Shown piece by piece: positions 1 through 64,000 of a DNA stretch of 64,000 bases; the first letter of the stretch is position 1; each line of letters opens with the position of its first letter. The notes beneath the pieces were generated by a model, which was not told the DNA's origin, did no database searches, and saw only the letters and a program-made list of their open reading frames with translations. Both the position numbers and the translations under genes were made by a program. Where the stretch lies: the NCBI GenBank assembly GCA_043228905.1, contig JBHGNT010000021.1:620001-684000 (forward strand). Direction: 5' to 3'. The stretch is from Azolla caroliniana. Taxonomy: Eukaryota > Plantae > Polypodiophyta.

Positions 1-1
1 T

Positions 2-3000
2 TCATTAGGAATTTCTATTGATACTTATATAGAGGAAGTAGACTTCCATGTAATGAATCTTTGTACCACCGATGTAATACTGGGGTATCCCTGGTTTTAT
101 AATAAAAACTCTTCTTTATTTATTGATTGGGTTCGTCATTCCATTTCTTTTGTACTGAACGATTGTACGCATTTTATTCAATGTGTAAAAAAACAATCCC
201 TCTCGATTGTTTCCTCGTGTCCATCAATATCCGAGTTGTCTTGTTCTACGTTATTTTATTGTGTACTTGATCCGGACATTCACGTTTACAATATCGATAA
301 TGTCCCGATTCAATTAACATATTTTGAACAACAACAACTTGATGAAATCTTAAATGATTTTCATGATGTTTTTCCAAGTGAACTACCTGATGGGTTACCT
401 CCTAAACGTAATATAGACCATCGTATAGATATTGTACCTGGTGTTGCACCAATAAGTATACCTCCGTATCGCTTAAGTCGATCCGAAGAAGATGAGGTAT
501 CTAAGCAACTTAAGGACTATTTACGAATGGGTTATATACGTTATAGTAAATCTCCATGGGGTGCACCAGTTCTCTTGGTTAAAAAGAAAGAGGGCACATG
601 GCGTATGTGTATTAATTACCGGCGCTTGAATAAAGTGACGATCAAGAATTCGTATCCATTGCCCCGGGCTGACGATCTAATTGACCGTCTCCAGGGAGCT
701 CGGTATTTTACGAAACTTGATCTCCGTACTGGCTACCATCAAATACGAATAAGTGAGGACGATGTTCCTAAAACGGCATTTCGTACGCGCTATGGCCATT
801 ACGAGTTTTTGGTTATGCCTTTTGGTTTGACCAATGCTCCGGCTACTTTTCAACAAGAAATGAATGACATTTTCCGAGAACAACTTGGAAAATTTGTCGT
901 TATTTTCCTGGATGATATTTTAGTTTATAGCCGTACATTACAAGAACATGCTAGACATGTCCGCTTTGTTTTACAAACATTGCGTGACAAACAGTTTTAT
1001 GCGAAGATCTCAAAATGTGAGTTCTTCAAGAAATCAATTACTTATCTAGGACATCTCATAACCGAACGAGGAGTTGAAATTGATCCTTCTCGCATTGAGA
1101 AAATCAAGCTTTGGCCCACTCTTCGGAATATTCGAGAAGTTCGATCATTCCTTGGTTTTGTGGGGTTTTTGCGAAAGTCTCTTCGTAATTACTCCCAATT
1201 GACGACGCCATTTACTGATCTTTTAAAAGGTCAAACGCGTAAGTCTACAAAACCTATTGTGTGGAATGCTACACTAGACCTTGCCTTTAAGGAACTCAAG
1301 GACCTGGTTTGCAAGGCTCCTTCACTTCTTTTACCTGATCCCTCAAAACCTTTTGAGGTTGAAACCGATGCAAGCGATTATGCTATAGGTGCTGTCTTGT
1401 ATCAAGATGGTAAACCAATAGCATTCGAGAGTAAGAAACTTGATTCTGCTCAATGTCGGTATACCGTTCAAGAAAAGGAATTATTTGCAGTTATACATGC
1501 GCTCAAAACATGGCGCCATTATCTTTATGGAAATCACTTTGTGGTAACTACGGACCACGAGTCCTTGAAATATTTTTGTGACCAACAAGACTTGAAAGGT
1601 CGTAAGGCACGATGGGCTGATCTCATCCAGGACTTTGATTTTTCCATACGATATCGTAAAGGTTCCATGAACACTGTCGCTGATGCACTAAGTCGCATCC
1701 GTGAAGTTAACATGCTTAGCTTCACTGAAATATCATCAGATCTTTATGATCACCTTCGAGGAAAGTATCCTGATGACAGTTATTTCGCAAAATACTGGGC
1801 AAGAGTTGAGTCTGGAACAGACACCACCACATCCTCGAAGGAATACTTCCACATTGCTAACGGTTTGCTCTACCGTAATGGGAAGGTTTGTGTTCCAGAT
1901 TTACCCGAGGTCAAAAAGAGGATTCTTTTTGAATGCCATGATGCACCCTCAGCAGGGCACCCTGGAATACATCGTACACTCGTTCTCATCTCCACTCAAT
2001 TTTATTGGCCTAAGATGCGTCCTGACATACATAGTTATGTGACTAAATGTCACCAGTGTCAGGTTAACAAAGCCGAGCGACTTAAAGCCGCAGGACTTTT
2101 ACATCCCTTGGACATTCCCAATAATAAGTGGGAAAGTATATCCATGGATTTTATTGTTAGCCTTCCTCGCACCCAAAAAGGTCATGATGCCATCTGGGTT
2201 GTCGTTGATCGACTAACTAAAATGGCCAGATTTATTGCTACTAAAACCACGGTAACAGCTCCTGAATTGGCTTACCAATTCGTTGACGAATTGTTTCGTT
2301 TTTATGGGTTACCGATGGATATCGTGAGTGATCGAGATCCAAAGTTTACTAGTGACTTCTGGACACAAGTCTTTAAGAAGTTAGAAACTACGTTGAGCAT
2401 GAGCTCCACGGATCATCCTCAATCCGATGGACAGACAGAACGAGTAAATCAAATTATTGAGGACATGCTTCGAGCATACGTTGGTGCAAAACCAACAAAA
2501 TGGGAACGTTATCTCCCAATTTTGGAGTTTGCTTATAACAGCTCCAAGCATACGTCGACGGGATATAGTCCTTTTATGTTGATGTATGGTTTTCAGCCAC
2601 GAGCCCCGATTGATGTTACTATACATCATGATGAGTTGCGAAGTACGCAAAACTTTCTTCGGGATATGCAAGATATGTTGCATATTGCACGAGATAATAT
2701 AAAAACAGCTCAAGATAGAGCGCGTTTTTATGCCGATCATCATAGGCAACCTCGTGTATTCAACCCTGGACAGAAGGTATTTTTACGTGTACCTCACAAT
2801 TCTAAGACATTGTCTACAGGTAAGTGCGCTAAGTTAGCCCCACGGTTTTGTGGACCTTTTACAGTCCTCAAACGCATTGGGTCATCAGCCTATCGTCTCG
2901 CTCTTCCCGATGGTGTCGGAATTCATCCGGTCTTTCATGTGAGTCGTCTAAAAGAACTTCTAGGTTCTGGCGACAATACAGTTACGACTGAAACTCTGGT

Positions 3001-3226
3001 TACTTCTGAAGAATTATCTTCTAAACCACATGTACCAGAAAGAATTCTCGATGTTAAAACAAAAAAATTACGTACTAAAGAAATCCGAGAATTCAAAATA
3101 AAATGGATGGATAAATCAATAAAAGATGCCACATGGGAACGCGAAAATACTCTTAGAACTAACTTCCCTAACTTTCCATTGCAAGAGTGCAATGTTTTAA
3201 AGAGGGGGAGTATGTTACGGGCATGA
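2..3226 (+). CDS. pol: Gypsy Pol polyprotein (end of protease, RT, RNase H, integrase, chromodomain), 5'-partial
   Basis: The frame is open from base 2. Motifs: DVILGYPW (protease end); [26 protein letters not shown] (RT); [12 protein letters not shown] (RNase H); H..H..CHQC, SMDF, SDRD, QTERVN, GPF (integrase); PERILD..FKIKW..ATWE (chromodomain). Confidence 0.95.
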
Positions 3227-3769
3227 CCATATAATATCCCGTGGTAAGAATTTACCGTAGTATTCTATACACGTGGATAAGTGTGAGGGTTAAATGAGAG
3301 TGTAAAGAAGGGGAGGATTACTTTTAATCCTCGGGATTGAGACAACCCATTAGGTCAAGTGTGAACTTGCCTGGGGGCCTTGGGTATCGCTATAAATAAG
3401 AGGCCTAGCTACCCTCATTTGGTCATCTTTTGACTACATCGAGACTCTGCTCGTGTGGTGGGTCAACTCTTGTAGCGAGCGCGCCAGCACCAGGTACGAC
3501 TCGACGCCACGGCGGTGGTATGGGACGCCGATCGAGGCTCGAGTCCGTCTCGATCCCTTCGCTCGGGGGTGGTCGGGTGGATCGGCACCCTTCTTTCTCT
3601 TTCTCCTTTCTATCTTTCATTTCTTTATCCTTATCTTAAGCTTACGTTAGTATCTAGATCTATAATAATAATACTAAGTCGTATACTAGTCTTTAGCTAG
3701 GATTTTATACATTGTATTTAGTAGTGTAATCGGTTGCCATTTCTTGATGTCAAGTGAAGGACCGTTTCA
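3213..3769 (+). repeat. 3' LTR of the gypsy element (~557 bp)
   Basis: It follows the PPT, has TG...CA ends with imperfect inverted termini (TGTTACGG/CCGTTTCA), and contains TATAAATA at ~3391. Confidence 0.8.
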
Positions 3770-3934
3770 TTTAGGGATAAGGTAAATTACTCCCTTTGTA
3801 AAATGTGAAGGCATATTATCCTCTCAAAGAATGTGTTGGAATGCTATACATACATAAATATGCTTTGAACAAGTCCTAATATTTAATGAGGAATGTTGGG
3901 GTTAGACCATCCATACCTGGACAACAATTCTTCA

Positions 3935-4145
3935 GCATACATACATAAATACATACGTACATAAATACATACAGACATACATACACACACACACATACAT
4001 ACCTACCTACCTACCTACACACATACATACATACACATACGTTTGTATGTACGCATGTATGCTCGTAGAAGCAGAGCACACAAATAAGGAAAGCAAACAT
4101 ACATACACACAAGCATACATCCACGCGTATGAGGAAAGAAAACAT

Positions 4146-4221
<76 letters not shown>

Positions 4222-4371
4222 CAAGCATATGTCCATACATACATACAAGCTTACATTCATACACACAATGGAAGCAAGCATACATGTATGTATGCATACG
4301 AGCATACACTCATGTCAACGAGGAAATAAAAACATCTATACCCATACATGGAAAAACACATGTACGTATAA

Positions 4372-4404
<33 letters not shown>

Positions 4405-4437
4405 TACATACATACATACATACATACATACATACAT

Positions 4438-4473
<36 letters not shown>

Positions 4474-4790
4474 AGCACACATGAGAAAGCAGAGCGAGCA
4501 AAGCACAAGGGGGGGCAACGCATACGCCTCGACGAAATGCAAGCGAGTATTGGGAAGAAGGCAAAGCAATACGCACGAGAAAAAGCAAAAAAGATAGAGA
4601 CAAAGATAGAGATAGAGGTAGAGACAAATACAGAGACAAGAAATAGAGATAGAGATAGAAGCTAAGCGTTTTGTCTTCTTAACGCATACATAACATACAT
4701 TATACATACATAACATACATACATACATTATACATACATTATACATACATAACATACATACATAGAGACAGAACAGGCAGACATAGATGG
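3935..4790. repeat. Compound microsatellite field: (TACA)n, (CA)n, (AAGC)n, (GAGATA)n
   Basis: Simple repeats are directly visible, e.g. a long (CA)n at ~4149-4220 and (AAGC)n at ~4440-4472. Confidence 0.95.
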
Positions 4791-4876
4791 AAATACGAGG
4801 AATTATAATTAGCAACGAACAATTCTGATGAATATTTGGGTGAGATGGAGGAAGGAATCTGAACGCGTTGTGGAGG

Positions 4877-4884
4877 GCATATGC
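4877..4884. promoter_or_regulatory. Putative P1BS (PHR1-binding, GNATATNC) phosphate-starvation element
   Basis: GCATATGC fits GNATATNC and lies just upstream of a GDPD gene, a family known to be Pi-starvation induced. The motif is short, so a chance match is possible. Confidence 0.5.
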
Positions 4885-5207
4885 TGCGTATTGTGCTCTT
4901 TTCCCGCTCACCATATCTCTCTCTCTCTCTCTCTCTCTCATCATAATCATCGTCATTTGCCATGGCCTACCTCTCTCTTCCTCTTCTTTCTTCTTCTTCT
5001 TCTTCTTCTTCTTCTTCCCCTGTTTCTTCATCTTCTTCCCCTGTTTCAACACTGCGTGTCACACCAGCCAGAGCCATGCCCCCCTACCATCATTTTAAGG
5101 GGCTCCACGTCTCTCCTTCTCAGCATTGACCAAATCCTCCGAAGGATCTTTCCATCTGTTGTGTTTCTTCTTTTTGGGTTGTTTGGAGAATTTCCACACT
5201 CATCAGG

Positions 5208-5596
5208 ATGCATTCCACTGCTCATCTCTACTCTGGCCCTGCCATGGAAACTTTGCTTAGAGGTAAACAGAACACACCAATTTATTCCCTCTTATTCTAA
5301 GGAGAGTTCGTTTATTATTTTTGTTTACCCACACTCATATTCATGTATTTTCACAAATATTCTAAGCCTTGTCATGCATCTGATCGTCTAAATGGCATTG
5401 CCTTGTTATCACATGATAGCCTCTTCCTAAACACCATATATATGTATATATATATATACAAATGTCATTTAATTTCATACGTATACAAATGCCGTGTATG
5501 GTTAACACATACAAATGTTGTCTAGTTTTGTATTCATACAACCTACCATATCGATTGAAACATGGTTTAATCCATTAAAATACATACATACATACA

Positions 5597-5660
<64 letters not shown>

Positions 5661-8259
5661 TATACATGTTACATATTACATATTGAAGCCGGCATTTGTT
5701 GTGCTCATAAATTATAATGTGATATCCCACCAGTGATACAAGCCATGCTTTTCCCTGAAAGATTCTACTCTTGTAGGAATTGGTGGTGAATCAAGGGTAG
5801 TTATTATCGGTCACAGAGGGTGTGGCAAGAATAAGATATCTCTTTCAGGAATCCATGAGGAACATATGCCCACCATCATGGAAAACACTATTGTGTCTTT
5901 TAACTTGGCTGCAAACAGTGGTGCTGATTTTGTTGAGTTTGATGTACAGGTTTAGTCTAGTCCTCTGTCCATTACTTTTTTATTCTTTTGTCAATGAACA
6001 TTCTTTGATGATCAATCGTCATTTTGTTTGCTATTTTATTCAGGTGACAAAGGATGGGCATCCAATAATATTTCATGATGATTTGATTATCTATAATGAG
6101 AAGGTAAACATTATGGATTGATTTTGTTATAATTCCAGAAGACATCCTGATGTGGACTCTAGTATTGTGCTCATTGCTGCATTGTTCTATTCCTACGGGG
6201 GTAGGAAAAGGATTGTTTGGTTGAAAAACGGATATGTGACCTGACACTCGATGAGTTCCTTTCTATAGGATATCAAAAAGATTCTCAAACAGTGAGTCAT
6301 ACTATTTCCTCCTATTTGTATATCTTATAGGCCTATGCGTTCACTTGTATGTGTGTTTTTAAGGGGTTCTACATGACTACAGATTGAGAAAGAATTGCTT
6401 CGCAAAACTGCTGATGGGTCACTTGCTGTATGGAAAACTTCTGTTAACGATTCCTTGTGTACTCTCAAGGAGGCATTTCTTCGCGTTTCTCCCACAATTG
6501 GGTTCAACATCGAGCTAAAATTTGACAATTACAATCCGATACCCCATTGGGATTTGAAAGCATCAATTCAATCAATCCTAGAGGTATAAATTCTATATTG
6601 CCTGTTTGTGTGCATGGAACATTTCCACATACAATCAAAACATTTTTCAAAGAAATCAACAATCTAGAGCATCCAGATGTTTGAAGTGCAGGAAATTCTG
6701 AAACATTGTTAGACTTCTAGATCTTTCCAAATTCATCCAAATAAAACAGACATGTCTCTTAACACTTTGTTACCTCTCTCCATAACATTTTGCAGGTTGT
6801 TCATGGGAATGCGATGGAGCGAAAGGTTTTCTTTTCTACTTTCCATCCTGATGCAGCTTTATTGCTCAGACAACATCAATCTATATATCCAGTGAGCTTT
6901 TCTAAGACATCATTTCATTCTCTACTGCATTGGCATTTGTGTATTTTCATTTTGATTTAGATTTGCATATGCTTTTGGTCCCAATGAGAGTTTGGTATGG
7001 CCTTCTGAGATTTGTATATATCTACAGGAGATCAGCATTGCCCCTTCAAGATTTTTGTATGCATAAATTAGAAATTGCATTACTCTCTTGAGATGTCTTG
7101 CATATATCAACCAGAGATTGATTTTGTATATGTCAACAATTGATTGCTTTAGCCCTTTGAATTTTTTTGTATGTAGCTACTATATCGTCATCACCAAATT
7201 ACATTGCCATTTTGAGATTTATTGTTTATCAATGGTTTTATATGTTGACAGTAGATTGTGATGCCTCTTTTTCAGGTTCTGTTTTTAACTGATGGTGTGC
7301 CGAACACTTATCCTGATGTTCGCCGAAACTCTCTAACTTCTGCAATTGATGTTTGCTTGTCTGGTAATTAATTCTCTTCATGAGTTTCCTTTGAAGTTCT
7401 GTTATAAGAATTTCTGTTTTATCTTATAAATATGGGTGTAACTTGTACAGGAAATTTGCAAGGCATTGTTTCTGAAGTCAAAGCCATTCTTAATAATCCT
7501 GAAGTGGTACAAAAGATTAAGGCCGCGAAACTCAGATTACTAACGTATGGAGAATTCAAGTAAGTATTGTGCTTTATTTGAAAATGATTGTAGAAAATCT
7601 GAATTCTATTCGATGTTTTGCTGGGAATTCTTGTGTGGAATTGGCTATGCCATTCAAGATATTTTATGCCGAATTGTGATTTGACTGTTCTATTCAAGAT
7701 ATATTTCACAGACATATGTTGCATATTCTATAAGAATGATATTTTGCCTAGAATTATTTATAGAATTTCTTGAATTAGTTTCTATTGTATAATTTGCCAT
7801 AGAGTTTGTTATAGAATTTTCTGTAGGATATGTTGTAGAATTGGTTTATAGAAATTGTGATTTTATAAGATACCTGGATGCATGCACACGCAGATATATA
7901 CTGTTTAGGGTTTAGGATACACATGCAGATATATGTCTTTGCACGCATGTATGTATGCATGCACACGTATGTGTGTGTATTTATGTAACTTTACTTTCTT
8001 TTGTTAATCAGCAATATACCTGAGATACTCCACCTCCAACATGAATTAAGTGTTGATGGTGTCGTTGTCGATCATGTATCGAAGATGGTGGTAGCATCAT
8101 TCTGCAAAAGCAAGGGTCCAATTATGACCTTGGATAATGTGAGTTTCTTTTCTCTTGAAATGTCAATTGATTTGTTGGATTCATAATTATTCCCCACGGG
8201 TTTTTTTGCCGAAATTATATACTTGTTTTTTTATGTCTTTTTTGCAGGGTTCAGAATAA
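5208..8259 (+). CDS. GDPD: Glycerophosphodiester phosphodiesterase, GDPD1/SRG3-like (~335 aa, 10 exons; start and last exon uncertain)
   Basis: Exons 5208-5262, 5777-5949, 6044-6103, 6205-6291, 6383-6583, 6796-6891, 7276-7363, 7451-7559, 8012-8138, 8248-8259 join in frame across GT-AG introns. Motifs: IIGHRGCG, ENTIVSF, VEFDVQVTKDGHPIIFHD, GFNIELKFD, FSTFHPDAA, RRNSL, GIVSEV, LLTYGEFNN, VDGVVVDHV. Confidence 0.9.
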
Positions 8260-8386
8260 GCCAAACTACCATTATTACGTGTAATATTATACGATTCTTC
8301 ATTGAAGTGAATGTAATACTTCTATTCAAAGTATTTAATCATCGTAGCCTAGTTTAACATTGATAATTGACATTTGATATCAACAT

Positions 8387-8601
8387 CTAGCTAGTAAAAC
8401 AATAAGAATCTGTAAAGTCGAGATATTCAAAGCCTTTACTGTTGTAAGTTCTGACAACTATATTGATCAAATGGTTTATAAAGCTAGTTTAATCGCAGCC
8501 TAGCTAGTAGAACAATAAGAATTTGTAAAGTCAAGATATTCAAAGCCTTGACTATTATTGTAAGTTATGACAACTATACTAATCAAATGGTTTATAAAGC
8601 T
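8387..8601. repeat. Diverged tandem duplication (~113-bp unit x2) downstream of GDPD
   Basis: CTAGCTAGTA.AACAATAAGAAT.TGTAAAGTC.AGATATTCAAAGCC...ATCAAATGGTTTATAAAGCT occurs twice. Confidence 0.8.
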
Positions 8602-10374
8602 TTAGGAATGATGTCCAACTAAATGTTCTAAAAACTTATAGCACTGATTTTGAATCAAGTGGTTCAGAACTCAGTAATTGTCTTTTATCTTCTTCCCCTA
8701 ATATGTAAAAAGGAAAGAAAGCTTATGGTCAGGTCAGCATATACATCAACATTTATGATGCAATTCTTGATTGTGCTGCAAAGCAACTGCTGTTGTCACT
8801 TGCCTTTGAAGAGTGTTGCATTGGTTCACCACCTCGTGTATGACTAGTTACCAATCAAGAAGTTGAATGTTTGCACCTGTGTATGGCTAGCTTGGTAAAA
8901 CCTAGCTTTGTTTGACTATTTGTAATGCTCAACTCTTGAATGATTGTAAAAGGCCATTTGTAGCTGGTGAGTATAACTATAATTTTATATTATCAGATCT
9001 CATAGTGCTCACATTTAAGTCTTATTGCCAGTGTCGTTCAAAACTACTAGCACGTATTCAAAATTTACTTGCATTACGTAGCTAATTCTGCAATGGCAAT
9101 AAAGTTGGAAAATATTACATTCATTTACCATTGATCCACACTTTGTACTAATGTTTGCAAATAAAATTATGCAGTACACTTTTTATATTTATACCTATTG
9201 CAAGGTTAAAAACGTTGCATTAATTTTAACTTGCACGCTATGGAATTTTATCATATGCTGAATAAGCACATAACACTTCTTACCCAAGAAGTCATACATA
9301 GAACCTTTGGCCACATAATTTCACCCACAAGAATATTGGCATTTGGTTTATCATGATAAAACCTTTCCCCACTATAAATTCGAAATAAAATTATTGATAG
9401 TAGATTATTCCCACAATATGTACAAGTCATGCGAAACAAACCCATGATGTAATTGAAGTTTTTCAAAACAATTAAAAAGTCCATTGCTTATTTAGTGTTT
9501 GCTTGGACTGGTGCTACAATGTAATGGTGTAAACCATGAGCATTCATGTGAATGCAGTGATATTTGTACAAACAATGCCACATTATTTTCATGAACGATG
9601 ACCATGTTGAGCAAAGATATCAACATTTGTCGGAATATGATAACCAAGTATGCCAACAATACCAAAATCAAATATCGTAGTTCTTCAAATAAATTTCTTC
9701 ATATCAACCACCGTTGTGTGATTACATTTCTATATTTCTCTGGCCTTTCTATAAGCTCAAAGTTTGGAATAGGGACTGACAATTGAATTTGTTTCCTCTC
9801 ATAGTAAGATTATTAAAACACTTGAATTTGATTTCTCTCATAGTAAGATGATTAAAACACAACATAGATTATGCATAGCTCTCCGTATTAAAAAAGTGTG
9901 CTTGAATAGCATTCCATTCATTGTTTTCTTGCTATGAGAAGAACAAGAATCAACCAAGGTCTAAACATAGGCAAGGTTTTCCTGATCAAGCTTAAGATTT
10001 CAAATCACAAGTACATTCTGAACCAGAAAAGGAACTCCTTGTAAGTTTCTGTCCTGGAGGATTGGTTGCAACTATGGCATCACCTCATCAAGGGTTCATT
10101 TACAATTGTAACATAGCAAAATATGCACAATTTCACCACCTAATGATCAAAACAGTTACATCTAGACAGACACTACACAGATATATAATCTACTTCAATG
10201 GCATCCCATCATTTAGTTCTCACGTACAATGCACTCTCTCCAGGCAAAATGTACTCAAATAAATTGGACCCCAATGGATAAGATGTATCAAATAACTTAT
10301 TTAATCCTTTTGTGTGGCAGAGAGATACATTTTCTTCCACAAGATGGAGTTATACATGTAAAAAAAAAGGTCTA

Positions 10375-10670
10375 CCATTGATAGGAAAAAATAACCAAAA
10401 GAAAAATAGGGTTAGAAGCACCCTATTGTGAGGCACTGACTAATTAGATATATATGACTTTTCTTTTTAGAGATGGTTTCTAGTCTCCTATCAATACTCA
10501 TAGACTTGCAACATTTCCTCTGAACGGCAAAGAGATAAAGAGGTCTTCAATCGATAGGACAGAACAACCAAGTGAACAATTGGGTGAGGAGCACTTCATT
10601 GGCTAGCACTGATTGATTAGATATATGACTATCTTTTTAGAGATGGCTTCTGGTCTCCTATCAATACTCA
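10375..10670. repeat. Diverged direct repeat (~125-bp blocks, ~170-bp period)
   Basis: GCACTGA.T.ATTAGATATAT..GACT...TTTTTAGAGATGG.TTCT.GTCTCCTATCAATACTCA occurs twice. Confidence 0.7.
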
Positions 10671-12431
10671 GAGTACAATGATCAGAGATGCCTGGGGTTC
10701 TCATTCTCCTCGATACATGGAGACAAAGAGTTCCTCTTGTGTACGGATGATCAGAGATGCCTCAGACTACTCCTGCTAGTGTTACATGGAGGGCATAGAG
10801 AGGCCCTTCTGAGTAAAGATAGGACACATGTACTTTGCAGAGACAAATCATAGAAAACACTACAGAGCTAGCACCCCAGTTAACTCATCCATGAGAAAAC
10901 AAATTGATAGAGCACTCGAGCTTCAATGCTTTAGATGTCCACCCAAGCATAGCTTAGTTTCAAGGATATGTAGAACTGCTGAACACTACAGTAATCGACC
11001 TACACATAGGCTTCCAATGACGGATATCAATGGCATTAAAATCTTAGAAAGAGCTCATGGATTGAACTAGTCTACTGTCTCCCACTATACTTCCTAAGCT
11101 AAGATTCTCCATCCTTGTATACCCGAATCACCTACACATCTTCAGCTCTAAGGTCTTCCCTATTTCTAGAACCAATGATATTGTACTCAGAACTCTCCTA
11201 TACCCAGAATTCTTGTTTCTCAAATCTTGTGTTATAATTAGTTGCAATTTGGGCCCCTAAGTCATTTTGGCCTTTCGTATTAGGTTCATTTTCATTTCAT
11301 TTCAATGAATTAACCTCGAAACTTTTGAATTGTACTAATGTTTAGTACAATAGGTGAACTCAAGTCACCATCTCTTGAAATTTCCTGACTCATGGGAGTC
11401 ACAGTCATAAACCACACAAGCGGCAAAGTCCACAAAGTTTGACATTCTCAAGATCAAGAGGTAAAACCACCCACTTCCTAACATCAGGAAAAAACATTGC
11501 ATTTCACATGAGTAATTTCGAAAGCATTGCCATGAAATGCATATACCCTTTTATCTGTAAAATTATTGAGTCATATATTGGAAAGCAAAAACATAAAAAA
11601 TCACACATATCAAACCAGAAACAAATGCCTTGAAAAGAAGTATGGATACATTGATACAAGCCATTGATCTGAGGTTGTGTACCAAATTCCACAGAATCCT
11701 TATGAGGAAAAGTAAAAGGACTGATTTGTACATAAGAGAGTAACAAGTCCTTGTTAAACAGGCTCAGTTGCAACAAAAGATTTCTCCCTTTCTAAGACAT
11801 TAGCCATACCTGCCCTAGAAATAGATACAGTTGGCCTTTGATAGTATGTTCGCAAGCTCAGCTGCAACAAGAGATTGCTCTTTTTTTTTACACTGAAAAC
11901 AAAAAACATTGTCTCCTTCCATTAGCACTTTATCCACACATGTCGCATTTTGAAAACATACTTATTCTCTGAAGACATCAAGTTTCGCAGTTAAAAACTA
12001 TATAATCCTTTAATGAATTAGCCATACACAGTCTACAACACAGATAGGCTTTGCACTGGAAAGGCATACAATCTCCTAAAAACTAGCCATGCATGCCCTA
12101 GACATAAATAGGCTTGGTATTTGAAACGCATATAATCTTTTTAAATAATAACCATACATTCCGTCAGAATATATAGGCCTTTACATTGGACATGGTCTAG
12201 AAATAAATAGACTATACAGTGAAACTGTATACCATTTTCCATACATGCATACCCTGGAAACACATAGACTCTGCCAAAACCACTAGTCATACTGTACAAA
12301 TGCCCCAGAATTTGAAAGATATGCTTACCACAAAAAAGGCATATAATCTCTTAAAAACATAAATAATGTACAGGCTATGCCTCCAAAAGCCATATAACTT
12401 CTTTCAAGATACATATAACTCCATACCTGAC

Positions 12432-13652
12432 TCAGAAATAGATAGGTTTGCATTGATTCATGGTGACTTCTGTTGGGCAATAAGGGCACTTAAAAGATCG
12501 ATTCTTTGCCAGCTTCTGGAGTGTTTGCTTACAAAGAACATGACAACAGGGCATGAGCATCGGAGGGTTCTCAGCCGAGCTTTGATCTTTCGATACTGGA
12601 CAAGCAAATATTGAATGAAATTGGAACTCTTTGTCCAATTCGATTTCAATGGGCAACTGTTTTAACTGCTGCCATTCTTGCTTCTTGCTGGCCGACAAGA
12701 TTGTGGTCATCTTAAGAAGAGTTGGCAGAGCATAGGCACCTGCCAATAGGGTCACCTTGAGTGGGCTTTCATACGCTTCTCCAAGAAGAGAACAACATTC
12801 TCGGGTAAATTTCTTTCCAATTTCATCCCACATATCTGAATAGGGGCAGAACATTTCTGAATATGGACAGCTCTCAAGCCTACCCGTCCATAAGAGGCAG
12901 CACATCAGCCTTTGGATATCAGCCATGTGGCGTGATGAGAACCTTCCAAATTTCTCCCTTGCATAATTCAATGCTTCAGGTCGGAATCCTTTGTGCAAAA
13001 GTTGCAAGAATTGGAGGCGATGTAGATCGAATTCGAAGAAAGATCCCTTTTGGATAAGAAATTCCCGATTTGATTCAGCCCAACTGAGTGCGAGATCTAG
13101 ATTCCGTCCCCGAATTCCCTCAAGAATCTTATACATTTCGAAGAAAGGTGCTTTCAATGATCCATTGACACCATTACCATTATCACTATCACTATCAGTA
13201 TGAGAAGACTCCAATAAATATTCGTTCACCAAGGAATCACCTAGATCGAACAAACCTTGTCTGTAGAAATGGCGGGCTATTATCTCACAGATCTTTCTCT
13301 CTGACCAATCAACATCCCGGCAAGCTTTTGCCATATCTGTGCAGAAGGACTTATCAAGAAGCTTTCCATATTTGCCAAGGGAGAGGTGTAGGTCCTTCTG
13401 AAACGATCCAATCTCGAGTAATGAAGAGTTCTGATCTGTGATCTTTGCATGGAGTTCTTGTAGAACCGGTTTGATATTAGGGTTTAGTTCGGATCTGGAG
13501 GTTCCATGGTTCTCTGTGAGGTGTGCGAGCTTCTGTATGGAGCTTTCGAGTTCAGCTATGGCGGTATCCACAGCTTGGAGTGTCTTTGATTCAGCGGTTT
13601 TCTGTTTTTTCGAGACTCTATCGAAAGCTTCTTTGATAGACGCGAGGTCCAT
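12432..13652 (-). CDS. RMND5: RMND5/GID2 (RMD5)-like CTLH-complex E3 ubiquitin ligase subunit, 406 aa, intronless CDS
   Basis: Starts MDLASIKEAFDRVSKKQK. Has LisH (IIARHFYRQGLFDLGDSL), CTLH (FFEMYKILEGIRGRNLDLALSWAE), CRA and a C-terminal Gid-type RING (FHSIFACPVSKDQSSAENPPMLMPCCHVLC...FKCPYCP). The first 77 codons of the listed ORF are CT-repeat UTR/intron sequence. Confidence 0.95.
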   Translation of the reverse strand: MDLASIKEAFDRVSKKQKTAESKTLQAVDTAIAELESSIQKLAHLTENHGTSRSELNPNIKPVLQELHAKITDQNSSLLEIGSFQKDLHLSLGKYGKLLDKSFCTDMAKACRDVDWSERKICEIIARHFYRQGLFDLGDSLVNEYLLESSHTDSDSDNGNGVNGSLKAPFFEMYKILEGIRGRNLDLALSWAESNREFLIQKGSFFEFDLHRLQFLQLLHKGFRPEALNYAREKFGRFSSRHMADIQRLMCCLLWTGRLESCPYSEMFCPYSDMWDEIGKKFTRECCSLLGEAYESPLKVTLLAGAYALPTLLKMTTILSASKKQEWQQLKQLPIEIELDKEFQFHSIFACPVSKDQSSAENPPMLMPCCHVLCKQTLQKLAKNRSFKCPYCPTEVTMNQCKPIYF

Positions 13653-13658
13653 CTCTCG

Positions 13659-13714
<56 letters not shown>

Positions 13715-14254
13715 AGAGGGCAAGAAAGAAAAAAGACAGAAAGAAAGAGAAGAGAAGAGAAGAGGGGTAAAAGAAAACACAGAGATGTTTTTTAGGGTTT
13801 AATGGTGATAGGAAGGGAAGGAGAAAGTGAAAACCAGAAGAGGAGAACGCAGAAAGACGAAGCGTGTGGATTCGAAGGCGCAATACATCGGAGGAGGAGG
13901 AGAAGGAATGGAAGGGGAGAGTGGAGGTTTACCTGATTAGGAAAGGCGAGGAATGGCCATGGCCATGGCCCTGCTTTTCTCTGAGTGGCGCCCTTGCCTT
14001 GCCTTGCCTTCGATCTCTCTGTGTGAATTACATGAATCTCTCTGTCTCGATCAATCTCTCTCGCGATCTCTTTCTCTGTCTCTGTCTCTGTCTCTGTCTC
14101 TGTTTCTCTGTCTCTCTGTGTATGTATGTGTATGTTTTCTTCCTATTTTTGTTCACACGGTTCATTGAAAGAGAGAGTTTGGATATACATACATATGTAT
14201 GTATGTACATATTTGCAACATATGCACATACATGTATATATGTATGTATGCATG

Positions 14255-14735
14255 CATATAATGTATGTATGCACGCATGTAATGAGTGTATGTATGTATG
14301 TATGTATAGGCTATGAATGAAGGAATGTATGTGTGTATGTATGTACATATGTATAGGCTATGAATGAAGGAATGTATGTGTGTATGTATGTATGTATGTA
14401 TGTATGCACGCATGTAATGTGTGTATGTATGTATGTATAGGCTATGAATGAAGGAATATATGTGTGTATGTATGTATGTATGTATGTATGCACGCATGTA
14501 ATGTGTGTATGTATGTATGTATAGGCTATGAATGAAGGAATATATGTGTGTATGTATGTATGCACGCATGTAATGTGTGTATGTATTTATGTATAGGCTA
14601 TGAATGAAGGAATATATGTGTGTATGTATGTATGCACGCATGTAATGTGTGTATGTATGTATGTATAGGCTATGAATGAAGGAATGTATGTGTGTGTGTA
14701 TGTATGTATGTATAGGCTATGAATGAAGGAAGGAA
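14255..14735. repeat. Minisatellite (~35-70-bp units containing GTATAGGCTATGAATGAAGGAA in a TATG background), ~7 copies
   Basis: The core ATAGGCTATGAATGAAGGAA is repeated at ~14306, 14354, 14437, 14521, 14593, 14665, 14712. Confidence 0.9.
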
Positions 14736-14799
14736 GAGATTGATCATGGTATGGTATGTATAGGGTATAGACAACATCCAAGAAAGGTTTCTCGCTTTC

Positions 14800-15950
14800 G
14801 CACATCATTGGGCCCTGCATGAGCATCTTCCAACGATGCTCTTGGCTTTCACTCGAATGTGTGAGAGAGAACCAAGAACCGTGCAAAACGAAAAACATTC
14901 ATGAGAGCGTTTGCTCTCATTCGCCTCCATCGGTTTCTTTATCACGTACACTTGTATGTGCCATCGCGTAGACTCTTACACTTTTTGTTATCGTAAATGA
15001 TGCTTTTTTGGGGTCGAGAGAATTGTTGTAAATGATGTCCCATGAATTTGTTGGACATTGGTATGAACATTGTCAAAGGTCATCGCTCGCTAACTAGGTG
15101 CAGACCTATCGTGTATTTCGATGATGATGAGATGGAGAAAGGATGGGTGCACATGCACAAGTGGATTCAATGTTTGAAGTAACACATCCTCAATGATGGG
15201 TTGAAAACAATACCAACAATTGATTTAAAAATGGTTTATGTTACGTTTGAGATGATTCTCTTCCTCCAAAATTTGTGGCTACTTTATGCCTGTCTGATTT
15301 CATGAAGTGAAGGGTCGAAAACCTCAATGCAGTCTGCATAGAATATATGTTTCCAATTTCAATTCTTCCAAGACCCCCCCCCCCGGGTTGAAGGCCAAAA
15401 TGTTGGTGGAAATGAAAAACCAATCCCTTTACTTGGAAGATCAATTGCCATCTTCTCTCTTCTCTTGTTTGGATCGATGCGAGTTTGATTCAAATGCCAC
15501 ATTTTTCCTTGTCGTATACTTGTTCTCGTCTCTTGCTTTCGAGGCTCAAGTGCACACAGACACATCTTTCTACGAGTGATGACATATTTTTGCAACACAA
15601 TTGGCTTTATCAACCAAGAAGCTTGGATATGGACACAAATGGAGTTGGCCCTCTCCTTTTTATTGCCGAGAGCATTTCATCTTTCCACCACCTCATATAC
15701 CATTTTGTATTGATATAAACTGAACGACCCCTACCAATATCTTCCTTCGACATTGCCATTGAAGTTATATATTGATGATGAGATTGTCATTTCTACTCCA
15801 ACATCAAAATCTTCGAAGCAGATAACCACACACCCTTCCTTTGCTTGTAGAGCTTCATTGAAGTATGTATTTGTTTCGTTTGGCAGAAACATGCATACGC
15901 TTCTTGGCAACTTTAGCAATTTAAAACCAAGAGAGAGGAATTAAAAGAAG
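14800..15950 (-). mobile_element. Possible heavily decayed DNA-transposon (hAT-like) transposase remnant
   Basis: Broken minus-strand frames give patches such as 'NSWDIIYNN..KK' that recall the hAT C-terminal dimerisation motif. There is no intact ORF and no TIR or TSD was identified. Confidence 0.25.
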
Positions 15951-16078
15951 CCCGACATGTGTTTATTTATTTATTTATTTATCAGGAGGAGAGAGGGCAA
16001 AAGCACACGGGGAGCAAGAGTGTCCATCTGGGCTCTCCTCTCGGTGAGTCCGGCGAACAGGAAAGGCGTCCCAAGGAG

Positions 16079-16282
16079 CATCCCGACTTGACTTGACCCG
16101 ACCCGTGTGGTCTCGTACCATCTTGTCTGACCGAGAAAAACACGACGACATTCCGACTTGACTTGACATGACCCGTGTGGTCCCGTACCATCTTGTCCGG
16201 CTGAGAAAAACACACGACGACATTCCGACTTGACTTGACCCGACCCGACTCGTCCGGCCGAGAAAAACGGGACACATTCCGT
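16079..16282. repeat. GC-rich tandem repeat, ~70-bp unit x ~3
   Basis: CCGACTTGACTTGAC starts at 16083, 16153 and 16225, each followed by ACCCG..., GAGAAAAAC and ACATTCC. Confidence 0.9.
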
Positions 16283-16470
16283 CTCGGGTTTGACCTCCGA
16301 AGACGATAATATAATCTATCAAATCTCTCATATATGTATCATCATATCTCTTTTAACTAATTTCCTCTTCCTTATCAAGTTTCTTCCTCCCTTCCTTTTC
16401 TCCCTTTTTGTCTACAACTACTATGGACTTACATACTTGGCAGTGGCTGCTAAACTAAAGGAAGCCTATA

Positions 16471-19427
16471 ATGGCTGCTAGCCTATTGTCCTGCTCCTTC
16501 TTTCTCTGCCTCCTCCTTGCCTTTGCGCCATTTCCATCTCCATCGCTAATTCAAGCTCAGACGGTGAACAGACCAGATCTTTCTCCCTCTTGGACCACTC
16601 TTCGCTCCCTCTTCACCTCCCTTCTTCATCGGATTCTCAACCTTCGCCTCTCAAGAGGCGATGCCCCAGGTAAGCAAACCAAGAATAAAACCCTAATTTC
16701 TCCTTTATACTATATCTTGACTCTTCTTATCTTAGCGTTTTCACATACCCTAACCCCCTTATTCTTTGAATCCCCGACCTTTCTGTAATGTTTTATAGCT
16801 AAGGCTAATCATTTTTTTTATAATCCGTTACCCTCCAAAATTTCTTTAACAGTAAAGTTTTGTTATTGTTGTTGTATCTAACTATGCACTTCTGCAAACC
16901 CGAAACCTAACTCTGAGATCCTCACCTTTTTTGTTTTGTTCTCCAATCATAACCCTTCTTTTCTTGAAGGATTTTGACTAGCCTTTATTAATAATCATGA
17001 AACCTTCTTTCTTCGTCTCTAACTTCCAACTCTAAAATGTATAAGAGTAGCTGAACCTGATCCATCTTCTAAAGGGAAACAGGGTGTGGACAGCACCCCT
17101 ACATAACATGTTCTTTTAATGTAGTACCCTTTTTATGATCCATAACCCTAACTCTTTCTCTTAACCTTCAGGTGCTGAGAGAATCTCACAGATCTTATCG
17201 ACTTTTGATAGTAGCCTTTTGTTCTGGAAAAAAGCGGGTTCCCTCGGATGGGATTACCTCATCCACTACTATTGGAGACGTGTTGATCCAACCCAGATCA
17301 TGGGTATATTGAAAGGGATCACTGAAATTCAATCGTTTGTAGCTGAGCTCTCACAGTTATCATCAGCGAACGATCGATTGAATTGGATTTCTTTGAACTA
17401 TGGGAGGATCTTGCGGCTCTCCAAGGACACACTTAGGCACCTCTTGAGTCTACTCGATCAACCTGTAAGATGTTGATGTGATGATTATGCTCCGTTAATC
17501 TGTGTATAACCTATTTTTGATGTTTTCTTATGAGTGCACTAACAACTTTGTTAGGGTTATGTGATAGATGATCTCACATACTTTTGTAGTACATATTGTA
17601 TAGAAGATTGTACATGCTTCATAGGATCATACTATATAGAGGATTTTGCATTTTCTCAGAGTATTTTAATGACTTTGTCAGGGCCAAGCTGTAATATTTC
17701 ACATTGGTATTAGTGTTTTGTCAGCTTTGCAGCATGGATGATATACTATAGGAGATTTTACGTTGTCATTTGAGAGTCTTAAGGAATTTGCTTGTTTATG
17801 CTGTGGAAGTGTATCCATTGTTATTCGAGTTCTAATGACATTGGTAGCATTTTGTTTATAGAAGGTTTTACCATTGTCGTTGAGAATTTCAGGAACTTTG
17901 TTAGGAGTATGTTTCAAAGATTTTATTTTGTGAATAGAGAAAATTAGGATTATGCTATAGAATTTTTTACACTGGTATTAGAGACGTCCTACAGAATTAT
18001 GGCAGAGAAGATTTTAAATATTATCTAAGAGATGAATGACTTTATGCTGTGAAGTGTGTGCATTGTTATTCGAGTTCTAAGGACATCAGTAGGATTTTAG
18101 TATAGAAGGTTTCACATTCTCATCAAGAGTTTCAGGAACTTTGTTAGGAGTATGTTACAAAGATTTTACTTTGTGAATAGACAAAATTAGAATTATGCTG
18201 TAAATGTTTTTACACTGGTATTAGAGACCTTCAACGGAATTATGGCAGAGAAGATTTTGAATGTTATCTAAGAGGTTAATGACTTCATTGTGCTTATTCT
18301 ATAGAATAGTTCTGTCAGTAGAAAGTTTCATTAGCTTTATTAGGATTGATAGGGTTATGCTACAGAAGAAGTGTACATAATTTGTAATCATGTTAGCATA
18401 GGCTGTACAAGATTTTACATTTTATGTATTAGGAGAGTTTTTTGTGTCCATTGTTAGTTTTATACTACAGAGAATTTTACATTACATCAGATTCATAATG
18501 GACTTTGCTAGAGTTTACTATAGAAGACTTTACATTATTACTAGAGAATCTTCATAAGTTTTTTAGGACTAAATTATGAATGCTGTTACGAGTCCTTTTT
18601 TTCTTGTATGATTGAACATGGCTTGTGGATTGTTGGGCTTACTATCATTTGTTGTCCTTACGGCCAAACGTACTATCATTTTATGTATTAGGAGAGTTTT
18701 TTGTGTCCATTGTTAGTTTTATACTACAGAGAATTTTACATTACATCAGATTCATAATGGACTTTGCTAGAGTTTACTATAGAAGACTTTACATTATTAC
18801 TAGAGAATCTTCATAAGTTTTTTAGGACTAAATTATGAATGCTGTTACGAGTCCTTTTTTTCTTGTATGATTGAACATGGCTTGTGGATTGTTGGGCTTA
18901 CTATCATTTGTTGTCCTTACGACCAAACGTACTATCATTTTATGTATTAGGAGAGTTTTTTGTGTCCATTGTTAGTTTTATACTACAGAGAATTTTACAT
19001 TACATCAGATTCATAATGGACTTTGCTAGAGTTTACTATAGAAGACTTTACATTATTACTAGAGAATCTTCATAAGTTTTTTAGGACTAAATTATGAATG
19101 CTGTTACGAGTCCTTTTTTTCTTGTATGATTGAACATGGCTTGTGGATTGTTGGGCTTACTATCATTCGTTTTCCTTACAACCAAACTTATGAAACGTTT
19201 TTGATGCTCAAAGGGTTATTCCCCATTTAATCTTTAGTTATTTGAATTTCCAGGGAGCGCTTCGGAATTTTATTCTCTCCCTGCAAACCGAAATAGTCTC
19301 TGGGGATGTGTTACGAGATGCTTTAGAGCTTGGTGCAACTGACTTACATGGCATTTTCCAAGTGGCAAAGGAACTTCTTGGAAGATATTATAGAAGTTCC
19401 TATACCAACAATTCATCGGAGCTATAG
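16471..19427 (+). CDS. Uncharacterised plant protein with N-terminal signal peptide (~221 aa, 3 exons)
   Basis: Exons 16471-16669, 17172-17464 and 19254-19427 join in frame across GT-AG introns. Hydrophobic N-terminus MAASLLSCSFFLCLLLAFA; protein-like blocks RLSRGDAPGAERI, SLGWDYLIHYYW, GDVLRDALELGATDLHG. Confidence 0.8.
17797..18287. repeat. Diverged tandem duplication (~245-bp unit x2) in intron 2
   Basis: CATTGTTATTCGAGTTCTAA...TTCAGGAACTTTGTTAGGAGTATGTT...ACACTGGTATTAGAGAC...TTATCTAAGAG occurs twice. Confidence 0.8.
18418..19190. repeat. Near-identical 259-bp tandem triplication in intron 2
   Basis: Identical spurious 63-aa ORFs lie at 18625 and 18884 (period 259), and the unit recurs about 3 times. 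Confidence 0.95.
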
Positions 19428-21008
19428 GTGGCGTAAAGCACTGAAAAGAGGTTATCACGCGGGAATAAAAAAGAGCACACTTCAGTTTAATATATGGATG
19501 ATAGTTTTCTACAAGATACTTTGGGTCAGCTTTCATATACACCCCACTTTCTCTCTATCACTTTTTGAAAGTTGCCCATTATGTTATTCAGCAACATTTT
19601 TTCAATATGGGCGAAAATCCAAGGATGTACTTATTTACTCTTTCCAACAAACTCTTCAACGCCATAAAGAAAGAAATCTCTCTTTTCTTGAATACAAATG
19701 ACAAGACATATCTAGGAAATTTCAAGGTTCTTCAAGATTTTATTCTTTCTAACATACATGTGTACATTGTGTAGTTTGTTTATTTTGGGTGATAGCGTGA
19801 GAAAGAATGAGAGATGGTGTGATAATATTTGAATAACTAGGGTGAATAGCTATACGAAAATCCCTAGCACATATCTAGGCATGTTTCAAAAAGTTGTTAA
19901 AGATTCAAGGGTAAATAGTACTTCAAATCTCCATGAAACTTGAAGTGTAGGTTCAGAGTTGAAAGGAATCCCCTTGACAAATTCTGTAAAACTAGAAGGT
20001 TTTCATGGCATTTCATACATCATTCCATGTTTTCAAGATGTATTTTACATACACATCTTATTCGTGCATTTCTTGCATGTGTGTTTCTATGTGCAAGGGT
20101 TTTGGTGTGGCATGCATGGAGGTAGTTTATTGAATGAGCTTCAACTTAGCTTTCCTAGATTCTTGGTCAATTGACTTGTTTTGCGACAAAATGAGTTGTC
20201 TTCGTTGAGGAGAAAAAAGATCTAGCTTATTTTGATTCCCTTTTTCCGAGCTTGTCATGGAGAAAACCCCAAAAAAGCATGCTTGATGAAGATACACATG
20301 TATACTAACATACTGCCCCTTGTAGTTTTGAAAGTGGCAACATATTTTGTTTTTTGCCTTTTAAGGATCTAGGAAAACTCACCTAACAAAGCTAAGAAGA
20401 ACAGTTTTAATTTTCCTAACAAAGCTAAGAAGACCAAGTTTCAAGTTCTATTTTGTTAGGTGTCAATGCAAAAAATAAATTTGTATATGTCCTCATATGT
20501 GTAGTTGATATTACCCCTTTATATGAGGGTCTATATTTATATGGCCCTTAGGATACATATATGTTAAGTCACATTTGAAAAGTGACAACTTGACATATTG
20601 CATATTGAGGTTGCTTGTGCAATTCATGTAGTTTTGATCCATCTCTAAGAGTTTGTGAGTACAGTGTACAAAAGCCTCAAATTTTTGTCCATGGGGCCCA
20701 TGCAAATTTTAATTTAGAAGCAACTACATACCTATACCTATGAGTCTCTTCCTGATTTGAACATGAGTCAAGCATATTCAGATCCGTCGATGGGGCTACT
20801 GCTAGAGAGAGAGAAAGAGGGATCATAGTGTAAACGAAAGAGTAAGATTATTGAACAAGAATCTTGTTGAAGTAAGGAATGATATTCTAGTTCTTTTCTT
20901 AAACAACATGGCAAGAGAAGTAATGTTGAAGTTGTGGAAATAACAAGTAACTAACAAGATCCAATAAAATGAAAATTTCAAAGTTAAAAATTTTCTTAGG
21001 GTTGGTCA

Positions 21009-22300
21009 ATGGAAAGATTAAGGGGCCGGAGTGAAGAGATCAATGGCTTCAATGAGTCCATAATCCAAGGCCATTGGATCAAGGGGGCGGAGTTGTCAGT
21101 TGGGGTGGTGTTGATTGTGCTGGGCGTGACATGGCGAAGGGAGGCTGGATGGGCGATTTGCTTGGGTGATGTTGTAGATGTGACAACAATAGTAGGGGGG
21201 GTTGCATTGGTCATTGTGGCGTGTTTGGGCCTCATAGGCGCTCTTCTACGGCTGGACACAGTCTTATGGGCACATTTGGGATCCCTTCTATTGGCCCTCC
21301 TTTTCCTTCTCTCAATAATATTGTTCACACTTGAGGTCACTCGTGGCCATCCAAACCCTGACACCGCCCAACTCACCGACTTCCCCGATTGGTTCCAACA
21401 TCGGGTTCGTAGCCACAAACATTGGGATCCCATAATCTCTTCATGCTTCCTTCCTCCCCCTTCTTTATGCTCGTCATCTAACACCCCTTCCACATTCAAG
21501 GTCGGTGATCTCTTAGATGGAAAAATGAGTAACTTATAATAATAATGTATTGTTGGTGTATTAATCCATTGGTTGTGATGAATAGTCATTAAAAATGTCA
21601 CTACCCTCGTTGTTGTGTTAGAGATATAACCTCGTTGATAATATAGATATCTTTGATGTGTTAATGCATTTGCCATATAGCTTTGTTTTAATTATGACTT
21701 CCTATACTAGAAATAAGCCATGAAATGAAGCAAACATGCATGCATCATTGATCAATTATATATGATCAACAAGGACAATTCAACAGAAGACAAGCAATAG
21801 AAGTTGCTTGCAATTCTTCATGACAACCTTGTTGATCAATGTTATTTTCGAAGCATTAGTAACTAGATTATACATGTGCCATAATGCCAACATATTCCAT
21901 CGTCTAAATTCAATGATTATATAAGAAAACAACCACCTATCGCTTCTCATGTACAGAGAGAGGTAGATGATTTTGAAAGTGTTTATTCATTTTCCAGTCA
22001 GGTTGTTGTGAACCTCCATTATCTTGCAACTTTACACATGTGGACGACGACAATTGGATTCCATCAAATCAGACTACAACTACAACAATCCTAGATTGTG
22101 CGATTTGGAATAATGACCCATCAAAATTATGCTACTATTGTGATTCTTGTAAGGTTGTAACTATACAAATGACCTCGGAACGATGGAAAAAGTTTCGCAC
22201 ACTTTTGTTCCTCTCCATATGCATTATTCTCAGCTTGTATGCTTTTTGTGGATGTGCCCTCTTCAAACATGATGAACCACGAATCTATATTCATTCTTAG
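21009..22300 (+). CDS. TET: Tetraspanin family protein (divergent), ~264 aa, 2 exons
   Basis: Exons 21009-21500 and 21998-22300 (phase 0). Three N-terminal hydrophobic helices, a large loop with FPDWFQHRV..HWDPIISSC, SGCCEPPLSCNF, DCAIWNNDPSKLCYYCDSCK, and a fourth C-terminal TM. A single intron just before SGCC is typical of plant tetraspanins. Confidence 0.9.
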
Positions 22301-23369
22301 TTGTACAAATGCTCATTGCATTGGAAAGTTTCAACACATTTGGATGGATGTGCATTACATTATTATATGACAACCTATGAATTAATGTACATATAGTCAT
22401 TATAAACTTGTGAATAGGAGGCTTTGCAAAAAGGTTTATGACAAAATTTGGACGTGTTTCATCATTTAATCTCTTTGTACATCTACGAAATTTGCACAAA
22501 GAGTGGGGAATTTTATACATTACACACAAGTATAAGTATTTGCGAGACACTCTAGCCCTAGGATAATATCTAACACTGTCAATGTTTTGTAAGAATGAAT
22601 ATAATAACACTAGATCAAATTGGTCATTCTCAAGCTCAAAAGGGAACACTTTAATGAGCCAATATTGAAAAAAAATGTGAACATAATGAATCCGCCTCTT
22701 TGTGAAACCCATGAATTGCAAAATTTGGGCGCATTCACGATTTATTTTGTATTGAATTTACTACAAGATTTCCTATTGTGGATTACGATATCACCATGCC
22801 TAGGTTAGATAGGTCGAAACTAACCTTGACCATATTATCCAACACTAATGCTAGGGCCTATTATATCACGTAATGTTGTAGAAATTCTTCATATCTTTGG
22901 GCATCAGAAATTCGTAACGTTTGTAAATGTTAATGCTATGCTTTGAAGAGTTACAATACAAAAGTCAACATTTAAATCCACACATCAATGTCTGATGGCT
23001 AACAAACAGATTGATCATGTATTTGAGACAAGTGCAAGGAAGGGACGAATCCATGTTCCCACGTTGTAACAAGCAAACACGATCGTAGATCATGAATGCA
23101 AGAAGTTATATTGCTTGTTCGACATCAAATTTGAAAGAGTTAATTAGCAAGGAATAACCGAGGGAAACCACCATCATCAATATTGTCGAAAACATATCCA
23201 ATATGACCCTAAGAAGGCTCGTTACGATCAACACACACAATGACACTAGTAGGCTCCTCATGATCAAACACATGGACAAATGCGGGGCATTAAGGGACAT
23301 GCCAACATTAGTCCTTATCATCACGGCCATATTCTAGACCCATAGATTATAAGCACAATTCCGATACAT

Positions 23370-23416
<47 letters not shown>

Positions 23417-23700
23417 GGGATCTTGACTTAAAATTTCAGTCGGTCTAATGCGATACGATGAGATATGTATCGATCGGGAGCTAATTCCATGAAATTAAAT
23501 AGATCTTTAGTTTAAATTTACAAGATTGGCCCTCAAGAGGAGGGCGAGATATCGATGGGGGAGCCAATTGCATGAAATTAAATAGATTTTTTTAGCTTAT
23601 TTACAAGATTGGCCCTCAGGAGGAGGAGGAGGAGATGCTGGAGAGATGAATCTTTGTCTGAGAACAGATTCCATTCAACTCATGAATGAATGAGCCAGGC

Positions 23701-24068
23701 TCAGCTCTTTGTGTGTTGGAAGATCCGGAATCTGTCCTGCTGGATGATAGAATTCCTTTGAAGGATCTTCCTGTCGTCGTCGGATTCATCGGCTGAGTCC
23801 AGATCTGCATTCCTCGAATTAACCAGTGGTTCATAATTCTGAAATTCCATGTCGATTGCATTCATCACAACGCTGTTGATCACATCCGAGCTGAAATCGA
23901 AACTCTCCTCCTCCTGCTCATCACGAGAAGGGTTGCTATTGTTAACATCCAATGGCCACCCATTAGAAGCCTTCCATTGATGGTTCGATCGCGATGCCGA
24001 AGCAGTATGATGATGGGACCATGATCTATGGATCAACAAGCAATCAGGTTTTGCCTGTGCGGCCATAC

Positions 24069-24113
<45 letters not shown>

Positions 24114-27100
24114 CGATCGCGTGTGTGGGCCACACCACATCATCAATGGAGGCTGGAAGGTCTGGATTAGATGCAGATGGGGCTGGGTATTTAGATCCAC
24201 CATCATTGATATTATTACTCTCCCACACGTCCAGTTTCCACTGCCATGACCAGGGATCGAACTCTGGTGGATCCTCCAAGAGCTCTGGCGATGTGGCGGA
24301 TGATGTGGCGGATGATGTGGCGGATGATGTGGCAGATGATGTGGCGGATGATGTGGCGGCCGAGTCCAGCAGTTCCCTTAGGAGTGCCTGGGCGCGTTTG
24401 TACGATCGCACTTGGGAGTCGGTGTTGGTCGGGGGGCCTATGGAGGGCCCCATGGCTCCCCCTAGGACCACTTTCGCCTCTCCGAACCTCTCTTGCTTCA
24501 TCAGGCACATGCCCAAGTTGCATAACTTGTTATTGTCGGGTTCGAGCAACAGGGCCTTCCTGTAGGCAAATCAAGAAACCCGACAACGAACCGTATCCAT
24601 GAACAAACAAACAAGTGTCAATGTCCCCTCTATATTGGTGGCCTAGAAATCGATACATTTGACAACAATGTCGAGCACACGAGACGAATGCATGGGAAAA
24701 AAGCAGAGAAACCAACCAACCCACACATGCCCCCAAGATAAGACAAATACCTTGCTTCTTAGGGACATTTTGCTTTTGTAGAGCACCAACTCATGAATCC
24801 ATCAACAATGTTACGACTCAAATGTGAATGAGGAGGTCCAAGGTTCAAATATTTTTTTACCTGTACACTGCCTCTGCAGCAATGTAGTTGTGCAACTGCA
24901 TGTATGCCCAACCCAAATTTCCCTATCACATTCAAAATATGCTCATTCAGGCATGTTTGAGACAAATACAAGAAGGCCGAACTTATAACATTTAGAATGA
25001 CTATGTATTGACTCAATGGTAAATGTCGAAAGGTGATTCCACCATGTAGTACCCATTTATCAACCTCGAAGGAAATTTGGGATTCATTAGGGGCTATTTG
25101 CCTCTGTCATGATTCTCAAACTTTACAAATAAGAATGTTAACAAATTAAATGTCAATATTCGTTAAAAATTTGAGGTTTGGCATCAATGAGGCCGTCTTG
25201 TTAGAATTTAGTTTTCCACAAGTTGTCAACTTTGCCCTTTAAATGGCTGCCTTGCCCCAATAATGGCACACATTCATGATATGTATGAAATTCACTTTCG
25301 GTCAATAGAAATGTTGTTACACTTGCTGATCTACCTCACAAGAAAACAACCTTCGTAAAGCAATAATATACTTTCTCCCTCTCGCACTACCCTTTACATT
25401 AATCATTCGGAACACAAGAAGTGCAAGTTTACTCATAAATCTAGAACATTATATCAATCAATAAATTATAAATTCAAATGCATCCAAATTTATGGGTCTT
25501 TAATTATTTTGTAAAAAAAGTAAAAAATTTAGCCATGACACAGAGGATTCCTATAGAAATTTCGTGATAAATGAGAACTAGACCCCTCCTCCGACGAGGA
25601 CAATGAAGACTCTTCCACTCCCTTCACGAACCTCATCACCCTTGACCAAGTTCACACTTCTACATGGAGTTTTGATAAAGGAACAACATGTTATCAAGGG
25701 CAATAGAATGCCTCCAAGAGGCACACCATTAGAAAATCTTTTTGTTATGAGATTTGGGAACAATGGGCTCGAGTATGCCCTTGGGCATGACATAATCTAT
25801 ATCGAACTATCGTATGGAAATTTTATTGCAATTAGTATTATATACCAAAAATAGCGAAAAACTTAATATCTATAAATAAAACTCGTAGATGACAAAACCT
25901 CATTTGTATTCTATCACAATTATTGCATATGTTATAACTTATAAGACAACCTTTGGTTGAGGTTACATAGTTAATTGTCCATGACAAAGATACCTTTATT
26001 CACCATGTTGTTCTATGTTGCTTGTTCAAGAAACAATGGTTCACGTGGTTTGACAACATATAACCATAGGCTTTAACCTACCTTGAAAATCTTCACCATC
26101 CCTTTGAGAAGAGTGTATCTTTGGGGAGCTCTCAAATTCTCCTTTTCCATGAGACCCAATCACCACCATCAAACCCCTCCAATTAGTATATAGAAAAGTA
26201 TATGTGGTCTTTGGTCCACCTCATCCCAATCCAATAATGTATAAATTTCTTGATGTTTATAGATGTTTATACTTGTTTCATGATGGTCCCTTTTCAACAT
26301 AAAACCTGGTGACAAATCCTTGAGAAATCTAAAGTCTATCACAAACTTGACAAAACGCAATAAGACCTACCACTTAAAGCACTACAATTTGATAGCAACA
26401 CAGAAGTCTAAAATATTTCGTTCCTCCCACCAAAATCACAAGATCCAACAATAATTTACAATACCTCGTACCCCTCAACATAATTTCAGGTTTGATCAAT
26501 AAATTTGGTCGTATACAGTTTCCCCTCGTAGCATATTCATTGTGGCAGGCATCCTACATCATATTGGGAAGAGGTAGTATCAACTACTTGTACATATTTA
26601 AATAGGACATGTAGTAGTTGTATATGAATGATCTCATTCCAGTAATGGTTTGGGACTTGGGTAAAGACTTGATTATATAAACCTATATGTGTTTGGAAGC
26701 TTGGCTTATGCTCTCTTACCCCTAGATGTCCAACGAATATTGGATAACAATGAGGTTCATACTATATTTGTTGTTTACTAGGGTTGCCTTTTGTGTATAA
26801 GGGTTACTAGTCATATGAACCAAATGCAAACAATTTATCTTTACCAGATGGGTAATACATAACGAAGATAAACTAATATCCCATATTCATAGACATCCCA
26901 AACTTGAAATGATACCAAATACAACTATAAATCAATTTCCTCTAACGAATATGGTTACCAAATGAAACTAATTTAATTGTACTTGGTGGGCTCCATCCAC
27001 TTCCTTGGAGATTGAACAACCAACAAATACCATGTGATTTTTCCACATTTGCTAATAACGCTACCACATTTGACCTAGCCACATGTTTTTCCTTGGGGAT

Positions 27101-30100
27101 GATGACCCTTTGTCATTTGTGACAATAAAACCACCACAACAAAATGAACTACATAACCCACTCATAAAAATCAATCATATCCAAAATAAGAATATCGCCA
27201 ATAATTCCAAAGCCCTGAATGTGATACCTTAAACTCATTGTGATTATGCACACTCACGTCCTAGTGGAAGTTATTCTACCCACGAGCAAGTTCCTCATGC
27301 CTTAATGGAAAAACATATGACACCAATCATGACACTTCCTTTATTCATCCTCACCTCACAATGAGATTACAAGAGTTATCCAAGTGTGCTTCGCTACGCA
27401 ACGATGTAACATCAAGATCTCTAATAGGATTGACTAGGAAGAAGGTTTTGCACAAATATTTGTAAAGTTTACGAATGTTTTTCCCCCCACTCATGAAAAA
27501 ACTTGGACCATACTAATAACCTCGATATCTTGTCATCTGCACCTCATTCACCTAAATTTACATCTTATTGCAGGAAAGTTCAAATACTTAGTGATACTCA
27601 AGATCACACCAACAAATTACCTACTCTCGTTCCATAATATCATTTTGAAACAAAATGCACATGCTTTGAACTTTGCTCCCCTATCGCATATGATGTTCTT
27701 AATGATACATTAATTAATTATCACAAGGCATTGCAAAGTTGAGAAATTGTTGAATGATAGACCATCATGGAGGAGGAGAAACTCACTTCTACCTCTCTAC
27801 AAAAAGAATCAGGGACTCCACTACCATTCCCTATAGACCATTCACATGTTTCATGCAAATGGCTATTAAAGCGAATATTATACCATCATGGTGAAATTGC
27901 ACATTGTAAATCCCGACTTGTGGCTTATGGTTTCTCTCAAGTTGAAGGACGTGACTACTTCAAGATGTTTTCACCTTTTCTTTAGATGTCATCATTTCAA
28001 TTACTCATAGCTCTAGCCACCATCCTTGACCTAAAGATACATCACTTTGATGTAGAAATGACATTTCTACATGGGAATCTATTGGAAGAAATCTACCTGT
28101 CACAACCTCAGGTGGCTTTGAAGGAATTTGATAATTGAGTTCACAATTGAATTGGATTTGTTGGCTCCAATGAACCCTCTATGGACTCATTCAACAATTT
28201 CCTGATTATGGTTTTAAAAGTTTCACAATTTTCGAAATAAAGTTCTATCTGAAGATTTCTCTATATTAGCTTTAGGTCCCAAGGGTGGCATCATATATTT
28301 TAGTCTCACAAATTAACCACAATGAAAATCTAGGAACTCTTGGCATTCGTCAAAATAAAATTCTATCTAAAGCTAGTAGTGGCCTTGGTTGTCATTGGAC
28401 TATGGTTGCAGAAGTTATGTAAGGAACTTCAACTATGCAAGAAACTCTAGTTGAAGATCAGAAGTGATATTATCAACTTGGAAACACAAAAACAAGGATC
28501 AACACCACGACATCTCTTGGTAGGAAGATAACCCACCATAATATATACTTTTTACATACACCGAATGATGTACTTCCTATGTGCTGCACAATGTGATAAG
28601 GCAAATACGAAATTCTTCACCTCAGTTAGATATTTAAGTAGGTAGATATGCATGACTATCTCTAGAACAACGTATTTTCCAAATGTGTCATTAGTGATTA
28701 GAACCTGAAGAACAATATGTTTGCTATTGTCTTGTTGTTTATACAATAAAAGGGACACATCATTGCCTCTTTAAGCAATGCTTTGGCACAGTACGCAAGG
28801 TAATATTATGACCAACAATGGTTGGGGCTTTAAGGTTTTTCTTATAGAACTCAAGAGACACGATGAGAAGTTGTTGAGGACAGCAATACAACCAACCAGG
28901 GTCATCACCAAAGAACAATCACAACTTTCTTTAGCCCAATCACTCCTACTCAAACTACAACTCAATCAAGGGCTACACAAATGGGATCCCAACCAAGAAA
29001 TCCAAACCCTAAACCCTAAACTCTAGAGCAATTGCAATTTGTCGTTCACATAGGCCTCAATCTCATGGCCTTTATTTCCCCCCATCACAAGTGCACTCCT
29101 TGCTTCGAAGATCTCTCCATTCTAGATGGACCTATGCTAGAAATCTTTCGAAGATGGAAATTACAATATATCTGACTTGAGAGTCTTACATGTATAGATG
29201 GCCAGATTCTTTGGTCACAACTTATTCTATTTCTATTGACTATTTTTATTTGGTTACATATATTTTTGTTCGTTGTTCTCAAAGACAAGACAACATTTAA
29301 AGACGCTCGTCACTAATATATATTTCTTTCTCTGCTCTTGTTATTTTTCAAGGGATAAATTCAATAACATTCAAAGCATAAATCTAGAAAACTTTGATAA
29401 TGAATCCTTAAGCATCAGTCTTTTGCAAAATATAGAGTTAATGATTATAATAGGCATGTTTAGCCATTTGGGGAAGTAGGAAGTAGGTCAAACAAAACGC
29501 TATGGGGTTGGTTGAATTTAATGCACTTGGACATTTTTATGATATTGAAGAATTGATAGATGGGATAACATTTTCATGATGTTGATAAATTGTGCAAAGT
29601 TTTGGAAACAAATGGAGCATAAGCTTTTAAAGCTTTCAATGATTGGGTTAATTCAATGTTCTTGGACAACATGTGAGAGAGGCTTACTTGCCTACATCTA
29701 ATAACGAATAAGTTCAGAAATTATAGCCCAAAGCGTAACATGATAAATGCAATGATTCAAAGAGTTATTGATGAATCCGAGCTAGCACAACATGACTTCA
29801 ATGCCAATATTTTGTTTCGGTGAGAAAACAGAGTATATCATCATATTTTTACAAGAATCCTGGTGATCGGCATGGCATTGAAGACTTCATTGAAGTCATG
29901 GATTTGGGATAATGTTATCATTGAAGTCATGTATAATGTTATCAAGTATGTTTTGAATTCCCCTAATATAAAAAGACTTGTTATCTTTTACCAAGAGATT
30001 TAGCTATATATGTTCTATGATATTTTACATGATGCTTCGAAGAATTGTGAATTTTTTACTAGAAAGAATTAGTTTAATAAAAAAAACTCAATTTCTCTTT

Positions 30101-32315
30101 GTTCCAAATGACATGTAAAATGTAAGAATAGCTTACAAGAATTCTGTAATTAGAGTAAGGTTGACACGAAGCCTAACATTCGCCAGTATCTTTCTTATCA
30201 GTGACTCATGCTTAGGCTAGGAATCGTAAGAACGAGTAATTACCAACACTAATGCTTGCATAATTAAATAAACATGTTGAATATGTACTAAAACTACAAC
30301 TAGCTTCAACCTATTTGAATGTGTTTGCTAATAATATTTGTGTAGGAATAAAATATCATGTTAGTTATCTAGACTAATTGAGGATTGAATGTGGGGAGTC
30401 ACGGTCATGTGGTTAAAGAAGATATTTATCTTGAAGAATTAATATTAGTTTACTTTTGTTTGACATACAACATATCCTTAATCATACTAGGGATGTCAAA
30501 ACCATCGACAGTCTCGGTAGGGTTGATGAGTGTCGTCTAGCATACAAATGCTAGTAGACATTGATCACCAGAGGGAGTACCTAGCCATAAGTACCTTAGG
30601 TCACAAGGGGGAGTAGTAGCTTGTCTCAAGCCAAATACGATTCAATACTTCTCTGTGTCGAATGAACAAAATGTAACACATCATGTATATAGTAATATAT
30701 GGGCTTATAATTTATTAGAAGATGGAAAACCTCTTATTTTGAAACCATCATTTGGAGCCATTTGGAACTAGGTGATGATCAAACGCTAGGAATATGTGGT
30801 TAAATAATCAAGATCTATATCATATTTATTAATTTTGTTGTTGTATGGCTGTTCTTAAACATAACTAGGAAGTCAAACCTGGTGACAACCAGTTCTTAAA
30901 CATAACAACTAAGTCAAAGCCACACACAACCAAATAGGGTCACTGAGTGTCATCTACTAGACACACTAGTTCAGATTGGTCACAAGGGGGAACACCTAGT
31001 GCAAAGTAAGGAAGGGGGAGTAGTACCTAGGCCAAGGCCTACTACAATTCTATTATTCTGTGCATTGAATCCACAAAGTTGTATATATAATAATACATGA
31101 GCTTATAATTTACCAGAAGACGCGTTGCCTCTTGTCGAATAGATACTTGGAACTTCTTGCCTTGACAACGTGCGGTTTTCGTATGCTTCCCATTGAAGAT
31201 CAACCCTGTGTGAACACGATTCAACATATGTTTCAATAGCTCGATCTGGTCCTCGTTTCGACCACATTTCTACAATACCAATTACAGTATGTGAGGAAAA
31301 AACATTAGCAAAAACATAGTTAAACCTAGAGAGACATGAGCAAATATATATGTATATGTATATGTATATATGGATCCTTCACACTTTAAATCCGACTTTG
31401 TGTTGATCAACAAACAAAGACTTAGAAGCATATATATCATCACATAGCATTATACTTCAAACTAATGAATATGAAGAAGAAGCATTATCACATAGCATCA
31501 CATGATACTTCAAACTAATGAATATGAAGAACAATACATATCATCACATGATATTTCAAACTACTGAATATGAAGAAGAAGCATTATCACATAGCATCAC
31601 ATGATACTTCAAACTAATGAATATGAAGAAGAAGCATACTACATATCATAAGATGTGCACATGATACTTCAAGTTCAAGCTAATGATAATGAAGAACTTC
31701 AATCAAGCTTATGATAGGAACAAAAGATTTGTCATAAAGTACATATTAGACATATACACATTTATCATGTCTATTACTGTCTACTACTAATACTAGCTAC
31801 AACAACTACTACTAGCTACCACTAGCTACTACAATTAGACCTTGTAGAGATCTAGGAGGAGGTTGTCAAGAGCTGGCTGAGCAGCAATGGAGCAGTGCTT
31901 CCGGAATGAGTGGATGGCCTCGATCGCCTCCTCCGCCCGGTTCTGCTGCTTCATTATGATCACCATATCCTTGAGCGCGCTGTCCACACGGTCCCCTGCA
32001 TTTATCGCCGCCCACAACAATGCTATCGCCCGCTCAGGATCTTTCTCCAACAACTGCATGCAATGCAATTGAGTTGCAATTAATTGATTATAATACAGTG
32101 CTGTTAGTTTCTAATCCCTACAGATTAAGGACAGTAATTTAGCTCTGCTCCCGAAAGAATCTATGTCCCCATCATGGATTGTTTTTTTAAATTAGTGGGG
32201 TATTGCAATGCTTTGATTAAAACTAGTCACTAATTACCTGTGCGTGTTTAGCACGAACATAGGGGCCATCTCCTGTTGGGATCTTAATTAGTGTCTCCTT
32301 CTTTGTTGCAGGCAT
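23701..32315 (-). CDS. MS5/TDM1(POLLENLESS3)/SDI1-family TPR protein, copy A (~455 aa, 5 exons; start uncertain)
   Basis: Exons 32315-32238, 32053-31841, 31269-31114, 24922-24861, 24559-23701. Motifs: KIPTGDGPYVRAKHAQL, AINAGDRVDSALKDM..MKQQNRAEEAIEAI, LDNLLLDLYKKCGR, FNGKHTKTARCQGKKFQVSI, LGNLGWAYMQ, YRKALLLEPDNNKLCNL. Confidence 0.9.
25050..28250 (+). mobile_element. Degenerate Ty1/copia remnant in intron 3 of TPR copy A (antisense to the gene)
   Basis: RT fragment CKWLLKR...CKSRLVAYGFSQVEGRDYFKMFSP (27767-27985), then HHFDVEMTFLHGNLLEEIYLSQP. Many stops and frameshifts; boundaries approximate. Confidence 0.75.
31425..31700. repeat. Minisatellite (~45-55-bp units, ATACTTCAAACTAATGAATATGAAGAA) in intron 2 of TPR copy A
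   Basis: The core is repeated 4-5 times; copy B has only a single related segment. Confidence 0.85.
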
Positions 32316-33975
32316 ATCGACGGTTACCTTAATTACATTAATGACCCTTTTAATCACGCTGGTTACCCCCCAATCGCCCACTATTCACCATCATATAAAG
32401 GACACTCACTACTCATCTTCTTATTCATCCACTAGGCCCACTAATCCCTCTCTGTCTCACAGAAATAACCCTCCAATGACTGCTAACCCTATAATCATAT
32501 TGATCACACGGTATTCTCACTAATCCCCCTTCTTCCCCATGCTAATCACCCACTAATTAGGCTAATCAATCTGTCGAACAACTAATCACCCTCTTAATGA
32601 GAACCGCACGAGCACTAATCACCGCTAAGTACTCTGGTAATCACACACCACTCACCGTAGGAATCATCCACTACCTCATACTAATCCCCTTCGTAATCTC
32701 ACTCGGATCGTTTAAGACTGATACTCTGCATTTAGGGTATGATTCCAAACCTAGGCATTCTGTAGTCCACTTTCCTGTTTTTCATAATGAATGAATTGTC
32801 ATATCGAAATTCTGGTCTACATCCATCCCCCCTGATCTTCCAATACCGTCCGGACAAAATTCTGCAAAATACGAGGCTTTGTCAAAAACGAATTACTGTG
32901 AACCCAAATATATGTATCTGATTTGTGTTCCAAATAATATCTTTTTTTTCTCTCTCTCTTTGGAAACTTACACTTGAAAACCACACAAAAACTTATATAT
33001 ATATTAGCATTTGTGGGTGGATAATCTCTCTAGTAGCTTAATCATGATGTGTTTTCACATAATCATGGTTATGCAAGCATAGATTAAAATGTAGTGACAG
33101 AGTATGTTGTTGAGTTGGTCGAATCATCATGTCGAACCATGGAAAAATAATGTTACAATGTCTAGGTATCCTTCATTAAAACACATACGGAAAACATGTG
33201 GCATTAGACCCAAACACGATTGGCATTCAAACAGTATACGTATATCCTTCATAGAGTTTCTTCATGCTTAAATGGACAAGCCTCATTTAGCAGTTGGCCC
33301 GCAAACTCTACGAATCAAAGTCCAATATTCACTGACCAATCGATTTAAATCACTTTAAGAGAAGACACACATGTGCAATCAATCGTGGTACCCTTCCCAT
33401 GATTAGGTTCCATGACCTAACGAGGTTCCCGAATTGTTGGGATAATGGAAAAAACATGATCTTACTTACTTGTACAGTATGAATGCTCGCACTTACAAGG
33501 GTTTGTTCAATTCCAGCGTTGAAACAATTAAAACAAGGAAAAGGCACCCAAGGAAACCATCAATACTTGACATCATGCCTACCCGAGTCTTGATAGAAGG
33601 CATTGGAGAGATCGGCACACAAGGCAAGGCCATGCCAAAATAAATCCAATGATCATCTACTACATATGGTTAAGCACAAATTCTCGTGTAACACACTCGA
33701 GGGATCATGACTAAAATTAACGCCCCTATAACGCCGAGTGTGAGTCGATGACAGACATATAGCGATGGAAACAAACACAAAGTGTGTGTGTGTGTAGAAT
33801 GTGGAGTTAATCCCATGAAATTAAATAGATTCAAAGGCAAAGTTTTATTTATTTTTATTTACAAGATTGGCCCTGAGGAGGAGGAGGATGAAGCTTTGAG
33901 GGATGAAATGCTGCTGCTCTCTATGTCTGGGAGCATTTCCATTCCATTCATCTCATATGAATGAATGAGCCAGGC

Positions 33976-36900
33976 TCAGCTCTTTGTGTGTTGGAAGATC
34001 CGGAATCTGTGCTGCTGGATGATAGAATTCCTTTGAAGAAACTTCCTCTCATCATATTCATCCTCCACCTCATCACTGTCTGTGTCGGCCGATCCATTCA
34101 TCGAGTTCTCCAGTTTATAATTCATGTCGATCGCATCCATAACGCTGTCGATCACATCCGAGCTGAAACCATAGCCATCCTGGCCCTCCTTCTTATGATG
34201 ATAATGATTGCTATTGTTAAAATCCCAGGACTGCCCATTATGAGCCTGCCATTGATCATTCCATATGGACGCCGAAGTGGTATAAGGATCCGACCAGGTT
34301 CCATCGATCGACAACCGATCCGAGGACTTTACCCGTGTGTGTCCATGTTCGTGTGTGGGCCACACAACATCAATGGAGCTTGGAAGGCCTGGATTAGAAG
34401 CAAATGGGGCTGCACATTTCGATCCGCCATCATTCATATTATTATTACTCTCCCATACGTCGAGCTTCCACTGCCGTGACCAGGGATCAAACTCTGGTAG
34501 ATCCTCCAAGAGCTCGGGCATCGACAATGGCGATGACGATGCCACCGGAGAAGATGCCGTAGAAGAACCCGAGAGACATGGCAATGTGAGGAGAGATATG
34601 GGGGGCATGGCCTGCCGTAGCGTCGACGGTGAGGTGGGTGGTGACATGGACTGCGATGACGTGGTGGATGATGTGGCGGATGTCGTGGATGATGTGGCGG
34701 ACGATCCCGACAAGTCCAGCAACTCCTTTAGGAGTGTCTGGGCACGCTCGTATGATCGCATGTGGGAGTCAGAGTCGGGCCGACGTCCATCGTGGGGCCC
34801 TATGGGCATGGCTCCCCCTAGGACCACTTTCGCCTCTCCGAACCTCTCTTGCTTCATCAGACACATGCCCAAGTTGCATAGCTTGTTATTGTCGGGATCG
34901 AGCAACAAGGCCTTCCTGTAGGCAAATCAAGAGCCCGATGACAAACAAAAGAGTGTCAGTGTTCCCTCTATATTGGTGACCTAGATACATTTACATGCAT
35001 TTGACAACAATGAATGTCGAGCAACCTAGAGACATGGAAATCAATAAAACCCATGCCCCAAGATACCTTGCTTCCTAGAGACATTTAGTTTTGTAAAGGT
35101 ACCAACTCATGAATCCATATCAACAATGTTTGTTACCATTCAATGTGAATAAGAAGGTTCAAGGCTCAAAGGTTTTACCTGTACACTGCCTCTGCTGCAA
35201 TGTAGTTGTGCAATTGCATGTATGCCCAACCCAAATTTCCCTATCACATTTAAAACACACTCATTAAGGCATGATTGAGACAATATGAGGCTGAGCTTAT
35301 TATAGCATAGAACAAATGTGCATTGATGCGATGATATATGCCAAGCAACAAATTCAACCAAATAGTACCCATCAACATACATACGTATATATGTTTGATG
35401 GCACTTAGGTTGAAAATCCAAGTGAACCTTGTCCTTGGACTAAGTGCTGGAACCCAACCCATCTCAAAGGAATTCTAGGATGGTTAAGAGGGAAACTGCT
35501 TCTATGGTGACGTGACTTCTCAAGTAGCGAGGTCAAGAAATTTAATCAATATGAATAGTAATTATAAGTGAGTATGTTCACAAGTTCTTTAAAATTTAGA
35601 GGCTTCACTTTGGTAATGTCAAGTCTTAATTGCCAAGTCTTGTAAAGTTTGTCCTAAGTTTTGACTTCTGCCTTCTGAGCATATGGCAACCACTTCGGAC
35701 AAGTACATAATTCCCTTCGGTCAAAAGTGTTTTCCTATACTTTTAGTAATAAATCTAGCATATACCATCAATTAACAAATTCCAAAGTTTACTAAAAAAA
35801 TTTCCAAATCATATGAATTGAAATTGAAATTTCTTTACATTGTCAATAAATTGATTATGACACGAAGGATGGCTATATAAATTTAGTGAGAAAAAGAAAA
35901 CTTTATAAACAATGTCATAATGATGAATGTAACTACAATGATGTAGGGACATCTCATGAATGCAACCACAATGACAAGGATAACAAATACTTTTTCATTG
36001 GCTTGATGGCCCGCCCTCACAACCCTTGACCAAACTCCTACTTCCACCTGGATTCTTGACATAAGAGAAAGATGGCATGTTACATCCAAGGTGAAATGGC
36101 TCTAAGACCGTAACCAATAATGAAATTCCTTTGCCATGAAATTTCGGGAAAAATGAGATTGAGTACGCCCTTGGGCATGGCACAAACCATGTTGAATTAT
36201 TTGGTGACGATTCTATTGTATTCAAACAAGTTTGTTCAATACCAAACAAGTTGAAAAAACTCAATACTCAAAAATAAACTCATAGATAAATAAATTTTTT
36301 GTCAAAATCTATCTCAATTATACTCAGTTAATTGTCCACAACAAGGAAGCCTTCCTGTACTAGGTCGTCAACATAAAATTACTCCAAGGAAACCTAATAA
36401 AGATGCATACTACATTGATGATTCCAAATCATAAAATTACTCCACTTTAGTATTATTGATTAGGCCCTTTGAATCTTAATGAAAAAATGGTTCATATTGC
36501 TCAACAATGTACAACGACTAACTTTACCCTACCGCGAGTATCTTAACTATATTTCCTATTGTGAAGCTGTCAAATTCCCTTTTTTCTTCACACCCCATAA
36601 CCAACACCAAACCCCTCCCCATATATTGGGTCCCTCATCCACCTCATGCCTATCCCATAACATATATTTCATTATGGTTCATAGAGGATGATACTCATTT
36701 CCCAATAATCACAATTCTAACACAACATTTAGCTACCAAGTTCATTAGAAATTAAGGTTTACCATGAGCTAGTGGCAATGCAAAAAGATCCACGCCTACA
36801 ATCAAAAGCTTAGGATCGTTGATAACCACCAACACAATTCAAAGAGTTGAGTGAGAATCATCAATCGTATATATATGTGGCTCATAGCATGATCACTGTT

Positions 36901-39594
36901 GCAATCCTCCCCATCACATAACGTTGGGAAGAGATGGTATCAATTGCACACTACACATTTAAAGGACATATGGTATGTCTCTTTCAACAAACTCATTCCA
37001 TTTATGGTTTGTTAGAAGTTTGGATTATACAAACTTATGAGCTTTGGATGTTTGGCCTATGCCTTCATGATACCCCTAGATGCTCAGGCTAAATTAGATA
37101 ACCATGTAGTTTGTACCAACCATATTTGTTGGGAATTGAGAATCTCATGGTTACACAGGTTATTATTGTATGAACCAAGACCCAAATGATTTATATTTAG
37201 ATGATGGGCAATATTCGACAAAGATAAACCAGATATCCCATAGTAACGAGATAAATCAGACACCTTGAACCTAAACAATACAAGAACATTTGCAAAACCC
37301 AATCTCTTTGATGATAAATCACTAGGCAACTAACCCATCTACTAGTACTTCATGGTGAGTTCCATCCATTCCTTTGGAACATGATGTTAATTAGCCATCT
37401 TCACTAATAATCCCATATTTATTATTAATCCTACGATGTGTTCTCCCCATGGACATTGGTTCTCTTTTGTCTATGGTAGAAAAACCTCCAAAACAAAGCA
37501 AACCACACAGTCCAATCATAAAAACAAATCATATTCAAAAAATATGAAGATCTCTGGTTATCCTGAATGTGACACTTTTTTGGGTGTAACAAATCTCACT
37601 CATCTTGATTTTTCATGTTCACATCCTTGTGGAAGATCATCTACCCCATGAACAAGATTCTCATACCTCTGGAAAAAAGAATGACGTCATTAAAGACACT
37701 TTTTGCCTATTATTCATCCCTACCTCAAATGAGATTCCCAAAGTGATCCAAATGGGGTGTACTAATGTTCCCACTCATGAACAACATCCTCAGAGTATAC
37801 ATGGGTGTAGAATCTCAGAAATCTATGGTTGGCTTCTTCTTTATCATGGCAAGAGTAGCAGTTATGTGGCTATAAAAGATGCAAGACTCCATGACATTCT
37901 CGTTTGCAAAAGCAGAATTAGTAGCAAAAGCATCCAAAGCACTCCAAAACAACAAAACGTGTGGACTCTGAAATACCATCTCATAAGATAACTCAACAAA
38001 GAAAATAAATGTGCATTAGAGTATACATACATAAATAATATGCTAGCTGATTTCTTAACAAAGGCTCTACCGACATACTAGTTTGAAGCTTGTTGTGAAA
38101 ACTTAGGTCTAGAAAGATTACGGGGTTGTTAAAATAAACTAATTCATGTAAAACTATATAAACATGTGGAATATGTATTGCAACTACAACTAACTCGAAG
38201 CTACTTCAATGTGTTTACAAATTCTATTGGTGTGCTATAACTACACCTAACATTGATCTACTTCAATGTGTTTACTAATTATATTCATGCACAAGTACAC
38301 TAGTTAGCATGATGATCAAACATCATGATGATGAAGTCAAATAAGCGAGATTGGTATAAGGGAAGACTTCATCCTTGTTTAATTTTCTTTGTTGTGTTAT
38401 GTAGTCTTCATCATGTCTAGGAAGTCCAAGCCTATCACCAATCTGATTACCTGATAGGGTTGTTGTGTGTCATTTAATATACACACTAGTCAGTCACATG
38501 GGGCAGTAGTACCTAATCCCAGTTCAAATATAGTTTGATTCTTCTTTTATGCATTGAATTTACAAACCATAACAATACATGGGTTTATAGTTTACCAAAA
38601 GCCGTGTCGCCTCTTGTCGAATAGATATTTGGAACTTCTTGCCTTGGGAACGCGCTGTCTTCGTACGTTTTCCGTTGAAGATCAACCCCGTGTGAATAAG
38701 ATTCAACTTATGCTTCAACAGTTCAATTTGGTCCTCAATTCGACCACATTTCTACAAGACCAATTATGGCATGTGAGGAAAAAAACATTAACAAAACATA
38801 GTTAAACCTAGAGAGACATACACAAAGTCTCTAATTGTGAAGGTTCTATATAGGATCTATATATGTGTGTGTGTGTGTGTATAGATCCTTCACAATTAGA
38901 GACTTTGTCTTCAAGAAACTAAGGCTTAGAAGTATACATATTAAAACTTAAAAACTTATGAACATGAACAACTTCAAACAAGCCTAAATTAGGAAGAAAA
39001 TATTGTCATAAATTATCTAAATATAGACACATTTATGATGTCTCCTCCTACAACAACAACAACAACTAGTGGTAGTAGTTGTAGTAGTAGTAGTACCTCT
39101 AACAACTACAACTACAACTACTACCACTAACTACTACTACTACTAGCTACCACTAGTTACTACAATTAGACCTTGTAGAGATCTAGGAGGAGGTTGTCAA
39201 GAGCTGGCTGAGCAGCAATGGAGCAATGCTTCCGGAACGAGCGGATGGCCTCGATCGCCTCCTCTGCCCTGTTCTGCTGCTTCATTACGATCGCCATATC
39301 CTTGAGCGCACTGTCCACTCGGTCACCAGCATTTATCGCTGCCCAGAACAACGCTATCGCCCGCTCGGGATCTTTCTCCAACAACTGCATGCAAACACAC
39401 ACTTCACACTGATTAAGAGCAGTAATTTAGGTGTCCTCATTAAGGGATGCTTGGTTAGATTAGTATCATGTTTAGTAAGAGATTGCAATGCTTTTCAGTA
39501 ATTGGTCACTAATTACCTGTGCATGTTTAGCGCGAACATAAGGACCATCTCCTGTTGGGATCTTGACTAGTGTCTCCTTCTTTGTCGCAGTCAT
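33976..39594 (-). CDS. MS5/TDM1(POLLENLESS3)/SDI1-family TPR protein, copy B (~482 aa, 5 exons; start uncertain)
   Basis: Exons 39594-39517, 39384-39172, 38751-38596, 35240-35179, 34915-33976. The first four exon sizes (78/213/156/62) match copy A, with the same family motifs and the same C-terminus RFRIFQHTKS. Confidence 0.9.
35460..38200 (+). mobile_element. Degenerate Ty1/copia remnant in intron 3 of TPR copy B
   Basis: RNase H end MLADFLTKALP..FEACCENLGL at ~38040-38115 followed by a G-rich tract and TGTT; FGCLAYA-like sequence at ~37045; patchy DNA similarity to 25.0-27.4 kb. Confidence 0.7.
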
Positions 39595-42500
39595 AATGAA
39601 GGTTACCTTAATTTCTTTGCTAATCACGCTAATTACCCTCGAATGGCCCACTACTACTAGCCCTCTTAATCACCCACTAGTCACACTGATAACTCTCTGG
39701 CTCATACAAATCAACCTCTTAATCATACCACTCGCACCAATCTCCATCTTCCTCATTCTAATCGCCCACAAGTTAGGCTAATCAATCTGTCTGACACCTA
39801 TTTAAGCAAACTAATCGCACATTACTCGCACTAATCACCCTCGTAATCACAGTACTCACCCTCTTGAGCATACTGATCGTTCACTACTCACACTAATTAC
39901 CTTTTTTAACACCTCCCTAATCTCACTCGGATTTTGTGTTAGGACTGATGGTCTGCATTTAGGGCTAGATTCAAAACCTAGGAAGTTTTGTAGTCTCTCC
40001 TCCTCCTCTTCCTCCTTTTCTTCTTCTCCTCCTTCTTCTTCTTCTTCTTCTTCTTAATTACTTAACTTCATGGGATAATACTTTTTATTTCTATTGCTAT
40101 TATGATTATGATTGTTAGTAGTATTTTGCAGGAATCTCAAATTTTGGTCTAGATCCATCCCCCCTGCCTTTGGTGCGATCTTGACCGTAGGATGTCGTAG
40201 CGACTCATCCCGACCCTCCAACTCTCTCTCGGCTCCTAGCGGTCGCTCACACGGTACATCGGGGTCCACCTTTATTTATTTTTCATCCTCATTTACATTA
40301 CTCACATGCCACGTGTTCACACGTTGAACAAAGCGGGGGGCTTACCTGTCGTGTTGATTCATCTGGTCCGATTCCTCACATTGTTTGCTTACGTGGGTGC
40401 ACTGACCTGGGGAACTTCACTTTACCAATCGCCCGAGCTTTCTTGGTTCGTTGCATTAAATTAATTGGACTTCATCGGGGAAATATATAAAGGAGTTTCT
40501 CGCAGAACAAACTCCCATGTTCTCACGAGGTGACACTCATAACATCGATTCGATGTTAGGCAGGCGAAGATTTGTTCTTTGTTAATCCGTCGAAGTTTTT
40601 TTGCTTCCATGCATAAAAAACAATGGTGACTTACAGGAAATTAGCAAACAAAATATAAGTTTCTGACCGAATTTTGGTTCCATTTCTAAATATTTCTATC
40701 CTACACATTAAAATTTTCAACTTGACATTTCTAAGTGGATGAGTACATGCATTTTTCCTGAACATTGGATGCTTGTATCCTTTCATAATTGGGCAATTGG
40801 AGTCTATCATGTTGACAAGGATCTTAAAAACTGGTGGCTTACTCTTATGTGGCAATCCCTAAAGCCCTTATGTATGGGCCTTATATTGACGTGGCAACTA
40901 TGTGGAATTTAATTTTGTATATTGTGATACAAATATGTAGCTATCCCTATCAATGAAGGCCAATCAAACTTATGCTACCCATACATAACATACATTGAAC
41001 CTAGTCAATCCCTTGAGTTCACATAGCTATTACCTATTACTTCAAGTTTCCTTGCATTTGCACATTAGCTATTGTATGGTCATGTACAACCTTGTGTCGT
41101 TTTGTGGAGTTTTCTCAAATGACATTGTATGATTGTGTGTTGCCGAATGATACTAGACAATACCATATACATAACAATACATTGAACCTAGTCAACCTCT
41201 CAATCAAGTTTACATGACTATTAGTTACTACCCCCAATGTCCTAGCCTTTGCACATGTGACATTAGACATCATATGATTATGTACCACCTTGCATTTGTA
41301 ACATATCAGACTAATCTTAATTACACAATTGTCGTAGTTGTCTAGAGTTTTCTTTCAAGGCATTGTAAGGTCATATGTTGCCTAGCGATGCTAGCTAATA
41401 TTGTACACCAAATCACGATTGTACATACAACATTGTTGTCTTATGATTGATATTGCCACATTTTCATCATGGTGTTACCCAATTTGATATGAGAGGTCTT
41501 TGAGTTTGTCAATATATTAGAGGGCTCTTTACCCTTTATGGTGGGTTTCTTCCATGTTTATGCTATGACACCTTACCAATAAGGCATGTTTTCATCTAAT
41601 CCATTCCCGTGGGTTCAAGTTTCTTTCTTTCCACTATTGTACCAAATGCGATTGTAGAACATAGGGGTTGGACCTCATACTAAGAACATAGCTTAAAATA
41701 TTCGAAAACAAAATGAGTCAATGAGCATTTTATGTACGTCATTTTAAGATCTAGATGCTAAAGTCAATCATCTATGGATTGGTGATCTAAATGCCCAATA
41801 CTTCAAGTTATACTTGGATAAATATGTTATTTAACATGATTAATGTCAATTTTGTGTCTAAAATCATTCCCCCATGTTGGAGAATGTTTATTAAGTTTAC
41901 TTGAAAAAGTGTGATTATTAAGTATTATGATAGAGATTTGAGAGCAATTTTGCTTGGCCAACTTGGACATAAAATCTCTGATATTATTAGTGATGGATTG
42001 CATCATTGGAAGAAAACCTCCCTTCTGGTGATATATGGTATCATGTAGCTATATGAGTGATGTCAATCATGAAACGCAATATGCAATGAAATAATTTGAT
42101 AGAGGAATATTCTTCCCAACTTCCTTGAATACACCACTTTCTATCACTTAGCCTGACACCTAAACATTGACTTCCAACATTTTCATGGTCGTAGATGTAT
42201 ACGATTAAACAAGTAGGGGTCGAGACAACATCTTGAACTCACATCTGTAGCATTGGTCATGGTTTCTAGCTAAGATACGTATTGTAGATTGGAGTTTGTT
42301 TTAAAGTGACAAGAACTTAGTTACTTACAATGAGTAGGCACAATTAGTACACAGTTAATCACATCATATAAAAGAATGTTGGCACACAATAGGGGTAAAT
42401 GAAGAGTCGATTAAAAGTAATTATTGCATTGATGCATTGGCATTTAGAGATTACAGTAGACAATTAGGATACAAACTCTACTAATGGCAACACAAGTGTA

Positions 42501-44168
42501 CTTTGATTAGAGCGGGTTCGTTTAGAAGACTTTAAGGGATATTTGTTGACTACTTAACTTCAAGGGAAACTTGTGGATGAGATACGGAGAACAAGATAAT
42601 GAGAACGTCAACTACATATCGCCTTTGCTTTCAATTCAACCCTTCATTTCTAATCAATAAGATAGGGAGACGGAAAGGGATGATCATTCTAATCACATAA
42701 TTCCTTACATGTATGGTCGTTAAAGCTTGTTGGATGTGGTGAGTAATATTTTTCATAACTTGTAGTAACTAGCTAACTACATGATACATATATTAAATTG
42801 TTCATCTAGGCACGTGATGATCTAGAAGCCATAAGTGGTGGTCTATATAATGAGGTCTAACATTAGATGTTGTTGGAACTTCGTTCGTGAGGCCAAGCTC
42901 TCTTATATAGCCACTCATGATTATATAGCCCACCACATCATAAGGCTTCTAGACGTTGTTGAGACTCTTAGATTGGTGAGGCGAATCTCTCTTAATATTC
43001 AACTAACTATCACGTAAGGTAATGTTCGGTGATCTGGGACACCAATGGTATTTTATGTTTGTCACCTCCTCTGCTCGAGTGTGGCCAATGTAGATAAGTA
43101 CCCTTAATCCATTTTTCTCCTTAATCTCTTATTATATTGTTCATAATTAGTGTTATTCATAGCATTAATTCTAGTGATAGTATCATAATTTGTTTCTCGG
43201 CCTCATTATAATTGCATGTGGTTGGTGTGTTGAAATCGTAACCTTATTAGTGTCCAAAAAATTGACACATTGATCAACATCATGAGGTTGTGTTATTCAA
43301 AGTGTATTGAAATTATAACCTAACTAGTGTCCAAATAATTGACACACCAATCAACCTCATGAGGTTATGGGTTCAAATCCTTATTTTCGCAAATATCACA
43401 TCATTTCTTATAAACTACATGCCACATTAACAACTACAAAACAAGGGCATGGAGTAATGCAAATATGATATTATGTCTATCATTAAATGTAAAGTTTTTT
43501 TGTGCAGTGTCTAAATGTCATGTTTAACTTTGCAATGATAGTGACATTTCGTAACACATTCTACAAGGTTTATGCATCACATATAAGATGCATCTCAAAA
43601 TAATGAGTATGATCGACAACACTAAACATCACCCTACAAAAACAATATATATAAACAAAGACATTCTTTCGTCATGAGTTAGAGGGAATTCTTAGTCACT
43701 CACCAATTATTTCTTGTTGTTAATGCTTTGTCCTAGTTGAAACAACAAAATTCCTTATTTTCTTGTTTCAAACTGCTCAAAATTCTACATTGATTAGACA
43801 AAAGTGTTCTTAATTTTGACTCAACACAAAGAGGAAGTTATTTGGTGAATCAATAAAAGAGGAAGAAATGAAGAAGAGAAAGAAAAAATCACAATAAAAG
43901 AGGAAGTTTTTTTTGCGAGTGGTGCAGTTTAAACTCGAATCTCCAGATTTCCTGAATACAATACATTCCCATTGCGAGATACTCAAGCTTGGGAAAATAC
44001 CAACTATCATGGGCCCAATCATCGTGAACCCAACCCTCATGGGTCTAACTCAAACCATCATGTGGACAAGCTCACATGATACGACAGATGCCATCATTTG
44101 GATTGTGGAAAAGTTTAAAATATTGCATGTCTCTAGTTAGTCTATTAAACTTAATTCACCAAAGTCTA

Positions 44169-45502
44169 TGATGTCGTGGAGGATTCTGGCTACAAGAAGA
44201 AACTTCACCGATCACACATGAACGGGGGGTGTGCACGCATGCACAGGAAAACGTCTTTATGCACATATGTGTGAATAACATAGTATTAGTTTGAGTGTTG
44301 AGAAATACTAGGTAGAAGGTATTTGATAAGTACTTTAAATTCACACGAATATAGAGAAGAATAAAATTGATTAAAGGGGAGGAGATTGAGGAGAGGATCT
44401 CTGACAGAAACTGGTTGTCTTAACAACCTAATGTAACGACCTCTCTCTCCTTGAGTTATAAAAGGGGGGAGAGAAGATGTAGGGGGCATCCGGGAATTAG
44501 AGAACGAAGTGTTGTCGATTTGGAGTTCCGAGCTCTATCGATCCCTCTGTTTTTTGTTTTGTGCTGGTGGAGGCCTTTGCTCGCGTAGGAAGCTCGTGTG
44601 CTCCCGACCAGAGGCCCATCGTTTTGTGTTTGTGGGTGTGCGTGTAGAGCTTGAAGCTCTGTTGTCGACCGCTTTCGGTTGTAATCTTTCTCTTTCTCTG
44701 TTAATGATTAGTTTGTTGAGTCTCTCTGTGTGTTTGGGCATCGTCATGTTCTTATCTCTATTTTATTCTTGTTTGGGTGTGCGTATCCGAGTGCGTGAGC
44801 CCGTGAGCTTATCGCTGCTATCCGGGTACTGGCCAGAACAATATACGTCCTCAAGCCTGTGCGCTCACTGTCCGACATATGGGGATCGATTCGGATTAGA
44901 TACGTGTCCGTAAACCAATCCGACAAAGTTATTCGGAAACGATCCGGACAAACTTTCTTCTCTCACCGGCTCCTTGGTTTGAGACCTCAATGGTCCCGCC
45001 CCGTCGTCGTGAAGATCTGTCACTACGCGCGGATCATGAGGCGAAACTGTCGGGGTCCTGGACTAGAAGGATTCGAAGTTTGTACTAGTTTAGCGAAAAA
45101 GTATTTAAGATAGATTGAGAGAGAGAGATTGAGATTAAGATTCCAATTTTAAAATAGATTAAGAATGATTGAAATAGAAAGAGAGATTAAGATTGAACTC
45201 TTGACTTTAGATTTGAAGAACAAGGTATATCATCAAAAGGATAATGAATTTTCTTCTTAATATTAATTTTGATATAAAGTACAAAGCTTGCTTGATAAAA
45301 ATCCCCCTTTTGCTTGATTCCTTCACTCTTTTATAGATACTCCCATGCATATGGTGCATGTGAGGGTGCAAGACATGCACGGTGTCGCGTTACTACGCGC
45401 GTGCGTGTAGAAGGGGTGGGACCACGGGGGTGTCGGACGAGAGAGGAAGGGATGCCGAGAAGATGGTTCCGGACGCGGCCCAGAGGCAACTGAACATGAG
45501 AT

Positions 45503-45542
<40 letters not shown>

Positions 45543-46166
45543 CGTTGCACCGACTCTTATACACACGAGACAAGGGGCGTGCTCATGACTTCACCAAATA
45601 CACCGATATGCACAAATGACACAAATATATATATATATATATATATAACTGGGAAAGATACAACCCCGGCTTCGAGCCGAACCAAGGTAGGTTACAGTAG
45701 AAGTCTGTTGCCAAGCCGCCGATCGGGGAGCTCACGGGCTTTTCGCGCCGAGCGGGGTCTTGCACAAGAGACTGATCAGAAGCAAACCCTAAGCAAACAC
45801 GAAGGGGAAGAAGAAGAAGAAGAAAAGAAAGAACTACCAAGACAAAACCCTAAACGAACAAGAATAAGATGAAGAGGAAGAACTCTACCAAACCCTAGAC
45901 CTAAGTGGTATACCCTCCTAACTCAAAATGGGCAACCCCTTTTACAAAGAGCGCTCCCTTTTATAGAACAAGGAGAGGGATGCATAACAATGTGAATAAA
46001 TCCCTTATTACATGGGATCCTCTGTCCCGACTTAACTCCTATTATTCACACGTTTTTACAAGGGTGAGTACACATGATGCACTCCGTCGATTCTCCCGAT
46101 ATTCTCCGAATCCGCCTAGGGACGGTTTTCTCCACGACAACGGAATGCATGCTTGCCATGACATCA
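44169..46166 (-). mobile_element. Solo-LTR-like element, probably with a second LTR-like sequence nested inside (44432-45696)
   Basis: The termini TGATGTCGTGG...CCATGACATCA form an 11-bp inverted repeat with 1 mismatch, flanked by TCTA on both sides. The inner segment runs TGTAAC...GTTACA. Minus-strand TATAAAA boxes lie at ~45330 and ~45962. No coding ORF. Confidence 0.6.
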
Positions 46167-46353
46167 TCTAAGCTCTCACACATGAGAATTTACATGTAAA
46201 GCTATAATGATAAAAATACAATCCCTAAAGAAATGGGTTGGCTTAATAGTAAACCTATTGCTTCCTATCTTGGAGGTGTTAAGTTTGAGTCTTGCTCACA
46301 TCTTTTTCTTTTATGCACAAAATACTATTAGGCTTTTGGACCAAAAATCTTTA

Positions 46354-46733
46354 AGACACCATGCACCGCAATCAATCGACCGATCCGTCTGATTTGCATC
46401 CATTTGGTTTGGCCCAATCCGATTTGGTCCACATCCCAAGTCGGTTGCCGATCACCGGCTCACCGGCTCCGTCGCCGGTTGCCACCGGTTTTGGTTGGCC
46501 AAAAACATTTATAAGTAGCTAAGCCACACCCAATCATCCAATTAGACACCATGCACCGCAATCAATCGACTGATCCGTCTGATTTGCATCCATTTGGTCT
46601 GGCCCAGTCCGGTTTGGTCCACATCCCGAGTCGGTTGCCGATCACCGGCTCACCAGCTCCGTCGCCGGTTGCCACCGGTTTTGGTTGGCCAAAAACGTTT
46701 ACAAGTAGCTAAGCCACACCCAATCATCCAATT
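46354..46733. repeat. Near-perfect 190-bp tandem duplication, GC-rich with CCGG/ACCGGTT motifs
   Basis: ATGCACCGCAATCAATCGAC occurs at 46361 and 46551, and the copies differ by only a few substitutions. Confidence 0.95.
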
Positions 46734-49449
46734 AGCTTAGTTCAAGTCACCTTGAACTCTCTATGCTCCACACATTAACATAAAAATAATAGCTTTTGCT
46801 CTACCTTATATATGGTAAGATCCTTATTTGTCCTGTCTATGTGGGATCTCTCATAGTTTTATCTTTCTCTTTTCCTTTACTAACTTCCTACCCTCATAAC
46901 TTGAGACTTAGATGTCTATTTCTTATGTAGTAAAGTGCATTCGAAAGCTCTTGAAGACCTCCATCTTTTTGTACTAAGATATTAAACTTATTTAAAATAG
47001 TATTTTCACTATTATTGTTTTATATGATTCATACTCGATTTCGTATATTTTATGCGATTTTCACACCATTGTTGAAAATTTTCACGACACTGTTTCAACA
47101 CATACCCGTGAATAACCGCGACAATGAGCCGAGAACAATGTCTATTTTATTATTGGCAACACAAGGAGTGGATGTGAATCGAATCATAACCCTACAAATG
47201 AATGCTTATGAACAACTTGAGTAAGCACTAACCCTAATGTAAAATATGCATGGATGAGTTAAACCTACATAATCACTCTTTAAAACCGGATGTTGATGAT
47301 TATGGATATAGAAGAGAAAGTAGAAGATGAGACCAATCGATATCATTAGAGGTAAACATTAACGACTTCGAGCTACAATTGACCCAAATTCATAAGATGG
47401 AAGCTTATGTTTTGGGTCTTACTTATATTCGCAAGTAGGTTAAGAAAGTGATGAAAAATTAGTACAACAAATCAATCATTTAAACTCTAGCTCAAGTTCA
47501 TTAAAATGTCAAGAAGAAGCTAAAACTACTCATACAAATGTATTTTATAGCTTTAGTGTTGCCCTTGGGCCTTTTCACTACAATTTTCTCTTGCCATTGT
47601 CTTTATTCAATTTTCTTTTTCCTTTAAACCACTACACTTGTTCCTTTATTCTTTACTCACATTTAGATGTACGAAAATTGTTAACATTCCCCCGGCTTAA
47701 TGAGTGCACTCTTGGGTGTAGACATCGACAAGATTGAATAGCACAAGTTAGAGATGAGGGCCTTCAATGGGAAGATTTAGTGAGTGGATTGTAATGGATG
47801 TCAGTGGGCTTGTTTCGGTTTTATGTTTATTGGGGGTTGGGGGTTGGGCGCCTATGCAATAGTTCGATAAATACATTATTAGATAGATAGATTAAATGAC
47901 ATGGGGGTTGAAGCAGTTAATATTTTGAATTTTATCAGTTCATCAAGGGAATTCATGCAACGCGTGGTAGAACCACTAAATCATGCACTATCGCGCAAAG
48001 TTAAGACTTGGCATACAAGCAAAAGCCTATATAGGCTGGTGACTTCTTCATCTAATAAAACTCATGATCCTATATTTTATATTGGTTGCTTTTTTATTGT
48101 CATGGTTGTGGTTTTTGGTGAAGTGCAATTAGGATGGCTATTAACATCCAAGTTGTTGGCATCTAGATGACCATTAGTTTGGTGAGGCTAGAAGGTGGCA
48201 AAGGTAGTAACATTTTGTTATTTAAGAATATGACAGATCAGATTACTACATGATTAGTAACAATATCATTTGACCATTAGTATGTAACACATATTGATGT
48301 TGTGGATGTCCATGATGGTGTTGTTGTCATCAAGGTCTTGTTCATTGTCATTCAAATATATCTTTTCCCTCTAGCTCAAATTTCATCATTTTGTGCACAA
48401 TAGAAGTCACCTTAAGGCTATACATGAAATATGTACATTTAGGTAATGCACCCATTCTAAGTTCTAATTGTTGGCTTAAATAAATACTTCATTGTAGAGT
48501 AGAACCCCTCCACCTTATCAAAAATCTATCTATAACATATTCCTTTGTCCCACATGGCATGAAACTCCTATAGTTCTAACTCTGCTCGTTGTGTATTACC
48601 TTTTATATTTTCCAAAGAACCTTTGAGATTACACACAAGCTCTATCCAAATCCCAAAAATTATCGGTCACATTTTGCAACACCTTCAAACATCAAGCCTT
48701 TCGGTCATCTTATTATTTTTATGTAATTATTGATTTTATTATATATTATATACTATTTATTATGTATGTACATATATGTGTGTGTGTGGTGTCATGTGTG
48801 TATGTAGGTGTAGTATGTACATATATTTTGGTAAATTTGGTTCATTTATTTGTAGGGTAGTTAATTTTTTAATTTTTAAAAATAGCCGTTGCTTAATTTA
48901 GGTGCCTTATCTATTTTACATATATGATCGGTTATTATTAGTAACAATATAAATGTTATTAATATTAGCGTTATTTCATGTATATTTATGATGGCATATG
49001 ATTAGTTATTATTATTATTATAGTATTAAACAGCTAAGAAATTGGTTATTTATTATTGCCAAATGATACTATTTTATTCTAATTTCTAACTATTTTTAGC
49101 TTATTATTATGATTATAAATTGAGTCACCTGTGTGAACTGACTGGATAAGCCACTATTCATTTATTTATATATCTATTTGTATACTTTTATTCATGTATA
49201 TTGTGCATTTGGTACATCACAATATGTAATGGAAGTCTACTCCCCTCGAGTCATGATTTTTGTATTTATTTATTTTTCAATTTATTTATTGATTTATTGG
49301 TTATTATTATTATTATTATTATTATTATTGAATACTAGTATAAGTAATGTATAGCTATATCTAGAATCTAGATATACACATCACTTGCTTTGGATGTAGA
49401 TGGATTATTTATGCAATTATTACTGAGTGATCAATTTACCTTTGACTAT

Positions 49450-51130
49450 TGTCGTCTCTAATCCATAGGCTTTATCTTTGTTTATCTTCTCTTCAAATAA
49501 GATCTCAAACATAGTGAGGCTTGGACTTAACGGCTCGGTGATTATGTTTGTGCTATCATCCAAACATACAACCCCAACACAATTGGAGCTCCAGATTGGA
49601 GGCGGTAGAACCATGGTTGATATATATTCTTGGGACAAGGGAAACCACCCAAACCATCTAAACATTCATCATTCCACCTTGCTCCAAACGACACCGACCA
49701 CACTTATCTTTCCGTAAGTGTTCCATCCAATATATTATCACTATATTCGCAACCACTTTCTCCCTCATCATCTGTTGGGAAAACGAGTCCCTCCGGATGG
49801 AAAAATAAGTTGAATCAGTCGACAGCAACTCGGTCGAGGCCGAATTGGTGTAATAATCGATTCGGTAAATAGCCGACTTGGGGCTATATTTGGAAATACC
49901 CTCAATGTGCCCTTAGTGGGCTATATTTGTAAATAGCCCATATTATGTATGAGTATAAATACACTTCGGGCAAATCATTATATGTGTGATGAATCAATAG
50001 TGTGTAGTTGCCTCTGTAACTAGAGTGTAAGAGAGAGTGTGTGTGGGAGAGTTGTAACTCTGTAGCCGTGTGTGAGACAAAGAAGAACTCGAGGTTGTTA
50101 CCTTGAGATTCTTATTTTTTGTATTTAATCTCAATATAGTGATTTTGTTCGGAGTTTGTGGGCTCCCATGGTTTTCCCCATTTCAGGGTTTCCACGTTAA
50201 TATCTTGTGTTTCTGTGTCAAGGCATCATCTTCTGTTATTTCGATTTTTTTCTCGTTTGTGTGTGGTAATTGGTTGTGGACGATCCCATATTCAACATCA
50301 TCAACCTCACCCCTTTGTACAATCATTCAATGTACCGAGGAACTAGCAAAAACTTATAATCATGTCCAAGGACTCGATCATCTAGATCTAAGCACATCAT
50401 TTGATGCTCTTTCCTCCTAACCCTAACTCTCTACTATATGTCTTACCTCATCCATCAGTAGTTTTCCTTTATCACACATCTTGTGGATGCCACATTTCTA
50501 GGAACATGCCCCCAAAATCGTTGGTACACATATTAGAGTTGGAGAGCTTACACCAAAAAATAGCTCACAAGAAGATGTGAAGCCTTTGGGAACCAAAAAA
50601 GATTTGTATATGAATTAGGAAGCCAAATATCATGATTTATAGATACTACCTTTCACAAGCAAAGACTCTGCCACCACTGCCTACGAATGAATAAGAAGAG
50701 AACCTCGAACAATGTCCTTGATATATTTGTGGTAAGCACAATCAATTGCCCATATCATTGCACACATGTTCAAGAGGGCCTTCCCAATGCATGGACCATG
50801 TAGAGGATTTTGGCTATTAATAAATCAATAGACCCCCTCCTCCAACTATTGGAGTACCATGATTGGCCTACTCAAAACTCTGCCAAGCTTTATGGAGTGG
50901 TGCTTCAAAAGGAGGTTAACACTTTTGTGTGCCAAAGATACCAAGCCTCAAGCCCCAACAAGACTTAGGAGAACCTTTTCTACCTACCACCAACCACGTC
51001 CTTAAATTTTGCATTTCTTGGTGGATCAAGCAAAGTTGCCAAAGTAGTGATTATTTGAATGCTTTGTAGATTTCCACGAGGCCTTTGACATATTGTACCA
51101 AGGGGATGTCTCCTACAAAGACTATGTGCA
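49450..51130 (+). mobile_element. Old, decayed LINE ORF2 remnant (related to the LINE at 60-64 kb), interrupted by a solo LTR
   Basis: GGGRTMVD (cf. GGGESTVD), AKLYGVVL (cf. AKLYGAVM) and CFVDFHEAFD (cf. CFVDFRKAFD) occur in collinear order. Boundaries approximate. Confidence 0.65.
49773..50297 (+). mobile_element. Solo LTR (525 bp, copia-like) with perfect 5-bp TSD TCATC
   Basis: TGTTG...CAACA ends; TCATC at 49768-49772 and 50298-50302; TATAAATA at ~49954. Confidence 0.9.
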
Positions 51131-54024
51131 ATTGTTTGGACGCTTCTTTTTTAGGAAATTTTGAGATGAGTCTGGCGACTTCCAAAAGTAGTCACAAGCA
51201 CCAAGGATTACCCACTCTCCCTTATCCTCTTCATATTGTACATCGACGGGGCAAACTACTATCGAATACGGCTATATAATGGCCGCATTCACACTGTCCC
51301 TTTGAACAAACTAGGCTTAGGTCATTTATGTAAATTTGTTTGAGGGAAAATGCCTTAACCCAGATAGTATATAACTAGTCTTGTAACCTAGCTCAAGTTG
51401 TTGTTGATCGTAACATTTTGGAATAATACAACTACATTGTGTGCCTACTCTCTATCTCTCATTCTCATTCATATTCTGTTTCTTTGATCTTGTCTTTGTG
51501 AGGTTGCCTTCTGTGATCTGTTCTCCATAGTCTACTAGTGTCATAACTTGTTAGTCTTCATCATATACTATTGATATTGTTTCAAGACTGATGGACTCAA
51601 CTCCAACATCTAGTATCAGAGCCAGGTTCTTCAAGTTGTTGTTGGCCGTCATTCTTCCTCAATAGTGTTCCTGCTTCCAACACTTACCAGAACAGACTCT
51701 GAGATCTTGGACGAAATGAAATCTCGTGCTCAGCAACCACCAAGGTCTCACTCTGAGAAGAGAAAGATACATGTGAATTTGCACTTCACTACGATAAATC
51801 ACCTCTAAAGCAAGCCAATTGGCTAATTTTCCCCACTGTGATTGTAACCACTCGAATTGGTATCCCTACACTAACGACTCCAACCGCGTTCCATCCGGCT
51901 GAGTAGTATTCGGACAAGCTAGCCGGCGTTGTCTACTCAACCACTACAACCACCTGAAGCAGGCTCGACGTCAGGAATCATAACATAATCTATGATCGGC
52001 CCATAAAATTGGAAATCAAATTCAGATCGGTAGTTCACTGTGATCAAATTGCCTAGGCAACATTAAGGAAGGCTAGTTGGCTCTGTCCCTCCAAATTGTT
52101 GTAACCACTCTGAGCAAGTTTAGTACCCAACTATCATCTGAAAATCAAACAGGCTATCCAATTGGCACATTCTTGTCCACCTCGGCTCGATCCACTATAG
52201 CTACTTCGAACAGAACCCACCAATAGTCGAAGTCGATTTGATTCCCGCCTAAATCCGACTACAACGATATTGGGTGAGCTATTCGGCTGCATCCCACGAT
52301 AGTTCGTAGTCGACCCTAGACAGTGCCTAGTCAACCGACACAAAAATGACATCAACATCCGGCTGATCAGAGATGAATGTAGGGAAGTTCGACGGATCTA
52401 ACATCAAATTCTGGAAGGAACACAAATGTACTAGGACTACCTAATTGTCAAAGGTCAGATATATCCAATTGAGTTCGAGAATCCTCCAGAAGGATACAAG
52501 CCAAATGGGTAGACGAAACTAGACAGAATTGTTGAAGCCACCATTCAAATGCACTTGTCAGAGTTAGTGTACTTCACAATGCAATCGTGTTCAACCGCCT
52601 TCCAATTATGGAACACTCTCTTTGACACTTACGAAAAGAAGGTCACTGCCACAAAGATATATTTGGTTCAGCGCCTCTACAATCTTCGAATGAAAGAATC
52701 TGACTCGGTCCAGCCACACCTCAATGAGTACGAAAGCCTAAGCTCCCAAATCTCGGCTCAAGGGACGACAATCGAAGACGAATTAAAAGCAATGTTCCTC
52801 ATGAGTAGTCTCCCCACTTCATGGGAAACGTTCGTTAGAACCGTATGTAATGCGTCAACTGGTGCCGTGAAGTACTTCAAAGTCACGAGCTCAATCCTAA
52901 CGGAAGCTAATCGAAGGAAATCATTTGCAAACGATTCGGCCAGTGACACCTATGTAGTACAAGGTTCGGTCGACCAATCGAATAGTCCAGGAAGACGTTC
53001 TTCCCGATCGGCAACTAATACACGAAGTTGAAGTAAGTCTTGGCATAATTGAAGCTACAATTACTGCAAGAAACCTAGACATATCAAGGCTGATTGACGT
53101 GCCCTCAAAGCCAAAAATGATAAGGCTGAGAGAGCTTATCACAAGGACAGTCAACAAGAGGAGGTCAACTACGTCGACTTATGAGCCGAAGTATTGATAG
53201 ACAACCCGAACATTTTGTTCATAGAACACCTTGTCGAATCAGAAGTTCTGCTTACGACTGAAGAGTCAAGCACTTGGCTCTTGGACTTGGGTGCGTCCTG
53301 CCATGTGACCCCTCACAGATCACAATTTCGGAAATTCGCAACACTATGCGATAATCGGAATCAACATTGTAGAACTTAACCTTCCATGTGGCTCTACTCT
53401 TGTACTACACAACGCCTGACATGTCCCATAATTATCAAGGCCATTGATATCTGTCGGACAACTAGATGAAGATGGCATCTGTGCCGACTTCTCAACGGGA
53501 AGGTGGACATTCCACCGGCGGAACCTCCTACTTGTTGGAGGACCGAAGGAACATTCATTGTACCCGATGTATGTCACCTTCAAGGTAGGTGACCTATTAA
53601 TGGTGGACATCCTTGTGTCATCATTATGGCACGGCCAACTTGATCACCTTATCTAAGTCAGCTTTACGCACCTATCTAGAGTCGGCTATATCCCTGTTGG
53701 GTATGTGAGGAAGAGTGGGAAACACACAAGAAGCTCAAAGAAAGAAGCACTCACACAAGGAAGGCAATGGCTGGAATAGCTCTCTATTGATGAATGTTCC
53801 TAAAAAAAAATAGGAGCTGAAATATATATCCCTAAGTACTAAGTACCACCACATATGAGTGACTCATGTATGTGGTAACATGGGGAAAAAACCTCTAGCC
53901 AGCACTAGAGTAAAAAGTGCCCATGTATAGGGAAAATGGTTCACATCAAAGCTACTAGAGGAACACGCAAGTGTAACAAACCCCCCTGGAGCGAATGATG
54001 TGAACATGTACAAGGAGTGACAGA

Positions 54025-57000
54025 TCAGCCCCCACAAGGCAATAAGCCTAAAGCTTTGCGAAAAGCTTCAAACTTTTCTCGTGGAAGAGCTTTGGTGAAT
54101 ATGTCTGCCACGTTATCTTGTGTAGGCACATATACCAAATCAATATCTCCTGCATGAAAGCGCTCTCTCACATAGTGATAATGCACCTCAATGTGTTTGG
54201 TCCGTGCATGAAATACAGGATTTCGTGCAACAGCCAATGCACTCTGACTATCTGTGAGAATACGTGTAGCAACTTCAATCTCCATGCAAAGATCCATCAA
54301 AAGGCGTCTTAGCCATATACACTCCACTGTAGCTGTGAAAACTGCCCTGTACTCAGCTTCACAACTTGATGTCGCCACTGTAGGTTGCTTTTTACTCAAC
54401 CAAGATATACATGAGTTTCCAAAGAAAAAGCAATTACCACTAGTGGACACGCGAGTATCATAACAACCAGCCCAATCACTATCTGTAAAAGCATGCAAGC
54501 ATGGCTGAGTATCTCTGCCATAAAAGAGACCCAAGCTCAAAGTGCCTCTAAGATATCTGAACACACGTTTCACTGCTTGCCAATGCTTAGTGCCAGGGCT
54601 ATGCATGAATCGACTCAATTGGGAGACTGCATACTGTATATCCGGCCTTGTATTGCATGCATATATAAGACATCCCACAGCTTGTTGATAAAGAGAAGTA
54701 TCAAACGCATCACTAGAATCCTCAACAGAGAACCTAAATCCTGTCTCCACAGGTGTATAAACCGGCTTGCAATCCTCAAAGTCAAAACGCTGAAGTAGTT
54801 TTTCAACATACTTTCCTTGATGCATAAACATTCCCCCCTCAACGGATACAAACTGGATGCCAAGATAGTAGCTCAAAAGACCAAGATAAGTGACTTCAAA
54901 AGTATGCTGCAAATCAGCCATAAGAAAATCGAGTTTTGCATCACATGACCCAGTCAAGAGTATGTCATCAACATAAAGAACGAGCACTAGAAGATCAGCC
55001 CCATCTTTGCGTACATAAAGTGTGCTTTCAATCGGACTACATGTGAAGCTAAGAGAAATCAAGTGCTTATGGATTTTTTCATACCATGCACGCGAAGCTT
55101 GCTTTAGACCATACAAGGCCTTATGCAAGCGACAAACCATATGCTCTTTCTCTTTCGTAGCAAATCCAGGAGGTTGCTTCACATAAACCTCTTCTTGCAA
55201 ATCACCATTTAAAAAGGCTGTTTTTATGTCCAATTGATGCATTTTCCAACCTCTTTGGGCAGCCAATGCAACCACGGTACGAATGGTAGTCATGCGTGAA
55301 GTAGGTGCAAAAGTTTCCTCATAATCAATGCCATATTGTTGGGCATATCCTTTGGCAACCAATCTAGCTTTGTAGCGATCAATACTACCATCGGGCTTTC
55401 GTTTAATCTTGTAAACCCACCTAGTACCAATCACATTCTTTCCTTTTGGCAATTCACATAACTCCCAAGTACCATTTTTATGAATGGAATCCATTTCTGA
55501 TTGCATAGCACTCATCCAATGTGGATCATCACATGCATCTTCAAAAGTAAGTGGCTCCTCATTACATGCTATTGCAACAATAGAATAATCCACAAAATTA
55601 CCTGATGCATGGCGAGAGCTTGATCTTGTTTTACCAAGTAAAGGTGCACTCAATTTGCTATCTTGCAAAGTTTGTTTCAGCCACCTCGGCATAGTTTGTG
55701 ACCTCTCGATAGCCATACGTTCATTATGTAATACATCTTCAATATGTACATCATGCGTGGGCTGAATTTCATGCTCATTTTCAGCCACATTTGGTTGGAC
55801 ATTTCGTGCATTTTCAACACTTATTTGCTGGAAATTTTTATCCCTTTGAGACTCACTTGGCTGGTCTACATGTCCATGGTCAAGCGCAGCACTTTGGAAC
55901 AAAGGCATGAGTGTATCAAACACATCTTGTGAGCTAACTGTTGGTTGTTTTTTGCATTCAAGAAAAGGGAAAGCTGAATTTTCAGCAAATACCACATCTC
56001 GACTCACAATAATTGTGTCCGTCAATGGATGATACAAACGATATCCCTTACTTTCCGCACTATAACCAACAAATATGCATTTCTTTGCCTTGTCATCAAG
56101 TTTGTGACGTTGTTGTGATGGCACAAGAGCATATGCCAAACAACCGAACACACGCATATGACTAACCATAGGTTTATGTCCATTCCAAGCCTCATATGGC
56201 GTAATGACTCTCAACGCTTTTGTAGGGCAACGATTCAACACATAATTTGCACACATAACCGCTTCCATCCAAAACTTGTTAGGAAGATGCTTTCCTTTAA
56301 CCATACATCGTGCCATCTCTAAGAGTGTTCTATTTTTGCGTTCTGCAACACCATTTTGTTGAGGTGTATATGGCACCGTACATTGATGTAAAATACCTCT
56401 CTCACAAAGAAAAGCATTAAACTCATGTGACATATATTCGCCACCACGATCCGTGCGTAGAGTCAAGAGCTTATTTGCGGAAAAATTTTCAGCCATAGCT
56501 AAAAATGATTTGAAGCAAGAAAAGACTTCATTCTTTGCTTTCATAGGATACACCCATGTATGACGAGTAGCATCATCAATGAAGGTAACAAAATATACAT
56601 GCTTTCCAAAAGATGGAGTCTTTACAGAACCACACACATCACTATGAACAAGTTGTAATTTTCTTGTAGTGTGTGTATGACTATCTTTTGGAAAAGAAGC
56701 ACGATGCATTTTTCCAAGAATGCAACCTTCACATGCATGTTTTTCAATGGACTCAAGTGTAGGCAACCCAATAACCATATCCTTCTTTTGCAAGTGAAGC
56801 AAACTATTGAAGTTCAAGTGACCAAAACGAGCATGCCAAAGCTCCATTTCAGCCATGGAAGAAGTATGTACAGCCAAGGCATTTAGAGAAGCCCTCTTGT
56901 ATGTATCTAAACGGTACAAGCCATTGCATAATGTACCGGACATCACGATAACATCACCATTGCTATAATCGTGAACCATGCACTTATCATCAACAAAATG

Positions 57001-58371
57001 TACATGAAGTCCGGCTTTGGCAATCAAAGGAACCGAAATTAAGTTCTTCTTGATACCGGGCACATACAATACATTCTTTAAGATGACAACACCTCCATTT
57101 GCAGCCGAAAGCTCAATTTCTCCTACTCCAATGATAGGATAAGAGGCATTGTTTGCACACACCACATGTCCACCTTTGGGTGCATCTTTCAAGGATGCAA
57201 AAAAACTTTTGCATGAAGTAATGTGCTTTGAAGCACCACTATCAAAGAACCAATCCGAATCAATCTCACTTACAACCATACATTTAGAGTGCAATGATGC
57301 ATCATAATGATATGTAACAACACATGCCCAATAATCTTGAGCCATGTTGGCCTCATCACTCTTTGCACTTGAAACATTTTCAGAAATGGTCATGCCGGAT
57401 TCCTTCTTCTTCTCATTGCGCTTAACAAGCTTTCTACATTCTTCAATCGTATGGCCAACCTTTCGACAATATTTGCATTTTTTCTTCTTTTGCAAATCAC
57501 CATCATTAGAGGAATAAGTGAAAGAGGGAGGTTGAGGCTTTGGTTTTGAAGAACCAAAAGCTGAACCATGCTTGCCTTTTCCTTTTTGTGAGATAGCAAG
57601 TGCTTGTGTTCCCTCTATCAAACCACTTCTATTCACTCTAGATTGTTCTTCTTGCAAAAGAAGAGACACAACCTCATCAAATGCGTACATATCCGTATTC
57701 CCTTTTGCAACCAAACGAATAGTAGTAGCAAAGCTTTGAAAAGATTCGGGTAATCCTTTCAACAACGTAGAGACAAGTGATGTATTCGAAATGATCTCAT
57801 CAATGTTTGCCAATTGCTCTTTCAAATCTTTAATGCGTGTCACATACACATCTACCGACTCATTTTCAGCCATATATACATCCTCAAGTTGCTTTCTCAA
57901 ATATGCAACACGTGCTTCGTTACGCACGGCATATGCTCAAGCTCATGCATTGATTGCACTTTCTGTGAAGCGTCATATAGTTCCACATATTCGGTCATGC
58001 TCTACGTCCAAACAAGCAAGAGTGTCCCATGCTTGTTTGGACGTAGAGCATGACCGAATATGTGGAACTATATGACGCTTCACAGAAAGTGCAATCAATG
58101 CATGAGCTTGAGCATCTTTTCCATCCCATCTAAGTTGCTCTTGTGTTGGTGGAGTAGATGAAGTCACTGTGCTCGAAGATGAACCTGTATCTGTGATAGT
58201 AGACTGTGAAGTAGTAGGACCGGCGGGGCGTCGATCTACATCTACCACTATGTTCCATAGTTGTTTGGCAACAAGAACGTGTTTCATCATGTAGGACCAC
58301 ATTGGATAGTTTGTCCCATCAAGCTTATCTTCAGCTTGAAGCATGCCAAACAAATCACCATTGTTTGCCAT
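54025..58371 (-). pseudogene. Copia Gag-Pol polyprotein, interrupted only by a 75-nt in-frame inverted insertion carrying stop codons
   Basis: MANNGDL..KLDGTNYPMWS (gag), CKYCRKVGHTIEEC (zinc knuckle), WFFDSGAS (PR), WHARFGH..CEGC, VHSDVCG, TDRGGEY, AERKNR (IN), YKARLVAKGY, LYVDD (RT), TDSDWAG, ADIFTKAL (RH). The two ORF pieces are in the same frame. Confidence 0.95.
57933..58115. repeat. Perfect inverted repeat: 86-bp arms with 11-nt loop
   Basis: 57933-58018 is the reverse complement of 58030-58115; the loop is AGAGTGTCCCA. The peptide AQAHALIALSVKRHIVPHIRSCSTSKQA appears in ORFs on both strands. Confidence 0.97.
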
Positions 58372-58982
58372 TTTACCAAAGAACAAGAAAGTGGTAAAAT
58401 ATTACCTCAACAAATCGGAAATGAGTGCTGAAAATGCAGCTCACAAACTATCACTCGGATGACGATTTCGACTACACGAACGGCTTCGAAATGGGGGTAA
58501 AACAGCAGGGTACCTGCTGAAAATGCGCTCCAAGTGCTGAAATACACTTCTCTATATTCGGAAGTTGATTTGCACAATGAAAAGTGCGCGCGCGCCGCGA
58601 CACCGCGATGCGGACAACCGAAGATGGAGAGGATGAAGAACTTGGCTCTGATACCACTGTTGGGTATGTGAGGAAGAGTGGGAAACACACAAGAAGCTCA
58701 AAGAAAGAAGCACTCACACAAGGAAGGCAATGGCTGGAATAGCTCTCTATTGATGAATGTTCCTAAAAAAAAATAGGAGCTGAAATATATATCCCTAAGT
58801 ACTAAGTACCACCACATATGAGTGACTCATGTATGTGGTAACATGGGGAAAAAACCTCTAGCCAGCACTAGAGTAAAAAGTGCCCATGTATAGGGAAAAT
58901 GGTTCACATCAAAGCTACTAGAGGAACGCGCAAGTGTAACAAACCCCAAGCTCTCTTCTCTTACCATAAGTTTTGTGAGCAT

Positions 58983-59248
58983 TGTCAATACAGCAAACAA
59001 ACTACAACCACCCATCTGACAAGAGAGACGAGATAGTCGAGCCTGCTTGACTTGGTTCATTTAGATATTTGTGGTCCAATGCCACACTAGTCTCTCGGCG
59101 GAGCGTCATACTTCGTGTCAATACAACAAACAAATTACAGCCACCCATCTGACAAGAGAGTCGAGAGAGTCGAGCCCGCTCGACTTGGTTCATTCAGACG
59201 TTTGTGGTCCAATGCCACACTAGTCTCTCAGCGGAGCGTCATACTTCG
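58983..59248 (+). repeat. 133-bp diverged tandem duplication within the old copia integrase
   Basis: TGTCAATACA at 58983 and 59116; both copies end GGAGCGTCATACTTCG. Confidence 0.9.
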
Positions 59249-59530
59249 TGTTGGGATCGAGACCGGCCATAACCAGTTTCACTTTGAATGTTCGGGTGCA
59301 AAGAATCGGTATAGACAGTACACATACATATAAACGAGGAAGCAGAAAGATAAGTACAAAGACACAAGATATTTTACGTGGAAAACCCGAAAGGGAAAAA
59401 AACCACGGGGGTCCACAAACCCCAAGAAACAAATCACTATGTAAAGAGAGGAATACAATGAGATACTCGGAGGCAACGACCTCGAGATCTTCTTTGTCTG
59501 ATTCATGGCTATTAAGTTACTACTCTCACT
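59249..59530 (-). mobile_element. Partial LTR (U5 end), related to the solo LTR at 49773-50297, apparently interrupted by the LINE
   Basis: Begins TGTTGGGATCG. Its reverse complement contains GTTTGTGGACCCCCGTGGTTTTTTTCCC..GGGTTTTCCACGTAAAATATCTTGTGT, matching 50152-50211. Confidence 0.65.
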
Positions 59531-59996
59531 CTCTCTCTCTCTCTAACGGCTCTCTCTACCGTTGCGTTGCTGTCGTTGTCGTCACCGTCGCCGTCGTCTG
59601 CAGCCGCTGCAACCGTCGCCGTCTGCTCTCTCTCTCTCTCTCTCGCTTCCTCGTCTCTCTCTGCCGTTGCTGTCGTCGGCTAGTGTCGTCGCCGTCGTCT
59701 GTTGCTGTCGTCGTCCGACGACTACGGTTATCTGCGGCTGTCGCCGTCTGCTACCGTCTTCAACAGTCTGCAGCCGTCTGCCGTCTGCTGCCGCCGTCAC
59801 CGTCGTCGTCACGGGGTGTTTCTTCTCCGTTTTCTCTTGATGTGGTGAAGTGCCATTTTCTTGACGAGTTCGTGGGTGGGTTCTTTTGGTGTGCTTGTCG
59901 CGTGCTACAAAATGCCGATGTGATTGCGACATACACACAAACTCGGCTAAGTCTGGAACCCATTTATTTTACCTTTTTTTTCTTATTGACACTACA

Positions 59997-60806
59997 ATGA
60001 CGTCTAGACGGCCTAAGGAACATAAGGATATACAAGACGAGGCTATAAGTAAGGACTTTTTAGATATGTTTAATCGTTTAACAAAAATAGAGATGGATAT
60101 GAAAAAATGGGTGAAAGACACCGAAACCCACAAGAAAAAAGATAGAGAGGAAAAAGACGCCCTCAAGGCCGAAATAGAATAACTTAAAGTAGAAAACATC
60201 GACCTTAAAAAACAACTTAAGGACATCGAGGTATCTCGAGAAGACGGTGAAATATCCTCTATAGAGGATATAAAGGACGAAATTAAAAAAGTTAAAGAGG
60301 AAGTTAATAATAACATAGAGTTAGCTAAAATGGGTTGGGTAGATGTGGTTAAAAGAAACATTAAAAAAGAAATAAAAGATGAAAATATTGTTAATACCAC
60401 CCTTGAAGAAGAGAAAATGCGTCAGGCCCGACGCTTAAATGTACGTGTCACTGGGCTCAAGGAAGGTGCATCCCCAAATGAGGACGCACAAACACTTGGG
60501 AAAATGTTAGGGTACACAAAGGCCCTACCTATCACCAAAGCATGGAGGGCCGGGCGTGACACAACTAGGAAGAGAGCCTTAGTCCTTCAATTTAAAGACT
60601 TAGACTCTAGAATCACTTTCTTTAAGAAGAGACCAATCCTTCGAGGAATGGATGGGGACCCCATCTATCTCGATGAAGACCTCACTAAGATGCAAATTGA
60701 GCATCGCAAGAGTTGTATGCCACAAGTTATGCAAGCTCGTAAAGAAGGCCATCGCGCCTTTTACCGAGACGGGCGAGTGATCATAAATGATCCCACTACT
60801 AATTGA
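59997..60806 (+). pseudogene. LINE ORF1 (coiled-coil plus RRM/CTD type) with one nonsense codon at 60180
   Basis: Starts MTSRRPKEH, then a K/E-rich coiled coil, RRLNVRVTGLKE, RALVLQF, IYLDEDLTK, AFYRDGRVII. The frame is continuous across the TAA at 60180-60182. Confidence 0.85.
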
Positions 60807-63800
60807 CGGCGTGTGGCCCATGTGACAGAAAATGCACTTAGGATGACCCTATGGAATTGTAATGGCGCACTCTGGGCACACCCCGGCCGCCTAGAGGAGA
60901 TACTAAAGGTATCTTATATACTTTTCTTGGTAGAAACACATCAGAGCCCAAATAGAGGACTCCCACGGGTCGAAGGATTCTGTTGGGAGTCCGCTTTTAG
61001 ACAAACCTCACGTCGACACACTACTAGGGGATCTGGAGGTGTCGTGATACTATTTCGTAGAGAGCTACATAATAGGATAGAAATAATGAAGATAGACCCA
61101 GAAGCTCGTTTTATGTGGGTGAAAGTCTCCACAAGCAAAGACCATGCAGTATTTTTCGCCATTTGTTACTTTCCCCCAAAAGGATCCCGTTATAATATTG
61201 GTGGCTTGACGAGATTAGTCAATGAAGGAATGCCACATGGGCCTTCTCCATACGAACCCCTATCGGATGACATAATCCGATATTCTTCCCAAGGAGAAGT
61301 ATTTCTTGTAGGAGACTTCAATGCGAGAACCCAATCCTGACAATGCACAGTATTTCAGATGAATAGAAACCTAGATATGGTAAATGTTGATCCTTTAGAC
61401 ATAGGCACCACACGTAGATCAAAAGATGAAGGTGCGGACGCCACGAGCTTTGGCCATCATCTGCTCGAACTTGGCAGTCGGCACCAGATGGTCATATATA
61501 ATGGTTTAGCTAAGTGGCCAAGCTCGGAAGAGCTCACATGTTTCCCACATGGAGGAGGGGAAAGCACAGTTGACTATCTAATAGGGCGCCCTGAAGCTAC
61601 CCACATGATTAACTCATTCTGAGTGGCCCCATGCCCTATTGGCGCAGACCATAGTTTCTTATACTTCGAGCTAAAATGTGATATCTCTAAGGTCACCAAG
61701 TCTAGTCAACCATGCCATCACACCACAATACATTTCACACATGAGCTCTCTGACATATACTCTCAACATGTTCAGGCCCATCTCCCCTCCCTTGATCCCT
61801 CCCTACCGTTAGAAAGCCTTAGTACAAAACTCACACACATCCTTCACTCCGCAGCAGCTAGCAGTTTCCCATATACAAAACACTCAAATCAAGGTAGATC
61901 AGGATCAATGCCACAAAATAAATGGTATGACGAGGATTGTAGGGACCTACATAGACAACTTACAGTATCGCAACTCAATGGTAGTATTACCTCCATACAA
62001 GCTCGCAAAGCAATGTGTAAGATGACACGTCGTAAGAGACGAGCGTGGGAGGCATCCCAATACTGGGAACTCTACCATATGCTCATGAGTAGCGATTGCG
62101 CCACAGCATGGAAGAGACTACGGGAGCCAAGACCACAAACACCCATCGAAGATCCCGAAACTTGGCACACATATACAGAGAGATTTTACCAAATCCCAAA
62201 CCAACCACCCTTTCCAATGCCTTCCACACCCCGGCCTACCACGGGGACACTTTTCACGACCTCTAGGGTCATGAAGGTCATAAAGAAATTACAACATAGG
62301 AAGTCCATGGACCACACAGGATTGCGAGCAGAACACATTATATATATATGCGAGAGAGTGCCTAGCTCCCTTGCTAACTCTAATCTTCAATCGTGCCCTT
62401 GCGGAGGGTTTTCCACCACGGTGGACTATGAATACAGTGGCCCCCATACATAAAGGGGGGGACCCCATGGACCCAAATACATATAGGACCATTATGATAG
62501 GCCATACCCTTGCTAAGTTATATGGTGCAGTAATGGAAGCAGAGCTTAGCGACTACATGGAGACCCTAAACCTTCGTGCACCTGAACAAGCTGGCTTTAG
62601 ACGAGCCTTCTCCACTATTGATCATATCTTCACACTTAGATGCCTAATTGACCAAACTAAGGCTCGCAAGAAGAAATTATATTGTTGTTTTGTGGACTTC
62701 CGCAAAGCCTTTGACACAGTCCCTAGAGAGTGGTTGTTTGATAGACTTAAAAGCTTGAGGATACCAGATGATATGGTATGGGCCATCTACGCACTATATG
62801 AACAAGTGTCCGGGTGTGTCCGATGCCCAGGTGGCCTATCCAATCGTTTCACTAGCACTATTGGTGTAAAAATAGGTTGCCCCCTATCACCGACGCTTTT
62901 TGGGATCTACATTGATGAGATCACAGATTTTATTGCTCGTGAGGGAGGCACCGAAGTGGTCCTTGGGGATACGCAGGTTCGTATCTTGCTCTATGCGGAT
63001 GACATAGTTTTGCTCTCTGAATCTGAACACGACCTACAGAGGCACCTTAATGCCTTAGATGACTTTTGTGTACAACGAGGATTGGTAGTGAATCTAGGGA
63101 AAACAAAAGTCCTTATCTTCCACACATCGGCCCAAGTTAGAGCTAAGTGTCACCTAACTATCTCCCATAGCCCAGTCGAGGTGGTTGGATCATACGTCTA
63201 TCTCGGAGTCACTTTTAGTGCCCGCTCAGGTAAATTTTCGATGACACAGGCAGCGAAGGATAGACTCATGAGAGGACATGCATCCCTCTCACTCCTAGAG
63301 AGACAATGCCACCAAGCACACTTTCAAGAGCCACGGACTAAAGGGTGGCTCTTTGACTCATTAGTGACCCCCTCCCTCATGTATGCATCAGCGGTTTGGG
63401 CTCCAGGATTACCATCTTTCATGTGGACGCAATTAGAGAGACCATTGGTGATGATGTTATCACGCCAACTCCGAAGCAAATCGACTGTACCACATGACAT
63501 TATTAGGGCCGAGTTCACGTTACCCCCAATGCTAGTAGAGGCACTTTTTCAACTTGTAGTCTTCATTTATAGGATACATAGCCAACCACATGATAGAATA
63601 TCTCATCAAGCCTTTAAGGCCTCTCGATCATTGTATGAGTCCGGCTATACTAGCTCATGGTATGGCATGATGGTGAGTTGGCTTCTTGCGAATGTTCTAG
63701 ACATTAATAACCTACCTCCCCTTAGGTACAACCACACGAGTGATAACACCTTAATCTCTCATGAGAACCGCAATAAAGTAATACGCCAAGAAATATGGCA

Positions 63801-64000
63801 AATTTACACTCGGTGTAAATGGATCACCCCACTAGAGCCACTCCCATCTAAAATGTCGTACTATAAGAAACACTTCATGCACTTCTCTGAGTTAGGTTTT
63901 ATCACGCGGCCAAAATATCTAGATGTATTCTTACCACATGCAATAAGGGTTGCCATTGGACAACTTAGAATATCATCTCACCAACTTGAGATTGAAAATG
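60807..64000 (+). pseudogene. LINE ORF2 (APE endonuclease plus reverse transcriptase); stops at 61338 and 61620, frameshift at ~62345; 3'-partial
   Basis: Endonuclease: TLWNCNG, FLVETH, GSGGV, VGDFNART, STVDY, ADH. RT: NTYRTIMI, QAGFR, FVDFRKAFDTVPR, GCPLSPTLF, LLYADD, YVYLGVTF. C-terminal LRISSHQLEIE. Confidence 0.92.

What the first reader, a model, noticed from the sequence alone, without database searches (positions are those of the whole stretch)
57933..58115. Perfect 86-bp fold-back hairpin inside the gag of a very young copia: a candidate 'killer' copy or nascent hairpin small-RNA locus
Seen: perfect 86-bp inverted arms around an 11-nt loop. Removing 57934-58008 (75 nt, 25 codons, three TGA stops) restores a continuous gag-pol reading ...KQAWDTLACLYAVRNEAR..., and this is the only lesion I see in an element with near-identical LTRs and intact PBS/PPT. 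Inference: a short native quasi-palindrome (AAACAAGCA-loop-TGCTTGTTT) primed a fold-back template switch during reverse transcription or repair. The LTR transcript would form an 86-bp dsRNA stem near its 5' end. Established: inverted duplications can yield siRNAs that silence a TE family in trans (maize Mu killer) and are a proposed origin of new MIRNA genes. This copy may be self-inactivated, may still be mobilisable in trans, and could silence its own family.
Basis: partly seen in the sequence, partly recalled or inferred. Interest (0 to 1): 0.8.

Follow-up and report, generated by a model that had tools for sequence, protein, structure and literature searches.

The report
Copying-slip hairpin inside fern retrotransposon
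One young copy of a plant jumping gene (the host is likely a fern) carries a flawless 86-base-pair hairpin that the sister copies examined lack and that cuts its protein short; it is likely a one-off DNA copying slip of a known kind, and nothing here shows that it makes small RNAs or silences its family.

Summary
The hairpin is in the sequence: 86-bp perfect arms, 11-nt loop, in the gag of a 5.2-kb copia with 284-bp LTRs differing at 1 site. All 4 runs laid and all 5 sibling loci show a hairpin-free allele. That is a 3-2-1-4 template-switch mutation, a described class; this scan noted similar ones in other genomes. It is the only frame-breaking lesion, but three missense changes also set the copy apart from every sibling covering them. 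The 'killer' idea is untested and weak. Mu and Ac killers have kilobase arms that include the element's terminal repeat; this stem is 86 bp of gag only, and gag siRNAs did not stop the copia EVD. I could not confirm the allele independently, so an assembly artefact remains possible (about 15%). Verdict: likely real, a known mechanism, probably no function.

The parts
58030..58115 (-). 5' arm of the hairpin on the element's sense strand: native gag sequence, the template that was copied
   Evidence: identical to the dominant family contig of run X1 (table 8)
58019..58029 (-). 11-nt loop, native gag; centre of the 8-of-10 quasi-palindrome present in siblings
57933..58018 (-). 3' arm. 58014-58018 is native; 57934-58013 (80 nt) is the inverted copy, standing where siblings have 5 other letters; 57933 fits either side. 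Contains three in-frame TGA stops
57973..58371 (-). Truncated gag ORF, 132 aa: 119 native residues, 13 read from the new arm, then a stop
54025..57936 (-). Remainder of gag-pol, 1303 open codons, 99.2% identical to the uninterrupted 1423-aa sibling P0001; three missense changes absent from all covering siblings
58658..58941 (-). 5' LTR, 284 bp, TG...CA; TATA-like motif near 58792
58645..58656 (-). Primer-binding site (tRNA-Met type; label recalled)
53979..53990 (-). Polypurine tract before the 3' LTR
53695..53978 (-). 3' LTR, 284 bp, 1 difference from the 5' LTR
53690..53694 (.). Left copy of a 5-bp target-site duplication; the right copy (58942-58946) matches at 4 of 5
52513..53694 (+). Older, degenerate copia (gag ORF 52513-53031; integrase-like remains continue at 58947-59250) into which the young element inserted in opposite orientation

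Best explanation
The hairpin is likely a one-off template-switch mutation in a single young copia copy, which the sequence shows can no longer encode a full gag-pol and which probably has no selected function. Shown: siblings carry an imperfect stem (5 perfect pairs, 8 of 10) around the same 11-nt loop; this copy has 80 nt of inverted upstream gag where they have 5 nt; three stops follow. Inferred: a polymerase making the sense strand folded back on that stem (or jumped to the opposite strand), copied 80-81 nt of upstream gag, and rejoined its template with about 1 nt of homology (four-point order 3-2-1-4; the mirror 1-4-3-2 gives the same product). An equivalent path is a switch at the end of the 10-nt quasi-palindrome, 75 nt copied, and two stem mismatches corrected. 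I lean slightly (about 55:45) to plus-strand reverse transcription over host replication, because the copied arm lies upstream on the sense strand; the sequence cannot separate the two. If transcribed, the RNA would be a premature-stop message with an 86-bp stem, predicted to be diced into a few gag-only siRNAs, giving at most modest post-transcriptional damping of siblings rather than heritable family silencing.
For: Hairpin-free allele in 4 of 4 runs from 4 studies, again as loose ends in X6, X7 and X8, and in 5 of 5 loci. None of 90 related proteins with the flanking W-x-x-L motif (of 139 fetched) shows the hairpin-derived tail. The copy matches the dominant X1 contig with 0 other letters over 57600-57933 and 58014-58558, so that allele is its likely parent. 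A quasi-palindrome sits exactly at the switch point. Type 3-2-1-4/1-4-3-2 makes inverted repeats and is 31% of high-confidence human-chimp events (PMC5453318, passages); single switches of up to 83 bases are reported (bioRxiv 2023.04.19.537475). Two switches with an in-register return do not look like long-read fold-back artefacts, which turn once near the read middle (PMC12870357, passages). 1303 codons without a frameshift suggest accurate local sequence. In Arabidopsis EVD, gag siRNAs lower gag RNA but do not prevent transposition, and silencing goes with LTR 24-nt siRNAs (PMC11624286, passages).
Against: The allele rests on this one assembly; no independent data set confirmed it. Two local oddities fit either private mutation or assembly error: a 9-A run in both LTRs where runs X1, X5 and X6 mostly show one A fewer, and a target-site duplication with 1 mismatch that makes it resemble the PPT-side junction. 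One X6 contig shows a clean 75-nt skip. 'No function' is a default, not a test. In maize, 22-nt siRNAs from transcribed mudrA sequence trigger transitive silencing, so a coding-region hairpin is not necessarily harmless.
Confidence: 0.66

Rival explanations
1. Assembly or library artefact: the inverted arm was created in vitro or during consensus building in a multi-copy repeat and does not exist in the plant.
For: Siblings in every data set examined show the hairpin-free allele. The LTR A-run length and the target-site mismatch differ from expectation. The locus is a near-identical repeat nested in another repeat.
Against: It needs two switches with an in-register return, whereas described fold-back reads turn once and are virtually absent from HiFi data (PMC12870357, passages). 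The first switch sits on a native quasi-palindrome, as in vivo models predict. The long ORF has no frameshift, and the copy has private substitutions, so it is not a collapsed family consensus. The sequencing platform is unknown to me.
Confidence: 0.15
2. Killer locus: the copy is transcribed from its own LTR (or by read-through from the older element it sits in), the stem is diced, and the siRNAs heritably silence the family in trans, as Mu killer does.
For: A perfect 86-bp stem inside the transcription unit, about 250 nt after the start codon. The arm matches close siblings: 53 of 66 possible 21-mers are perfect against L002 and L003, 10 against L005, 0 against L001 and L004. An Ac killer can run from the element's own promoter. 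Ferns have DCL1, 3 and 4 (PMC5569507, passages). Hairpin-like regions of maize TEs map more small RNAs (PMC10760457, abstract).
Against: Known killers have arms of 1.8-3.9 kb (Ac killers) or a hairpin RNA of about 4 kb (Muk, listing), and include the terminal repeat; this stem has no LTR sequence. Muk acts through 22-nt siRNAs, and DCL2 was not detected in leptosporangiate fern RNA-seq (this may be a detection limit, and the host's order is not established). Gag siRNAs were dispensable for, and did not by themselves cause, EVD silencing. The copy's own LTR would be silenced together with the family (inference).
Confidence: 0.08
3. One reading: a parent allele with a perfect 10-bp palindrome took a clean 75-nt insertion.
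For: One X6 contig (depth 18.7) skips exactly 75 nt, and single contigs in X1 and X5 fit from 58009 on (tables 5 and 7), so such an allele exists somewhere in the wider family.
Against: The X1 and X5 contigs differ from the window at 8 of the 30 letters next to the junction (my comparison, table 7). In one search only one X6 contig covers 57894-57926, so the 75-skip contig is likely that diverged copy. The window copy is identical to the dominant allele on both sides.
Confidence: 0.06
4. Proto-MIRNA under way: the hairpin is expressed, precisely processed and retained by selection.
For: Template switches have produced miRNA stems in primates and mice (bioRxiv 2023.04.19.537475).
Against: No Rfam match in the window. 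The arms have no bulges, and no second carrier was seen that would suggest retention. Over 6,000 suitable hairpins gave at least 18 miRNA genes in that study.
Confidence: 0.04

Closest known systems
Short-range template-switch mutation, type 3-2-1-4 / 1-4-3-2 (Loytynoja and Goldman 2017, PMC5453318, passages read); Ripley quasi-palindrome correction
   Same: Reverse-complement copy of nearby sequence, two switches, a few native bases replaced, a perfect inverted repeat seeded at an imperfect one.
   Different: At 80-81 nt the copied piece is at the long end of the examples I read. It lies in the coding region of an LTR retrotransposon, so reverse transcriptase is a possible author.
Template-switch-born miRNA hairpins (Monttinen et al., bioRxiv 2023.04.19.537475, parts 1-2 of 4 read)
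   Same: One-step birth of a perfect stem inside a transcription unit.
   Different: Those have expression and processing evidence; here there is none. The stem is 86 bp against about 35 bp, and its natural targets would be sibling elements.
Mu killer and Ac killers of maize (bioRxiv 2020.01.09.900282 and 2020.01.07.897926, passages; PMC3440606, search listing only)
   Same: A derivative of the element with an inverted duplication of its own transcribed sequence, complementary to active siblings.
   Different: DNA transposons, kilobase arms that include the terminal repeat, made by aberrant transposition, with dsRNA, siRNAs and heritable trans silencing demonstrated. Here: a retrotransposon, 86 bp of gag only, nothing demonstrated.
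EVD (Arabidopsis Ty1/copia) gag siRNAs and nested antisense LTR hairpins (PMC11624286, passages)
   Same: A copia whose gag RNA becomes a dsRNA source; hairpins proposed as triggers of silencing.
   Different: EVD dsRNA is made by RDR6, and the proposed trigger is an LTR hairpin from a nested insertion, not a short gag stem.

Membership tests
Ty1/copia LTR retrotransposon | Paired TG...CA LTRs, PBS, PPT, target-site duplication | tested here: met
   284-bp LTRs, 1 difference; TSD matches 4 of 5
Ty1/copia LTR retrotransposon | gag, protease, integrase before RT | tested here: met
   Retrotran_gag_2, Pol_BBD, gag_pre-integrs, rve, RVT_2 in that order
Template-switch mutation 3-2-1-4 / 1-4-3-2 | Inserted piece is the exact reverse complement of nearby sequence; flanks collinear with a close relative | tested here: met
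   80 nt replace 5; 0 other letters in 334 and 545 flanking bases against X1
Template-switch mutation 3-2-1-4 / 1-4-3-2 | Allele confirmed in independent reads | tested here: inconclusive
   Only contigs could be laid; these drop rare variants
Quasi-palindrome (Ripley) seed | Pre-existing imperfect inverted repeat at the switch point | tested here: met
   5 perfect pairs and 8 of the first 10 in 5 of 5 sibling loci
Transposon 'killer' locus (Muk, Ac killers) | Inverted duplication of the family's own sequence | tested here: met
Transposon 'killer' locus (Muk, Ac killers) | Long (kilobase) arms that include the terminal/promoter repeat, as in the described cases | tested here: not met
   Arm is 86 bp and ends 543 nt inside the 5' LTR boundary; compare
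Transposon 'killer' locus (Muk, Ac killers) | Hairpin is transcribed into dsRNA | tested here: inconclusive
   One guessed-RNA contig set laid (X18); its piece cannot be assigned to this copy
Transposon 'killer' locus (Muk, Ac killers) | 21-24-nt siRNAs from the arms | not testable with these tools
   No small-RNA library among the 24 runs listed
Transposon 'killer' locus (Muk, Ac killers) | Heritable silencing of active copies in trans | not testable with these tools
   Needs genetics and methylation data
MIRNA gene | Match to a known family | tested here: not met
   0 Rfam matches at gathering score in 64 kb
MIRNA gene | Precise miRNA/miRNA* excision | not testable with these tools
   No small-RNA reads

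The most novel reading that the evidence does not exclude
A single slip of the element's own reverse transcriptase turned one copia copy into an RDR-independent hairpin source that silences its near-identical family in a fern: a 'killer' for an LTR retrotransposon, born in one step from a stem built into gag, so that the family could repeatedly generate its own off-switch. I found no such case in print.
Probability: 0.07. Interest if true: 0.7.

Novelty: new member of a known kind. Interest (0 to 1): 0.24.

Why it matters
As it stands, this is a clean example, anchored by sibling sequences, of a long template-switch mutation in a plant retrotransposon: useful for the mutation-mechanism literature, not surprising. 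If small RNAs and trans silencing were shown, it would bear on an open question, how silencing of a young LTR family is first triggered, and would do so in a fern lineage that may lack DCL2. The two unique junctions make that test cheap.

Tried and rejected
No whole genome is held for this window, so copies could not be counted or compared within the assembly. Junction search: none of the listed contig pieces from 7 runs (X1, X5, X6, X13; X6, X7, X8, X18; 7 of the 24 listed) crosses the hairpin-specific junction at 57933. Both piece tables were cut (304 and 9 rows not shown), contigs drop rare variants, and it is unknown whether any run is from the assembled individual, so this is not evidence of absence. 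The best word share was 0.90, against about 0.92 expected for a non-carrier (54 of 671 31-mers are hairpin-specific); the same caveat applies. No RNA holder listed. A 20-nt junction pattern found 0 matches in viral contigs and genome contigs, collections not expected to hold plant DNA. Exact protein look-ups: the two window references were one codon off and uninformative; repeated correctly, 0 of 4 were in the collection. X6 has depth 12 at the right flank (58963-58980), but I could not tell a filled from an empty site. Summed contig depths are not copy numbers and were not used as such. Dating the hairpin by arm identity fails: with 1 difference in 284 bp of LTR, 0 in 86 is expected either way. 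Findings index: nothing near this place or by sequence. bioRxiv supplements are closed; the length distributions in the supplements of the two template-switch papers were not seen and bear on how unusual 80 nt is.

Full report
Observation. The window holds a perfect inverted repeat with arms 57933-58018 and 58030-58115 and an 11-nt loop. It is far beyond chance: the next longest perfect arm in 64 kb is 22 bp, and 0 of 200 shuffles fold as well (z -25.5). It lies on the minus strand in the gag of a 5,247-bp Ty1/copia element with Pfam domains in copia order, 284-bp LTRs differing at one site, a PBS, a PPT and a 5-bp target duplication matching at 4 of 5. With recalled plant rates of 1.3e-8 or 5e-9 per site per year, one difference gives about 0.14 or 0.35 million years, with 95% limits from a few thousand years to 0.75 or 2.0 million. 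'Young' is fair; 'very young' is loosely bounded. The element sits in opposite orientation inside an older, broken copia. The host is likely a fern: most named relatives of the gag protein are from Adiantum, and earlier notes on this genome also say fern (unchecked).

What siblings show. Contigs of four runs from four studies all carry a dominant allele that joins 57933 to 58014 with five other letters between. The X1 contig is otherwise identical to the window over 334 and 545 bases. Five metagenome-assembly loci fetched with a flank motif all lack the hairpin, and an uninterrupted 1423-aa sibling is 99% identical. So 80 nt of inverted gag stand where siblings have 5. In all five loci the stem around the same loop has 5 perfect pairs and 8 of the first 10. 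A diverged family member with a clean 75-nt difference exists (one contig each in X1, X5 and X6), but the X1 and X5 contigs differ at 8 of 30 adjacent letters, so it is unlikely to be the parent.

Other lesions. The hairpin is the only break in the reading frame: 132 aa, then three stops, then 1303 open codons. Three transition-type missense changes, one in the integrase core and two in RT, differ from every one of the 10, 8 and 9 siblings covering them (15 siblings compared). These siblings are assembly contigs, some probably from sister species, so the changes may be private or subfamily-wide.

Mechanism. The geometry is the four-point order 3-2-1-4, or its indistinguishable mirror 1-4-3-2, which creates an inverted repeat and made up 31% of high-confidence human-chimp events (PMC5453318, passages). 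Single switches of up to 83 bases and one-step birth of hairpins are described (bioRxiv 2023.04.19.537475, parts 1-2 of 4). Shown here: the parent-like allele, the seed, the copied length and about 1 nt of homology at the other junction. Inferred: the polymerase and the timing. An intramolecular fold-back gives this product only while the sense strand is being made, which fits plus-strand reverse transcription or host replication; PMC5453318 argues that such switches in primates are inter-strand. I lean slightly to reverse transcription, but arm identity cannot date the event.

Is it real? I could not confirm the allele outside this assembly; the contig tests are listed under Tried and rejected and do not show absence. 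For reality: two switches with an in-register return, a native seed at the first switch, a frameshift-free 3.9-kb ORF and copy-specific substitutions. Described fold-back artefacts turn once near the read midpoint and are virtually absent from HiFi data (PMC12870357, passages). Against: the platform is unknown, both LTRs have one more A in a homopolymer than most contigs of three runs, and the target duplication has a mismatch. I put artefact at about 15%.

Killer or small-RNA locus? The stem would match close siblings (53 of 66 perfect 21-mers against L002 and L003; 10, 0 and 0 against the other three), and ferns have DCL1, 3 and 4 (PMC5569507, passages). Hairpin-like regions in maize TEs do attract small RNAs, but they are nearly ubiquitous (PMC10760457, abstract). 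The described killers are much larger and include the terminal repeat: 1.8-3.9 kb arms for Ac killers (bioRxiv 2020.01.07.897926, passages) and a hairpin of about 4 kb for Muk (PMC3440606, listing), acting through 22-nt siRNAs (bioRxiv 2020.01.09.900282, passages). DCL2 was not detected in leptosporangiate ferns by RNA-seq; PMC11799827 (passages) did not settle this. For the copia EVD, gag siRNAs lowered gag RNA without stopping transposition, and silencing tracked LTR 24-nt siRNAs (PMC11624286, passages). In favour, Muk's effective siRNAs come from transcribed sequence and spread transitively, and one Ac killer uses its own promoter. No Rfam family matches. Mobilisation in trans is possible in principle, since LTRs, PBS and PPT are present, but a diced, premature-stop RNA would be a poor template (inference). 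None of 90 related proteins carrying the flanking motif, out of 139 fetched, shows the hairpin-derived tail.

Verdict. Best reading: a likely real, one-off template-switch mutation that disabled one copia copy; a new member of a known kind. I found no printed case of an LTR-retrotransposon killer made this way (searches; searches covered fern small RNAs, DCL2 and artefacts), which keeps the bold reading worth a cheap test at about 7%. Interest 0.24.

Noticed in passing
window 53690-53694 and 58942-58946: The target-site duplication has one mismatch, which makes the 5' LTR's outer junction read like the PPT-side junction for 6 bases. This could be retention of the unprocessed 2-nt cDNA end, conversion between LTR ends, a point mutation, or a polishing error.
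   Followed up: partly
window 53796 and 58759: Both LTRs have a run of 9 A where most contigs of runs X1, X5 and X6 show one A fewer.
   Followed up: partly
window 58983-59248: 133-bp tandem duplication (92% identical) in the integrase region of the older host copia; another TG-starting, LTR-like sequence appears to begin near 59250.
   Followed up: no
window 38822-38908: Perfect 22-bp inverted repeat with a 43-nt spacer, the second longest in the window; no Rfam match.
   Followed up: no
window 23704-24570 and 33979-34926 (-): Two paralogous ORFs with weak TPR matches, about 78% alike at DNA level: a likely local gene duplication.
   Followed up: no
window 18418-19187: Three near-identical tandem copies of a unit of about 259 bp (98-99%), next to a more diverged pair at 17795-18285.
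   Followed up: no
window 2-3223 (+) and 60183-64000 (+): A chromodomain-bearing gypsy pol with 1074 open codons, and a partly broken LINE with endonuclease and RT.
   Followed up: no
window 12435-13928 (-): Single long ORF with CTLH and RING domains, a likely host gene.
   Followed up: no
P0010, P0135: Relatives of this plant copia gag are filed under bacterial names in public databases, likely plant contamination of those assemblies.
   Followed up: no
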